A stretch of 64,000 bases of DNA, taken from positions 96,410,001-96,474,000 of the forward strand of contig NC_043005.1 of NCBI RefSeq assembly GCF_006345805.1. The letters are read 5' to 3'. Under the pieces are notes generated by a model. That model did not search any database, had not been told where the DNA came from, and was given only the letters and a program-made list of their open reading frames with translations. Below, one piece after another: positions 1-64,000 of the stretch (position 1 is its first letter; each line of letters opens with the position of its first letter). The DNA comes from Octopus sinensis. Lineage: Eukaryota. The position numbers and the translations under genes were made by a program.

Positions 1-36
1 GACTCCTTTCACTATACATGTATATATACAGTATTA

Positions 37-2110
37 TCAGTGGGTCTTCTGCTGCTGCATCACTGATGACACAGATTTTGTATCGGGGTTTATATTTCAT
101 AACCTTCAGAGATATGCATGTCCTACTAGTTTCATCTGTCAGGTTACTCCTATTACAAGACTTAACAAATTTGATCACTGAGAACAAGGATTCAGAGGAA
201 TATGTTGATAAAAACATGGAAGTTTGTGCTGTTGCAAATTTTTTTTAACTGGAAAAATTTTCTGGAATGGCATCCCAAGTTCTTAATAATTTGTTTTCCA
301 CACTCCTCTCTGGTACTCCTGTCACTAATCGCTTTTCTTCACTATTTTTTAAGTCCACTCTAAGATCAATAAATTTTTGCTTCCAAATTGAGCTACTTTG
401 AAATTCAATCAACTGCATTTCAAAAGCAACCATTTCTATCCATGAAATCATTTGTATGTTTAGTTCTTCCAGTTTGATAATGTCTGGGAACTTCATGAAT
501 TTTGGTGTTTCTTCCAGTTCCCTGAATTTAGCAAACCTTGTAAAATACTGCTCAAAAAGTTGACATTGTAATGTTCTGTCATCTTTTGAGAGATCATTGA
601 TGTATCTCTTTAGGTTTGGGAAGTATCTAAATCTCTCATTGTCCATATCCTTCTTAAAAACTTCTACCTTCATTTCAAAAGCCTTTATGTAACCAAACAT
701 AACATCAAGTGTAATTTAACATTGAAGTCATTCAAATGTTCACAAAAATCTGCAAAAAACACCAGTTTACAAACCTACACGATGTCAGACAGTTCTTGAT
801 GAGAAACATGTTGGTCATTCAAAAAAAGCTTTATCTCATTTATGCATTCAACAATCGTTTCAGAACCAAACCTCAGCTAAGCCATCAAACATTGTTGTAC
901 ATTTTCAGTCCTTTATACACCGATTCTACCTCATTCAGTAAAACGTGACATTATTTAAAGCCTGAGCAGAAATGTAATTCACAACCTTGGTAACAGTCTG
1001 CATCATTTCCTGAAGTTCCTTCGGGCCCGCTTTTGCACATAAAACCTCCTCGTGTAAGATGCAATGAAAACCCATCAGTGTGGGGACCCAACCTAGGCCC
1101 CCATATCTACGGCGTTCGCTGCTGGAATAAAGAGTGGTTGGAGATCACGCGGTCGTTAGCCTCAAATTGCCAGGTCTGGTCGGTGTTTGTGAGAGATGCA
1201 ACATTGAGGATGAATGAAGCCAGCTCAACCCAGGTGAATGCTGTCTCAAGTCAAGTCAATCAGTGTGTGACCAACTTCTTTTGCAAACAGGTTTATAAAT
1301 CCTACCTTCTCACCAGTCATGCTGGGAGCACCGTCTGTTGTGATGGATACTACTTTTGAAATGTTAGTTTGTTGAGAAGAGAATTCGTTCACTGCTTCTT
1401 TACATATTTCAGCCCCAGTAGTATGCTCAGGCAGTGTTAGAAGGGCAACCGTCTCTTCACATATTTCATCACCATCACAAAATCGAGAAAAAGTGGCTAA
1501 CCTAGCTGATGATGTAATGGCCGTACTCTGAACTTTCATCAATACAAATAGAAAAAACCTACATGAAGTCAAATCTTTTGTCAATTGTTCAGAAGTGTTC
1601 TTCTCCAACTTAAGTATTCTATACTTAACCGTTTTCCTACTTACAGACAATTCTTTAATGCACTGAATAATCTTTTCCTTTTCTGTAAAATTGTCAAAAA
1701 GGAAATTTGCACACTCTAGCCAAGCTCCTTTAATATTCTCCTCATTACTGAGTGGCTTTCCATGCTGAGCAATTACTTTTGAAACCTCAAGACTAGCAGC
1801 AGCTAAGTTGGAACTGGTTTTACCCGAGATAAAGCTTATAAAAGTATCAGTCTGTTTTTTTGTTTTGCTGAGTTCAGGAGAAAATAATTCTCCTTGTTCC
1901 TCTTCAGTTTAATTGCTTAAGTTCTTATGAACACTTTGAAAATGCTTTTTTTACAGAAGGAGTTCTATAAACAACAGTTTTGGAACAGGAAATACATAAT
2001 GCTTTATTGTTTTTCTTAATCCTACCAATCTTTTCAGTCTAGTATTTTTGAAATTCTGTAATAACCTCTTCCGTTGAATGACATCATTTCTTAGCTGGGG
2101 GTCCTGACAT
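37..2110 (-). pseudogene. Degenerate hAT transposase (SPIN/Charlie, GTF2IRD2-like)
   Basis: ORF fragments 1246..1650 (SITTDGAPSMTG) and 245..700; hand-read GFHCILHEEVLCAK and TVTKVVNYI; C-terminal QQQKTH* ends at 37. Many stops and frameshifts; interrupted at 1083..1258. Confidence 0.85.
1083..1258 (+). mobile_element. 5'-truncated RTE-clade LINE 3' end inserted into the hAT ORF
   Basis: Flanked by the 9-bp direct repeat ATCAGTGTG (1074-1082, 1259-1267); encodes an RTE-like C-terminus (WSVFVRDA...ASST) and ends in a (TCAAG)n tail. Confidence 0.75.
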
Positions 2111-3214
2111 TCTGCACAATGTATAAAGGGCTGACAAAAAAAAAGAAAAGAAAAGAGAGAGAGAAATAATGATATACATGAAAAAGGAGGAAGAAAAGTA
2201 AAATGTCTTTAAGTGATTAATAAGTTTGATTAAACCACTTTACTTTTTATTAGTTTTTTAATTAAAGTAAACAAAAAAAAATTAGTTTGCTATCCACACA
2301 AAACGGTAGGGTGGGCGTGGTGCAAACATAAGTAAAGAAAAGACAAAACATGCAACAAATCACGACATGACTACCCAGACTTGCATGAGGGCTGAATTTA
2401 GCGGCATCGACCTGCAGCCCTTTAAATATGATTTAGTCACTTGAACATTGGTGGACATCAAATGATCTGCACAACAAAAATTACAATACAGTACTAGCTC
2501 ATTTATTAGAAATTGTCAAAAATGTCGTGATATTATTGTACACAAGCTGTACAAGTATATTTACTGTATTCATAAGTCAGGACAAATAGCATGATAGGAA
2601 ATCAAGGAAGAACTGCATAAATGTAAGTATATTTTTCAATTTATGTTTAATATACAGATCAGATCTGTATTACAAAGAAACATTCTAGAAAACTTATCTA
2701 TTCTTACAAGGATTTCTAATCTGACCAGATATACATACTATGGAACTTGTTTTACACTTGTTTAGGCAGCATAATCAAATCTGTTGTTATACAAGATTAG
2801 TATCAATCAAATCTACAGTCACAAGATATAATAAAACCATGCAGATGGCACCCCTATGCCACTGATGCCCACTAGCATAGCTGGTCCACCTCATCTCTCT
2901 TAGAAGCCAAAGCTAGGGTTAAATTTAAGCAAAATAGACTAAGAATCTTATGAAGTTGAAGTACCAACTACTGGCAAGTGCATTGTTAACATGATCTATG
3001 GGCCACCCAGTGAACTAGTGTGGCAGACACAAGAATTTGAAGTTCCTGCTTGTAAATTAGTGCAGATCATAAGAGGATCTGAACAATCAGTGTCTGGAAA
3101 ATTGGCGTAGATCTTGTTTATCTGTCAATGTATGTGTGTGTGTGTATGTATATATGTGTGTATCTATATGTGTATGTATATGTGTGTGTGTATATATGTA
3201 AATATATGTTTGTG

Positions 3215-3720
3215 TTTATATATATATTCTGACTCCATAGCTTCTATGCAACCCATGGAAGCCACCTGGATGTTGCCCAATATGTTCATTGAAGTCACCA
3301 GCCACGAAGAGAAGAGTCACTGTCATTTGTTGATGAGGTAGTCTGCAAATGGGTGTCATTAAGTCAATCTTTCTCATCATCTGACACTACGGTTGAAGAG
3401 TGCAGACAGGACAAAAATAACAGTTGCTGTTCCACTTTGCAAATTTAGTTTAAGCTTAAGTATCCTCTCACACACTCTGACTGCCTTATCAACCCATTTC
3501 TCAACAAGAAGTATGCTCACACCACCAATCCTATTACTATTACCGACACAGAAGAAGGTCCCCTCCACCTTACTTCTTGAATGCAACATACCTACATGCC
3601 TTTGCTCCAGTATCTTGACAATCTCACCAGACCTACCTTTCAGTTTGTCCTTTCTCTAAGGGTGAAGAAGGGAACAGGTGGATGGGAGACAGCATTCTGC
3701 ATCTAAAAGGTTTGTATTGA
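3215..3720 (-). mobile_element. RTE LINE apurinic endonuclease fragment
   Basis: ORF 3377..3589 GGVSILLVEKWVDKAVRVCERILKLKL matches an APE-type endonuclease segment; degenerate. Confidence 0.65.
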
Positions 3721-4299
3721 CGTTTGCCAGGCATATCATATAAGTTCATATGGGTTATCTTACACTTCACACTTGCTGCATCAACCAGAAGAAGAGGGTG
3801 AGTTATACACTACTGTTTATACAAGGATGAAATAGCACTGAAAATTAACTCCACTTGCCACATCTACCAGAAGAGGAGGATGTAGTATACAAGATAAGAT
3901 AAATAAAATAGAGCCAATAATTGGCCCATTGGTATGTATACTTGTCATATCTCTGATGCTAGCAAGCTAGCAATGCTGTTTTTATCTTATTGTAGTAGTG
4001 GTAGTACTACTGTTGCTGCGAATGGTCTAATGTCAACGGGAGGTGGAAGAAAGCTTTCTGTACAGGTTTCTGATATAGAAGGGAGGTTCCAAGAGAAAGA
4101 CTTCCTGTATAGGTGTGGGATGGGAGGGTACATTGTGAACTACAAAGTCACATGGTTGCAACTTCTAAAAAAAAGTGAAACTTCTAAAAATGGAACTGAC
4201 AAATGCATGATAAAACAGCATGAGAGGGCATGATAAACATTCAACAAAATAGCATGGGAAGGCAGGATGTATATCTCTGTATATATTGGGAGTATAGAT

Positions 4300-5535
4300 T
4301 ATTTATTTGCATAATGACTGTCTCAGGAAAAAATAAAACGTTATTATTTTTTGAGATATATTCAAATTTGTGTCTGTTTGTCTTCATGACATCTGTTGAT
4401 CTCACTTGATGAACCCATCTTTAGCCTTGATGATATCCTCCAGGTGACCTTGGAACCAGCCACAGGCCATTGTCACTATCTCCTGTTTTAGGCCCCTGAA
4501 GGCCCTGGTAATCCTGGCTCTCAGCTCATCCTTTGTGTTGCAGCTGGATTGGTTGGTCTCTCTTTCCACTGCACCCCACACAAAGAAGTCAAGGGGATTG
4601 CAGTCAGGTGAGTTAGGAGGCCAAATGTCAGGTGTTGTGTGATCGAAGGCTGATGTGGTTAGAGTGCAGAGTCTTGCTGTCACATGTATGGCCTCCCTGT
4701 AGCTACCCAGTCGATCCAGGGCTGCACCACCTTGCTCAGGGTACAGATGTAGCTGTCGGTGTTCAGCTTGAGGCTCTCAGGGAAGAAGTGGGGTGGCATT
4801 ATATCACCTTCGCTGTTGATGACATCAAAGACCATGATTGTCACTGGAAATTTTGTCTGCATGTCTCATGGCATGTCTTTGGGTGAGACTGTGAGCTATC
4901 TGCAGTATGGGGAGTTAATCTTCTGATTTTGACAGAAATTCTTCTCATTGGAGAAGAACCACTGCATGTCTGGCTTCAGTGAGTATTTTAGCTTGTTGGT
5001 CAGCTTTTGGTGTACTTGAGTCACTTTTTTGCATTACCTTGGATAGAAATTGTTTCTTCCTCATCTTGCATGAAAGGTAGCGAATGTCCTCACCAGTCTG
5101 TTGAGCTTATCATCCACATCTTTCTCTTGTTCAATGGCACACATTGATTTGCTGGGATCATTGTTGATGATTTGGATTTCAGTGATGAATTCTAGTGTTC
5201 TGATGGCATCAGATTGGCGATCATAGATTTTCCTCTCTGCTGTTGCTTCATAGTCAAATCCTGCATCTTCCAGCTCCTTTCTAACCCTTTCCACCATCAT
5301 TCTGCTGACTCTGAGGAAGTCTGAAATTCTTTGATTGTCCTTACAGCACAGATTCCAAGAAGGACTCTGTGCTTCTTCCACAAACTGGTGAGGTCTAAAA
5401 CCTTCCAAGGTCAATTCTGCAAAAAAAGTAAAAATGGGTTTTTGTTTTTAAGAAGAAATAAAATGACAATAGAAGTTTTAAAAAATGCATAAAATTAGCA
5501 GTTGAAAATTGCAAATGAATACTGTCAGCACCCTG
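4300..5535 (-). mobile_element. Tc1/mariner superfamily element, maT (DD37D)-like, degenerate
   Basis: ORF fragments 5061..5414 (HTH region), 4680..4862 and 4402..4683 with WPPNSPDCNPLD (Asp-type third catalytic motif); terminus CAGGGTG + TA at 5529-5537. Left terminus not identified. Confidence 0.75.
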
Positions 5536-5629
5536 TATATACATACGCATGTCTAAGTATATATGTACATTCATATGCATATTTGTATGTGTATATATAT
5601 ATATATATCTATATATATATATATAATCG

Positions 5630-6048
5630 ATCAACATCAATGGAATTTGTAGTTGTGGTACCAGTGCCGGTGGCACATAAGAGAACCATCCGAACGTGGC
5701 TGTTGCCAGCACCGCATCAACTGGCCTCCGTGCTGGTGGCACGTAAAAAGCACCATCCGATCGTGGCTGTGCCAGCCTCGCCTGGCCTCCGTGCCGGTGG
5801 CACTTAAAAAGCACCATCCGAGCGTGGCCGTTCGCCAGCCTCGTCTGGCACCTGTGTCGGTGGCACATAAAAAGCACCCACTACACTCACGGAGTGGTTG
5901 GCGTTAGGAAGGGCATCCAGCTGTAGAAACATTGCCAGATCAGACTGGCCTGGTGCAGCCTTCGGGCTTCCCTGACCCCAGTTGAACTGTCCAACCCATG
6001 CTAGCATGGAAAGCGGATGTTAAACGATGATGATGATGATGATGATGA
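5630..6048 (+). mobile_element. RTE LINE 3' UTR/tail copy with 4 tandem hairpin units and (ATG)n tail
   Basis: Aligns to the 3' UTR that directly follows the RT ORF at 37233..37725, including the atcaatggaa anchor; ends ttaaacgatgatgatg. Confidence 0.8.
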
Positions 6049-6174
6049 TATATATATATAGTAAGTCCCAAAAAATGAAGAGCAAACACGAGGACATTAT
6101 TTGAAGCGGGATGTCGTCACGGATCATCTTCAACATTGGGAGTGATTATTCAATCGCACTGATCAGCTACTGCT

Positions 6175-6240
6175 GATACAGTCAGCAGATCAGCATTTGA
6201 TACAGTCAGCAGTCAGCATTTGATACAGTCAGCAGATCAG
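6175..6240. repeat. Short tandem repeat, ~23-24 bp unit (gatacagtcagcagatcagcattt) x ~2.7
   Basis: Directly visible. Confidence 0.85.
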
Positions 6241-6248
6241 GACTGTAC

Positions 6249-7540
6249 ATGGTGCTGGGAAAATGTGGCTGTCCCCCTTTACTACTGCAGCAGCTCATTG
6301 TTTCGTTCCATGATGATATGAAGGCCACCATTCAGTTTGACAGTTTAATATCAATTAGCTTCAACATCGACAGGGGAGTAAAACAAGGTTGTGTCTTCGC
6401 ATCAATCCTTTTCAGAATTTACTTTGCTCTATTGCTGCAGTATGCATTTCAAGAGTTGCCGGGAGATGTCTACCTTTGTTGGGGAACTGATGGGTCACTC
6501 TTTGATCTTTCTAGACTTCAGGCCAAGACTAAGATCAATAGAGCAACAATAAGAGACTTTCTCTTCACCGACGATGCGGCACTTGTTGCTCACAGGGAAT
6601 TAACTTTACAAACAATGATGGACCACCTATTATCAGCATGCAAGGCCTTCGGTTTGGTCATCAGTGTAAAGAAGACAGTCATCCTCACTCAGGAGGACAC
6701 AGCGAAAGGCCACATAAAGCTTGAGACAGTGGACAGGTTCTGCTATCTAGGGTCTACCATTTCCTCTACTGCTTCACTTGATGATGAGATTAATGTCAGG
6801 ATTGGGAAGGCTGACAAAACGAGTATGGAAGAACAAGAGATTAGACATCAAGATCAGGGTTTATGAAGCATGTGTTCTCAGCACACTCCTCTATTGTTCT
6901 GAAAGATGGACCTTGTACAGCAGACAGGAAAAATGCTTTGGCATTTTCCATCTCAGATGTCTCTGCAAGATCTTAGGGCTAACATGGCGCAACAAGGTCA
7001 CCAATGTTGAAGTGCTGGCCCATGCGAATCTTCAAAGCATGACAGCTATCTTGTGTATGAGAAGATTAAGATGACTGGGGCATGTCAGGAGAATGGATGA
7101 CCATCAAATCCCGAAGCAACTGCTCTATGGAGAACTGGTCCAGAGCAAGAGACCAAGGGGAAGACCAAAACTGAGGTATAAGGACACTTGCAAAACTAGT
7201 TTGTCCAAGTGTGAGGTGGATGTCAGCACCTGGGAAGAGAGGGCTCAGGACAGAACAACATGGAAGACTGTGGTGAAGGAAGGAACTGCTTCGCTGGAGA
7301 GCAGCTACAGAAGAAAACAAGTTGAGAAGCATCAGCAGTGAAAGGAAAACAACAGAAATGCAGAGCACTGAGAGCCACCCTGTTGGTATGCAAGTACTGT
7401 GACAGAAGCTGTGTTTCAATCATAGGAAGAATCAGCCATGAAAGAAGCTGCAAGAAAGGGAACCCCTGATATGTTCGAGTAAGTGATCTCTAAGCTAAAT
7501 TGACCACCTGCATAGACGAAAAGGGTCAATTATAATTATT
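6249..7540 (+). mobile_element. 5'-truncated RTE (BovB-like) LINE, RT plus C-terminus, frameshifted
   Basis: ORFs 6249..6866 (GVKQGCV, FLFTDDAALVA), 6778..7074 and 7093..7341 (RIPKQ-like, RPRGRPKLRYKD); tail gacgaaaagggtcaattataattatt. Confidence 0.9.
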
Positions 7541-7726
7541 ATATTGTATATTTGTATATATGCTTTTACTTGCACAAGAATGTAGACGTTACTATGATTT
7601 AACCCCTAATTCACTTTCTGCTGACCTTTGTAAAAAACCAAAAAACAAACCCAAAATATATTTTGTCTCAACTTGCACTTAATGTTTTATATGGGTGTGT
7701 TGTGTGTGTGTGTGTGTGTGTGTGTG

Positions 7727-8225
7727 TTTTAACTAATACAGGAATGTAGATGTCACTGTGACCTGACCTGGAAATCACCTGCTGACTTTCATAAAAAGTA
7801 CATCCAGATATACCTTATTATTCTGTCAAAGATGTACTGTAATCTAAAATGCAAAATTCATGGAAAAATATGCACTTGGTTTTTCTTTCCTTCTTTTTGG
7901 AATGTCTATTGTTATTTTTGTTTTGACCTACCTGAACTTGTATTCAATACTTTATATATATATATATATGTGTGTGTGTGTGGTGTGTGTGTGTGTGTGT
8001 TTTAACTAATACAGGAATGTAGATGTCACTGTGACCTGACCTGGAAATCACCTGCTGACTTTCATAAAAAGTACATCCAGATATACCTTATTATTCTGTC
8101 AAAGATGTACTGTAATCTAAAATGCAAAATTCATGGAAAAATATGCACTTGGTTTTTCTTTCCTTCTTTTTGGAATGTCTATTGTTATTTTTGTTTTGAC
8201 CTACCTGAACTTGTATTCAATACTT

Positions 8226-8270
<45 letters not shown>
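7727..8270. repeat. Tandem duplication, ~273 bp unit bounded by (TA)n(TG)n
   Basis: Unique parts 7727..7953 and 8000..8226 read identical by eye. Confidence 0.9.
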
Positions 8271-8278
<8 letters not shown>

Positions 8279-8324
8279 TCACATGAATGTGTAGTAATTG
8301 CTTGTGTGTGTGTGTGATTTGGTT

Positions 8325-8639
8325 TGTTGTGAAAATGGTACTCCCTTTCTCACATGACAGAGTGGTGAGTAGCCATTATAAAGTCAGACAGTCATTGTAG
8401 GAGGTCTGTAGAGTTATTGTATGAATTTTCAGTTGGAATCGGTGTCAGTTATGTGATTTATATGAGTTTGAGTTACTGCCAAAGTCGACGCTTCAAAGTC
8501 ATTGTCTTGCAGATCTGTCAGTGATAGCACGATAGATGGGTCAAAGATATAAGACGCGGAATACTGCCACAACACATTAGTGGTGACAAGAATATTACAG
8601 TACCAAAGATAGAAGTGGATGAGGATCCACATAATAACA
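8325..8639 (+). mobile_element. 5' LTR of a Gypsy/Ty3-like retrotransposon (TGTTGT...ATAACA)
   Basis: TG...CA termini with imperfect 6-bp inverted repeats; TATAAAG at 8377; followed immediately by a PBS-like sequence and a gag remnant. Confidence 0.55.
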
Positions 8640-8640
8640 G

Positions 8641-8653
8641 TGGCAACAAGGAT
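8641..8653 (+). promoter_or_regulatory. Primer-binding site TGGCAACAAGGAT (decayed TGGCGACGAGGAT, complementary to the tRNA-Ser(GCU) 3' end)
   Basis: Begins 2 nt after the LTR-terminal CA; differs from the recalled tRNA-Ser(GCU) complement only at two CG>CA positions. Confidence 0.55.
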
Positions 8654-8835
8654 TTAAACAATTCATGTGGAGAATGTTGGAAAAAAAATTTTTTCATGAG
8701 AAAATAGACGATTCACACAGATGACGTTGAAGAATTTTTTTGTGTTGAGAAATTAAAAAGTCAGCAGCTGAGACACAAACATTTTTGTTGTATATATTTT
8801 AGAAAAAATCCGTAAAATTGTGGGAAAACTTGTTA

Positions 8836-9150
8836 ATGGGTTTTGTTGAGTTGCAAAAACAGCAACAACAACTCAAAAAACAACAAGAACAACAACAAAT
8901 GCTACAACTAATGAAGTTGGTAACAAAACTGGAAAATATGTTTTCACCAGACCATGTAGCAAATTGAATAAATGAATTTAAATATGACCCAGAAGGAATT
9001 ACTTTTGAGGCCTATTACTGAAGATCTGACCAAATTTTTGAAAAAGAATGAGAAGACTGGATGGACGAACTGAAACGCGTCCGATTCTGAAGAAACTGGT
9101 GAAAATAGAGTATGAGAAATACCGAAACTTTATATTGCCTAAAAAAAGTT
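8836..9150 (+). pseudogene. Gypsy-type gag N-terminal remnant
   Basis: Hand translation: poly-Q leader, then FSPDHVAN*INEFKYDPEGITFEAYY*R...ILKKLVKIEYEKYRNFILPKK, resembling the F.YDPE.G.TF...RLLL.KL...E..KY.N.ILP gag motif of Gypsy/K02A2.6-like elements; stops and a frameshift. Confidence 0.65.
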
Positions 9151-10419
9151 TCTGTCCTTTATGTTTGAAGATCATGAATTCATCTGATGAAAATGGTTTC
9201 TTTACAGTGATGTAATGTTCTCATTAATCAGTTAAAGGAGTTGCTGGAAACGGCTGTAATGAATTTTACTTCTTTGTTACTCATATTTTATTCATATATC
9301 CTAGAAAAAGTTGCTGATAGAATAAGTACTAGGCTTACAAAGAATAAGTCCTGGGGTCACTTTCTTTGAGTGAGATTAGTTTTGGATAAATGTAAGAGAA
9401 GAGATATGAGAAGTGATTTAGTGTAGTACTCTATGAGTAACTATTGTTTCTATACATTAATTACACACTCACTCTTACTTCTTACCATACACATTCTAAC
9501 GGTTCCATCCTTCCTTATACTGCCTAGATGCCACAATGCAGATGTGCACTACTTCTTTAAATAGATACCTTGGAAATGCTGTCCAATAGAATCATAATAA
9601 CTTAAGTTTCCTTCAACAACACAAAGACACAGTTGCTACCGAAATCAACTAAAAACTTCTACAGTTCAAACTCACTAGATTAAGAGGACTTAAAAAACCC
9701 CGTTGATGTTGCCCTTCCCTCACTCCTGACCAATCAATAAATCATTAGGTTCAACTCTCTCTTACTTTCATGACTCTGATCCATCTGTCCATTTTCTCCA
9801 CCTACTATTCCTGGGCAGCAACTCCTCCATTGGGTTCTATTAGAAGCAATCCTCATTACATTTTCCTGCTAGATTCCCAAGCAACTAAAACTCTTATTAT
9901 TTCATGCATTTCAATCTTTGATGGCACTTCTCAATAACACCCAGACCCATCTATTAACAACTTATGTTTTTGCAAGGTAATCAGTGAAATTTGGACTCTT
10001 ATGAAATAGTTGTAATCAGTTCCTCTTTGCTTTTCCCATAGCAAACTCTTCTTTCTGTATGGTGTCTGATAGTTTGGATGTTCTTTCCAGGATTCTTCAG
10101 AATGGCATGATGCATGATTGTGCAGGTACCATCCAACATAATATTTTTGATGGTGTAAAAGATGCACAGAAGATGCACCCCAGTTTCAGTAGTACATATT
10201 CAGAGTAACAGTTTGTATTGCATTAAGTTTATAGGAGCCCAAGTTTGCATATCAGACCTGGGGTGACTTTTGGGGACATTTAAAAAAAAAAAAGTGCCAT
10301 CAAATATGGTAGTTTATATATATATATATGTATGTATGTATATTTGTATTATTTTAATTTCCTGTAATTATTCTTTTGTTTTTCAATTTCAGATCTCAAT
10401 TTGACACCAAATAAAGAGA

Positions 10420-10547
10420 ATGGCAACACATCGAAAACCTTCCACTCCGAATCCATTTCAGCATGAAACTGTTCCAAAACAAGCCTCGAATCTATCAAAT
10501 GTGGAACAACAACCAGCTTATGATAATCGTCTGCGAAGGCTTAGCTC
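10420..10547 (+). CDS. iRhom: iRhom coding exon 1 (exon begins 10393; ATG 10420): [10 protein letters not shown]...RLRRLS
   Basis: Acceptor tttcAG at 10391-10392; in-frame TGA at 10402 upstream of the ATG; donor TC|gtaggg is phase 2 and matches the next exon. The donor is weak and this is the least conserved exon. Confidence 0.72.
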
Positions 10548-12984
10548 GTAGGGACAAATTCTTTGCATTTCCTAACATTGTATTTCATTGCATTAAAATT
10601 TTCAAAGAAAAATGAGACCATCATGATGATTTAACGTCTGTTTTCCATGCTGGTATAGGTTAGATTGCTTGATAGGAGCTGGCAAGGATGGAGAGCTGCA
10701 CCAGGTTCCATTGTCTGGTTTGGCTTGGTCTCTTCAGATGAATGCCCTTCCTAACACCAACCACTCCACGGAGTGTACTGGGTGCTTTTTATGTGGAACC
10801 ACCATAGATACTTTTTAAGTGACACCAGCACAAGTATATTTTAAAAGCATATAGAAATGGTAGTTTGAACTAAAGTTCTGTATTCGTTTTTTCCTTTTGC
10901 ATTTGAACTTTTAAATATTAATCTCGGAACAGATTGCCTGTTGACTTATTTGATCTTTTCATTTTTTTCTTTTTTTCCATAGCTCCATGAAGAACAACGT
11001 TGCAGATTTCTTTGGAGTTGGCAAAGAGAATGAAAAGCGTGAAATGGAATGGCATAATCGACGTTTACGATATCATAACACCATTGGCAAAATCAAAGAC
11101 GATTATTTGAGAACATCAATGGATGATCAAGTAGACTCAAGTTTGTATTTGCAGGCATTACCCCGTGAAATACATGACCCTTACAAACGACCAAGTCATC
11201 ACATATCTTACACAAGTGAAAGCACCAGTACCACCTACAAAAGACTACATCCCAGAAGGAAACGGAAAGAGTCAGTAGTATCATTAACATTAAAAGGCAT
11301 ATCATCAATTACTGTGAGTAGAATTTTTTGTACTATTTCCTGATTGGAAAGAAATGTTGTTTTTATGTCTGTTTTTCTGTGTTGGCCTTGTCTGGATGAA
11401 CTCATATTACCGAGGCATTGTTTTATAGCTGGATGCCTTTCCTGTCACTAAACTTTACTTGTTTTTCAAGTAAGGTATTTCTATCACTTGTCTTCAAAAG
11501 CGCAGAGATAGGAGATGATTTTTTTTAAACTTGATACTTTCATGCAAAGCACAGTCTGTAAACATTCATTCTCACATACATCATCATCATCATCATTTAA
11601 CATCCGTTGCCCATGCTGGCATGGGTTGGATGGTTTGACCAGGGCTGGCAAGCTGAAAGCTGCACCACCTCCAGTCTGATTCGGCATGGTTTCTATGGCT
11701 GGATGCCCTTCCTAATGCCAACCACTCTCAGAGTGTAATGGGTGCTTTTACATGCTACCAGCACGGGTGCCATTTGCATGACACAAGCATCTGCCATGAC
11801 TGCGGTTTTACTTGGCTTGATGGGTCTTAAATGCAAACACACACACACCACCACCACCACCACCATCATCATCATCATCGTTTAGTATCTCTTTTTCAAT
11901 GCTGTCATGGATTGGACAGTTTGAAATAAATCTGGATGCCTTTCCTAATCCCAACCACTTCACAGAGTGTACTGGGTGCTTTTTTTCATAGCAGCAGTAC
12001 TGGTGAGGTTACTAGGTACCCACAATAGAAGCACCTTCAGCTGAGTGGGGTATAGTATACTGTGTGGTTGACAAAATCAAAAATGAACAATGCACTTGCT
12101 CAAAATTAAAAGTATAAAATGATGACAATTTATCCATCGCATCCTGTGTGGTTGGGGCAAGCGAAATCGAAATCGAATTGAACCAGCCAGGATCCCTGGT
12201 CTGGTGGTACGTAAAAAGCACTATCCGACTCGTGGCCGATGCCAGCACCGCCTCGACTGGCTTCCGTGCCGGTGGCACATAAAATACACCAATCTGACCG
12301 TGGCCGTTGCCAGCCTCGCCCGGCACCTGTGCAGGTGGCACGTAAAAAGCACCCACTACACTCACGGAGTGGTTGGCGTTAGGAAGGGCATCCAGCTGTA
12401 GAAACATTGCCAGATTAGACTGGAGCCTGGTGCAGCCTTCTGGCTTCCCAGAACCCCGGTCGAACCGTCCAACCCATGCTAGCATGGAGAACGGACGTTA
12501 AACGATGATGATGATGATGATGATACACACACGCATACACATATGTAGATATAGATCATTATCATCATCACACACACACACACATGTAGAGGCTTGACTT
12601 AATACACCCATGTTTTATGAACCCCCCAAAAGTTTACAAAACATCAAGAAGAACCTTTCACCCAATTCACCTTCTGCTGCCTGTGGAGGAGTGCTTAGCA
12701 GACACCACTGGAAGAGGCATAAAATCTTTTTTACCAAGTTAGAAATGATAGTGAAAAGATTGCTTTGCCATGATGAAAATATTTCTTTTTTTTGTTTTGG
12801 CTTCTTCATGTTGTTGGTTCATAGGCACAGGTGTGTCTGTGTGGTAAGAAGCTTGCTTACCAATCTCATGGTTCCGGGTTCAGTCCCATTGCATGGCACC
12901 TTGAGCAATCATTTTCTACTATAGCCTCGGGCCGACTAAAGCCTTGTGAGTGGATTTGGTAGATGGAAACTGAAAGAAGCCTGT

Positions 12985-13045
<61 letters not shown>

Positions 13046-16000
13046 ATGTGGGTTTCTCTGTGTGTGTGTGTGTCTGCGTTTGTCTCCTCACCATTGCTTG
13101 ACAACCGATGCTGGTGTGTTTAGTTGTTCAGCAAAAGAGACCGATAAAACAAGTACTAGGCTTACAAAGAATAAGTCCTGGGGTTGATTTGTTCGACTAA
13201 AGGCAGTGCTCCAGCATGGCTGCAGTCAGATGACAAACAAATAAAAGAGTAAAAGAGAAAAGAAAAAGAATCGAATCCCAGTATTTGACTTGTACCATAT
13301 TTATTAACCCTGAAGAGATGGAAGGTAACGATGACCTCAGTAGGGTATAAACTCAGAGTGCAGAGAGCCATGGCATTCTATTTGATGCTTTAATCTCTCT
13401 GCCAGTGGACCATCTCGAGAGTAGGTGATGATGTGAAATTGAAGAAGACAGTGTTGTTATGTCAGTGGTAGACTTCAAGACATTGGTGATGGCAACAGCT
13501 GGTGTCTTTATGTAAATTTTCTATTTCTTTTTTATTAATCAAAAATATTTCTCTGTAGAAATATATTACAATATTGTATAAAAACTCTTTTATCTCTCTC
13601 CAGTTTTTCTTTCTCTTTATAAATATTTGTTAACATGAGTTAGAACTCTGTATTCGTTGTGTAGCTTTACTTTCCAATCTATTTTTGTTTAACCTCAACC
13701 CTTTATTCCATTTCATCTCACAGCTGTTTCGCTTCTCCTTTCTCTAGAGTTTAAAGAAAAAGCAGCCAAAACCTAGTATTACTCCAAACAGGAGTTATGC
13801 ACCAGCAAGTTTACGTATTGATGAAGATTCTTCACAGGTAAAAAAAAAAAATACATAAAAAGTATTTTGGGTTTTCTTTATATTTCTAGCTTTATCTTTT
13901 ACTAGCAGTATAGCCCGGCGTTGCTCGGGTTTGTTTCGACCCTTTAGAATTGGAATTTTTGAAAAGTAAAAATTTTGCATTATGTAGTTTGTTATTCTCT
14001 TTAAGTGAACATTTTTCTGGCTGAAAAACACCGAAAAATGGCGACACTGCAGCAAAAAAAATCGTAAAAAATGGGGATTTTCATAGAAATAATGCACCTT
14101 TTTAATGTAAATAATTTTTGGTGTTAACATGGTTCGATTTGAATTATTTCTTCTATGGAAGCCTTCTATCATACTCTAAATTTTGGTCAACTTGCGCCAC
14201 AGGGTCTCGGAGGAGATAGTGTTAGTTGAAGGCTATCAAACCTACCATACACAGACAACTTCAGCTTTATAAATATATAGAGATTTAAAGCAGAGTTTGG
14301 CAAAGTTAGGCCATTATGATGTCTTCTGTGGGCCTTAGACCTTTTGTTAAAAATTTTGCAGTTTAATGTATTTGCTAATCGTTGGATAGTTGATGGGTTT
14401 AGATGTCTTTTACGAGGGGCATTCAATAAATAATGCCCCTGACTCACTTCCCATAGCAGTAGAGCAACCACACTTGGCACAGTTATTAGTCTTTTCCTTC
14501 ATAGGAACTACCCAGAGTTATGCATTTCTCCCATCGTTTGATACAGCTCTGGAGACCGTTTTTGTAGAAGACCCCAGCTTGGTCCTCCAACCACGACGTG
14601 ACTTCAGAAATCAAGGCTGCATCATCTGGGAAACGCTTTCCTTTCAAAATCAACTTCATGGCTGGGAAGAGGTGAAAATCAGAGGGTGCAAGGGGAGGAG
14701 TTCATAGCTGCACGCCTGTGCTTCTGATCTGGCGACACGCGAGTTGTGGACCGGAGCGTTGTCCTGCAGGAGGAGGATGCCTTTGCTGATCTTGCCCCGC
14801 CTCTTGATTTTGATAGCTTCTCTTAATTTCCTCAAAAGTGAAGCATAATAGGCTCCTGTAATTGTGGTACCCTTTGCCAGGAAATCTGTCATCACTACTC
14901 CGTCCTGGTCCCAGAAGACTGTGAGCATAACCTTGTCAGCGGAGGGCTGCACCCTTGCCTTCTTTGGAGGAGATGAGTCACGGTGCTTTCACTGCATTGA
15001 CTGGGCTTTGGTCTATAGATCATAGTGATGGACCCAGGTTTTATCCTGTGTGATCAGTCTTTTGAAAAATTTTGACTCATCTTCTTGGCACATCTCCAAA
15101 TTCATCCTCGAGCACTCAACGCGTTTTTGCTTCTGGAAAGGTGTGAGCAACCTGGAAATCCATCTGGCAGACACCTTTTGCATATGCAAATGGTCATGAA
15201 TGATAGTTTCCACAGACCCGGTACTAATCTTGACCTTATGGGCTATTTGGCGAATAGTTATGCGTTGACCTTCCAAAATGGCAGCCTCAACTTGACGGAC
15301 AGACGTCTCATCAACGGCAGAAGGGGGCGACCAGATCTGGGAGCTGTTTCCACAGAGTTCCGACTATGTTTGAATTCACAATGCCAGCGTTTTACAAGGT
15401 CATATGATGGGGCATCATCACCATAAGTTACTTTCATTTCATCAAAAGTCTCCCGTGGTGTGCGTCCTTTCAAATACAAAAACCAGATCACTGCTCGACA
15501 CTCAACAGGCTCCATTTCACACTTGACTCAGTTCAAACACCTGTAAATCAGAAACCACAATTAGTTCAGAGCTGTAATTCGCCACTTAATCTATAGAGGT
15601 ATAAATAAGTGCACATGCAAAATTTCAGCTAGATCAAACAACTGCAAGTGGGTCAGGGGCATTACTTATTGAACGCCCCTCGTATATCATGAATATACAG
15701 GGTGTCCACAAAGTTTTTGTTTACAGAAATATTGCCTGTGATGAAGATGGTGTTAGTGAGGATGTGTGTGAATATTTTTACATGTAAAACATACACAGGG
15801 TGCAATGTATAAATTGTTGCCATTTTTATATTTTTAATGTCACACATGCACATTGTTTTTGACTTTGTTGACTACACAGTATAGTAGGGTCAGTTGGGCC
15901 CCACCTGTGAGAAAAACAGTACCATGATGCAATTCACTCTGCCAGAAATTTGGAAACAACATGCTGTACTTCTTGGCATTCATGCTGGAAGTTTCAATAT

Positions 16001-19000
16001 GAAGATTTCAGAGTGTTTGGGTATCAATCTGAGGACAGTGCAGAGAATTTGGAAAGAGTTGGATGACTCTAATGGTGATTACAAAGGTACGGCAGCTTGG
16101 AAAACTCACTCTGGTTCTTATGATAAGAAAAGAACTCCTGAATTTGTTGGTGAGATCCAGGCCATGATTGACAACAATCCTTCCAAGTCAATCAGGTCCA
16201 TCACCAGGGAATGTCTGAGTTTCTTATCAGGTAGGTAGTGCATGAAGACATTTGGTATTTTTCATACAAGATTAGAAACGGCCAATTTTTATTCCAAGCC
16301 ATCAAGGACTAGAAGAAAGACCATACTAGGAAGCTATTGAACAAACTCAAGTACCCCCTCCAACTGAACATGCTTTGGTTTTTCTCAGACAAGAAAATTT
16401 CTGCCAGGATCAGATACTCTTACATTTGAAAATATTTTTATATAATTTTGGTAAATATATCTGTTAAAATGAGATATCAGTGTTATATTCTTTTTTTTTT
16501 TAAATTTGGACAACAATTTATTCACTGCATCCTGCATATGTTAGGCAGGGGCGGATAGATGGGGGAAGTATGAGCAAATGTAAAAAAAATAGCAGAAAAA
16601 TAATCTGGTGGGCCATTACGAAAAGAAGTTGCTGATCCCTTATTTAAAGCCATGATTTATTATTAGAAATTCTACCCTCTTACTAGAGTTGACAGTGGAT
16701 TTTCCATGGGCAGCATTTTGATGTAGGAGAATAGCATTTGTGTAATAAACTGATATAGATACTTCTGTCCTATAATACCAGTTATAGCCATGTGGTGAAA
16801 ATTTGATTTCAGTTAGGTATGAGACATGACAGAAAGTGTAACATATATGAATCTATATTTCTACTGTAACATACAATGGGTTGTAATTTACTTTTGAGTA
16901 AATTAAAGAAGTGTTGCCATTTTTGAATGATTGTGTCCTGCTATTTTGTGATATCAATAGAGGCATTGAATAGGTGCAGTGGGGGAGAAAAAATGTGAAG
17001 CATTGATATAGTGGTACAGTGTTTTAATGATGTAAATAACATCACTTGTTGCCTATTCAGTTCATTATGAAAGGGCATCTACATGGTCTCTTGGTTTGCT
17101 AGCTGTCTAATCACCCTCATATTCTCTTCTACCATTTTAAAAATAGTAAGCGCCCACTGGACATGTAGTTTTGAATGTGCAGAAAGAGGTCATTGTCAAA
17201 ACTGGAATGCTTTTGACCATAGCGCTGATTAGGAGCTAAAAAAGCACCAACACCAGCCCAGCATGATTTCTTACATAAGTACAAGGCTGACAATTTATAA
17301 GAGAAGGATATAGTTGATTGAATTGAGCCAGTACGTACTGGCATTCATTTTCTCATCCTTGGGTTGACAAAAGGCAAAGACTATCTCAGGGAGATTGAAT
17401 TCAAATCATAGAGGCAGGAAACTAATATACAGGGTGTCCACAAAGTCTGGGTACATGGAGTAAATAAAATCATAACATAAAGAATTAAATATAAGAAATA
17501 ATTTCTTAAAGTATGTTTTAATCCCCATGTACCCAAACTTTGTGGACACCCTGTAGATGTTATTTATTTATTAATGCTCTACTGGCATTACTCAGTTAAA
17601 TAATGATATTTTAAATAAATAGAAAACCTTGGGGTTGTTAAGTGTCCGCAACGACTACAGTGAGTTATATAATCACAGCTTTGTAATAGAAATTCAATAT
17701 CTTGATCACACATACCTTCTATTTCTTGACTTGTTGAATTATGCTTTTTACTTGTTTCAGTCATTAAACTATGGCTATGCAGGGACACCATCTTGAAGGA
17801 AAACCCTTCAAACAAGTACTTTTTTTCTTAAGCCTGGTACTTATTATAACAGCTGCTTTTTGTTGAACTGCTGAATTACAGGGACATAAACAACCAACAC
17901 CAGTTGTCAGGTGGTGGTGATGGAGGACAAGCCAAAAGACCCCCCCCCCACTTCATATATAGAGAGAGAAGGGTAAAGACTCCTTTTGATCGTGGATGAC
18001 CATGGGATTGCACCTAGAAAGTTCCTCTGAGGCACAAGTCTGGGTAAGATTTTTTATGGAGGACCAGCAGTTGTCCATGCATACCAGTCTCCCCTCACCA
18101 TGCCACTGATGTTATCCAAGGAAAGACAAAAGCCAATACAGCTCTGATCCACAATGCCAAGGCAGATTCCATCCTGACGAAGTGCTTATTTCTCACTATT
18201 GTTATCTTTTTGGCACTTTCACAGAAACTTACTGCAATGGTAGTCCTGATTGCCACCATGTTCTTCTTTATATAGCATATGGTGCTTTTGTTGACCACAC
18301 AGTAGCGACCTACTGCAGCTTGACTTTTACCTTCTTGGAACATATCCAGCAGTTGTACCGTCTCATGGGGCATCATAATCTTTTTCTGGCGCTTAGGTTC
18401 ACTGCCAGAAGCCTTAGAAGTTGTAGGGCGTTTGGGCGGCACCATAGGGCTTTAATAACATGCTACAAAAAACACAGCATTCAACAAAATACTCAAGATA
18501 GCTACTGGATGCAGTTTTTCTGCCAAAAAACTACAAGATTTTCCTTTCATCTAACATGTTCATACCACCAATGGGAGATTGAGTAGCGATTAAAAATAAT
18601 CATGGTTTTGAAAAATTAAGCTTGTATTACTGCTAGATACTGTAATCTATACTAAAGTAATAAGAGAGAGAGAGAAGGACCAGCAAGTGACCTAATTTCA
18701 GTTGGGCTATATTGGCTCATGACCTTAAAGATCATCCTGTTGAAATAAACAATATGTAAAAGCACCAACCGATCGTGGCCGTTTGCCAGCCTCCTCTGGA
18801 CCCTGTGCCGGTGGCACATAAAAAGCACCCACTATACTCACGGAGTGGTTGGCGTTAGGAAGGGCATCCAGCTGTAGAAACACTGCCAGATCAGACTGGA
18901 GCCTGGTGCAGCCTCCTGGCTTCCCAGACCCTGGTCGAACCGTCCGACCCATGCTAGCATGGAAACCGGATGTTAAACAATGATGATGATGTATGATGAA

Positions 19001-19079
19001 ATGTAGCGATTAACGTAGTCTCATGTTGTATATATCTTTGGTCTGTTATCAGTAGCCCAAGTAATACTTGTGCGATACA

Positions 19080-19163
<84 letters not shown>

Positions 19164-20128
19164 TGTATATATATATATACTAGCATTAAAGACCCGTCGT
19201 TGCCGGGTCATAGGGCTAGTGCATGTATATATGTATATATATATATGTGTACATATTACATGTACATCTATATATATACATCTACACATAAAATACAAAA
19301 TACAAAGTTATATCTTGATATCGCTAGTGATAACAATACTCAAAATATATAACAGACTGGAATTGTAGGCCCGTCTCTTGTAATTTCGATCAATTGTATC
19401 TTGTCCTCCCTCTTGTATAGAAGTGTGGCTACAATCCAACCTACCTCTACTTCGAGTGGGGGTGGGGGGCAATTTTAGTTTTTTTCTTGGATGTCCTACG
19501 TCCCAGATATAAAGGTAAAAATAAAATATTTCCACTTTGCAAGGTTCAAGTTGAGTACTCCTTTGCACGCTCCGTTGACTCGAACCTTGCTTCTATTGTG
19601 GTGAATTTACCGCCTCTGATTACCTTTCATAGTTGCACCAAGACACTTTTCGAAGGTGCTTTCCTCCATGTGTTCAAATCTTCTTTTTTCTCTACATTGT
19701 ATACTTTATAGACAATAGTCTTTTCTTTAATTCAATTTGTTATTATCCATCTGGACTATTCCATTTCTGCACGCTAATTTTATTTTTAATTTATTCCCAT
19801 TCATGTGAAACCACTTCAAGTCATTGATGCAATTTTATACCAATTGCTATTTTTACTTTGTTACGATTATATTATACTTTAGTTTGATTTTAATTATTAC
19901 TTACTACATATAATTCAATTGTTATTATTATTTTTATTGTTAAAGTGAAAGTATCTGACATAAAATAGTGAAAAAGATATGAAAATTTTTTTTGCCGATG
20001 ACACTCCCCGGACCCTAAGTAAGGCATGTGTAAAATTTGAATGAAATTGGTTGTGTAGTTCTCAAGTTTTAGGGAAACACACAGACAGACAGACACACAT
20101 TCTCAGTTTTATATATATATAAAGATAA

Positions 20129-20163
<35 letters not shown>

Positions 20164-23100
20164 TATATATATATATATATGTGTGTGTGTTGACTACAAT
20201 GAGAGGTTGTTGTTGTTGAGAGACAAATACAATGGGAGAGAAGGAGAGAGTGTGTGTATGTGTGAATATGGATAGATGTCGCTATACTGATTAGCAAGCT
20301 TTAATTGAAAGCAGGAATAAGAGATACAAGATACAGTGTACTTGTATCTAAAAACAATCAAGCGACGTGATGTGTGACTATTCTAATCAGAGGGAGCTTC
20401 AACTGTGAAGGGGTGTCCAGTAAGCTGTGAAATACAGTATATTGTTATTAATAATTTAGCCTTAAAAAGTGTGAAAAAATATATATTGCCACGGAAAAAG
20501 CCATAAAATATCACGGGCAATATTTGCGATTCCACAAATATGCAGTGGTTTCTGTGAACAATTATTAGTTCCGTGAATAACTGGGACCACAAATAAGCTG
20601 GGATACACTGTATATATATCATGGGCTTCTTTCAGTTTCTGTCTGTAAAATTCTACTCAAAAGGCTTTGGTTGGCCCAGAGCTGTAGTAGAAAGCACTTG
20701 CCCAAGGTACCATGCAATGGAATTGATCCCAGAACCATGTAGTTGGGAAGCAAACTTCTTACAGCTGCATTTTAAATAAAATTTTCAAAATTAGTTAATC
20801 TGACTGATTTAGTGGCCATGAAATGGTTACAAATTTTGGCTTATTGAAAACTACATTCACTTTCTGGCAGACAACTATCATATATCTGTTTGTTTACAGC
20901 TACCACTTAACTCTAGTTGAAAGGACCATTTAAAGTTCAACAGAGCAGGCATAAGGTTTAGAAGAGACATGAAATACCAGAAAATGTCAAAACTATCAGA
21001 AGAACTAAGTTAAATATGCCAAATTTCTAATAGCTTTAAATAGATGTTCATTGTCACTGAAGCTGGTTAGTTTTTAGTTTGTCTTGAATAACATTATGAA
21101 AATTTGAGTTTTTCAATTCATTTGCATAAATCTGCCATTTGCTGCATTTTGCAACTCTTATTTTTTATTTCTTACTCCAACTTACATCATCTGAAATATA
21201 GTGGGAAATTCCACCCATGCTATAAGATACACACCTATATATAGATGCTCTCTCTCTCTCTCTTTAATACTCTAAATGTATAATTTTGGTTCATCATCAT
21301 CATCCTGTTTTCCATGCTGGCATGGGTTGGATGGTTTGGCGAGCTGGCAGAAACGTTAGCACGCCGGGCAAAATGCTTAGCAGTATTTTGTCTGCTGTTA
21401 CGTTGTGAGTTCAAATTTCGTCAAGGTCGACTTTGCCTTTCGGGGTCGATAAATTAAGTACCAGTGTTCTGGCCCCTTCCACTGCAACACCATGGCTGCT
21501 CAGAACCACCTGTCAATATAGGTGTCAAAACTCATGCAGACCAGCACAAGCTTTATTGAGTCAGATGTTTCTACCATTCTCAATGTTCATTTTTGCTGCA
21601 CCACTCATCCTCACTCTTGAGCTGGATGTAATGTCTTGCTTTCTCAGTGGCTTGTGACAATTCTGGAAATTATTAAAAGAAAAATCATTACAGGACTAGC
21701 GATATTAAAATTTAAATTAACATTATAGCACACACACATGGTTGTGTGGTAAGAATTTTGCTTCCCAACTGCATGGTTCTGGGTTCAATCCTGCTGTGTG
21801 GCACTTTGGGTAAGTGCCTTCTACTATAGCCTCAGGATGACCAAAGCCTTGTGGATGGATTTGGTAGATGGAAACTGAAAGAAGCCTGGTATGTGTATAT
21901 GTATGTACTTGTATATTTATATATGCTTTTGTGCATATATTTGTGTGTATGTGTGTGTGTACACACACATATATGTACATATACATGTATGTGTGTTTTT
22001 GTATTTATGCTTGTTCCCCCACCACCACTTGACTATTGGTGTTGGTTTGTTTATGTCCTGTGACTTGTTGGTTCAGCAAAAGAGATCAGTTGAATAAGTA
22101 CTAGCCTTAATAAAAAAATAAACACTTAGGATGACTAAGTACCAGTTATGCACTGGGGTCGATGTAATCGACTTTATCCGTTTGTCTGTCCTTATTTGTC
22201 CCCTCTGTGTTTAGCCCCTTGTGGGTAGTAAAGAAATAGATACAAGATAGAAAAGACTTAAATTCTTTCTTTTAATTCTGTCTTAAATCATATTTTATAG
22301 GTTCCTCCTCGAGAAGATAGTATTATAGATGATGTATTTTTTGATGAAGAAATAACGGAAGAAGAGAAAACCCTTGAACAAATTCCTGAAGAAGGAATTG
22401 TTGGAGAAGCTGAAATGTAATTCATAAACTATTGTTTTAGAACAATTGATTTCTTTAATTTTTAAAAAATATATTTCTTTATAAATTTTACTTGTTAAGA
22501 ATCTTTGTAGGTGCCAGCATGGTTGTGTGGTAAGATGTTAGCTGCTCAACCACATTGTTTTGTGTGGCATCTTGGTCAGGTGTCTTCAAGTATAGCGTCA
22601 GGCCAATCAAAGCCTTGTGAGTGGATTTGGTAGATAGAAACTGAAAAAAGCCTGTTGTATACATATGTGTGTGTGTTTGTGTCTGTGTTTGTCCCCCACC
22701 ACCTCTTGACGACCAGTGTTCAGTGTTTATATCCCCATAATTAGCAGTTCAGCAAAAGATAGAATAAGTATTTGGCTTCAAAAAAAAATTCTGAGCAGAT
22801 TCATTCAATTAAAATTCCACAAGGTAGTGTCCCACCATGACCAGAGTCTGAAAACTGGAACAATTAAAAGATAAAAGAAGATATAATTTATATCTGCTTT
22901 ACCAATTAATTAATTTAAGGATGTTGAGCTGTGTATATTGCCTTTCTAGATGCTCCTGTCTTAAGGGATAGGTATAAATGTCAAACATAATAAACAAATT
23001 GAGCACAGAGTTTGGGTAAGAAGATCTTAAAAAGACTGAAGCATACAGTGTGGAATTTGTTATGGATTTAAGAAGTGCAGCTTAATAAGTGTAGATCACA

Positions 23101-26100
23101 TCCCATTCTGAGCTACTGCACCGTGTCAGTGGCCAAGACTTAATTTTCAACAGTGCATTCTATCTAGATGTAAGGGCAACAAAGTGATTATAGTTAAGTG
23201 TTAGCACTGTAAAACTGTTGAGCATTTTTACATTTGGCTTGCCTAAGCTTAGTTCAGCTCACCACCTTCCATGGGAATAATTCTGGCTATAGATATGTTT
23301 TCACTGACTTGAGATAGAAAAGGCTGAGTAAGCGTGATATGGCATCTATTGTGGGTTTAAGAGGTATAGTTTGCATTGCCTTGAGTTTGTATAAAAAGAA
23401 AAAAGAAAAATGGGATTGACAGACACATTGAGTTGGTTTAATTAGAGGTGTCATCATCATCATCATCATCATTTTTAACTTCCACTTTTCCCTGCTCACA
23501 TTGGCTGGATAGAATTTTGTTGATGTTGATTTCCTACAGCTAGATGCCTTTCCAGTCACTAACCCTTACCTGCTTCCAAGTAAGGTAATATTTCCCCATG
23601 ACCAGCTATGTTTTCACAGAATATTGGACACAAAGGACACTGCATGATAGTGACACTTGTTGACAACTATCACACAATGTCAAAGTAGGGAGACAGTAAC
23701 ACACACACACATTGTATATATACAATGGACTTCTATCAGTTTCCATCTACCAAATCTACCCTGGTTGTCCCAGGGCTTTGGTAGAATAGAAGACACTTTC
23801 CCAAGGTGCCATGCAGTGATACTAAACCTGGCACCATGTGGTTGGGAAGCGAACTTCTTGCCACACAGCCATGCCTGTATCTAGTGTATATTCATTTAAT
23901 CCAGAGATTTTAGCAATTATTGATTATAATTAAGAAGTATGTTTTGGGATAAAGGAAATGTAGAGTGGTTCATATTCTGTATAATTGGTACAAGTTTATT
24001 GACTGTCACTCAGGTGTATAATCAGATATACTGGACATCATCATCATCATCATTTAATGTCTGTTTTCCATGCTGGCATGGGTTGGACAAATGTAAAAAT
24101 GTCTTAAAATTTGTTTGTGGGTAAGTAAAAGGGGTTATCCTGACCAGTTTCAGTCCTTTTTTTAACACTCTTTAAGGACTTTAACCTGTTCTTCCTGTTG
24201 CCAATCCTTACTTATTTCCAAGCAAGATAATAATTGCTCATGATTGGAAGACTGGCACTGAAGGATGCCTTCTATATGATGGTGACATTTGTTGATAGCT
24301 ATTAGGTTGTCCAGAAAGTTCCGAGCATTTTTAAGCTAAATTTTTTAATGCTTCATTGAACACTCCTGAAACATAACACGGGTAAGATTTTGGCGTTGCT
24401 TGAAGTGGTAGCACATCACCTCTTTGTTCCTGACTAAAAATAGATTTATCTTTCATTCCGGTTACCTTTTATTGACATTTGAAATGGAGAACCAAAAATT
24501 TCATATTTGCATTGTAATGCTTTTCTTGTTTTTTTTTAAAAAGGGAAAATGTTGCAAAGACTTGCAAAAACATTTGTGAAGTTTACAGTGATGATGATGC
24601 TGTAGGTGAATCAACTGTTTGAAGGTGGTTTGCGAAATTTCAAGCTGGAGAGTTTAGCTTGGAAGATGACGGTCACAGTGGAAGACCTTCAAAATTGGAG
24701 GAAGATGCTTTGAAGGCAAAAATCAAAGAAACCTCAAATATCATGACAAGAGAAGTCTAAAAGTATGGCTCATGTACACCTAGTGAAGCTAGGATACATT
24801 TCTCACTGTAATGTATGGGTCTCTCATAAACTCTCAGAAAAGAATTGCTTGCACTGGTATTCTGTTTGTGATATGCTTTTGAAACGGAATGAAACCATGC
24901 TTTTTTTGAAACTACTTGTGACTAGAAATGAAAAATGGATTGTGTACGAGAATGTAGTGCAAAAAAGATCCTGGAGTTTGCGTAACGCTCCCCCAAAATA
25001 GCAACAAGAGATGAATGCCCATGCCAAAAAGCTATGCTTTGTGTTTGGTGGGATCATAAAGGCATTATTTATTATGAGCTTCTCCCACAAAACTAGACCA
25101 TTATTCTGATGTTTACTGTTGGCTGCTGGCTAATTTGAACCAAAAAAATCCAAGAATTGAGGCTGGGGATTGCTAACAGAAAAGGGGTAGTGTTCCAACA
25201 AGACAATGCCCTACTACATGTATCTTTGGCTATCTGAATAAAGTTACATGAACTTGGCTGGGACCTCTTACCCCACCCACCATATTCTCCTCATAATGTG
25301 CTGTCTGGCTACCACTTGTTTTTGTCTCTAAAGAACTCATTGCAAAGAAAAACATTTAACAATTTAGATGGAGTCAGAATGCATCTAAATAACGTTTTTT
25401 CTTCAAAACCAAAATTTTATGTTGATGGAATATTTAAATTGCCTGATAGATGGGCAAAGGTTATTAGTAATAATGGAAATTATTTCATTGAATAAAATTT
25501 ATTAAAAGGTCAATTATTTATATACCTTTTAGCATATTAAAAAACGCTCAGAACTTTCTGAACAACCTCATATCACATGTCAAGACGATGTGGCATACAC
25601 ACATTTGCATACATACATGCCTACACATATATGACAGACTTCTTTCCAGTTTCAGTCTTTCAAAACTACTCACAAGTTTTTTGTTGACCTGGGGATATAG
25701 TAGAAGACACTTGTCCAAGGTGTCACACTGTGGGATTGAACTTGAAACCACATGCTTAGGAAGTAAACTTCTCAACCACACAACGCATGTTTGCATGTTT
25801 GATAATTTTAAAACAGTTGCACAACGCTACCAACCAATTCCATTAAGGTTAGAGAATTAGTAGAAATTAATAAGTTTGATTGTTGTAACATTTCATGGAT
25901 CTGGTTTTCAATGGAAGGCAGAGAAAGATGAATGTGCTGTTTAGGCTGGCAGTGAAGGGGAGTGAAGGAGAAGGGCCAAAGAGAGGTGGTATGAGGATGA
26001 GAATATGGAAGTGGCAAGGAAAAAGGGAATGAATTAGAGGTAATAAACAAGAGGAGGACAATGACCAAGTTCTAAAAATAGAGTTGTGATTGATGTAATT

Positions 26101-29100
26101 ATATGGTGAATGTAAGGTGATTGGTGTAATTATAAGGTGATTGGTGTAATTATAAGGTGAATTGGTGTAATTATAAGGTGAGTGGTGTAATTATAAGGTG
26201 AATTGGTGTAATTATAAGGTGATTGGTGTAATTATAAGGTGATTAGTGTAATTATAAGGTGAACGAAGAGACAGTGTTAAAATATGTTCACTGCTGTAGA
26301 GGCATACACACTTAACAGACTCCCTGATGTGCATATATATACAGCATGTACTCACAAACAATTGTAGAGTCAAAGTCACAACCAAGTGTGTTAGAGTATA
26401 GAAACCTGAAATAGACAGTCCGAAAAATAACAAAAATTGAAGAAATAAATGGTTGTGGGATTTGAGAAGTGAATGGGGCAAGAATCAGAAGTTGAGCTAG
26501 ATTATGATATCATGTGGAGCGGAGGTTCTCAGGTTGAAATATGGAAATATGCACCTTAAGTTGGTAGGTCTCTCTCTCTCTAACACCTATTTCTTTATTG
26601 CCCACAAGGGGCTAAACATAAAGGGGACAAACAAGGACAGACATAGGTATTAAGTTGATTACATCGATCCCAGTGCGTAACTGGTACTTAATTTATCGAC
26701 CCCGAAAGGACGAAAGGCTAAGTCGACCTCGGCAGAATTTGAACTCAGAACGTAACGGTAGACAAAATGCCTATTTCTTTACTACCTACAAGAGGCTAAA
26801 CACAGAGGGGACAAACAAGGACAGACAAACGTATTAAGTCGATTACATTGACCCCAATTGCATCACTGGTACTTAATTTATTGACCCCGAATGGATGAAA
26901 GGCAAAGTCAACCTTGGCGGAATTTGAACTCAGAACGTAACGGCAGACGAAATACCGTTAAGCATTTTGCCCGATGTGCTAACGATTCTGCCAGCTCGTC
27001 GCCTTAACACCATGACATTGGAGTACAGATACTGATTAATTATCATGGAAGAGCTGAGGCGAGCTGAAGTAACGAGTTATGAATTTAAGGATTTACAAAC
27101 CATTATTAAAGTATCAACCATCTCTCAAATAAAAATATAAATTGAAGTTATATCAAAGGTATGGTTTTGAAGCATATACTTTGGATCTGTTGTTAAGACA
27201 TCACAAGTCACATCTACAAAGAAAATTATCCTATGAATCTAATTTTCAGCAAAAATTTTTATATAGGCATAGGAGTGGCTGTGTGGTAAGTAGTTTGCTT
27301 ACGAACAACATGGTTCCGTGTTCAGTCCCACTGCTTGACACCTTGCGCTAGTGCCTTCTACTATAGCCTCGGGCCGACCAAAGCCTTGTGAGTGGATTTG
27401 GTAGACGGAAACTGAAAGAAGCCCGTCGTATATATGTATGTTTGTGTGTCTGTGTTTGTCACCCCAGCATCGCTTGAAAATCGATGCTGGTGTGTTTACT
27501 TCCCCGTAACTTAGCGGTTCGGCAAAAGAGACTGATAGAATAAGTACTTGGCTTACAAAGAATAAGTCCTGGGTGTCGATTTGCTCGACTAAAGGCGGTG
27601 CTCCAGCATGGCCAGTCAAATGACTGAAACAAGTAAAAAGAGTATATAATGAAAAAAAATTTTTTTTTTGCATAAGAAACTAAAAAAAATAGCTAAGGCA
27701 TTTCAAGGGAAAAGTATTTTGTGTATGAAAGAAAAATATGTATTGCCAATTAGAATTTTCATCTATACATATTCCTTCATATTTCTGTTGTAGATCACCA
27801 AAAACTGCTCCTGTGCAGGATAAACCACCATCAGCAGTTTCTTATGATACCGTTGATGCACCTATTGGGCTTAACAAAATTAAAGATACTGTTATTTCAT
27901 CAATGTTAAAAAGACCTCACAAGAGACGCTATGGTATGGGTCTCTTGGGTTCCATGCTGCACCAAAGAGTAAAAACTCGCTTACCAGCTGATGTCAAGAG
28001 TCAACTTGATGAGTTAGATAATTACAGGTAAGTAAAAGAAAAAATAAAATAAAAAATATGTTGTTTGTTAGTGGTCTCCACCATTGAACAAGATTGTTAT
28101 ATATGTTTATACTTCAATAACATCATGTTATAATCTATCAGATTATTCTGTTTGTCAGATATTTGTATGTTTGAGTATTATGCTTTCAACCATCTTAATC
28201 ATGAAAATCATTGTTTAACGTCCACTTTTTCATGGTTGCTTGGGTCTGATGGAATTTGTTGAAGCAAATTTTCAGTGGCTGGATGTCTTTCTGTCACCAA
28301 CCTTACTTATTTCCAAGTACGGTAATATTCTCCATGATCAGACATGTTTTCATGGAAGTTTGGAAACAAAAGATACCACTTGTATGATAGTGATGTGTGT
28401 TTACAACTATCACATGAAGTCAAGGCAAGGAGACAATAACACACACACACACACAAATAACAACAGATGGATTGTAGTTCACTACAGCTTTTTCAGGTGT
28501 GTCTTCTATTGATGTTACATCATGCAAAAAGAAAAATCCATTCCATTTTCATCAAGTGGCTTCATGTAAGAATTAGACATTTTGAACATCTCAATAACAA
28601 GTAAAAAGTCCCATTTTGACTGCTGACCAAAATTCAGTCAGAGAATTGTGATTGTATGTATAACTGGGGTATAAAATCCATGTTTATTTTAGCAAGTATG
28701 TATTTGTCTTCAAGTATTTCTACATGATAGCAATATCACTGATCTGACCTTGGGGATTTACTATTTAAGTACCTGTTACACTTAAACTCTGAAATTTTTT
28801 TTCTCACAAACACACACACACACACTCTCTCTCTCTTTCCCTCTCTCTATGTGGAAGACATGGGACGAAGTATTGAAGGCCAATCTCAAAACGGCAAACC
28901 TCATGAAGGAGATGACAGAGGACCGAGCTATGTGGCACATTGCTCCACTTGAGGAAATCCATCCACCACAACAGAGTTGAGATCCTAAACCCAAGGTGCC
29001 ACATTAAAAGCTTCCAATGCACTCTGTAAAATGGTTGGCATTAGGAAGAGCATCTAGCCATAGAAACTGAGCCAAAACAGTCTTTGGAATCTTGTGTGAC

Positions 29101-32100
29101 CCATTCCTTGCCAGTTCCTGTCAAGCTGTCCAATACATCCAGCATGGAAAATGGATGTTAAATGTTGTTGTTGATCTATATATCTACATATATAAACACA
29201 CACACACACACACACATCATCCATGTGGACACATTTCTTTCCTATGACATTACAATCTTCTTTCACACACTGTCTTGCAATCCGAAATACTTCAGTTCTT
29301 TGGTCCTCAGGTCACTGGACATTGGCAAACTTCTTCTTTTCTGCTTCTTCCTTGGTTATATATACCTGTCTCCTAGCTTCCCTTCTGGCTATCTGATACA
29401 GTTTCCTGCTACCCCCACTCTTCCAGTTCTTCCAGGCTTGCTTCTTTGCTCTAATGGCCCTGTATAGTCAACTGCTACAATAGAAAAGGGGATGCTGTAG
29501 ATAGAAATGACTAAAGAGGCACCAAATTGCTAGATCAGGTGATGAAAGTTACAGAGAGGGTCATAGCCCAACTAATTAGGAAAAGAGTTAGCTAAGATGA
29601 GATGCAGTTTGGGTTTGTGCCAGGTAGAAGCACCATTGATGCTATATTTCTGGTAAGGCAACTGCAGGAGAAATACCTAGCCAAAGATAAACCTCTGTAC
29701 TTGGCTTTTGTTGACGTGGAGAAAGCCTTTGACAGGGTGCCTCGATCCCTTATCTGGTGCTCAATGTGGAAACTAGGGATAGATGAGTGATTGGTAAGAG
29801 CTGTACAAACCCTGTACAAGGATGCTGTCAGTAAAGTGAGGGCTGGCAATGAGTATAGTGAAGAATTCCGGGTAGAAGTAGCAGTCCTCAGCCCTCTCTT
29901 ATTCATCATGGCCCTCCAGGCAATAATAGAGGAATTCAAAACAGGCTGCCCCTGGGAGCTCCTCTATGCTGATGACCTTGCTCTAATAGCTGAGTCGCTA
30001 TCAGAATTAGAGATGACGTTTCAGATGTGGAAGTAAGGTCTAGAATTGAAGGGCTTCAGAGTCAACCTAGCGAAAACCAATGTCCTAGTAAGTAGGAAGG
30101 CAGACAAATCACAAACCCCTTCAGGTAGATGGCCCTGCTTGATCTTTAGAAAAGGTGAAGGTAGAAACTCCATAAGATGTACCTGGTGTAAGCTATGGAC
30201 ACATAAGAGGTACAGCAACATCAAAGGAAGGTTAACTGGGAAGATAGTTTTTGTGCACAGGGACAATAAACACTGAAGATGTATTATTATATCATTTCTG
30301 TACTTACTACTAGAACTTATCTGTTGCGATGACAAGGGTTCCAGTTGATCCAATTAACAACAGAACATCCTGCTTGTGAAATTAATGTGCAAGTGGTTGA
30401 GCACTCCATAGAGACCCTTAACATAGTTCTTAGGGACATTTAGCATGACACAAAATGTGACAGGGTCAACTCATTGAATTACAGGTACTTCTCATTTTTG
30501 CCAGCTGCGTGGACTAGAGTAATGTGAAATAAAGTGTCTTGCTCAAGGATACAATGTGCTGCTGGGAATCGAACTCATGACCTTACAATTGTGAACTGAA
30601 TACCCTGACCACTAAGCCACATGCTTTCACATTTCTGTATTTAATATTTTTCTGTATGTATATTATTATCAAGATGTGTAAGTTGTTAATACAACTTTGG
30701 GCTGCAAAGGAAATGTTATAACACATTGAAGATAAATTTTAATGTATGGTTGTGTGGTTAAGAAATTTGCTTTCAAACTACATGGTTTCAGGTTTGACTC
30801 CACAGCGCAACACCTTGGGTTGGGCAAGTCACTGGTCTTCTACTACAGCTTTGAGTTAACCAGTTCCTTGTGCATAAGGTTTGGTAAAACGTTTCTGTTC
30901 TTATGTGGTAAACTTTAATCTGTCATCTGGTTTGGCACCACCGTCAGGCTCTTGAGTGCTTTTAGCAGAGGTTCACTCTGTCACAAGCATTCAGGCCAAG
31001 TGTCTAGTCTTAGGAGAACTTCCTACCACCAATCCTGTTGGCCCTGAAAAGAGCCAAAGAACCTTTGACTAAACCATTAAAAAAAGCAAACAAAACAAAA
31101 CAAAAAAAAACACCCACCATACTTAGCTCTGCTGTATTCTTATACAATAAGACATCTTATTTATTTTCTTTGTTCAGGCCTTATTTCACATACTGGGTCA
31201 CCTTTGTACAGATTATTGTCTTCCTGGTCTCTATTTCTGTTTATGGTCCTGCTCCTTTTGGATTTATGGAATATGCTAAATCAAAACCTGTGAGTATCTT
31301 ACATGTCAATCTAGAAAAACAAGTGAACAAAAAAAAAAGCCAAACTTTCTTTTGATAGTTTAGAATTTTTTTTGTTATTTATTTTAAAGTATGGTACTTA
31401 GTTATCATTGTCACCTTGCTTATATTTTGGTTCAAGTTTTCATGATGGTAAGAGTTGAGTGCATTTAAATTATAGATTCTTTTCAAAGGTCTCAGATCCT
31501 GCATCATATTGTATGAGGTTTTGACTTGGAAGTTGGAACTGGATGGTCTTTCTGTTGACCACTGGCTTCATAATATTATTACAAGTTAATACTTGTGACA
31601 TTAATTTATTTTATTAATTATAGAGCATGTTTATTAATAAGAATAACAAAGCTTTTTTTTTTTTGCTGTAAAGTTTACTATAAATTTGTATGTGTGTGTG
31701 TTTGTGTGCATGTGTATTACATGCTTATTTTCAAAAACGGAAAAAGAGCAAAAATCACACATAATACACATTTATGTATTATATAAAAGGAAAATAAATT
31801 AAGAGGAATAATTCAGGAGCACCAATTATTCAACTTTTGGATAAAATTAAGGCAGGTGTACTGAATGTTTTGAAATTTCCCTCTGGATTAGAGCAGAGAT
31901 TCTCAAGAAGGATGAGAGATCATTTCAAGAAATTAAGAACACATTCACCAATGAAGGAAATGACAAAGGACTGAGATGATTGATGATTCACTGTGCATGA
32001 AAAGAGCTATCTATCACAAGAATAACGATGTCCTAAATGCAATCTATGGAAGCTTGTAACCCATTCTAAGACCATGTCAAGCATTTCCTTGTACTTCATT

Positions 32101-33381
32101 CTCCTAACACTTAGCCTCCTTCTCCATATTATATCTCTATGGCACTACTCAGTGGCAATAATTGCTTATGTTTGAAGGCGGCAAGCTGGCAGAATTGTTA
32201 GCACGCCGGACGAAATGCTTAGCGGTATTTCGTCTGCCGTTACGTTCTGAGTTCAAATTCCGCCGAGGTTGACTTTGCCTTTCATCCTTTCGGGGTCGAT
32301 AAATTAAGTACCAGTTACGCACTGGGGTCGATGTAATCGACTTAATCCGTTTGTCTGTCCTTATTTGTCCCCTCTGTGTTTAGCCCCTTGTGGGTAGTAA
32401 AGAAATTAATAATTGCTTGAGTACAGAATCAGCGCAGATTACTCCCTCCTCTCACTTTCTGTGCACTGAGACTTACCTCCTCCTCCTCTTGAATCTTTAC
32501 TTATTCTCATTATCTTCCTTTCCTTTTCCCATGCTATTCTGGCCTCCTAGCCTTCAGATATCCATCTCCTCCACCATACTCCATCTTATCACCTCATATG
32601 CCTGCTATCATTCTCAATACCCTCTCATATCCACCATCATTAAACACACATTCATGTACCTACTTATCTTCCTCTCCATCACTCCTTCACCTTGCACATC
32701 CTCCTCTTCCCTTATGGTCTATCCTCCAACTGGTGTCTTCCTCAGATTCTCCCTCTCTATTCTCATATTTCCTAGCAATCACACTTTCACCTTTGCTTAT
32801 TATTCACCACATTCACCTCTACTCTCATCTCTAACCATCTTCTAATCTCCCCTCACATTCTTATGAAACTACCTACCATTTCTTCTTCTTGATCCATTTA
32901 CCATATTCTTTCTTATGCTCACCTTTTTGTACTTTCAAAGTTTGCTCTGGCACTTTGTCACTACCATTTTTATCTTCTTCATCTTCTTCCCAGTTTCTAC
33001 TACCAACCTTATATAATGTTGGGTAGCCATGTACTTCCTCTATGGCAAGATACCTGTGCTTGTCTCTCTACTGTACATTAGCCTCTCAGCATCTGGCAAA
33101 AAGCTACCTTCTCTAATACCTGACACTTAATCATGGGGGCTTTTCTCTCTTCTGTTCTTTTTCTGTTTTGCAAACTACTTGGTGACTTTTACATGCCAGA
33201 GGCATGTAAGCAGTACCCAGTACACTCTATATGATGGTTGGTGTTGGGAAAGGCATCCAATAACAGAAAACCCATCAAAGCTAATGCTGGAGCTTGGCAC
33301 CCCTCCCCCCTGTGGATTACCAGGTCCTATTAAACCATTCAACCCATGCCAGCATAGAAAACTGATGCTAAGTGACGATGA

Positions 33382-33450
<69 letters not shown>

Positions 33451-36400
33451 TTCATGAAAAAAACAAAAGACGAAGACAGGTGGCTTACAAAACAAACAGA
33501 TGTATTAGTATAACGCTCGGGAATTGAAAAAGTCTTACGTTTCGAGCTTACGCTCTTCCACAGAAAGGAACACAGGAATAAACAAGGAGAGAATAAAAAA
33601 GTGTGTAGTGGTTACCGAATTTATTTATGTATGTATGTTGTGTGTATGTATGTGATTGTTGTAAATGAATGTCGTTTGTTATTTTGCAAAAGTATGTCTG
33701 TCTATGGAGAAATATTACCTTCCTTTGAAACATGTAAGGACTGGCAATGGGAAGGTCAACCATCCGTATAAAATCTGTGTCAGTAAACTCTGTCCAACTC
33801 ATGCAAGAAAAGGAAAATGATGATGATGATGGTGATAAAGTGTTCTGGTACTGAAGGCAGAAAAAAAAACACATTTCACAATATTCTTTCCCTGGACTAC
33901 AGAGAGTAGTATTTGATACATTGGTTGTTGTTTTTAATGTACGAGGGAACACTGAAAAGTTCCTGGCTTTAAGAGTAAGGCTTGGTTGGAGGCCCAATCT
34001 TCCAAGTTCTTTTGCAGGGTTTAGGAAAACTGAAGAACTGCTGCAATAACTGTGTGAATCTGAAAGGGGAATATGTTGAATAGAATCCTAATTAACTGAT
34101 CCTCCTGTATTTCCTTTTATCCAAAGCCAGGAACTTTTCAGCACCTCTTTGTAATCTGTCTAGAAAGTTTTTGACTAATTAATTTGGTCCACATTTTATA
34201 TTGATGAGTATTTATTTCTTTGTTAAACTAAAAGGTGTAAATATTCATTTCTAGCTTTTTTCTTTTGTTGTTACTTCAGGTTCTGATGCCAAGCCTAGCA
34301 ATTGAATATAAGGAATACCGAGATGTTGCTAATATGTGGTTTGGTCCTCGTCAGGTAACATACAAAGTATTATTAATGTATTGTTGTTTGACCCTTTTAT
34401 TATCATATTTCTGTTGATATTCACTGATTTTTGTTTCAATTAATTATGAAATCCTTTGCATCAAATGGCAGAATCATGTCCCCAACAAAGATGTCCTCAA
34501 GCAAGCAGGAATACCAAGCTTGTTTGCACTCCTCACACAAAGACGAATGAGATGGCTTGGACATGTTAGCCGTATGAAAGATGGCAGAATCCCCAAGGAC
34601 ATACTCTACGGAGAGCTTGCTAGGGGTACTAGGTCTGTGGGTAGACCGATCTTACGTTACAAGGATGTTTGCAAAAGGGACATGAAGGCCTGCAACATCA
34701 ATATTAGCGGTTGGGAGGCAGTTGCCGGCAACCGTGGAGATTGGCGACGTACCGTAAAAGAGGGAATACAAAGGAGTGACAGAGAGAGAGAGGAGAAATG
34801 GAAAGACAAGAAAAGACGTCAACGAGAAACTATGGCATTACAACCAGCCAGGAACAGTCTTCGCTACATTAGCGGTACCTGCCAGAGGGAGTGTTTGTCC
34901 AGGATAGGACTACACAGCCACAGCAGGAAATGTATCAGGACATGAAATGTAAAAGCCAGACTAGATTATTTTATGTGCAACTCCATTGTCTCCCGAGACA
35001 AAAAGGATGCCTACAACAATTATGAAAATAATGATGAATTTAATAATACAACTTCGTCATTATTAAGCTGATGTTCTGGACTTAAATTAACCTAAAATTT
35101 TGTATGGATGGTTTTAATTTAGATAATCTTAAACAAGAAAATTGTATCGTAGAACCAGAGGCAGTCTCAGGCGGGTTGTTATAAAAAGGGTTAAGGAAAA
35201 TGTGTTGAAAGAACAAGTTAGACAATGACCGAGAGCAGCTAGCCAAACTAGGGGCCTAGGCAACAGTAGAACCGCAATGATCCATAGTAGAGGATAGTAT
35301 TGGTGATGGAGATGATAAGATCCGCAGAAGTGAATAGATAGCAGTGAAAGAGCAATGATCTACAGTAGAAGGAAGTCAGTTGTGGGGGGACAGAATCCAC
35401 AATAGGAGAAAGACCATTATGGTTGATCAACAGTGATCAGTATTAGAGGATAAACAGTGGTGGTGGGGGCACTGTTCTGTACTAGTGGCTGACAGTATCC
35501 TGTTTAATGCCTTGTGGTATTGATTTTCTTTCCCATTCCTCAATAATCAGGGAAAATGAATCCAATTGTGTATGTTTAAGTAATTATTTAAGTATTTAAT
35601 ATGCCAGATATAAATGTCATATACAGTTTCATTATATTCAAATGCAATGAAACTGAAGTGCAACAAAAGGTTGAATGATTTTAGAAATAATGGTTTCAAA
35701 TTTTGGTACAAGGTCAGCTGTTTCAAGAAAGTGGGCAAGCTGATTATATTGACCCCAACGCTCAACTGGTGCTTCTTTTACCAACCCCTTGCAGTGATGT
35801 CAGTATGTGACAACCTACAATTTTACAATTGCATGCGAAAAAGAGGGGTCACCATCTTGTATGTAAAACGACAAGAAAAATAAGAACTTGTGAGATGTTC
35901 AAAATAAGTCATAACGTATTTATTGCTGGATGCAATGTGTTAACAAATAAGAATAGTTTGAAAGAAAAGGCTTGTAACATATTACATGAACATACTTTGC
36001 TACCATATGTCTCAAAGCAAATGAGGCGAATATGTGTACGTGCGGGTGTGTGTGTGTGAATGGCATGGCTCAATGTGTACACCTAGGAACTGTTAGGCAA
36101 AAGGAGTGTGAAATTAGAATTGCGTAGTAAGAGATGAATGAGAAATCTCTGACTTCCATGTCATCTGGAAATTAATTGAAAACTTCTAGAATATCTGAGG
36201 ATTTTTGAGACGGTCGAGGGAGATTACTCTTGTTAGATCCCTTTTTCGTTTTATTTTCCTGCTTGACCACCAAGGGTCACTTACACCCTGAAAGGATGAA
36301 AGTAAAGTTGACCTTGGCAGAATTTGAACTTTGGATGCAAAGGCAGATGAAATGCTGAGAAGCATTTTGCCTGGGATGGTAATTTTTCTTCCAGCTCACC

Positions 36401-39400
36401 ATATTAATGATTTTAGAAATATTAACAACTGTTGCAATAATTAATATTAATTGGTAAGCAGTATTTAGCAAAAACTATATCTTATTGTTCATAAATCTGC
36501 TGCTCTGAGTTCACATATACAAGGTTTCTTATCTTTGCTAGTCAGCTGTCTACTGTCTACTTCAGATGTATAGCTTTAAATGGGAACATTATTTGGTGTT
36601 GATTTATAAAAAAACATTCTGTATTTATCAGTGATATAGTGAAGGGGTCTCTGCTTGATGGTCAAGAGTTTCGATGCCCCTATTTTAATTAGACAGCATG
36701 ATAAGCAAAAGGAAATATTGCATCCCTTTACGCCTACATCTGGAGATGACCGGACACCTTGACTCCCCACGTGCCATGCCTCTTGTCAACAAAAACTGTT
36801 TAACTTTGAGATGTTGGTATATATAATAAAGGCAATAACTAATAGGTAAAATACATATTAACATATGTACACACACACACACACAGAGGCATACGTATAT
36901 ACTTACAATAATGTAATTACATAGGTAAATATAAATACATATCAGTAACATACACATATATTTATAACATATCTACATAGGTAAATATATACATAAACGA
37001 ATATAACTGCTTGGGTTAGATATACAAAATAGGCGTAGGAGTGGCTGTGTGGTAAGTAGCTTGCTAACCAACCACATGGTTCCGGGTTCAGTCTCACTGC
37101 ATGGCACCTTGGGCAAGTGCCTTCTACTATAGCCTCGGGCCGACCAAAGCCTTGTGAGTGGATTTGGTAGATGGAAATTGAAAGAAGCCTGTCGTATATA
37201 TGTATATATATATAAATATATATAATTATATATCATCATCATCAAATCGTTTAACGTCCGTTTTCCGCGCTAGCATGGGTTGGATGGTTCGACCGGGGTC
37301 TGGGAAGCCAGGAGGCTGCACCAGGCTCCAGTCTGATCTGACAGTGTTTCTACAGCTGGATGCCCTTCCTAACGCCAACTACTCTGTGAGTGTAGTGGGT
37401 GCTTTTTACGTGCCACCGGCACAGGTGCCAGGGGAGTCTGGCAGCGGTCACGATTGGTTGGTGCTTTTAACGTGCCACCGGCACGGAAGCCAGTCAAGGC
37501 AGTGCTGGCATCTGCCACGTTCGGATGGTGCTTTTTATGTGCCACCGGCACAGGTATCACACCTACTATTTCCATTGATATTTATTTCGATGTTCATGTA
37601 CTTGACTCAATAGGTCTCCTCAAGCACTGCGGGTTGTTCTGAAATCCAAGGTACTTTGAATGGGCAGGGGCTATGCGGAACTGGTGCAGGAAGCAGCCCG
37701 GGTCTTTGCAGTCACAGCATATCTCTAGAGGTCTCGGTCCTTCGTCATTGCCTCTGTGAGGCCCAATGCTCTGAGGTCATGCTTGACTACCTCATCCCAT
37801 GTCTTCCTGGGTCTATCTCTCCCCCTGATACCTTCACTGACATTACACATCCAGCGGATCATGTTAGCTTCATTTCTTTCAAGTCTACGCATGTCCTCTG
37901 CAGTCACAGCCCATGTTTCACTACCGTGAAGCATGGCAGTTCGCACACATTTATCATACAATCTACCTTTCACTCTGAGCGAGAGACCCTTTGTTGCCAG
38001 TAGGGGTAGGAGCTTTCTAAACTTTGCCCAGGCTATTCGTATTCTAGTGGTGACACTCTCTGAGCATCCACCTCCACTACTAACTTGGTCACCCAGGTAG
38101 CGGAAACTATCAACTACTTCTAGTTTCTCCCCCTGGAGTGTGATGGAATCTGTTTTCTGAGTATCTGTGGTGTCTATTGTCCCTGTGGATCTGCCACACA
38201 TGAAAGCTATCTTGTCAGTTAATTTCCCTTTGATGTTGCTGCACCTCTTATGCGTCCATAGCTTACACTGGGTACACCTTATGGAGTTTCTACCTCCTCC
38301 TTTCCTACAGATCGAGCAGGGCCACCTGCCCGAGGGTGTGTGTGCTGAGTTCGTCTTTCTGCTTACTATAACTTTGGTCTTTGCTACATTTACTCTAAGG
38401 CCCTTTGATTCTAACCCTTGCTTCCACGCCCGAAATTTCTTTTCTAGTTCCGGTAGTGATTCTGCTATGAGAGCCAGGTCATCAGCATAGAGGAGCTCCC
38501 AGGGGCAACCTGTTTTGAATTCCTCTGTTATTGCCTGGAGGACTATGATGAATAAAAGGGGACTGAGGGCTGAACCTTGGTGTACACCTACTTCTACCCG
38601 GAATTCTTCACTATATTCGTTGCCAATCCTAACCTTGCTGACAGCCTCTCTGTATAGGGCCTGTACAGCCCTTATTAGCCATTCGTCAATCTCCAGTTTC
38701 CGCATTGACCACCAGATAAGGGATTGGGCGACCCTGTCAAAGGCTTTCTCCAAGTCCACAAAAGCTATGTAGAGGGGTTTATCTTTAGCTAGGTATTTCT
38801 CCTGCAGTTGTTGGATCAGGAATATAGCATCAGTGGTGCTTCTACCCGGCACAAAACCGAACTGCATTTCATCTAAGCAAATTCTCTCCCTAATGAGATG
38901 GGCTATGACCCTCTCTGTGACCTTCATCACCTGATCCAACAGTTTAATACCCCTGTAGTTATTTCTATCTATAGCATCACCTTTACCCTTGTAGCAGTTG
39001 ACTATGGTGCTGCTACGCCAGTCATTGGGTATGACTCCATTATGAATTACCTGGTTTACAATGCGGGTGACTAGGCCATAACCCACACAACCAGCTGTTT
39101 TAAGCATCCAATGTGCTATGCTTACTGCACCTAGGTTTCCCAAGCGGTCACCCATCTAAGTACTGACTAGGCTCGACGTTGCTTAACTTCGGTGATCAGA
39201 CGAGAACCGGTGCTTTCAATGTGATATGGCCATATATATATATATATATATATATATAACGGGAAGGTTTACGAAAATAAACAAAAGACGAAGGCAGGTG
39301 GAGTACAAACAAACAAATGTATTAGTATGGCGCTCAGGAATAGAAATAGAGCAAGTCTTTTACGTTTTGAGCCTATGCTCTTCCACAGAAAGATACACAG

Positions 39401-41189
39401 AAAAGAAACAAGGAGAGAAAAAAATGCGTGTAGGAGCTAACGGTCCATCATGGCGTTCTGACTTCAGGTAGAAGTCAGAGGTCAGGCGTTAGATGCTAGA
39501 GGGATAGTAGGGGAGATAACAGGGTCAAGTGACTTCACCCCAACACGAAGGTGCGTGTGTGTATAAGAGAGTATGTATGTGCGTGTGAAATAGGGCTGGT
39601 GGTCTGGACGTGTGTATGTATGTATGTGTGGGTGTGGAGATATGGGGGTGGGTGTGTGGGTGGTGTGTTATGATATGTGTATGTATGTGTAGGTGTAAAG
39701 ATGTGGGGATAGGTGTGTGGGTGGTGTGTTGTGATGTGATGTGTAATGTCATATGGTGTAGTGTGGTGTGATGTTGTGGGGAGGTGGGGGGCGAGAGTGG
39801 GGAAAGCCCATGCGGGGTGTGGGTTCGGATGGGGTTGGGGTAGAGTGGGGGTTGTGGAGAGAAGAGAGAGAGGAGGGGGAGGGGAGAGAGGAAATGAGGA
39901 GGAGGGAGGGGATGGGGAGAGAAGGGGAGTGAGGGAGCAGAGAGAAGGGGAAGAGGGAAGAAGAGGAGGGAAAGAGAGTAGGGGTGAAAAGATGAAGGAC
40001 TGAAGAGAAGTAGGAGTCGGGGGGGGGTAGGTTAGATGCAAAGGAGGGGGAGAGTTGAGCCCAAATGGTGTAAAAGAGCGAAGAGAGAAGATTAATCTCT
40101 GTTTACAACGCAAGTGGGAATCCGGATGGCCTCTGTGCAAGGACAATCTCAATACAGACAGATGTTGCAAGGAGTGACGGTGGAGCGGAAATGGCGTGAG
40201 ACTGGTGTGTCATTGGCGAGGCGGATGTCTCGGAGGTGTTCCGCAAACCAGTCAGCCAAGCAGCGTCCTGCTTGTCCGATGTACAGGGAATGGCAGAGAG
40301 AGCAGGAGATGCAATAGATGATATTGCTGGAGGTGCAGGTGAAGGAGTCGATGATGGGTGCCAGTTAGGAGGGTGGTGTTGGAGAGTTAAGGGCAAGTGC
40401 GACAACGTGGGCGGGAGCAGGGGAACGAGCCAGGTTGGGAGGTAGGGTCAGGGAAGAAGCTGTGGACCAAGAGGTCTCGTAGGTTATGGGCTTGTTAGAA
40501 GGAGGGAAGGGGTCGGTTAGGGAAGAGGTGTGAAGTGGACGGGTCGGACTGGAGATGTTGGAAAGCTCGAAGAATGGTGCGTTGGAGAGGTAGGGTGGTG
40601 GGGTGGTAAGTGAGGGGAAAAGGGAGGCGGGAGACTGCAGGGTGGGTTCGGGGAAAAGGGAGGCGGGAGACTGCAGGGCGGGTTCGGGGGAAGAGAGCAG
40701 ATGCACGGTCTACGGAACGTGCTCTGGGAAGGGCGGTGTGGATAGTGGTGAGGGGGTATCCACGTAGGATGAAGTGGCGAGCCATGAGTTGAGACTCAAA
40801 GTCATGGTTGTCACTACAGAGCCTACGTAGACGGAGGAATTGGGAATAGGGGATGGAAAGCTTGGTGTGTTTGGGGTGGGAGGAAGAGAAGTTTAGGTAT
40901 GAGTGTGAGTCTGTGTTTTTGTAGTGAATGGAGGTGGTAAGAGTGGAGTGATGAATGCTGACCGAAATGTGAAGAAAAGAGACAGAGGTGTTGGAAATAG
41001 TGGAAGTGAAGTGGAGGGCAGGATGGAAGGAATCTAGATGTTCACGGGAGAGTGAAGTGGCATCGATAATGTCGTCAATGTAACGACCGTATAGTTCGGG
41101 AGTGGGACCAGTGAAACTAGAGAATATTTGGGCCTCAACATAGCCAACGAACAGGTTCGCATAGTTGGGGCCCATTCGCGATATATGTA

Positions 41190-41244
<55 letters not shown>

Positions 41245-44200
41245 TTGTTCCCCCCAACATCGCTTGACAACCGATGCTGATGTGTTTACGTCCCCGTAAC
41301 TTAGCGGTTCGGCAAAAGAGGCCGATAGAATAAGTACTAGGCTTACAATGAATAAGTCCTGGGGTCGATATGCTCGACTAAAGGCGGTGCTCCAGCATGG
41401 CCACAGTCAAATGACTGAAACAAGTAAAAGAGTATATGTTTATACATGTAAATAGAGAGAAAGCAAAGACGGAAAAATTTTCAGATAATGCATATTCAAG
41501 TATAAGTATATAGGCATTTATAGATTAATAGAGCAAACTTACACAGTGCAAAAATGTAGAAAATTAAAGGGGAGCAGGTATGGTGGTACAGGTCCGATAA
41601 CTGTTTCTGGGGTCTGTAGCTACTTTGTAATGTCGCAGATGTATTTCACAATAATATGCAATCAATAATGGAAGAATATAAACATTGGGTAGATCTAGCC
41701 TTTGTCTTCAAGGTGGAGAAATCAAAATCTAACATTTCAAATGATAATGCAGGGAAATTTAAAGGTAAAATGGGTGAAGAGGAAAGCAAGCAGTTGTGAG
41801 TGGAGGGAGGAAGTAGGTAGCTCGTTTGATTCTTGCACTGAGTGGAGTGTTGTGTCCTTGAGTAGTGTGCTTACTTTCTCAATGCTTGTTTACTCAGTTG
41901 AGCACATATACTCATGGCAGCTGGAGAAGGAGCTTAATCCTTTAACACACTGACATTCTTTTGAACGACTCTTGTTCACTTTCCAGGTACATTACTGTAT
42001 ATACTTTATATGCACTTTTGACAAGTTGTGGTGCACCTGAGCATTGTATACAATAATTTCATTATTATTATGTTCAGTTGCCTTAAACACCAAAGAAAGT
42101 GGGATAAAATCTGATAAATTTTAATGGGCTGAAGATTTAGATTTTACCTTTTTTTAATTGGTAAATATAAGCACCTATCAGTCACACATGCACCCACTTA
42201 CCTGCCCGATGGTTGAGTGGCCAGTGTCTATGATAATACTCAGTATTACTCTTTGTAGACAATAATTCTAATAGATATTCATATATGAGAATGGATTGTT
42301 AATAAGAATCTGTTATCTCCACAACAGTACTTTCTGATCAGAAACAGAGAAGCAACTCTTAAACCACACTGTACAGCCCTGTTATTTTATCAAAGTCTAA
42401 TATTTTGTTTACCTCTAACAGTTATTTTTGTATTTTTCCTAGGCTGATCTCATTCACTTGGGGGCCAAATATTCTCCATGTATGCGAAAAGATAAGAACA
42501 TATTGGATGCTTTGGAAAAAGATCGAAACCTTGAGCGCGAATCAGCTTGTTGTGTCCGTAATGATGGATCCGGTTGTTCCCAGATGACTGAAAACAGATG
42601 CAGTGTAAGTAACAATAAAGTATTTGAGTATCAGGATTATGAAGAGGAATTCACAAGAGGTTATATAGACATCAACCATTTTGTTACCATATTGTTATTT
42701 TCTTCAGCTACCTCTGTTAACCCTTTTGATGCCGATGCCAGTACCCCCTGACTGGCTCTCGTGCCGGTGGCACATAAAAAGCACCAGCCAAACATGGCCG
42801 AGGCCAGTATCCCCTGACTGGCCCCTGTCCCAGTGGCACATAAAAAGCACCAACTACATTCTCGGGGTGGTTGGTGTTAGGAAATTGTGTCATCTTGTCA
42901 TTATCTCATCCTTTCATGCTTACTGGTTCTACATTATTGAATATGCGATACAAATAAGAAGATGATATTCTTTCAAATGCAGAGTTACCGCTAGAACGGC
43001 AAAAATACTGGGTAACTTACCCTTACAAGGTGGACAAATTTGCAACAACCAGCCATGGGACTTGAACCCATAACCCTTAGAGACTCGGGTTGGGTGCTTT
43101 ACCATTAAGCTAAACTGCCCACTGACAAATTCATCTGCCGAATTAGATACTAAAAACTTTAGCTTTATATAACAACCATGTTTGTGTAAAGAAACAAATA
43201 TTTGAGTTCCATGGTTGGTTGTTGACAAATTTTTCTACCTTTTTAATGGTAAGTTACCCAGTATTTCTGCAACTCTGTGTTTGGAAAAATATAATCTTAT
43301 TTGTATTGTACAATACACATTTCAACTCCTGATAAAAAAAAAAATTGTTTGCTTACATTTATACACATGATTGAATATACATGTTTTTTTGTTTTGTTTG
43401 TAAGGAGGATATGACAACCTCTTTAGTGCTGGTACCACATTAAAATATACTCTGTACCCTCTGGAAGGTGGTTGGTGAAAGGAAGGGCACCCAGGCATAG
43501 AAACCATTCTGAAAATGAAATATACAAGCATCAGTCTGTGAGGGCAGTAGCTTCCAATCATCATCATCATCATCATTGTTTAACGTCCGTTTTCTATGCT
43601 AGCATGGGTTGGACGGTTCGACTGGGGTCTGGGAAGCCATGGAGGCTGCACCAGGCTCCAATCTTGATCTGGCAGTGTTTCTATGCCCTTCCTAACGCCA
43701 ACCACTCTGTGAGTGTAGTGGGTGTTTTTTATGTGCCACCGGCACAGGTGCCAGGGCAGGCTGAAGAACTGATTTTGACTGTGATGACCTGTTCCAACCT
43801 ACCAGTATGGGAAAGTAGATATAAACATGTTGATAATAATAGGGTGTGATTTGAAGAAGATGTGGCTGCTATTTCTACAAATTGAGAAACTGCTTATCAG
43901 TTCCTTGTTTAGCTTGTAAGAGCAGAGATAAATAAGCCTGGAAAGGTTTGAAGAAGTAAAAGTTATTCCTTGTTGTTCTAACACACCATTATTGGAGCCA
44001 ACGAAAGTGCCTCTATAAAGTATCTCCACATACTAGAAATAAGTCAAATCTTCCTCAAATTACAGTTATTTTGTCAGAGCCATAAGTTTTGCTATTGGTT
44101 GCTCTTCCTACTTCTAACTTGTAAAGAAGGAGTGAACTGTTTAGTCAGTCAGGCAAACTGAGATATGTAAATTGTGGAAAAAAACCCCAAAAAAACACTG

Positions 44201-47200
44201 CTTGTAATTAAATTTGAACTCATCGTCATGTAATTGTTAGTCCAGCTTAATCTTACAGCAGTTTTGCTCACATGCAAAAAAAGAAATCATTGTCACTACC
44301 ATTTCTCCTCTTTTTATTCTTTTTGCATAATTTTGGGGGTAAATTTTGTTGGAACTAATTTTACCATAGATTTTTATGTTAAAGTCATTTGAAAATTATG
44401 CAGTGACCTCCAGCTCTGTAACTACACTGCCTTGCACATTATCTGACTACTTTCTGATCTGTCCTCCTTCTTGAGCTATTTTTATCTCTCTCACTTTCCC
44501 ACCCCATACCAATATTTCCTGTTAACTATACCCTTGTTCATTGCTCATTACATTCACCTCTACCCCTATCTCTAAGCTCTTTGCTGTTACTTTCTTCTCA
44601 CACTTATGAAATTACCCATCCTCTCTGCCTTCCTCCCCTGAGCTACTGCCCATAATATCTGTTCTGTTCACCTTCTTGCACTTTAAGAGTTTGTTCTTTC
44701 TTTCCAGCCACTCCCACCCTTTCCTGTGTTATGTAGGGTAACTATGTATCTCCTCATATAGCTCGTTCCTCTAGCCTTTCTACACCTGTAGTATAAAGCT
44801 ACCGTCCCCTCTCTCAAATATACCTCTCCACTCAGTGAAGGGGTCTTTTTTTCTTTTTTACTTCACTTGCCTTGCAAGTTATTTAATAATCACACATTAG
44901 TCCCAGTGGCATGGAGAAAAGGTACCCAGGATGTACTGTAAATTGGTTGGTGCTAGGAAGGACATCCAGTTGTAGAAACTGTGCCAAAATTGACATTGGA
45001 GCTCAGCTCAGTTCTGTAGGTTATTAGATTCTGTCAAACCACCATCCCATGCCAGTATGGAAAAACAGGCATTAAATGATGATGAGGGGATGGTGGTAGT
45101 GGTGGCAGCAGCGGCTGTTGTTGTTGTTGTTCAAAATGTATTGTACTTGTTTCACTGCAACGAATAAATTCAACGCTTCTCATGTGATTCTAGGAAACAT
45201 TATCCACATTTTATGATAATACGGAGATGTTATTATCTCAGAAGAGAGACATTCGAACTGTATGTGGTCTTGATCCAAAGTGAGTATATCGTTCTCTGTA
45301 TGTGTTGCTTCTTTTGTTGCATTTCTGATGTTGATATATGCTTGTAGGGCATTTAAGCTTTTGAACATTTGTCTGCTCCCATTTGTTTGTATATGAGAAC
45401 TACATGATACAATTACCAAATGTGTTCTTTTCTTTTCGTCACCTTACTGGCACCTGTGCCGGTGGCATGTGTAAAAAGATTTGAGCGAGGTTGTTGCCAG
45501 TACCGCATGACTGGACCCCGTGCCGGTGGCACGTAAAAAGCACCCACTACACTCTCGGAGTGGTTGGTGTTAGGAAGGGCATCCAACTGTAGAAACATTG
45601 CCAGATCAAGATTGGAGCCTGGTGCAGCCATCTGGTTTGCTAGCCCTCAGTCAAAATCGTCCAACCCATGCTAGCATGGAAAGCGGACGTTAAACGATGA
45701 ACGAGTAAGTGCGATATGATGAGGATTTGTTTGTTATTTCTAGTTTGTTGAGTGACTGCATAGAAGCTCTTTCCACTTCAGTGAGTATGTGTGTGTTTGT
45801 GTATCAAGTTCCAAAACCTAGAATTCTTGTAGATTGAATGCAAGCTAGATTAAGGGTGAGAAGTATTTTATTAGGATCTAGGAAATAAGAGAGAGAGAGA
45901 GAGAGAAAGAGAGAGTACAGCATTAATACGAAAGATACCAGACAATACAGTATTGAGGTGCATCAGAACATTTATGTACTTAATGTAATTTTCTAGCAAA
46001 CTGGTAACCGAACTTGCTTTGTAGATTGTCATTAGTATAGAGGCATATGAGTTTTAAGAAAATTAACCAGCATACTATGAAAACATAATGTAGTGAAAAA
46101 GACTCAAGAAAATATTACGTACAGGCACAAGTGTGGCTGTGTGGTAAGAAGCTTGTTTCCCAACCACATAGTTTCGGGTTCAGTCCCACTGTGTGGCACC
46201 TTGGTGCCACACAGTGTCTTCTACCATAACTTTGGGCTGACCAAAACCTTGTGAGTGGATTCGGTAGACTCAAACTGGAAGAAGCCCGTTGTATATATAC
46301 ATATATGTGTATGTGTGTGAATGTGTTTGTCCCCCCGCTATTGCTTGACAATTGATGCTGGTGTGTTTATGCCCCCATAACTTAGTGGTTCAGCAAAAGG
46401 GACTGACAGCATAAGTACTAGGCTTACAAAGAATAAGTCCTAGGATCTATTTCTTCCACTAAACCCATTAAGTCTGTGCTCCAGCATGATCACAGTCAAA
46501 TAGCTGAAACAAGTAAAACAATATATACACACACACACACACTCATTACCATAGAGTGTCCACTTTTCCATGCTTGCATCGGTCAGGCAGAATTTGATGA
46601 TACAGATTTTTTGTGGCTGCCCCTCTTGTTGCCAACTCTAACCTGTTTCCAAGCAAGGTAATATTTCCCTGTGGCCAGAAGATTAGAAGTGAAAAACATT
46701 GCTGGTATGACAGTGATGCTTGTTTACAATCATCATGTGAAATCAACACAAAGACACACACACACACATACATGATCTTCTAGTTCCCATCTACCAAATC
46801 GAATTGCAAGGCTTTTGTAAGATGACAAAAGACTAAGAACAACAGCATTAAGTTAAATCACAGAATCCAATATATATTGGCAAAGATTAGATGAGTCATC
46901 ATTGTCTGACTCAGTTTTTATGTCTGTCCTGGATGAGTCTAAGTACCACATCTCTCTTGTATATACCAGTTGGTGTAGTTTCTATAGTTGGATGCCCTTT
47001 CCTAATGCCAACCATTTTATAATGTGTCCTAGATGCATTTTATCATGGCACCAATACCGGAGAGGCTGCCTACCTAACACTAGTGCACCATCACAATTTG
47101 TATGTGTATGTATCAAACATAACTGTCATCATCATTGTTTAACGTCCGTTTTCCCTGCTATCATGGGTTGGACGGTTCAACTGGGGTCTGGGAAGCCAGG

Positions 47201-50200
47201 AGACTGCACCAGGCTCCAGTCTGATCTCGCAGTGTTTCTATAGCTGTATGCCCTTCCTAATGCCAACCACTCCGAGAGTGTAGTGGGTGCTTTTTACGTG
47301 CCACTGGCATGGAGGAGGCCAGTTGAGGCAGCGCTGGCATCGACCACGTACGGACTGTGTGGTTATAAAATTCAGTTTGCAACCACATGGTTTTGAGTTC
47401 AATCCCACTTTGCAGCATCTTAGGCAGCTGTCTTCTTTTTTAGCTTTGGGTTAACTAATGAGTGAAAATGTGCAGAAGTCCACCATGTGTGTGTTTCTGT
47501 GTGTTTTATGTACATGAACACACACACCTGTGTGTGTGTGTATATGTATACACATTGGCAGCTATACCTTTCATTACTACAGCATTTAGGAACATTAATA
47601 ATAATGTATAAATATGTTAAGGGTAGTCAGTCAACTAACTCTATCCCATCTTTGAAAAGTAAATATCTATACCTAGTTATCTTCATTCTCCAAGATTTTA
47701 ATTTGTTTGCATTCTTCCTGTTTACAGATATTGCAATAAACCAGCATCACAGGTGCCTTTTGAATGGGACAAGAATATTTTGAACTGGCCGGTAAGATTG
47801 TCTTTAAATATTAATTATTTTCATCAAATGTTATAAGTGTAGCAAGGGAATACAAATGGCTGGGTGGAGAGGCTAACTATACAAGGGATTAGCAGTTCAG
47901 AACATGTTAACAGAAGTGCTTTGTATCTGTAAGCTTAACTCTCAAAGATCTTAGGTGTCCAGTTAGATACCACGAAGTGGGAACTGATCATTGTTCTAAA
48001 CAGTGGTAATACTGTTCTATATTTAAGAGATGAGGAATTATGTACATGATTTACATTATTTACATTTGATGGATATTTGTCCTCATCTTGTTAACATGTT
48101 TTGGCCATGATTTAAGGTGTTCCAGTTGTGACCATCATTGTATGGCTTTTTTTTAGTTAGACTTAGTGGCACGTAAAAAGCACCCTCTACATGGTGTGGT
48201 TTGCGTTAGGAAGGGCATCCAGCCATAGAAACCTTGCCAGATCAGATTGGAACCTGGTGCAGCTCCCCAGCTTACCAGTTTTCAGTCAAACCGTCTAACC
48301 CATGCCAACATGGAAAACGGACGTTAAATGATGATGATGAGTTATCTGGGACTACATCATCAAGTGTGCTCTTCTTTTTTAAAGACAGTTGGATTTGATT
48401 TGTAGCAGGTCAAATGACTACAAAGAGCCTTCCTCATTGGCTCATGTGGAATTCATCTGTTTCTTTTCATTGAAATTGTTGCTCTCATGGTATGACTAAC
48501 GGACAGGAATCATAGAATGTAGCTTGCTCATGTCCATTATGCTGTGCTCTCTTGCCAAGGCCCAAAATATATGATTGCCTCAGTTTCTAGTGGTAGAATT
48601 ACTCAAAATCTCCCCTATCCATGCTAACATGAAAGAGTGGATATTAGATTGCTTTGAGATTTCATCAGAAAATTGTTTTCCTTTTCAGATTTGTGAAGAC
48701 GGTACTAAACCAAATCAATCAAAAGCAAGCAAAATTGACCGACATATGTCATGTGAAATTGTAGCCCGACCATGTTGCCATGGTATTCAGGGAGAATGTT
48801 TTATAACTACACGGAAACATTGTGAATTCATTCGGGGTTACTTTCACGAAGAGGCTTTCCTTTGTTCTCAGGTATTTGATTTTTGTTAATTATACTATTA
48901 GTACTACAACTACAGCTGCTGTGGTTCTTTTTCTTGCATTTGTTATTTATTAGGTTAAGCACCGTGCACTTGGAGTTTCTAAAGCTCAGAAGTTCTGTTT
49001 CTTCATGCTTCTGTTGCAACACTTCTTTTTTTGCATAAGCTTTCTCCATTGTAAATTGAATTTGGTATTGTATACCAACACTATATTCTACCTACTCTTT
49101 AACATCACAAGACTAAAACCCTACAAGTCACTACAAATGCTAGGTTTCACAATCTTTTATGTTCTTTCAGAGTGATTTCTTATATCTGTCACTTTCCCTA
49201 AAAAAGTATTCCAAAGACTTGGTTTTCTCCCCAGATTCAGTGATTTGCTGACTCTCTTTAAAGAGCAAGACTGCTCCAGATTTGAGTGTTTGGTTCACAT
49301 GTTAAAGAATGTACTGATTCTGTGCCCTCATGCTTTTATTCTCTCTTCCTTCATTCACCCTCTGTCACATTTGCTTTGAACAAATGAAAACAATGTAGAA
49401 AGCACCCTTTTGTCTTGCAGGAGACAACCTTTCTAGTGCTGGTGTCTTGATAAAATGTATCCAGTATATAATGTAAAGTAGTTGGTAAACATGTGGAAAC
49501 AACTTAGAATAAAAAGGACCATTTAGTCTTTTTGAGGATATGCCAACTTCTCTAATGTTGGTGTCATGGTAAAATATGCCCCCATACTCTTTCTAAAGTT
49601 AGTGTTAGGTAGGGGTATCTAGCTATAGAAACTATATGCCATAAATGAGATGTACATTGGAGATGTGGTCCTTTGATGAAGACTCTGGTTTCAAGTCACA
49701 ACTGACTCAGGCTGTGATGACCCATCCGACCCATGTCAGCATGGAAAGTGGAAGTCTAATGATGATGATCATTGTCAAAGATTTACTCACCAACATACTG
49801 CAATCACTGCCTTATAAATATGCTATTTCCTCTCTTTCTGTCTCTTCCTCTACTTCTACATAATTACTTCTATTTCCATAAAATAGCAAGCTGTGTGTCA
49901 CCTTTGTCAAATCCTACTTATGTACATTCTTTTCCTGCTCTTGTCATCCATATTGTGTCTCAGTTTCCAAAACGTTGCATTAAACATTTTGCTAAATCCT
50001 TCCTATCTATAATTGTTTTCCATCAATCAAATTTCATTCACAGGGCATCAGTCAATCTGAAGGTGTCATGTAGTGGGTGTGAACCCGAAACCACTTGGTT
50101 GCAAAGCCATGATATTTGTTATGAACCATTATATTCTCTTATTAATTCTTTTCTATAATAGTAAATAGCAGATAAAAAATATAGAAATCCTGTTTTGAAT

Positions 50201-51075
50201 TGAGTACGAAAGGGTGTCACAGTGTCGAATGATGTTGATGAATTGATACTGTCTTTACCTAATATAAAACCACTCGTCTAATCTACTGATTAGATGGCAA
50301 GCAAAGTTTGAATAAAAGCCTTTTTTTGAATTGACTTATGTCATTATTAGATTTGTGTTCTTTGCATTGTTTTGTTAATTTGTCATGAAAATCTGTAGCC
50401 TAAGAAGGCCATAGCTGTATAGCCAGAGACACAACTTCTTTCTTCCAATCATCAGACTTACTGCCATTTAGCTCCCTGCTTTTCTTTGATGTTGTTTGAT
50501 GACCACCATTCTATTCTTCCTCTACTACTTTTACTAAGGATTTGTCCATGTAAGGCCACTTTCACTGGAGGTTTGTTATTTATATATCTATTGATAAATT
50601 ATATTTAATTTGTATCTTATGCAGGTTGACTGTTTGAGTCGAATATGTGGCATGATACCATTCCTCTACAAAGACAAACCTGATCAGTTTTATAGATTGT
50701 TCACAACATTGTTCCTTCATGCAGGGTAAGTATTATCATCATTACTGTCATCATCATCATCGTCATCACCATCATCATCATTTGAGAGCAGACCATACTG
50801 ACATATGAGTGCCATAAAAATTTTAAGATGGTCTGATGCTATTTGAGGAGGATTTGGCTCCTATTTCTAGCAGATGGTGTGATCTTATTGATGCTACCTT
50901 GTTGACTCGACTATTTAAGTAATGCATTAATACATGAGGTTATTGAATTGAGCTGTTAACAAAATAAGTTTAGTCGTCATCATCAGTATCATCCTTGTCC
51001 TGATCATTATCATTTAACATCCACTTTTCCATGCTTGTATGGATGAGGCAAAATTTGTTGAGGTAAATTTTTCTC

Positions 51076-51115
<40 letters not shown>

Positions 51116-52479
51116 TAATAATAATGAAATTATTGCATACAGTGCTCAGGTGCACCACAACTTGTCAAAAGTGTGCATAAAGCATATGCAGTAATGTACA
51201 AATGTCTGGGAAGTGAACAGTGTATGAGTCAGATATATGCTTGCTTGTGTGTATGGAGGGGAGAAAATCAGGTTTAGTGTTGGTGAATCTCAGGAAGCAT
51301 GGAAGTTTTGAAGGATGCAGTGCTCTGACAACTAACAACTGATGCCGGCAGTTTGTTCCATACTTCAGCAACTCTTAGCATGAAAAAATGTTTCCGAAAG
51401 TCATGGGAGCTGTGCTGTTTTCTGACTTTGTAAATATGTCCACCGGGTGTTAGACAGGTAGAGTTTGAAAAGGTGCTCAGAGTTATTGTTTGTAAGATGG
51501 TTAATAATTTTATAGGTGTCTGCCAAGTCAGCTGCCAGACGTCAGAGTTTCAATGTGTCCATGCCCAGGGAAGTAAGGATATACTTCCTGTCATCAACTC
51601 TCACTGGCAAAATGGTATTTTCCCATAGCCAGACGTGCCTTTCTCAAAAGACTAGAAACGAACATCCTCTCTTGTATGATGCTGATGCTCATTTGCAAGC
51701 ATCACATGATGTCTGAACAAGGATACACACAAACAAACAAATCCTTTTAGCTATTTTATTAACAAGGGGCTTGCATAGTAGATTCATACCTTTATATTTA
51801 GATAATGATGATAAGTGTTTGTAATTTAGCCAGAAGGCCAGTAATTTTGAGAGAAGTTGGTTTTAGGGAACAATCTATTACACTGATCCCACTGTTTTAT
51901 AAACTACATGAATTATATTTATTCAGAAGGTGTAAGCTTTATATTGTGATTGTAAATTTCTTAGATGTGTTGTAGTTGGAATATCTAATTGGTTAATAGC
52001 TATGTCAGTAGAGTATATTAGTAGCTTTTGCCAGCATTGTTTAAGTGATGTTGAAGTAACTTTGTTAAGTGAAACTGAGACTGACTCCTGAAGTAGATTC
52101 TGAACATTTTTTTGCAGAAGAAAATATGCTTATATATGATGTGCAGGAATGGCTGTGTGGTTAAAAACTTTTCTTCACAACCTCATGATTTCAGGTTCAG
52201 TTCCACAGCACAGCACCGTGGGCAAATGTCTTCTACTTTCCAGGCCAAGCAATGCCTTGTGAGTGAATTTGGTTGCCTGCACCAATGTAATTTCTTTTCT
52301 GTAGAAATTAGCTGAATACCTACTATTTCTTTATTGCCCACAAGGGGCCAAACATAGAGGGGACAAACGGATTAAGTCGTTTATATCGACCCCAATTCAT
52401 AACTGGTACTTATTTAATTGACCCCGAAAGGATGAAAAGCAAAGTAGTTACATTAACTGGTTGGAATTCAACTGGAATT

Positions 52480-52513
<34 letters not shown>

Positions 52514-55500
52514 CAGATGCACCTAGGTTTGCATGGATGTATGTGTGTACTTTATATTTTATTTCTACATTCAAGCATTGTTTCTAACTCTGCTGGTGTT
52601 AATCTCTCTAAATATTCTAGTGTTTTCATTGATTTATTTCAGTTTCATCCACCTGATACTTACAGTGTTATACCAAGCTTTTGTGATGCGAGATATTGAA
52701 AAATTAACTGGTTGGTTGCGAATATCAATCATATATCTTGGTAGTGGCATTGCTGGCAACCTTGCAAGTGGCATTTTTCTACCATATCAAGTGGAGGTAT
52801 TTTATTCTTTTCAATTAATAATGTTAATTAGGAGAAACATTGTTTTATATGTGTTGTGTATATTGCTTTCTTTCTTTTGCTGAGCTTACTTTTGAGAAAA
52901 GATGTTACAATATAATTTAATGACAGAAAATGCCTGCCACTGGATCAAGGGAGCCCGCTTAAGGTGCTCAGGGTCTGATTTAGGTTGGACCTTCTGGTGG
53001 GTAAAAACTAGGAAGTGGTTGCAAGTAGAGTGGCATTCTGACTCTCACAGAGATGTCTCTGAAGAGCCAAGTGGAAATTAATGATGACATGTAAGCATGT
53101 ACTGAGAGTGATACACTTGCAGAAACATCTGGACCCACGTTGGAGAAGGCATGAAGCTCTCCACTGTTACTACCAACTCTTCAAGGTGTGAATAATACAA
53201 CTAGCTCACATCTGCTTCTTTCCTTCAACTCAGGCTTCACAAAAGCAAAGACCTTGTTGAAATTGCACCAAAAAGCCTTTGTTGAGAGACAAGAGAAAGA
53301 CTGAAACTGAAATAAATAGAAGCCAGCCCTAAATTGAAGGCCATAAGACACAACAGTCATATAAAAGGTCTGTTACAAAACCAAAATACAAAAGGTTTCA
53401 ACACTAACATCACCTTCATCACAAGAAGAAAACCCAATTTTACAAACACTCACAGCATGAAAACAAAAAAGAAACACCTGAAAAACAAATTGACCAACAG
53501 ACACACTCTCAGGTACTTACTTCATTAACTTCATTATTGTTCAGAAGAGCAACTTTGAATTGATTGAGGAAGTAATTAACAGCAAAAACGTCTTAATTGG
53601 GGAAGGCTTTGTTGAACTCCTCCCGAAAACTCCATTGGACAGAATGTTAATCCAAACAGATACGAATGTGTTTCTGTTTGGATTTAAAACAGAAATTCCC
53701 GTAGGACATTGGAGTGTTTAGTCAAATAAAACTTACTAGAAACACCTTTCTCCACTCTCCCCTCAGCCAAAAAGAAGACCGTTTCAACAATCATCCTTGA
53801 AGTCAAAGATAAATAAATCCATTTTATTTTCCCTAATCTAAATGGCTACACTTAGAGTAGGTTGTGTAAATGCTCATGGCCTAGATTTGGTTTGGAAGAA
53901 GACTATGAGATATTCTCATCTTGTGGTCTATCTAGAGTGAGTGGCAGAGCAGCAATGCTATTCCAAAAATCCTTAGGTCCTAAAGTAAGGGCAGTTTTCT
54001 TGGAACTAGACGGTAAGTTGGTGGTCCTAGACTTGAATGGCAGTGAAGGTGGTGCCATTAAAGATTGGGGGCTATTTATGCTCCAACAGGGGCTAGAAGG
54101 CCAGATTTCTTCCAGTGTCTAGAAGCATTGTGAACAGTGGAGATGTGACATGGCCACAAAACCACAATTGAATCTTTGACAAATCAGGACAGGCACATGC
54201 TACTTGGTTCTGAACAGATGTGTGTGATTTTCCAGCAGCACTTTGCACAGCTGTTTGGGGAGGGTAATGGTTGACGATAGTAGCAGACTTTAGTTCATAT
54301 GTAGACATTCTGCCACAGCTCTCAGCAACTGTCATGAGGTTCTGTGAAAAGCTGATAATGGCCACAGAAATATAGGCGGTGACGAGCAATTGTACAAGTC
54401 ACAGATTGCCTGGTTTGGATGGTCTGCCCTATGGATTCCATGCATTCGAGCCAGATTTGTTTCGTGGCCTCTTGGCAAACTTCTATTGTAACTAGCAGCA
54501 GAACAGGGGAATTCCTAGTGCTGTTAGCCAGAGTGTGGTGACACTGCTGAGGTAGGACACTGACACTGGGGATGTGCTAGGGAATTTTTGGCCCATAACT
54601 CTGCTAAACTGAGAGTTTAAGATTTTGGCCAAGGTGTTAATGAAAATATTGGTGCTTGTTGTTAGCAGTCTGGTTGTGGAGGTGCAAACATGTAGAATCC
54701 TAAACAGATCTATCCATCACAACCTCCACCTTATGTGATACATCATTGAAAGGGCTGGAATTAAACCTGGTCTCTGTGGGGCCCTCATCAATTTGGATCA
54801 GTTGAAAGCATTCGATAGCTACTTAGAACCTGTCCTGAAAGTGACTGGTTTCAGATATATTTTCAGAGGCTGGATTGTTGCAATGCACAGTGGCACCTGC
54901 TCAGTGGTAAGAACTGGGATGAGGTGACAGACAGGGTGGTCAGATTTAGCCAGAAATAGGCAAAGAGGAAGCTGTCCCTGAAAGGTCAGGCAGAGGTGGC
55001 AAATGCCTACATTGCTTTTGTCATCATTTATCACCTGATCTTTGTGCTTTTCCCCAGTTACTGCTTGATCAGGTGGAAGGGGCGTGTTTCAATGGTTAGG
55101 CAGTTAGTCTGCTGCCTGCACCCTCTGCACAGGCACGCTGTGGCTTCTGATGCACAGACATGCATTCAGATTGTGCCACCTGCAATGATTTCTAGACAGT
55201 GAACATGTGTGTGGGCTCTATGGAGCTGCAGTTCTGGGTGAAGGATAGACTGAGACTCAGCACCTGGCACCTAGAATGTTGTCAGGTGTTCCACTAAGAA
55301 TTAGTAGCAAGAAAGTGCGACAATGTCCTCAGGGAGACCCTGGACATTGATGATAATAAATTGGCTAGACTGTTCTGGAGGACTTTCCAGGGGACTACTG
55401 TGGATAATTTCCAGATGTCTTTGGCTTGGCCATGCTACCAGTTTGAGATCAATTCTACAGGAACAGATATGTTGTCAGATGAACTTATCTGAGGTGTGTG

Positions 55501-57940
55501 CAGAGTGATGAAACTGTTCTGCATTCACTTGTTTAATATCTGGTTATTGCTGACTTATGAAGTTATGTTGAACAACTGCTGTCACAAGTGGGACGGATCC
55601 ATCTCTTGGTAGAGTCTATAGTGCTGATAGCCCCGCCACCCTTTACTTGGGCAGGCAAGACAGTTTTCCTTTGCTTGGGGGCTGTGGCAAAAGAGATTGT
55701 CTGGTAGATGAGGCCGAAAGGAATGAGGACAGACATTCTTCTTTGGTAGAGCCCTCATCGACTGTTTCAAGTTTCACTTGAAAAGGAAAGTGAAGGTAGA
55801 GAGGGAGGTGCTGCCCTCAAGTGAATTTATTGAAAGGTGGATGAAAGTTTCAGAAATGATACTGTTTGAAGTGTAGACCTGTGAGTGGGCGTACTGTTCT
55901 AAGACCTGTGATTCAGAGAAAAGGAATTGGAGAGGGCACTTGGATGGTGGAGTTCCTTGATTATCTCAAAGAGGTCTTCCTGATACAGGAGGATCCCATC
56001 ATTATTTCATTATTTTACTTATTTTTTACTTCCTTTTTTTTACTGTTGTATATTATGTATACTTCCCTTCTTTGTTTTATTGCATAGAGAATGTATACTT
56101 TCCTTTTTTTTTAAAAATCATTTTACTTTATGTAAATCTTCATGAATTATGTCTGTCATTGTATTGTTCCCCTCATCCTTTGCCCTGGTGGAAAATAAAA
56201 GAAATCATCATCATAATGATAGTTATTATTATTATTATTATTAAGACAGCGAGCTGGCAGAATTGTTAGCATGCTGGGCAAAATGTTTTGTGGTATCTTG
56301 TCTGAGTTCAAATGCTGCCGAGGTCAACTTTGCCTTTCATTCTTTCAGGGTCGATAAATTAAGTACCAGTCATGTACTGGGGTTGATGTGATCGACTAGC
56401 CCCCTCCCCACAAATTCCAGGCCTTGTGCCTATTGTAGAAAGGATTATTATTATTATTGATGTAATCAACTTTACTCTGCCCTCATTAAAATTATGGCCT
56501 TCGTAAGAAATTATTTGAGAGCAGTGGATAGATGGAATCACTGGAGCATCTAACAAAACATGTGGCAGTATTTGTTCTAGGTCTTTATATTCTGAGTTCA
56601 AATCCTGCCATGGTCAGCTTTGCCTTTCATCCTTTCAAGTATAAAATGAAGTACCAGTCAAGTCCATGGGTTGATGGCATTGACTAATCACTTCTCTTTG
56701 TCAATCTTGTGCCCAAATCAGAAATTGCTGCTACTACCCTCTGTCCATCTAGTCAGTTGACTTGCCTGGACTAATGCAACTCTTTCACACGCTGTGTACT
56801 GATCTTCCATAGTAGTCATCATATCTTGAACTTGATATCCCATGCCTTTCACATATTGATTGATAAATGCTCTTCTTGGTCTGCTGATACTCACATGTCC
56901 ATGCATGGGTTTTGAGAGATGGAGATTGCTTGATATTTCATCCTTGCTTCTCCACCAGCATCCTGCATAATGTGTTCTTTCTCTGAATACTGAGGTGATA
57001 ATAGGAAGACCACCATGCAGTCACTGCTTTGTAGGGTGTTGCTGCCAAGAAGGGCTGAGAATTGCATGAAGCATTCTTGTGTACATACCTATTTCTTTAC
57101 TACCCACAAGGGGCTACACACAAAGGGGACAGACAAACGGATTAAGTCGATTATATCGACCCCAGTGCGTAACTAGTACTTATTTAATCGACCCCGAAAG
57201 GATGAAAGGCAAAGTCGACCGTGGCGGAATTTGAACTCAGAACGTAGTGGCAGACGAAAAACTGAGCTTCTTTTCAAGAAATCTTATCTGGGATGCAACA
57301 TTGTTTCAATACAGAAGGATGTCCAGGCAAGCATTGCAAAAGCATGGTATGCCCTACACTGACTCAGAATTCTATTGTAGTTTTCCTTTCTTGACAATAT
57401 TGAAGTGGGGTTTCTTTAAGGCAGCTGTTGAACCACCACCACCACTTTAAGTGCATCTTTTTTTACCTTTCTCTCTTTTTTTTTTGTATTTTTCAGGCTG
57501 GACCTTCTGGTGCCCAACTAGGAATTCTTGCTTGCTATATCGTTGAAATTATACAAAGCTGGCAAATCCAGAAAACTCCTTGGCAATCTGTCATAAAATT
57601 TGTTGCAATTCTTCTCCTCCTGTTTGTACTTGGTTTACTTCCATGGATAGACAACTGGGCACATATTTTTGGATTCTTCGTAGGGTTATTCCTTGCTTTT
57701 GCACTTCTACCTTATGTTACCTTTGGTTTCAAGGACAAAAAGAAGAAACTGATATTAATTTTTGTTAGTCTTGGTCTATGTATTATGTTTTTTGTAATTC
57801 TCATTATCCTATTTTATGTATCCCCTGTCTATCAATGTGATGCTTGTCAGTATTTCAATTGCATCCCTTTTGTTTCTCCCAAATTTTGTCAAAACATGCA
57901 AGTCACCATCCGCCGGGAATCCAAATATGATGATGTCTGA
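10420..57940 (+). CDS. iRhom: iRhom (inactive rhomboid, RHBDF1/2 ortholog), 14 coding exons: join(10420..10547,10983..11313,13748..13837,22301..22416,27794..28027,31178..31289,34280..34354,42443..42604,45194..45279,47728..47791,48689..48871,50625..50725,52643..52796,57497..57940); 2280 nt = 759 aa + stop
   Basis: All 13 introns are GT-AG with matching phases and give one open frame. The translation has iRhom hallmarks: [36 protein letters not shown], Cys-rich iRhom homology domain, [21 protein letters not shown], GPx motif (AGPSG), PWIDNWAH and a C-terminal C..C.YFNCIP tail. Confidence 0.95.
10983..11313 (+). CDS. iRhom: iRhom coding exon 2: [14 protein letters not shown]...[20 protein letters not shown]
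   Basis: Polypyrimidine tract + AG at 10981-10982; donor gtgagt at 11314; matches ORF 10987..11343 and the iRhom N-terminal ADWFGV and RKRES motifs. Confidence 0.92.
11580..11830 (-). mobile_element. RTE LINE 3' tail copy, degenerate
   Basis: catcatcatttaacatccg...ggatgcccttcctaatgccaaccac matches the reverse complement of the RTE tail. Confidence 0.7.
12160..12523 (+). mobile_element. RTE LINE 3' UTR/tail copy, 3 hairpin units
   Basis: Same tail as 5630..6048 with an (ATG)n end. Confidence 0.8.
12823..13258 (+). mobile_element. tRNA-derived SINE family B with internal (TA)n(TG)n microsatellite
   Basis: A-box-like gtgtctgtgtggtaag and B-box ggttcagtccc; body gcttacaaagaataagtcctggggt...ctccagcatggc shared with the 21725, 22510, 27265 and 46123 copies. 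Confidence 0.8.
13748..13837 (+). CDS. iRhom: iRhom coding exon 3: [30 protein letters not shown]
   Basis: ctctAG acceptor, CAG|gtaaaa donor, 90 nt, phase 0/0; RSYAPAS resembles vertebrate RSFTPAS. Confidence 0.85.
13891..14285 (+). mobile_element. Non-autonomous Helentron/HINE (DINE-1/Lep1-like) element
   Basis: 5' tACTAGCA followed by hairpin CCCGG-CGTTGC-TCGGG; 3' acagacaac...ctttataaatatatagagattt end typical of HINEs. Confidence 0.55.
14413..15682 (-). mobile_element. Full-length (1270 bp) mariner transposon, transposase frameshifted
   Basis: ~31-bp TIRs cgaggggc(a/g)ttcaataa(a/g)taatgcccctgac; TA on both sides; ORF pieces 15258..15515, 15013..15276 (WVHHYD) and 14656..14952 (LQDNAPVH). 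Confidence 0.93.
15698..16415 (+). mobile_element. 5' half of a maT-like Tc1/mariner element
   Basis: TA + CAGGGTGTCCACAAAG terminus; ORF 15894..16238 is homologous to ORF 5061..5414 (RTPEF..EIQ..I.N.PSKS); truncated near the FSD first-Asp motif. Confidence 0.75.
17430..17553. mobile_element. 124-bp MITE, Tc1/mariner type
   Basis: 29-bp TIRs CAGGGTGTCCACAAAGTYTGGGTACATGG (1 mismatch), TA flanks, AT-rich interior. Confidence 0.9.
18120..18445 (-). pseudogene. Pogo/Tigger transposase N-terminal (CENP-B-type HTH) fragment
   Basis: [25 protein letters not shown]...[22 protein letters not shown]...[10 protein letters not shown]. Confidence 0.8.
18757..18990 (+). mobile_element. RTE LINE 3' tail copy
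   Basis: Hairpin unit plus shared tail ending gttaaacaatgatgatg. Confidence 0.8.
19178..20126 (+). mobile_element. Second Helentron/HINE-like element (different family)
   Basis: tACTAGCA + hairpin GACCCG-TCGTTGC-CGGGTC (19191-19209); 3' aaaatttgaatgaaattgg...(ACAG)n...ttttatatatatataaagat; inserted in (TA)n. Confidence 0.55.
21341..22240 (+). mobile_element. Nin/Deu-core-like tRNA SINE split by a 670-bp insert (halves 21341..21465 and 22136..22240)
   Basis: The two halves join into the intact copy seen at 32176..32405; TAAGTACCAGT is duplicated at the break; the insert contains a family B SINE (21725..22110). Confidence 0.75.
22301..22416 (+). CDS. iRhom: iRhom coding exon 4: [17 protein letters not shown]...GEAE
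   Basis: tttatAG acceptor, AT|gtaatt donor; phase 0 in, phase 2 out, matching both neighbours; DDVFF resembles vertebrate DEVF. Confidence 0.85.
22510..22875 (+). mobile_element. SINE family B, degenerate
   Basis: ccaatcaaagccttgtgagtggatttggtaga...ctgaaacaa(g)taaaaga. Confidence 0.7.
24302..25570 (+). mobile_element. Full-length (1269 bp) mariner transposon of a second subfamily, inactive
   Basis: TIRs t(t/g)aggttgt(c/t)cagaaagtt(c)(c/t)gagc with TA flanks; WIVYENV, QQDNA and PPYSP...YHLF motifs; stop at 25495. Confidence 0.9.
26113..26262. repeat. Minisatellite, 20-21 bp unit (tataaggtga[a]ttggtgtaat) x ~7
   Basis: Directly visible. Confidence 0.92.
26586..27005 (-). mobile_element. Head-to-tail dimer of the Nin/Deu-like SINE
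   Basis: Two consecutive copies of tatttcttta...gtacttaatttatcgaccccgaaagg...gaactcagaacgtaacgg; only the right copy has the full tRNA head. Confidence 0.85.
27265..27642 (+). mobile_element. SINE family B, near-intact reference copy
   Basis: A box ggagtggctgtgtggtaag, B box ggttccgtgttcagtccc; tail aatgactgaaacaagtaaaagag. Confidence 0.85.
27794..28027 (+). CDS. iRhom: iRhom coding exon 5: SPKTAP...[10 protein letters not shown]...QLDELDNYR
   Basis: gttgtAG acceptor, AG|gtaagt donor; conserved KRxYGxGxxG...QxxDxDxxR juxtamembrane segment. Confidence 0.95.
28851..29172 (+). mobile_element. RTE LINE C-terminus/3' tail, older subfamily
   Basis: gtggaagacatgggacgaagtattg...ggaagagcatctagccatagaaac...ggatgttaaatgttgttg. 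Confidence 0.6.
29484..30275 (+). mobile_element. Internal RTE RT fragment, same family as 37725..39109
   Basis: ORF pieces [16 protein letters not shown]..., [17 protein letters not shown]...CKLWTHKR, with stops. Confidence 0.9.
30352..30625 (-). mobile_element. tRNA-derived SINE family C (CORE/Meta/V-like tccttgagcaagacac motif)
   Basis: Minus strand A box tggcttagtgg, B box gagttcgattccc, then gtatccttgagcaagacacttt. Confidence 0.6.
31178..31289 (+). CDS. iRhom: iRhom coding exon 6 (TM1): [29 protein letters not shown]...
   Basis: ttcAG acceptor, gtgagt donor; iRhom RPxFTYW TM1 motif. Confidence 0.95.
32176..32405 (+). mobile_element. Intact Nin/Deu-core-like tRNA SINE
   Basis: tRNA-like head (agctggcagaa...gagttcaaattcc) plus gcctttcatcctttcggggtcgataaattaagtaccag, which resembles the recalled Deu/Nin core. 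Confidence 0.75.
33446..33625 (-). mobile_element. Solo Penelope pseudo-LTR fragment next to (TA)n
   Basis: Clearly alignable to 39259..39440 at the 3' end of the Penelope-like element. Confidence 0.75.
33531..33568 (-). ncRNA. Minimal type-I hammerhead-ribozyme-like motif, variant core: CCUUU-CUGUGGA-A-GAGC-GUAA-GCUC-GAAA-CGUA-AGACU
   Basis: Spacing, 4-bp stem II with tetraloop, GAAA and palindromic ACGU stem III match the minimal hammerheads known from Penelope terminal repeats; position 6 is U instead of A and stem I is weak in this copy. Confidence 0.5.
33942..34151. mobile_element. 210-bp mariner-derived MITE
   Basis: TIR core ctgaaaagttcctggcttt at both ends, TA flanks; interior resembles the mariner transposase C-terminus (..GEYVE*). 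Confidence 0.8.
34280..34354 (+). CDS. iRhom: iRhom coding exon 7: [25 protein letters not shown]
   Basis: cttcAG acceptor, CAG|gtaaca donor, 75 nt, phase 0/0; NxWxGP motif. Confidence 0.92.
34452..35017 (+). mobile_element. 5'-truncated RTE (BovB-like) LINE with 10-bp TSD
   Basis: ORF 34520..34945 ([28 protein letters not shown]); AATTATGAAA at 34442-34451 and 35018-35027. Confidence 0.88.
37031..37200 (+). mobile_element. SINE family B, 5' half (3' half at 41200..41432)
   Basis: Ends at gaaagaagcctgtcg(TA)n, exactly where intact copies enter their internal microsatellite. Confidence 0.8.
37233..39109 (-). mobile_element. 5'-truncated RTE LINE: RT ORF, 3' UTR with 3 hairpin units, (ATG)n tail
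   Basis: Continuous minus-strand read from the RT ORF through the UTR into ...ggacgttaaacgatttgatgatgatga. Confidence 0.92.
37725..39155 (-). CDS. 476-aa open frame: 5S-derived N-terminal ~16 aa fused to RTE reverse transcriptase (no endonuclease)
   Basis: [47 protein letters not shown] motifs, uninterrupted; the first codons lie inside the 5S sequence. Translation in vivo is not shown. Confidence 0.6.
   Translation of the reverse strand: MGDRLGNLGAVSIAHWMLKTAGCVGYGLVTRIVNQVIHNGVIPNDWRSSTIVNCYKGKGDAIDRNNYRGIKLLDQVMKVTERVIAHLIRERICLDEMQFGFVPGRSTTDAIFLIQQLQEKYLAKDKPLYIAFVDLEKAFDRVAQSLIWWSMRKLEIDEWLIRAVQALYREAVSKVRIGNEYSEEFRVEVGVHQGSALSPLLFIIVLQAITEEFKTGCPWELLYADDLALIAESLPELEKKFRAWKQGLESKGLRVNVAKTKVIVSRKTNSAHTPSGRWPCSICRKGGGRNSIRCTQCKLWTHKRCSNIKGKLTDKIAFMCGRSTGTIDTTDTQKTDSITLQGEKLEVVDSFRYLGDQVSSGGGCSESVTTRIRIAWAKFRKLLPLLATKGLSLRVKGRLYDKCVRTAMLHGSETWAVTAEDMRRLERNEANMIRWMCNVSEGIRGRDRPRKTWDEVVKHDLRALGLTEAMTKDRDL
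39118..39234 (-). rRNA. 5S rRNA: 5S rRNA copy (processed pseudogene, ~3 nt missing at the 5' end)
   Basis: Minus strand TATGGCCATATCACATTGAAAGCACCGGTTCTCGTCTGATCACCGAAGTTAAGCAACGTCGAGCCTAGTCAGTACTTAGATGGGTGACCGCTTGGGAAACCTAGGTGCAGTAAGCAT follows the canonical metazoan 5S; the CCTAG/CTAGG helix pairs. Confidence 0.93.
39259..41180 (-). mobile_element. 5'-truncated Penelope-like element (RT C-terminal half, GIY-YIG endonuclease, pseudo-LTR)
   Basis: ORF 40495..41175 ([37 protein letters not shown]); hand-read [23 protein letters not shown] at ~40200-40345; frameshifted; flanked by (TA)n. Confidence 0.9.
39356..39393 (-). ncRNA. Second hammerhead-like motif (UCUUU-CUGUGGA-A-GAGC-AUAG-GCUC-AAAA-CGUA-AAAGA), probably inactivated by G>A in GAAA
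   Basis: 5-bp stem I (UCUUU/AAAGA) and 4-bp stem II pair; same U6 core variant as the 33531 copy. Confidence 0.45.
41200..41432 (+). mobile_element. SINE family B, 3' half
   Basis: Begins (TA)n(TG)n tttgttccccccaacatcgcttgacaacc and matches the 3' half of 27265..27642. Confidence 0.85.
41950..42070 (+). mobile_element. CR1 LINE extreme 3' end
   Basis: gacaagttgtggtgcacctgagcattgtatacaataatttcattattatta is the reverse complement of the 51080..51200 CR1 tail. Confidence 0.7.
42443..42604 (+). CDS. iRhom: iRhom coding exon 8: [17 protein letters not shown]...[21 protein letters not shown]
   Basis: tcctAG acceptor, gtaagt donor; iRhom homology domain cysteine pattern. Confidence 0.96.
42948..43306. 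mobile_element. ~360-bp fold-back element with ~110-120 bp imperfect inverted arms and a tRNA-like core
   Basis: Arms 42948..~43066 and ~43202..43306 align as reverse complements; minus-strand core has D-arm GCTT/AAGC and T-arm ATGGG-TTCAAGT-CCCAT. Confidence 0.7.
43558..43755 (-). mobile_element. RTE LINE 3' tail copy
   Basis: (CAT)n tgtttaacgtccg...gtgccaccggcac. Confidence 0.8.
45194..45279 (+). CDS. iRhom: iRhom coding exon 9: [28 protein letters not shown](K)
   Basis: attctAG acceptor, AA|gtgagt donor; VCGxDP motif; phase fits exon 10. Not in the supplied ORF track. Confidence 0.9.
45449..45700 (+). mobile_element. RTE LINE 3' tail copy, 2 hairpin units
   Basis: gtgccggtggcacgtaaaaagcaccc...ggacgttaaacgatga. 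Confidence 0.8.
46123..46518 (+). mobile_element. SINE family B copy carrying a 28-bp hairpin with perfect 13-bp arms
   Basis: Matches the family B head, body and tail; hairpin at 46188..46215. Confidence 0.8.
47125..47355 (-). mobile_element. RTE LINE 3' tail copy
   Basis: catcatcattgtttaacgtccg...tttttacgtgccactggca. Confidence 0.8.
47728..47791 (+). CDS. iRhom: iRhom coding exon 10: [21 protein letters not shown]
   Basis: ttacAG acceptor, CCG|gtaaga donor; CxxPxS..EWxxxIxxWP motif. Confidence 0.92.
48165..48340 (+). mobile_element. RTE LINE 3' tail copy
   Basis: gtggcacgtaaaaagcacc...ggacgttaaatgatgatgatga. Confidence 0.78.
48689..48871 (+). CDS. iRhom: iRhom coding exon 11: ICEDG...[35 protein letters not shown]
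   Basis: tttcAG acceptor, CAG|gtattt donor; RPCC.G..G.C.IT...C....GYFHEEA.LCSQ motif. Confidence 0.97.
50625..50725 (+). CDS. iRhom: iRhom coding exon 12: [33 protein letters not shown](G)
   Basis: atgcAG acceptor, GG|gtaagt donor; PDQFYRL..LFLHAG motif. Confidence 0.96.
51080..51590 (-). mobile_element. CR1 LINE 3' fragment with (ATT)n tail
   Basis: Minus-strand translation ..[29 protein letters not shown].., a CR1-type C-terminus; (AAT)n run at ~51078-51125. Confidence 0.75.
52320..52445 (-). mobile_element. Nin/Deu-like SINE 3' fragment
   Basis: tatttctttattgcccacaagggg...ggtacttatttaattgaccccgaaagg. Confidence 0.75.
52643..52796 (+). CDS. iRhom: iRhom coding exon 13: [51 protein letters not shown]
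   Basis: tttcAG acceptor, GAG|gtattt donor; rhomboid L1 loop E..GW.R and TM3 SGxxGNL motifs. Confidence 0.96.
53800..56130 (+). mobile_element. Heavily degenerate L1/Tx1-clade LINE (endonuclease + RT)
   Basis: Fragments [15 protein letters not shown] (endonuclease), [31 protein letters not shown]; many stops and indels; boundaries approximate. Confidence 0.6.
56243..56450 (+). mobile_element. Nin/Deu-like SINE variant with (ATT)n tail
   Basis: gcgagctggcagaattgttagc...gggtcgataaattaagtaccag...aaaggattattatt. Confidence 0.7.
57088..57258 (-). mobile_element. Nin/Deu-like SINE, 5'-truncated
   Basis: tatttctttactacccacaagggg...atcgaccccgaaaggatgaaaggcaaagtcgacc. Confidence 0.78.
57497..57940 (+). 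CDS. iRhom: iRhom coding exon 14 (terminal): AGPSGAQLG...[11 protein letters not shown]...YDDV*
   Basis: tttcAG acceptor; ORF 57428..57940; TM4 GPSG, TM6 NWAH, TM7 and C-terminal cysteines; TGA at 57938-57940. Confidence 0.97.
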   Translation, partial: AGPSGAQLGILACYIVEIIQSWQIQKTPWQSVIKFVAILLLLFVLGLLPWIDNWAHIFGFFVGLFLAFALLPYVTFGFKDKKKKLILIFVSLGLCIMFFVILIILFYVSPVYQCDACQYFNCIPFVSPKFCQNMQVTIRRESKYDDV

Positions 57941-58619
57941 TAGGTTTTACTTGTAACAATTGTCAATGTTGTTGCTGTTGCAGTTGTCTATATATATTTT
58001 TTTATAAGCTTCATTTATTTTTTAAAATTTTATAACGACAGTGACAATGAAGTTTTTAAAGTTGTTGTTATTATTGCTGTTGTTGTTTAGCCCCAGGTTG
58101 ACCCTGATCAAACAGACTTTGATCAAAAGTATTCCTACTATAAACAGCCTGCCCTTTTAGGGGTATCTAGGAAACTTACATTATTCAATGCGTCCTTTTT
58201 TTTTCCCATGACATTAATGATTTGAGGGAGATTTGGTTGCTATTTCTAACAGGTTGAGTGACCACATGAAGGCTCCCTTAGACCAGAAGTTTTTGAATGG
58301 TCTTTGTTTGTTGGTATTCTTGATATTGTTGTCTTAGTCTCAAGAAAATTCACTGTTACCTCAAAACAATAACAAACTTTTAAGCTTGCAACTATTAATC
58401 TCTTGGCCTTAAATCATCATCATCATCACCATTAGCATCTACATCATTATCATTGTCACCACCACCATCATCATCATATCAATCAAAACGTTGGCTAAAC
58501 CTCAACAAGAGCTGAGTATACACTCAGCACCCATAAACACTGCTGGCGTGTCTAGTTCATCAGACCATAGACTAATAAGCACACACTTGTAAAATAACAG
58601 ACTCTGAGTAATGCTGTAG

Positions 58620-58863
58620 ATATATAAAACATAATATATAATGTATATCACATGTATTATATATGTATTATATATATATATTTTATATATGTGTGTGTGT
58701 ATGTGTATATATGTATATATTTGTTCAATGGTTTGTCTCCTTTTAGATTATACAAATGAAAGGCAATTGTCTTTAATAATAATAAAGATCCCAGATATTG
58801 GAGCTGCCAATAAATTTGTATTTTCTAGCATACTGCCAATATATCTTTATTTATATATATATG

Positions 58864-58896
<33 letters not shown>

Positions 58897-58961
58897 GATA
58901 TTATATATATATAGATATATATATATAGATATATGTATGTATGTATTATATATGTATTATA

Positions 58962-58995
<34 letters not shown>

Positions 58996-59091
58996 TATAT
59001 ATGTATTAGATATATATATATATATATGTAGGATATATATATATATGTATTATATATATATATTATATATGTATGTATGTATTATATATGT

Positions 59092-59135
<44 letters not shown>

Positions 59136-59145
59136 TATATATGTA

Positions 59146-59196
<51 letters not shown>

Positions 59197-60769
59197 TATA
59201 TATGTATTATATATATATATATATATATATAGATATATATAGTATATATATATATATGGATTAGATATATATAGATATATGTATGATATATGTATTATAT
59301 ATATATATATAAGATATAGATAGAGAGATATATATATATATATGTATAGATATATAGATATATATATGTATATATATATATAGAATATGTATGATAGATA
59401 TATAGAGATATATATAGATAGATATAGATATAGATAGAGAGATATAGATATATAGATATATTATATATATATGATATATATATATAGGTATTATATATAT
59501 ATATAGATATAGATATATAGATAGATATATATATAGAGATATATATATGTATTATATAGATATATATAGTATATATATATAGAGATAGATATAGATATAT
59601 GTATTATATATATATAATATATGTATTATATATATAGATATATATGATATATATATATATATATATAGATAGATAGATATATATGTATTATATAGATAGA
59701 TATATAGATATGTATTATATAGATATAATATATATATGATATATATATATAGATAGATATAGATATATATATATGTATTATATATATATAGATATATATA
59801 TATATGTATTATAGATATATATATATGTATTATATATATATGATATAGATATATAGAGATATATATATATATAGATATAGATATATTATATATATGATAT
59901 ATATATGTATTATAGATATATAGATATGTATATATAATATATATAGATATATATGTATTAGATAGAGATATATATATATATATAGATGTATTATATAGAT
60001 AATATATTATGTATATATTATATATAGATATTATATATATATAGATGTATTATATATATATATGTATATATATAGATTATATATATATATATATGTATTA
60101 GATATATATAGATAGATATTATATATATATATTATTATATATATATATGTTATATATATATATGTATGATAGATATATATATGTATTATAGATATATATA
60201 TATAGGTATTATATATATAGATAGATATTATATATATAGATATGTATATATATAGTATTATATATATATTATATATGTATATATAGATATATATATATAT
60301 ATATATGTATTAATATATATATATATGTAGGATATATATATATATATTGTATTATATATATAGATATAGATATATGTATTATATATATATATATGTATTA
60401 TATATATATATAATATATATGTATTATATATATATATATGTATTATATATATATATATAGATATATATATATATGTCTTATATATATATATATATATAAT
60501 GTATTATATTATATATATATATATATATGTATTATATATATATATATATGTATGTATTATATATATAATATATATATGTATTAGATAGATATATATATAA
60601 TATATTATATATATATGTATATATATAATATATTATATATGTATTATATATATTATATATATATATGTATTATATATATATATATATATATGGATTATAT
60701 ATAGATATATTATATATATGAGATATATATAGATAGAGGTATTATATATATATATATATATATATGTAT

Positions 60770-60800
<31 letters not shown>

Positions 60801-60880
60801 GTATTATATATATATGTATTATATATATAATATATATAGATATATAGATAGATAGATATATATATATAGGTATATATATA

Positions 60881-60919
<39 letters not shown>

Positions 60920-61363
60920 TTATATATATATGTATTATGATATATATATATATGTATTATATAGATATATATAATATATATATATATATATATAGTATTA
61001 TATATTATATATATAGATAGATATATATGTATTATATATATATATATATATATATAGTATTATATAGATATAATATATATATGTATTAGATATATATATA
61101 TTATATATGTATTAGATATGTATTATATATATATAATATATAGATATTATATATATATAGATATATATATATGTATTATATATATATATATATATATATG
61201 TTATTATATATATATATAGGTATTATATATATATATATATATATGGATTATATATATATAGATTATATATATATATATATATATCTATATATATATATAT
61301 GTATTATATAGATATATATATATATATAATATGTATTATATATATATATAGTATGTATATATA

Positions 61364-61407
<44 letters not shown>

Positions 61408-61540
61408 TATATATAATATATATATATTATATATATGTATATTATATATATATATATTATATATATATATATATGTATTATATATTATATATATAGATAT
61501 ATTATATATAGTATATATATATATATTATATATATATATT

Positions 61541-61583
<43 letters not shown>

Positions 61584-61682
61584 GTGTATTATATATATAT
61601 ATATATATATATATGTATTATATATATATATATAGATATATATATATATGTATTATATATATTATATATATATATATATATG

Positions 61683-61722
<40 letters not shown>

Positions 61723-62581
61723 TATATATATTATATATATATATATTATGTATTATCTATATATATGTATTATATATATATATGTATTATATATATATAT
61801 ATATGATTATATATATATATATATGTATTATATATTATATATATATGATTATTATATATATATATATATATAATATATGTATTATATATATATATATTGT
61901 ATTATATATATATATATTATATATATATATATATGTATTATATATATATATATATGTATGATATATATTATATATATATATATATGTATTATTATATATA
62001 TATATGTATTATATATATATAATATATTATATATATATGTATTATATATATATATATATATGTATTATATATATATATATAATATATATGTATTATATAT
62101 AATATATATATATGTATTATAATATATATATATGTATATTATATATAATATATATATATATATATGGTATATATATATATATATATGTATTATATATATA
62201 TATATCTATATATATATGTATTATATATATATATATATGTATTATATATATATATATCTATATATATATGTATTATTATATATATATATATATATGTATT
62301 ATATATATGTATTATATTATATATATATATATATGTATTATATATATATATATATGTATTATATATATTATATATTTATATATATTATAATATATATATA
62401 TATTGTATTATATATATATATATTGTATTATATATATATATATATGTATTATATATATATATATTATGTATTATATATATATATATATGATTATATATAT
62501 ATATATATGTATTATATATATATATATATATGTATTATAATATATATATATATGTATTATATTATATATATATTTTTTTTT

Positions 62582-62623
<42 letters not shown>

Positions 62624-62977
62624 TATATATCTATATATATATATATATTATATATATATTATATTATATATATATTTTATATATAATATAGATATTATAT
62701 ATTATATATATATTATATTTATATTATATATATATATTTATATATAATATATATATATATTTTATATATATATATATATATATAATATATATATTATATA
62801 TATATGATTATATATATTATATATATATGATATATATATTATTATATATATATGATTATATATATATATATATATGATATATATATATATATATGATATA
62901 TATTATATATATATGATTATATATATTATATATATATGATATATATATATAATATATATATATTATATATATATGAT

Positions 62978-63028
<51 letters not shown>

Positions 63029-63140
63029 TATATATATATGATATATAATATTATATATATATGATATATATATATTATATATATATATATTTATATGATA
63101 TATATATATATATATATATTATATATAATATATATATACT
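58620..63140. repeat. ~4.5 kb degenerate (TA)n microsatellite with recurring atGTATTatatat and GATA interruptions
   Basis: Directly visible; almost exclusively A/T with periodic G. Confidence 0.97.
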
Positions 63141-64000
63141 GCCAAAACAAAACAAGCATACATACTTTTTCCCTAGCAGTAATTTCTGTTTAAATAGCTT
63201 GGTTGTCTTCTATCAAATATATGGCTACCTTTTCTCTTGGTTATGTTTTTACATTTTAACGATCCTAGTGTTTCTTTCCGTTCTGATGGTGGTTATTGTT
63301 TTTCTGTTTTGTTTTTCGAAAAGTTTTTTGTAAATTTTGAGTTTATTTTCCAAGTTGTTTTCTAAATAATTCTTTTTTCTTTTTGGTTAAAAAAAATTCT
63401 TTTACTATTGCATAAAAATATTATAAATAAACATTCTACTTTATGATTTGTTAGTATTTTTAGAAGTTACTTGTTTGACATATTTTTTACTTAATGACAA
63501 CTACAAACAAAAACAAGAATAAACTCCAAGCAGCAAAAAAGAAATAAAGAAAGAAAATGTTTAAAGTTAATTGATAGTTAATTATATTAAAAATTAAAAT
63601 GACCTATTTAAGACTTTATAATAATCCTTATGTAATGTTCTGTGAAAATCTATTTGAATATAAAACATCAAAAATATTTTTAAATCTAATAAAATGAAAT
63701 TATATTTTTGTAATTTTTTCTTTTTTTTTCTCCCTTTCAAAATATCTACTCAATACATCTTATTTTTACTTGAAAGTAAATAGAATTAAAAATCAAAAAA
63801 TCAAAAATATGCCAAAAAAAAAACATTGGCACACAATAGGCATACTTTTGAAGAGGGAATAATTTACTTCCATGGACTCATTGATAAATATTACATTTTC
63901 AATGTTCTTAATTCCTGCTAATGTTTTAACTATATTCCACTTTCTGCCTCTTTGTTGTTCTATCCTTGTGTAACTATAATATCAATACAAATTTAGTTGT

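Follow-up and report, generated by a model that had tools for sequence, protein, structure and literature searches.

The minus strand of this region carries a composite in which a nearly full-length 5S rRNA copy is joined to the last 1.9 kb of an RTE-like LINE of APE type (39107-37232), and it is very probable that this composite is a dead-on-arrival chimeric retrocopy left by one target-primed reverse transcription event. The maker of the chimera was most plausibly the LINE's own reverse transcriptase (RT), and the 5S was most likely joined to the LINE by template switching. The analysis covered a 64-kb window, the whole stretch of Octopus sinensis DNA studied (Table 1). A first-pass annotation had proposed a single-event fusion of 5S with a 5'-truncated LINE; our data support this, since a split SINE's TA microsatellite borders the composite and not the LINE alone. 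The arrangement it had described was also recovered, namely (TA)n at both ends (39232-39258 and, at the LINE tail, 37195-37231/37233 by TRF), a near-full-length 5S on the minus strand, a LINE in the same orientation that starts mid-ORF (from 39107) just ahead of the RT domain, and a 3' UTR with an (ATG)n tail, to which the (GAT)4 found here is equivalent. The linker it had noted between 5S and LINE is present but measures 11 nt by alignment, not ~9 nt, and the 476-codon frame opening at an ATG inside the 5S exists but is no pristine RT frame, as it holds a deletion and an early stop.

Table 1. Features of the 5S/LINE composite and its flanks (window coordinates)
Feature	Position	Strand	Source
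(TA)13 tract abutting the 5S 5' end; upstream target-site flank	39232..39258	.	TRF
5S rRNA retrocopy, spanning nt ~7-120	39119..39231	-	Rfam RF00001
11-nt filler TAGCACATTGG between 5S 3' end and first LINE-homologous codon	39108..39118	-	
5'-truncated LINE ORF remnant: RT, PHD finger, C-terminal region	37725..39107	-	Pfam, protein homologues
In-frame deletion of ~159 nt (~53 codons)	37826..37840	-	alignment A1 columns 743-795
TAG stop closing the 476-codon frame	37725..37727	-	sequence, alignment A1
LINE 3' UTR	37245..37724	-	TRF, self-BLAST, alignment A4
(GAT)4 microsatellite tail, LINE 3' end	37232..37244	-	sequence
Host SINE left half: head and start of internal (TA)n (37195-37231); downstream target-site flank	37029..37231	+	
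Host SINE right half: (TA)n(TG)n and 3' body	41176..41432	+	

The Rfam 5S model RF00001 matched 39119-39237 on the minus strand (95.5 bits, E 1.9e-19), with model positions 1-6 taken up by the (TA)13 tract and the first true 5S base at 39231 (GGCCATATCAC...). The 3' end of the copy is complete and its 5' end ~6 nt short; the internal helices are nearly all intact, non-canonical pairs fall mainly in helix I, where the 5' strand reads TA in place of 5S bases, and the internal control region is retained. A 3'-complete, structurally intact 5S is what would be expected when mature RNA is copied from its 3' end. A native 5S rRNA gene was ruled out on three grounds: (TA)n stands in place of the 5' ~6 nt, with no native 5S upstream sequence ahead of the copy; no T-run Pol III terminator lies 3' of it, TAGCACATTGG coming directly next; and it is the sole copy in the window, where Rfam searching returned no second 5S even at E<=1. 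Targeting of 5S rDNA by the LINE was likewise rejected, as 5S lies on one side only and SINE microsatellite on the other.

At the junction, the 5S (39231-39119), the filler and the LINE are all on the minus strand, with the 3' end of the 5S facing the LINE, and LINE homology in the protein alignments sets in at MLKTAG, the ATG of which is at 39107. No target DNA in the form of a TA remnant was found at this internal junction. With no TA between 5S and LINE, and no T-run after the 5S, we infer that the two arrived together, the 5S as RNA. Two independent events, in which a 5S pseudogene entered the TA tract and a LINE then inserted at its 3' edge, or the reverse, are very unlikely to account for the same structure, even though insertions are nested here (3.9 kb within one SINE microsatellite, including 39259-41175) and TA tracts may be favoured targets, TA-rich sequence following 3 of the 11 LINE tails. 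Besides the clean junction, the agreement of strands across a gap of just 11 nt argues against this, as does a 5S copy with neither gene-type terminator nor upstream sequence. Nor was a target-site duplication (TSD) framing the LINE alone found when the linker (TAGCACATTGG) was compared with the 3' flank (ATATAATT). Furthermore, retrotransposition of a bare 5S RNA would be unexpected for a stringent-type LINE, such elements (RTE, L2) being reported to mobilise small RNAs solely as template-switch chimeras (PMC4476161).

The filler itself matches 5S nt ~12-22 at 9 of 11 positions, a level equalled by ~1.2 % of random 11-mers (p~0.012, post hoc), and judged from this resemblance it may be a second short piece derived from 5S. 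Counting against our reading, its 11 nt are long for untemplated addition and a 5S origin for it is only suggestive. Among the relatives retrieved there was no cephalopod LINE copy spanning the breakpoint by which the filler could be classed as LINE or not: a second copy in the window and contig L001 both begin at the equivalent of ~39005, and relative P0191 begins at ORF residue 31.

The LINE remnant starts ~47 residues ahead of RVT_1, at approximately residue 299 of an 832-aa relative (P0023), and is without the APE endonuclease and the N-terminal third. The ORF that runs through it (37725-39155, minus strand, 476 aa) begins at the ATG inside the 5S, with an in-frame TAG immediately upstream. 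Pfam identified RVT_1 at residues 64-267 (E 1e-29), a PHD finger at residues 280-320 (E 1e-4) and nothing else in this ORF, and the best PDB match was the L1 ORF2p RT (E 5e-21). Protein searching gave 3121 homologues at E<=1e-10, the best of these aligned at 66-75 % identity. Cephalopod proteins are absent from the protein database, where the best match to an iRhom exon is 66 % identical and the best LINE matches range over 66-82 %. The LINE part is colinear with its relatives through RVT_1 and the PHD finger, down to the shared tail. The in-frame deletion takes out a conserved ...RRLRWxGHVxR... block present in all eight aligned homologues, and positions 1173-1339 of L001 have no counterpart between 37840 and 37825 of the window. 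The stop that closes the frame is a TGG>TAG change at a conserved Trp codon (DRDL*RYAV, compared with DRELWRIAV in P0001), beyond which relatives extend by another 15-40 residues. Selection keeping the ORF open was rejected, as ~2 stops are expected at roughly 3-4 % divergence and one is seen, plus the deletion. The long open frame instead reflects youth, the tail of the chimera being roughly 3-4 % from consensus (counted by eye in alignment A4 of 11 tails).

Within the 3' UTR, TRF detected a 67-nt tandem repeat at 37398-37553 (motif GTGCCGGTGGCACRTAAAAAGCACC), and self-BLAST showed that the terminal ~190 nt are conserved and shared by ~10 short copies in the window that are SINE-like or truncated. 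The LINE ends in ...AAACGATTT(GAT)4, the family tail being ...AAACGA(TGA)n. The independent relative L001 has the same architecture of 3' UTR and tail, and the (GAT)n tail is common to the window copies, L001 and the distant relative L005. The 3' UTR is only ~15 nt long in L005 versus ~490 nt here, where the tandem repeat has expanded. A short simple-repeat tail instead of poly(A), together with a short 3' UTR, is an RTE-clade trait, which the tail of the family and the 3' UTR of L005 show. The longest relatives (P0023 and P0097/L005, none of them full length) carry the C-terminal motif of an APE immediately ahead of the RT region, and these features together are consistent with a putative assignment to RTE on sequence grounds. 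Searching the literature for RTE clades whose ORF2 contains a PHD finger yielded no usable classification.

The composite lies inside an older SINE. The left half of this SINE is 89-92 % identical to copies at 12821-13023 and 27263-27439, and the two halves, when joined, are 92 % identical to an intact copy at 27263-27640, the break falling within the TA/TG microsatellite. Since the flanking halves belong to one SINE, 37232-41175 is inserted material. The intact copy provides a paralogous empty site, although the interval between the halves also holds a second retroelement fragment (39259-41175). The upstream TA tract (TRF period 2, 13.5 copies, 100 % matches) is either a remnant of the host SINE microsatellite or the tail of a neighbouring repeat, X; the same (TA)n+X arrangement is seen again at 33417-33608. 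The 5' boundary of the event is therefore provisional, and the composite may belong to a larger multi-part insertion (41175-37232). Perfect (TA)n tracts of at least 8 units are sparse, at 0.57 % of the first 58 kb. Both flanks of the composite are TA microsatellite, so a TSD is illegible, the longest exact match of 4 nt being uninformative. ARAGORN detected no tRNA-like SINE heads. A 6.5-kb tandem triplication, suspected from the spacing of repeats, was checked and rejected.

The sequence of steps that we propose would begin with an RTE-like LINE nicking a TA-rich site within the internal microsatellite of the older SINE. Priming would then have occurred on the LINE's own (GAT)n-tailed RNA, of which ~1.9 kb would have been copied before the RT quit it mid-ORF, just upstream of the RT domain, and resumed on mature 5S rRNA, copying this from its 3' end to ~nt 7. 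The filler may mark a brief stop on 5S nt ~12-22, in which case there would have been a double template jump, of a kind already documented (PMC2104539); the cDNA end would finally have been joined to the TA tract. The resulting chimera is most likely inert, having no endonuclease, an RT frame that is deleted and prematurely stopped, and a 5'-clipped 5S. A variant with no template switch, in which 5S was ligated to a fragment of LINE RNA by an RtcB-like activity before reverse transcription, has a minimal probability in our estimation. RtcB requires a 2',3'-cyclic phosphate end, which U6 has but mature 5S rRNA is not known to carry, and this argues against ligation by this enzyme; ligation alone would also leave the 11-nt filler unexplained. 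The structure of the product would nevertheless be the same under both routes, and RNA ligation has been demonstrated for U6/L1 (PMC6789731).

Single-event template switching also has to be set against a reading in which the composite is one copy of an amplifying 5S-headed family, with the same junction throughout, its transcription starting at the 5S internal promoter or coming from read-through, and intact LINEs mobilising it in trans via its 3' tail. This we regard as unlikely, and the corollary that such a family is a long SINE3-like or proto-SINE element, represented here by a slightly decayed member, as equally doubtful. The internal control region and the intact LINE 3' tail would suit such an element, and 5S-headed SINEs with RTE tails (CoeSINE5 and HaSE3) do exist (PMC5786205). 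In addition, the repeat annotation of O. vulgaris includes four 'SINE/5S' families totalling 9.8 Mb, one of them with seven recent insertions of ~6 kb each (42,242 bp together), and these figures suggest that some long 5S-containing repeat may be multicopy (PMC13282606). The cephalopod family in question is possibly this 'SINE/5S', but that label comes from automated annotation. Weighing against amplification, there is a single 5S versus ~12 LINE tails in 64 kb, with no second 5S/LINE junction in the window, and the 5S-derived N-terminal peptide occurs in none of the best-scoring relatives aligned from the database of 5.8 billion proteins. Pol III transcripts would stop at sense-strand TTTT runs at 38853-38856, 38760-38763 and 38554-38557 (375, 468 and 674 nt into the unit, counted from the 5S start), well short of the 3' tail required by a stringent-type LINE, and the 5S copy is without nt 1-6, whereas Pol III-driven copies should begin at +1. 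With these runs and the missing nucleotides, the unit departs from what is expected of a SINE3-type element, namely Pol III transcription through its whole length with no internal terminator. The junction 24-mer had no match in JGI metagenome contigs, nor did the octopus-type 5S 3' 22-mer in JGI metagenome or GTDB genome contigs, all of these being collections seemingly without cephalopod DNA; no relatives were found in IMG/VR, and the 476-aa ORF was absent from the contig index. Such negatives carry little weight for octopus genomes. Taken together, one copy in the window, a deleted and stopped RT frame, the TTTT runs and a clipped 5S leave unsupported the earlier suggestion of a new 5S-headed retroelement encoding its own RT.

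As a single inert copy, the chimera has no evident consequence for its host. Its value is as a clean, dissectable molluscan case in which an RTE-like LINE RT most likely jumped onto a Pol III RNA of the cell; a single locus here displays the opening step of the model that is accepted for the birth of 5S- or tRNA-headed SINEs. RTE LINEs and SINEs abound in Octopus genomes, so counting junctions of this type across a whole genome could reveal how frequently heads are sampled, and also why tRNA heads won. A multicopy family, if true, would represent a living transitional form linking LINEs to SINE3-type SINEs, with RT coding sequence still present.

A claim that the structure has no precedent would be too strong, as published cases include chimeras of U6 with RTE-clade LINEs in Anolis (PMC4476161) and SINEs with a 5S head and an RTE tail (PMC5786205). 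The octopus chimera looks like a dead by-product of reverse transcription, belonging to a type known from vertebrates and fungi, and it adds a mollusc case to those of mammalian L1, fungal MGL and lizard RTEX/L2. The closest parallels are the U6/RTEX-2 and U6/L2 chimeras of Anolis carolinensis, made by non-L1 LINEs (Doucet et al. 2015, PMC4476161), in which a small Pol III RNA likewise precedes, in sense orientation, a 5'-truncated stringent-type LINE of the RTE clade and which have been read as template switching during target-primed reverse transcription. They differ from the present case in partner (U6, not 5S), in host, in the 11-nt filler seen here and in the target, which in octopus is a TA microsatellite, so that no clean TSD is legible. 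The mammalian U6/L1, U3/L1 and 5S/L1 chimeras (Buzdin et al., reviewed in bioRxiv 10.1101/2025.02.02.635956) share the bipartite structure, single insertion and 5'-truncated LINE, although they stem from a different LINE clade and end in poly(A), not (GAT)n. For human 5S/L1 copies, a mostly antisense orientation and truncation at nt 46 or 90 are reported (bioRxiv 10.1101/2025.02.02.635956), whereas the octopus 5S is sense and nearly full length, as in U6/L1. The MGL chimeras of Magnaporthe similarly involve a non-L1 LINE and carry evidence of double template jumps, and if the filler is 5S-derived, the octopus 5S/5S-fragment/LINE would be tripartite, as in the MGL set; those chimeras, however, occur in a fungal host, have WEIRD and Mg-SINE as partners and are framed by clean 14-bp direct repeats (PMC2104539). 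Finally, SINE3 (Kapitonov & Jurka 2003), CoeSINE5 and HaSE3 combine a 5S head with an RTE-type LINE 3' end, and share with our element a proposed birth by template switch of a small-RNA head onto a LINE-derived body (PMC5786205, PMC3272025). These SINEs are short, multicopy and Pol III-transcribable, whereas the octopus element includes 1.9 kb of LINE with internal TTTT, and one copy of it is shown.

Read along the minus strand, the composite comprises a 5S rRNA copy, a short filler and the 3' part of a LINE; each component reported in the first-pass annotation (5S copy, linker, LINE part, tail and flanking TA tracts) was present, and their coordinates are collected in the table with those of other features. 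The Rfam 5S match (39119-39237) scored 95.5 bits (E 1.9e-19; gathering score 38), with model positions 1-6 falling in TA repeat, such that the genuine 5S sequence spans about nt 7-120. Non-canonical pairs were found mainly in helix I, the 5' strand of which is absent, and the internal helices were essentially intact. No further 5S-like sequence was detected in the whole 64 kb window using a permissive scan (E ≤ 1). As the copy is followed directly by TAGCACATTGG, with no T-run, and has nothing gene-like upstream, it is a copy of the RNA and not a 5S gene.

Positions of the composite, its host SINE and other features of the window
Feature	Position	Strand	Remarks
(TA)13 tract, perfect	39232-39258		5'-most of composite in minus-strand reading; tandem-repeat call
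5S rRNA copy	39231-39119	minus	Rfam
Filler, 11 nt		minus	between 5S copy and LINE
LINE 3' part, 1.9 kb		minus	terminates in (GAT)4
476-codon ORF	37725-39155	minus	
67-nt tandem array	37398-37553	minus	in LINE 3' UTR
Second TA tract, imperfect	37195-37233		beyond LINE tail
Host SINE, head	37029-37231	+	just past LINE tail
Host SINE, 3' body	41176-41432	+	
Second insertion	39259-41175	minus	same SINE microsatellite
Repeat X	39259-39433; 33417-33608		two copies, both beside TA tract
Low-complexity DNA	39600-40170		GT/GA-rich; part of second insertion
226-aa RT-like ORF	40495-41175	minus	part of second insertion
Older copy of same LINE	29464-30273	+	80 % nt identity over 836 nt
Inverted ORF piece	29219-29458		immediately 5' of older copy; P0023 residues 158-234
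Distant LINE fragment	6210-7287	+	RVT_1 match 6249-6866
Distant LINE fragment	34454-34945	+	C-terminal ORF 34520-34945
tRNA-like match	43047-43119	minus	Rfam, 29.9 bits
iRhom/RHBDF-like terminal exons	50652-50726; 52686-52799; 57491-57934	+	Pfam Rhomboid domain
TA/TATG-type satellite or microsatellite	58600-63200		about 4.5 kb, almost pure

The 476-codon frame noted previously was confirmed, and contains an RVT_1 domain (residues 64-267, E 1e-29), matching the solved structures of L1 ORF2p and R2, and a PHD finger (residues 280-320). Relatives number in the thousands among marine-invertebrate and metagenome sequences, with identities of 45-75 %. Two close relatives are deposited under bacterial names, P0191 as 'Escherichia coli' (partial RT, 82 % identity) and P0004 as a MAG of 'Herbaspirillum sp.' (71 % identity); both almost certainly represent DNA of a host or contaminant within bacterial assemblies. 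Alignment to eight relatives placed the start of LINE homology at MLKTAG (ATG at 39107), preceded by 16 codons, of which 12 derive from the 5S and four (IAHW) cross the filler. A second search, using the N-terminal 142 residues as query, returned 1599 relatives; among eleven of the best-scoring, which were aligned, those reaching this region read GPSGI(V)AEM(L/V)KA(A/S)G, and none carried the 5S-derived peptide. Upstream of the RT, longer relatives (the 832-aa protein P0023 and the distant contig L005) also encode the C-terminal portion of an APE endonuclease; the window copy is therefore missing the endonuclease, along with about a third or more of the ORF at its 5' end.

The ORF stop is followed by a 3' UTR in which a 67-nt unit is tandemly repeated, then by a terminal block of ~190 nt that is conserved, and finally by a tail reading ...AAACGA(TGA)n. 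L001, an independent contig of about 75 % nucleotide identity, has this 3' UTR layout and tail as well, and the terminal block recurs in some ten short copies within the window; L005 ends in (GAT)5 following a 15-nt 3' UTR. Together, these features appear to fit the RTE clade, as initially supposed. The ~67-nt unit (motif GTGGCACRTAAAAAGCACC; ~1600-1830 in L001) differs in copy number between the window copy, short SINE-like copies and L001, and thus the array appears to gain and lose units. In the older copy of this LINE, the inverted upstream piece looks like twin priming, and the breakpoint, equivalent to 39005, is the same point at which the unrelated contig L001 begins.

The reading frame itself is damaged. 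A ~53-residue block (...RRLRWxGHVxR...), conserved in eight of eight homologues, is cleanly absent, with L001 1173-1339 unmatched between window positions 37840 and 37825, and the terminating TAG stands at a conserved Trp codon (DRDL*RYAV vs DRELWRIAV). As an in-frame TAG lies immediately upstream of the ATG within the 5S, the ORF start there is a coincidence of frame. The LINE tail diverges from an 11-copy consensus by roughly 3-4 % (counted by eye on the alignment), at which about two nonsense mutations would be expected in 1.4 kb on a rough estimate; since one was observed, plus a deletion, selection keeping the ORF open need not be invoked.

With regard to the insertion site, the sequence beyond the LINE tail is the head of a SINE found many times in the window; in intact copies, a (TA)n(TG)n microsatellite separates the head from a 3' body. 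When joined, the host SINE halves gave a 92 % match to an intact copy (27263-27640), with the break within the microsatellite, and 37232-41175 is therefore inserted material. Besides the composite, this interval holds (TA)13, repeat X, low-complexity DNA and an RT-like ORF fragment, all upstream of it on the same strand; the ORF fragment has no Pfam match, and its motifs (GPNYANLF...YIDDI...) resemble a Penelope-like RT. TA tracts abut the composite at both edges (5' end of the 5S; LINE tail) and are absent from the 5S/LINE junction, no duplication flanks the LINE alone (filler vs 3' flank), and perfect (TA)≥8 tracts are scarce, at 0.57 % of the first 58 kb; therefore, 5S and LINE entered the TA tract as parts of one unit, the exact TSD being unreadable in microsatellite. 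A larger, multi-part event is conceivable, given that the upstream (TA)13 could be repeat X's own tail. Elsewhere, the tRNA-like match is weak, at threshold, without an ARAGORN call, and is probably a SINE head and not a gene. The iRhom/RHBDF-like (inactive-rhomboid) exons, only 66 % identical to their best database relative, lie about 11-13 kb from the chimera, which is upstream and on the opposite strand, and the satellite is 87 % A+T overall, with GC down to 6 % in places.

These observations support the proposed chimera, and template switching during target-primed reverse transcription best explains it. The LINE RT would begin copying at the (GAT)n tail of its own RNA, leave this template just upstream of the RT-coding region, restart at the 5S rRNA 3' end and proceed to about nt 7, after which the cDNA would be joined to the target. 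Such a route has been reported for stringent-type LINEs, and Doucet et al., who described U6 fused to RTEX-2 and L2 elements in Anolis, concluded that these clades form only template-switch chimeras (PMC4476161). Ligation of the 5S and LINE RNAs before reverse transcription, as shown for U6/L1 (PMC6789731), should yield the same product, but fits less well with both 5S chemistry and the filler. The filler (TAGCACATTGG) matches 5S nt ~12-22 (TATCACATTGA) at 9/11 positions, a level reached by about 1.2 % of random 11-mers in a post hoc test. This resemblance is no more than suggestive; if real, the RT would have jumped twice, a double switch of the kind described for tripartite chimeras in Magnaporthe and mammals (PMC2104539).

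The further suggestion of a 5S-headed retroelement encoding its own RT was not supported, and, judged from its sequence, the composite is unlikely to be self-propagating. TTTT occurs three times on the sense strand (375, 468 and 674 nt downstream of the first 5S base) and would end Pol III transcripts well short of the 3' tail needed for recognition by the LINE machinery; the first six nucleotides of the 5S are missing, the composite has a damaged RT frame and no endonuclease, and the window holds one 5S vs about a dozen LINE tails. Membership of a 5S-headed family is accordingly improbable to us, with one lead keeping it alive: in a 2026 O. vulgaris repeat annotation, 9.8 Mb is assigned to four families under the automated label 'SINE/5S', one of them with seven recent insertions of about 6 kb each (42 kb in total) (PMC13282606; sequences deposited on Zenodo).

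In our literature search, no published account of a molluscan 5S/RTE-type chimera was found. LINE-mediated small-RNA chimeras are already known, and the composite adds one more to that kind. It also illustrates what is proposed to be the initial stage in the origin of SINEs that combine a 5S head with an RTE tail, CoeSINE5 and HaSE3 among them (PMC5786205). The composite shares its structure with the U6/L1 and 5S/L1 chimeras of mammals, the U6/RTEX-2 chimeras of Anolis and the MGL chimeras of a fungus; however, whilst most human 5S/L1 chimeras carry an antisense, truncated 5S, that of the octopus is sense and nearly full length.
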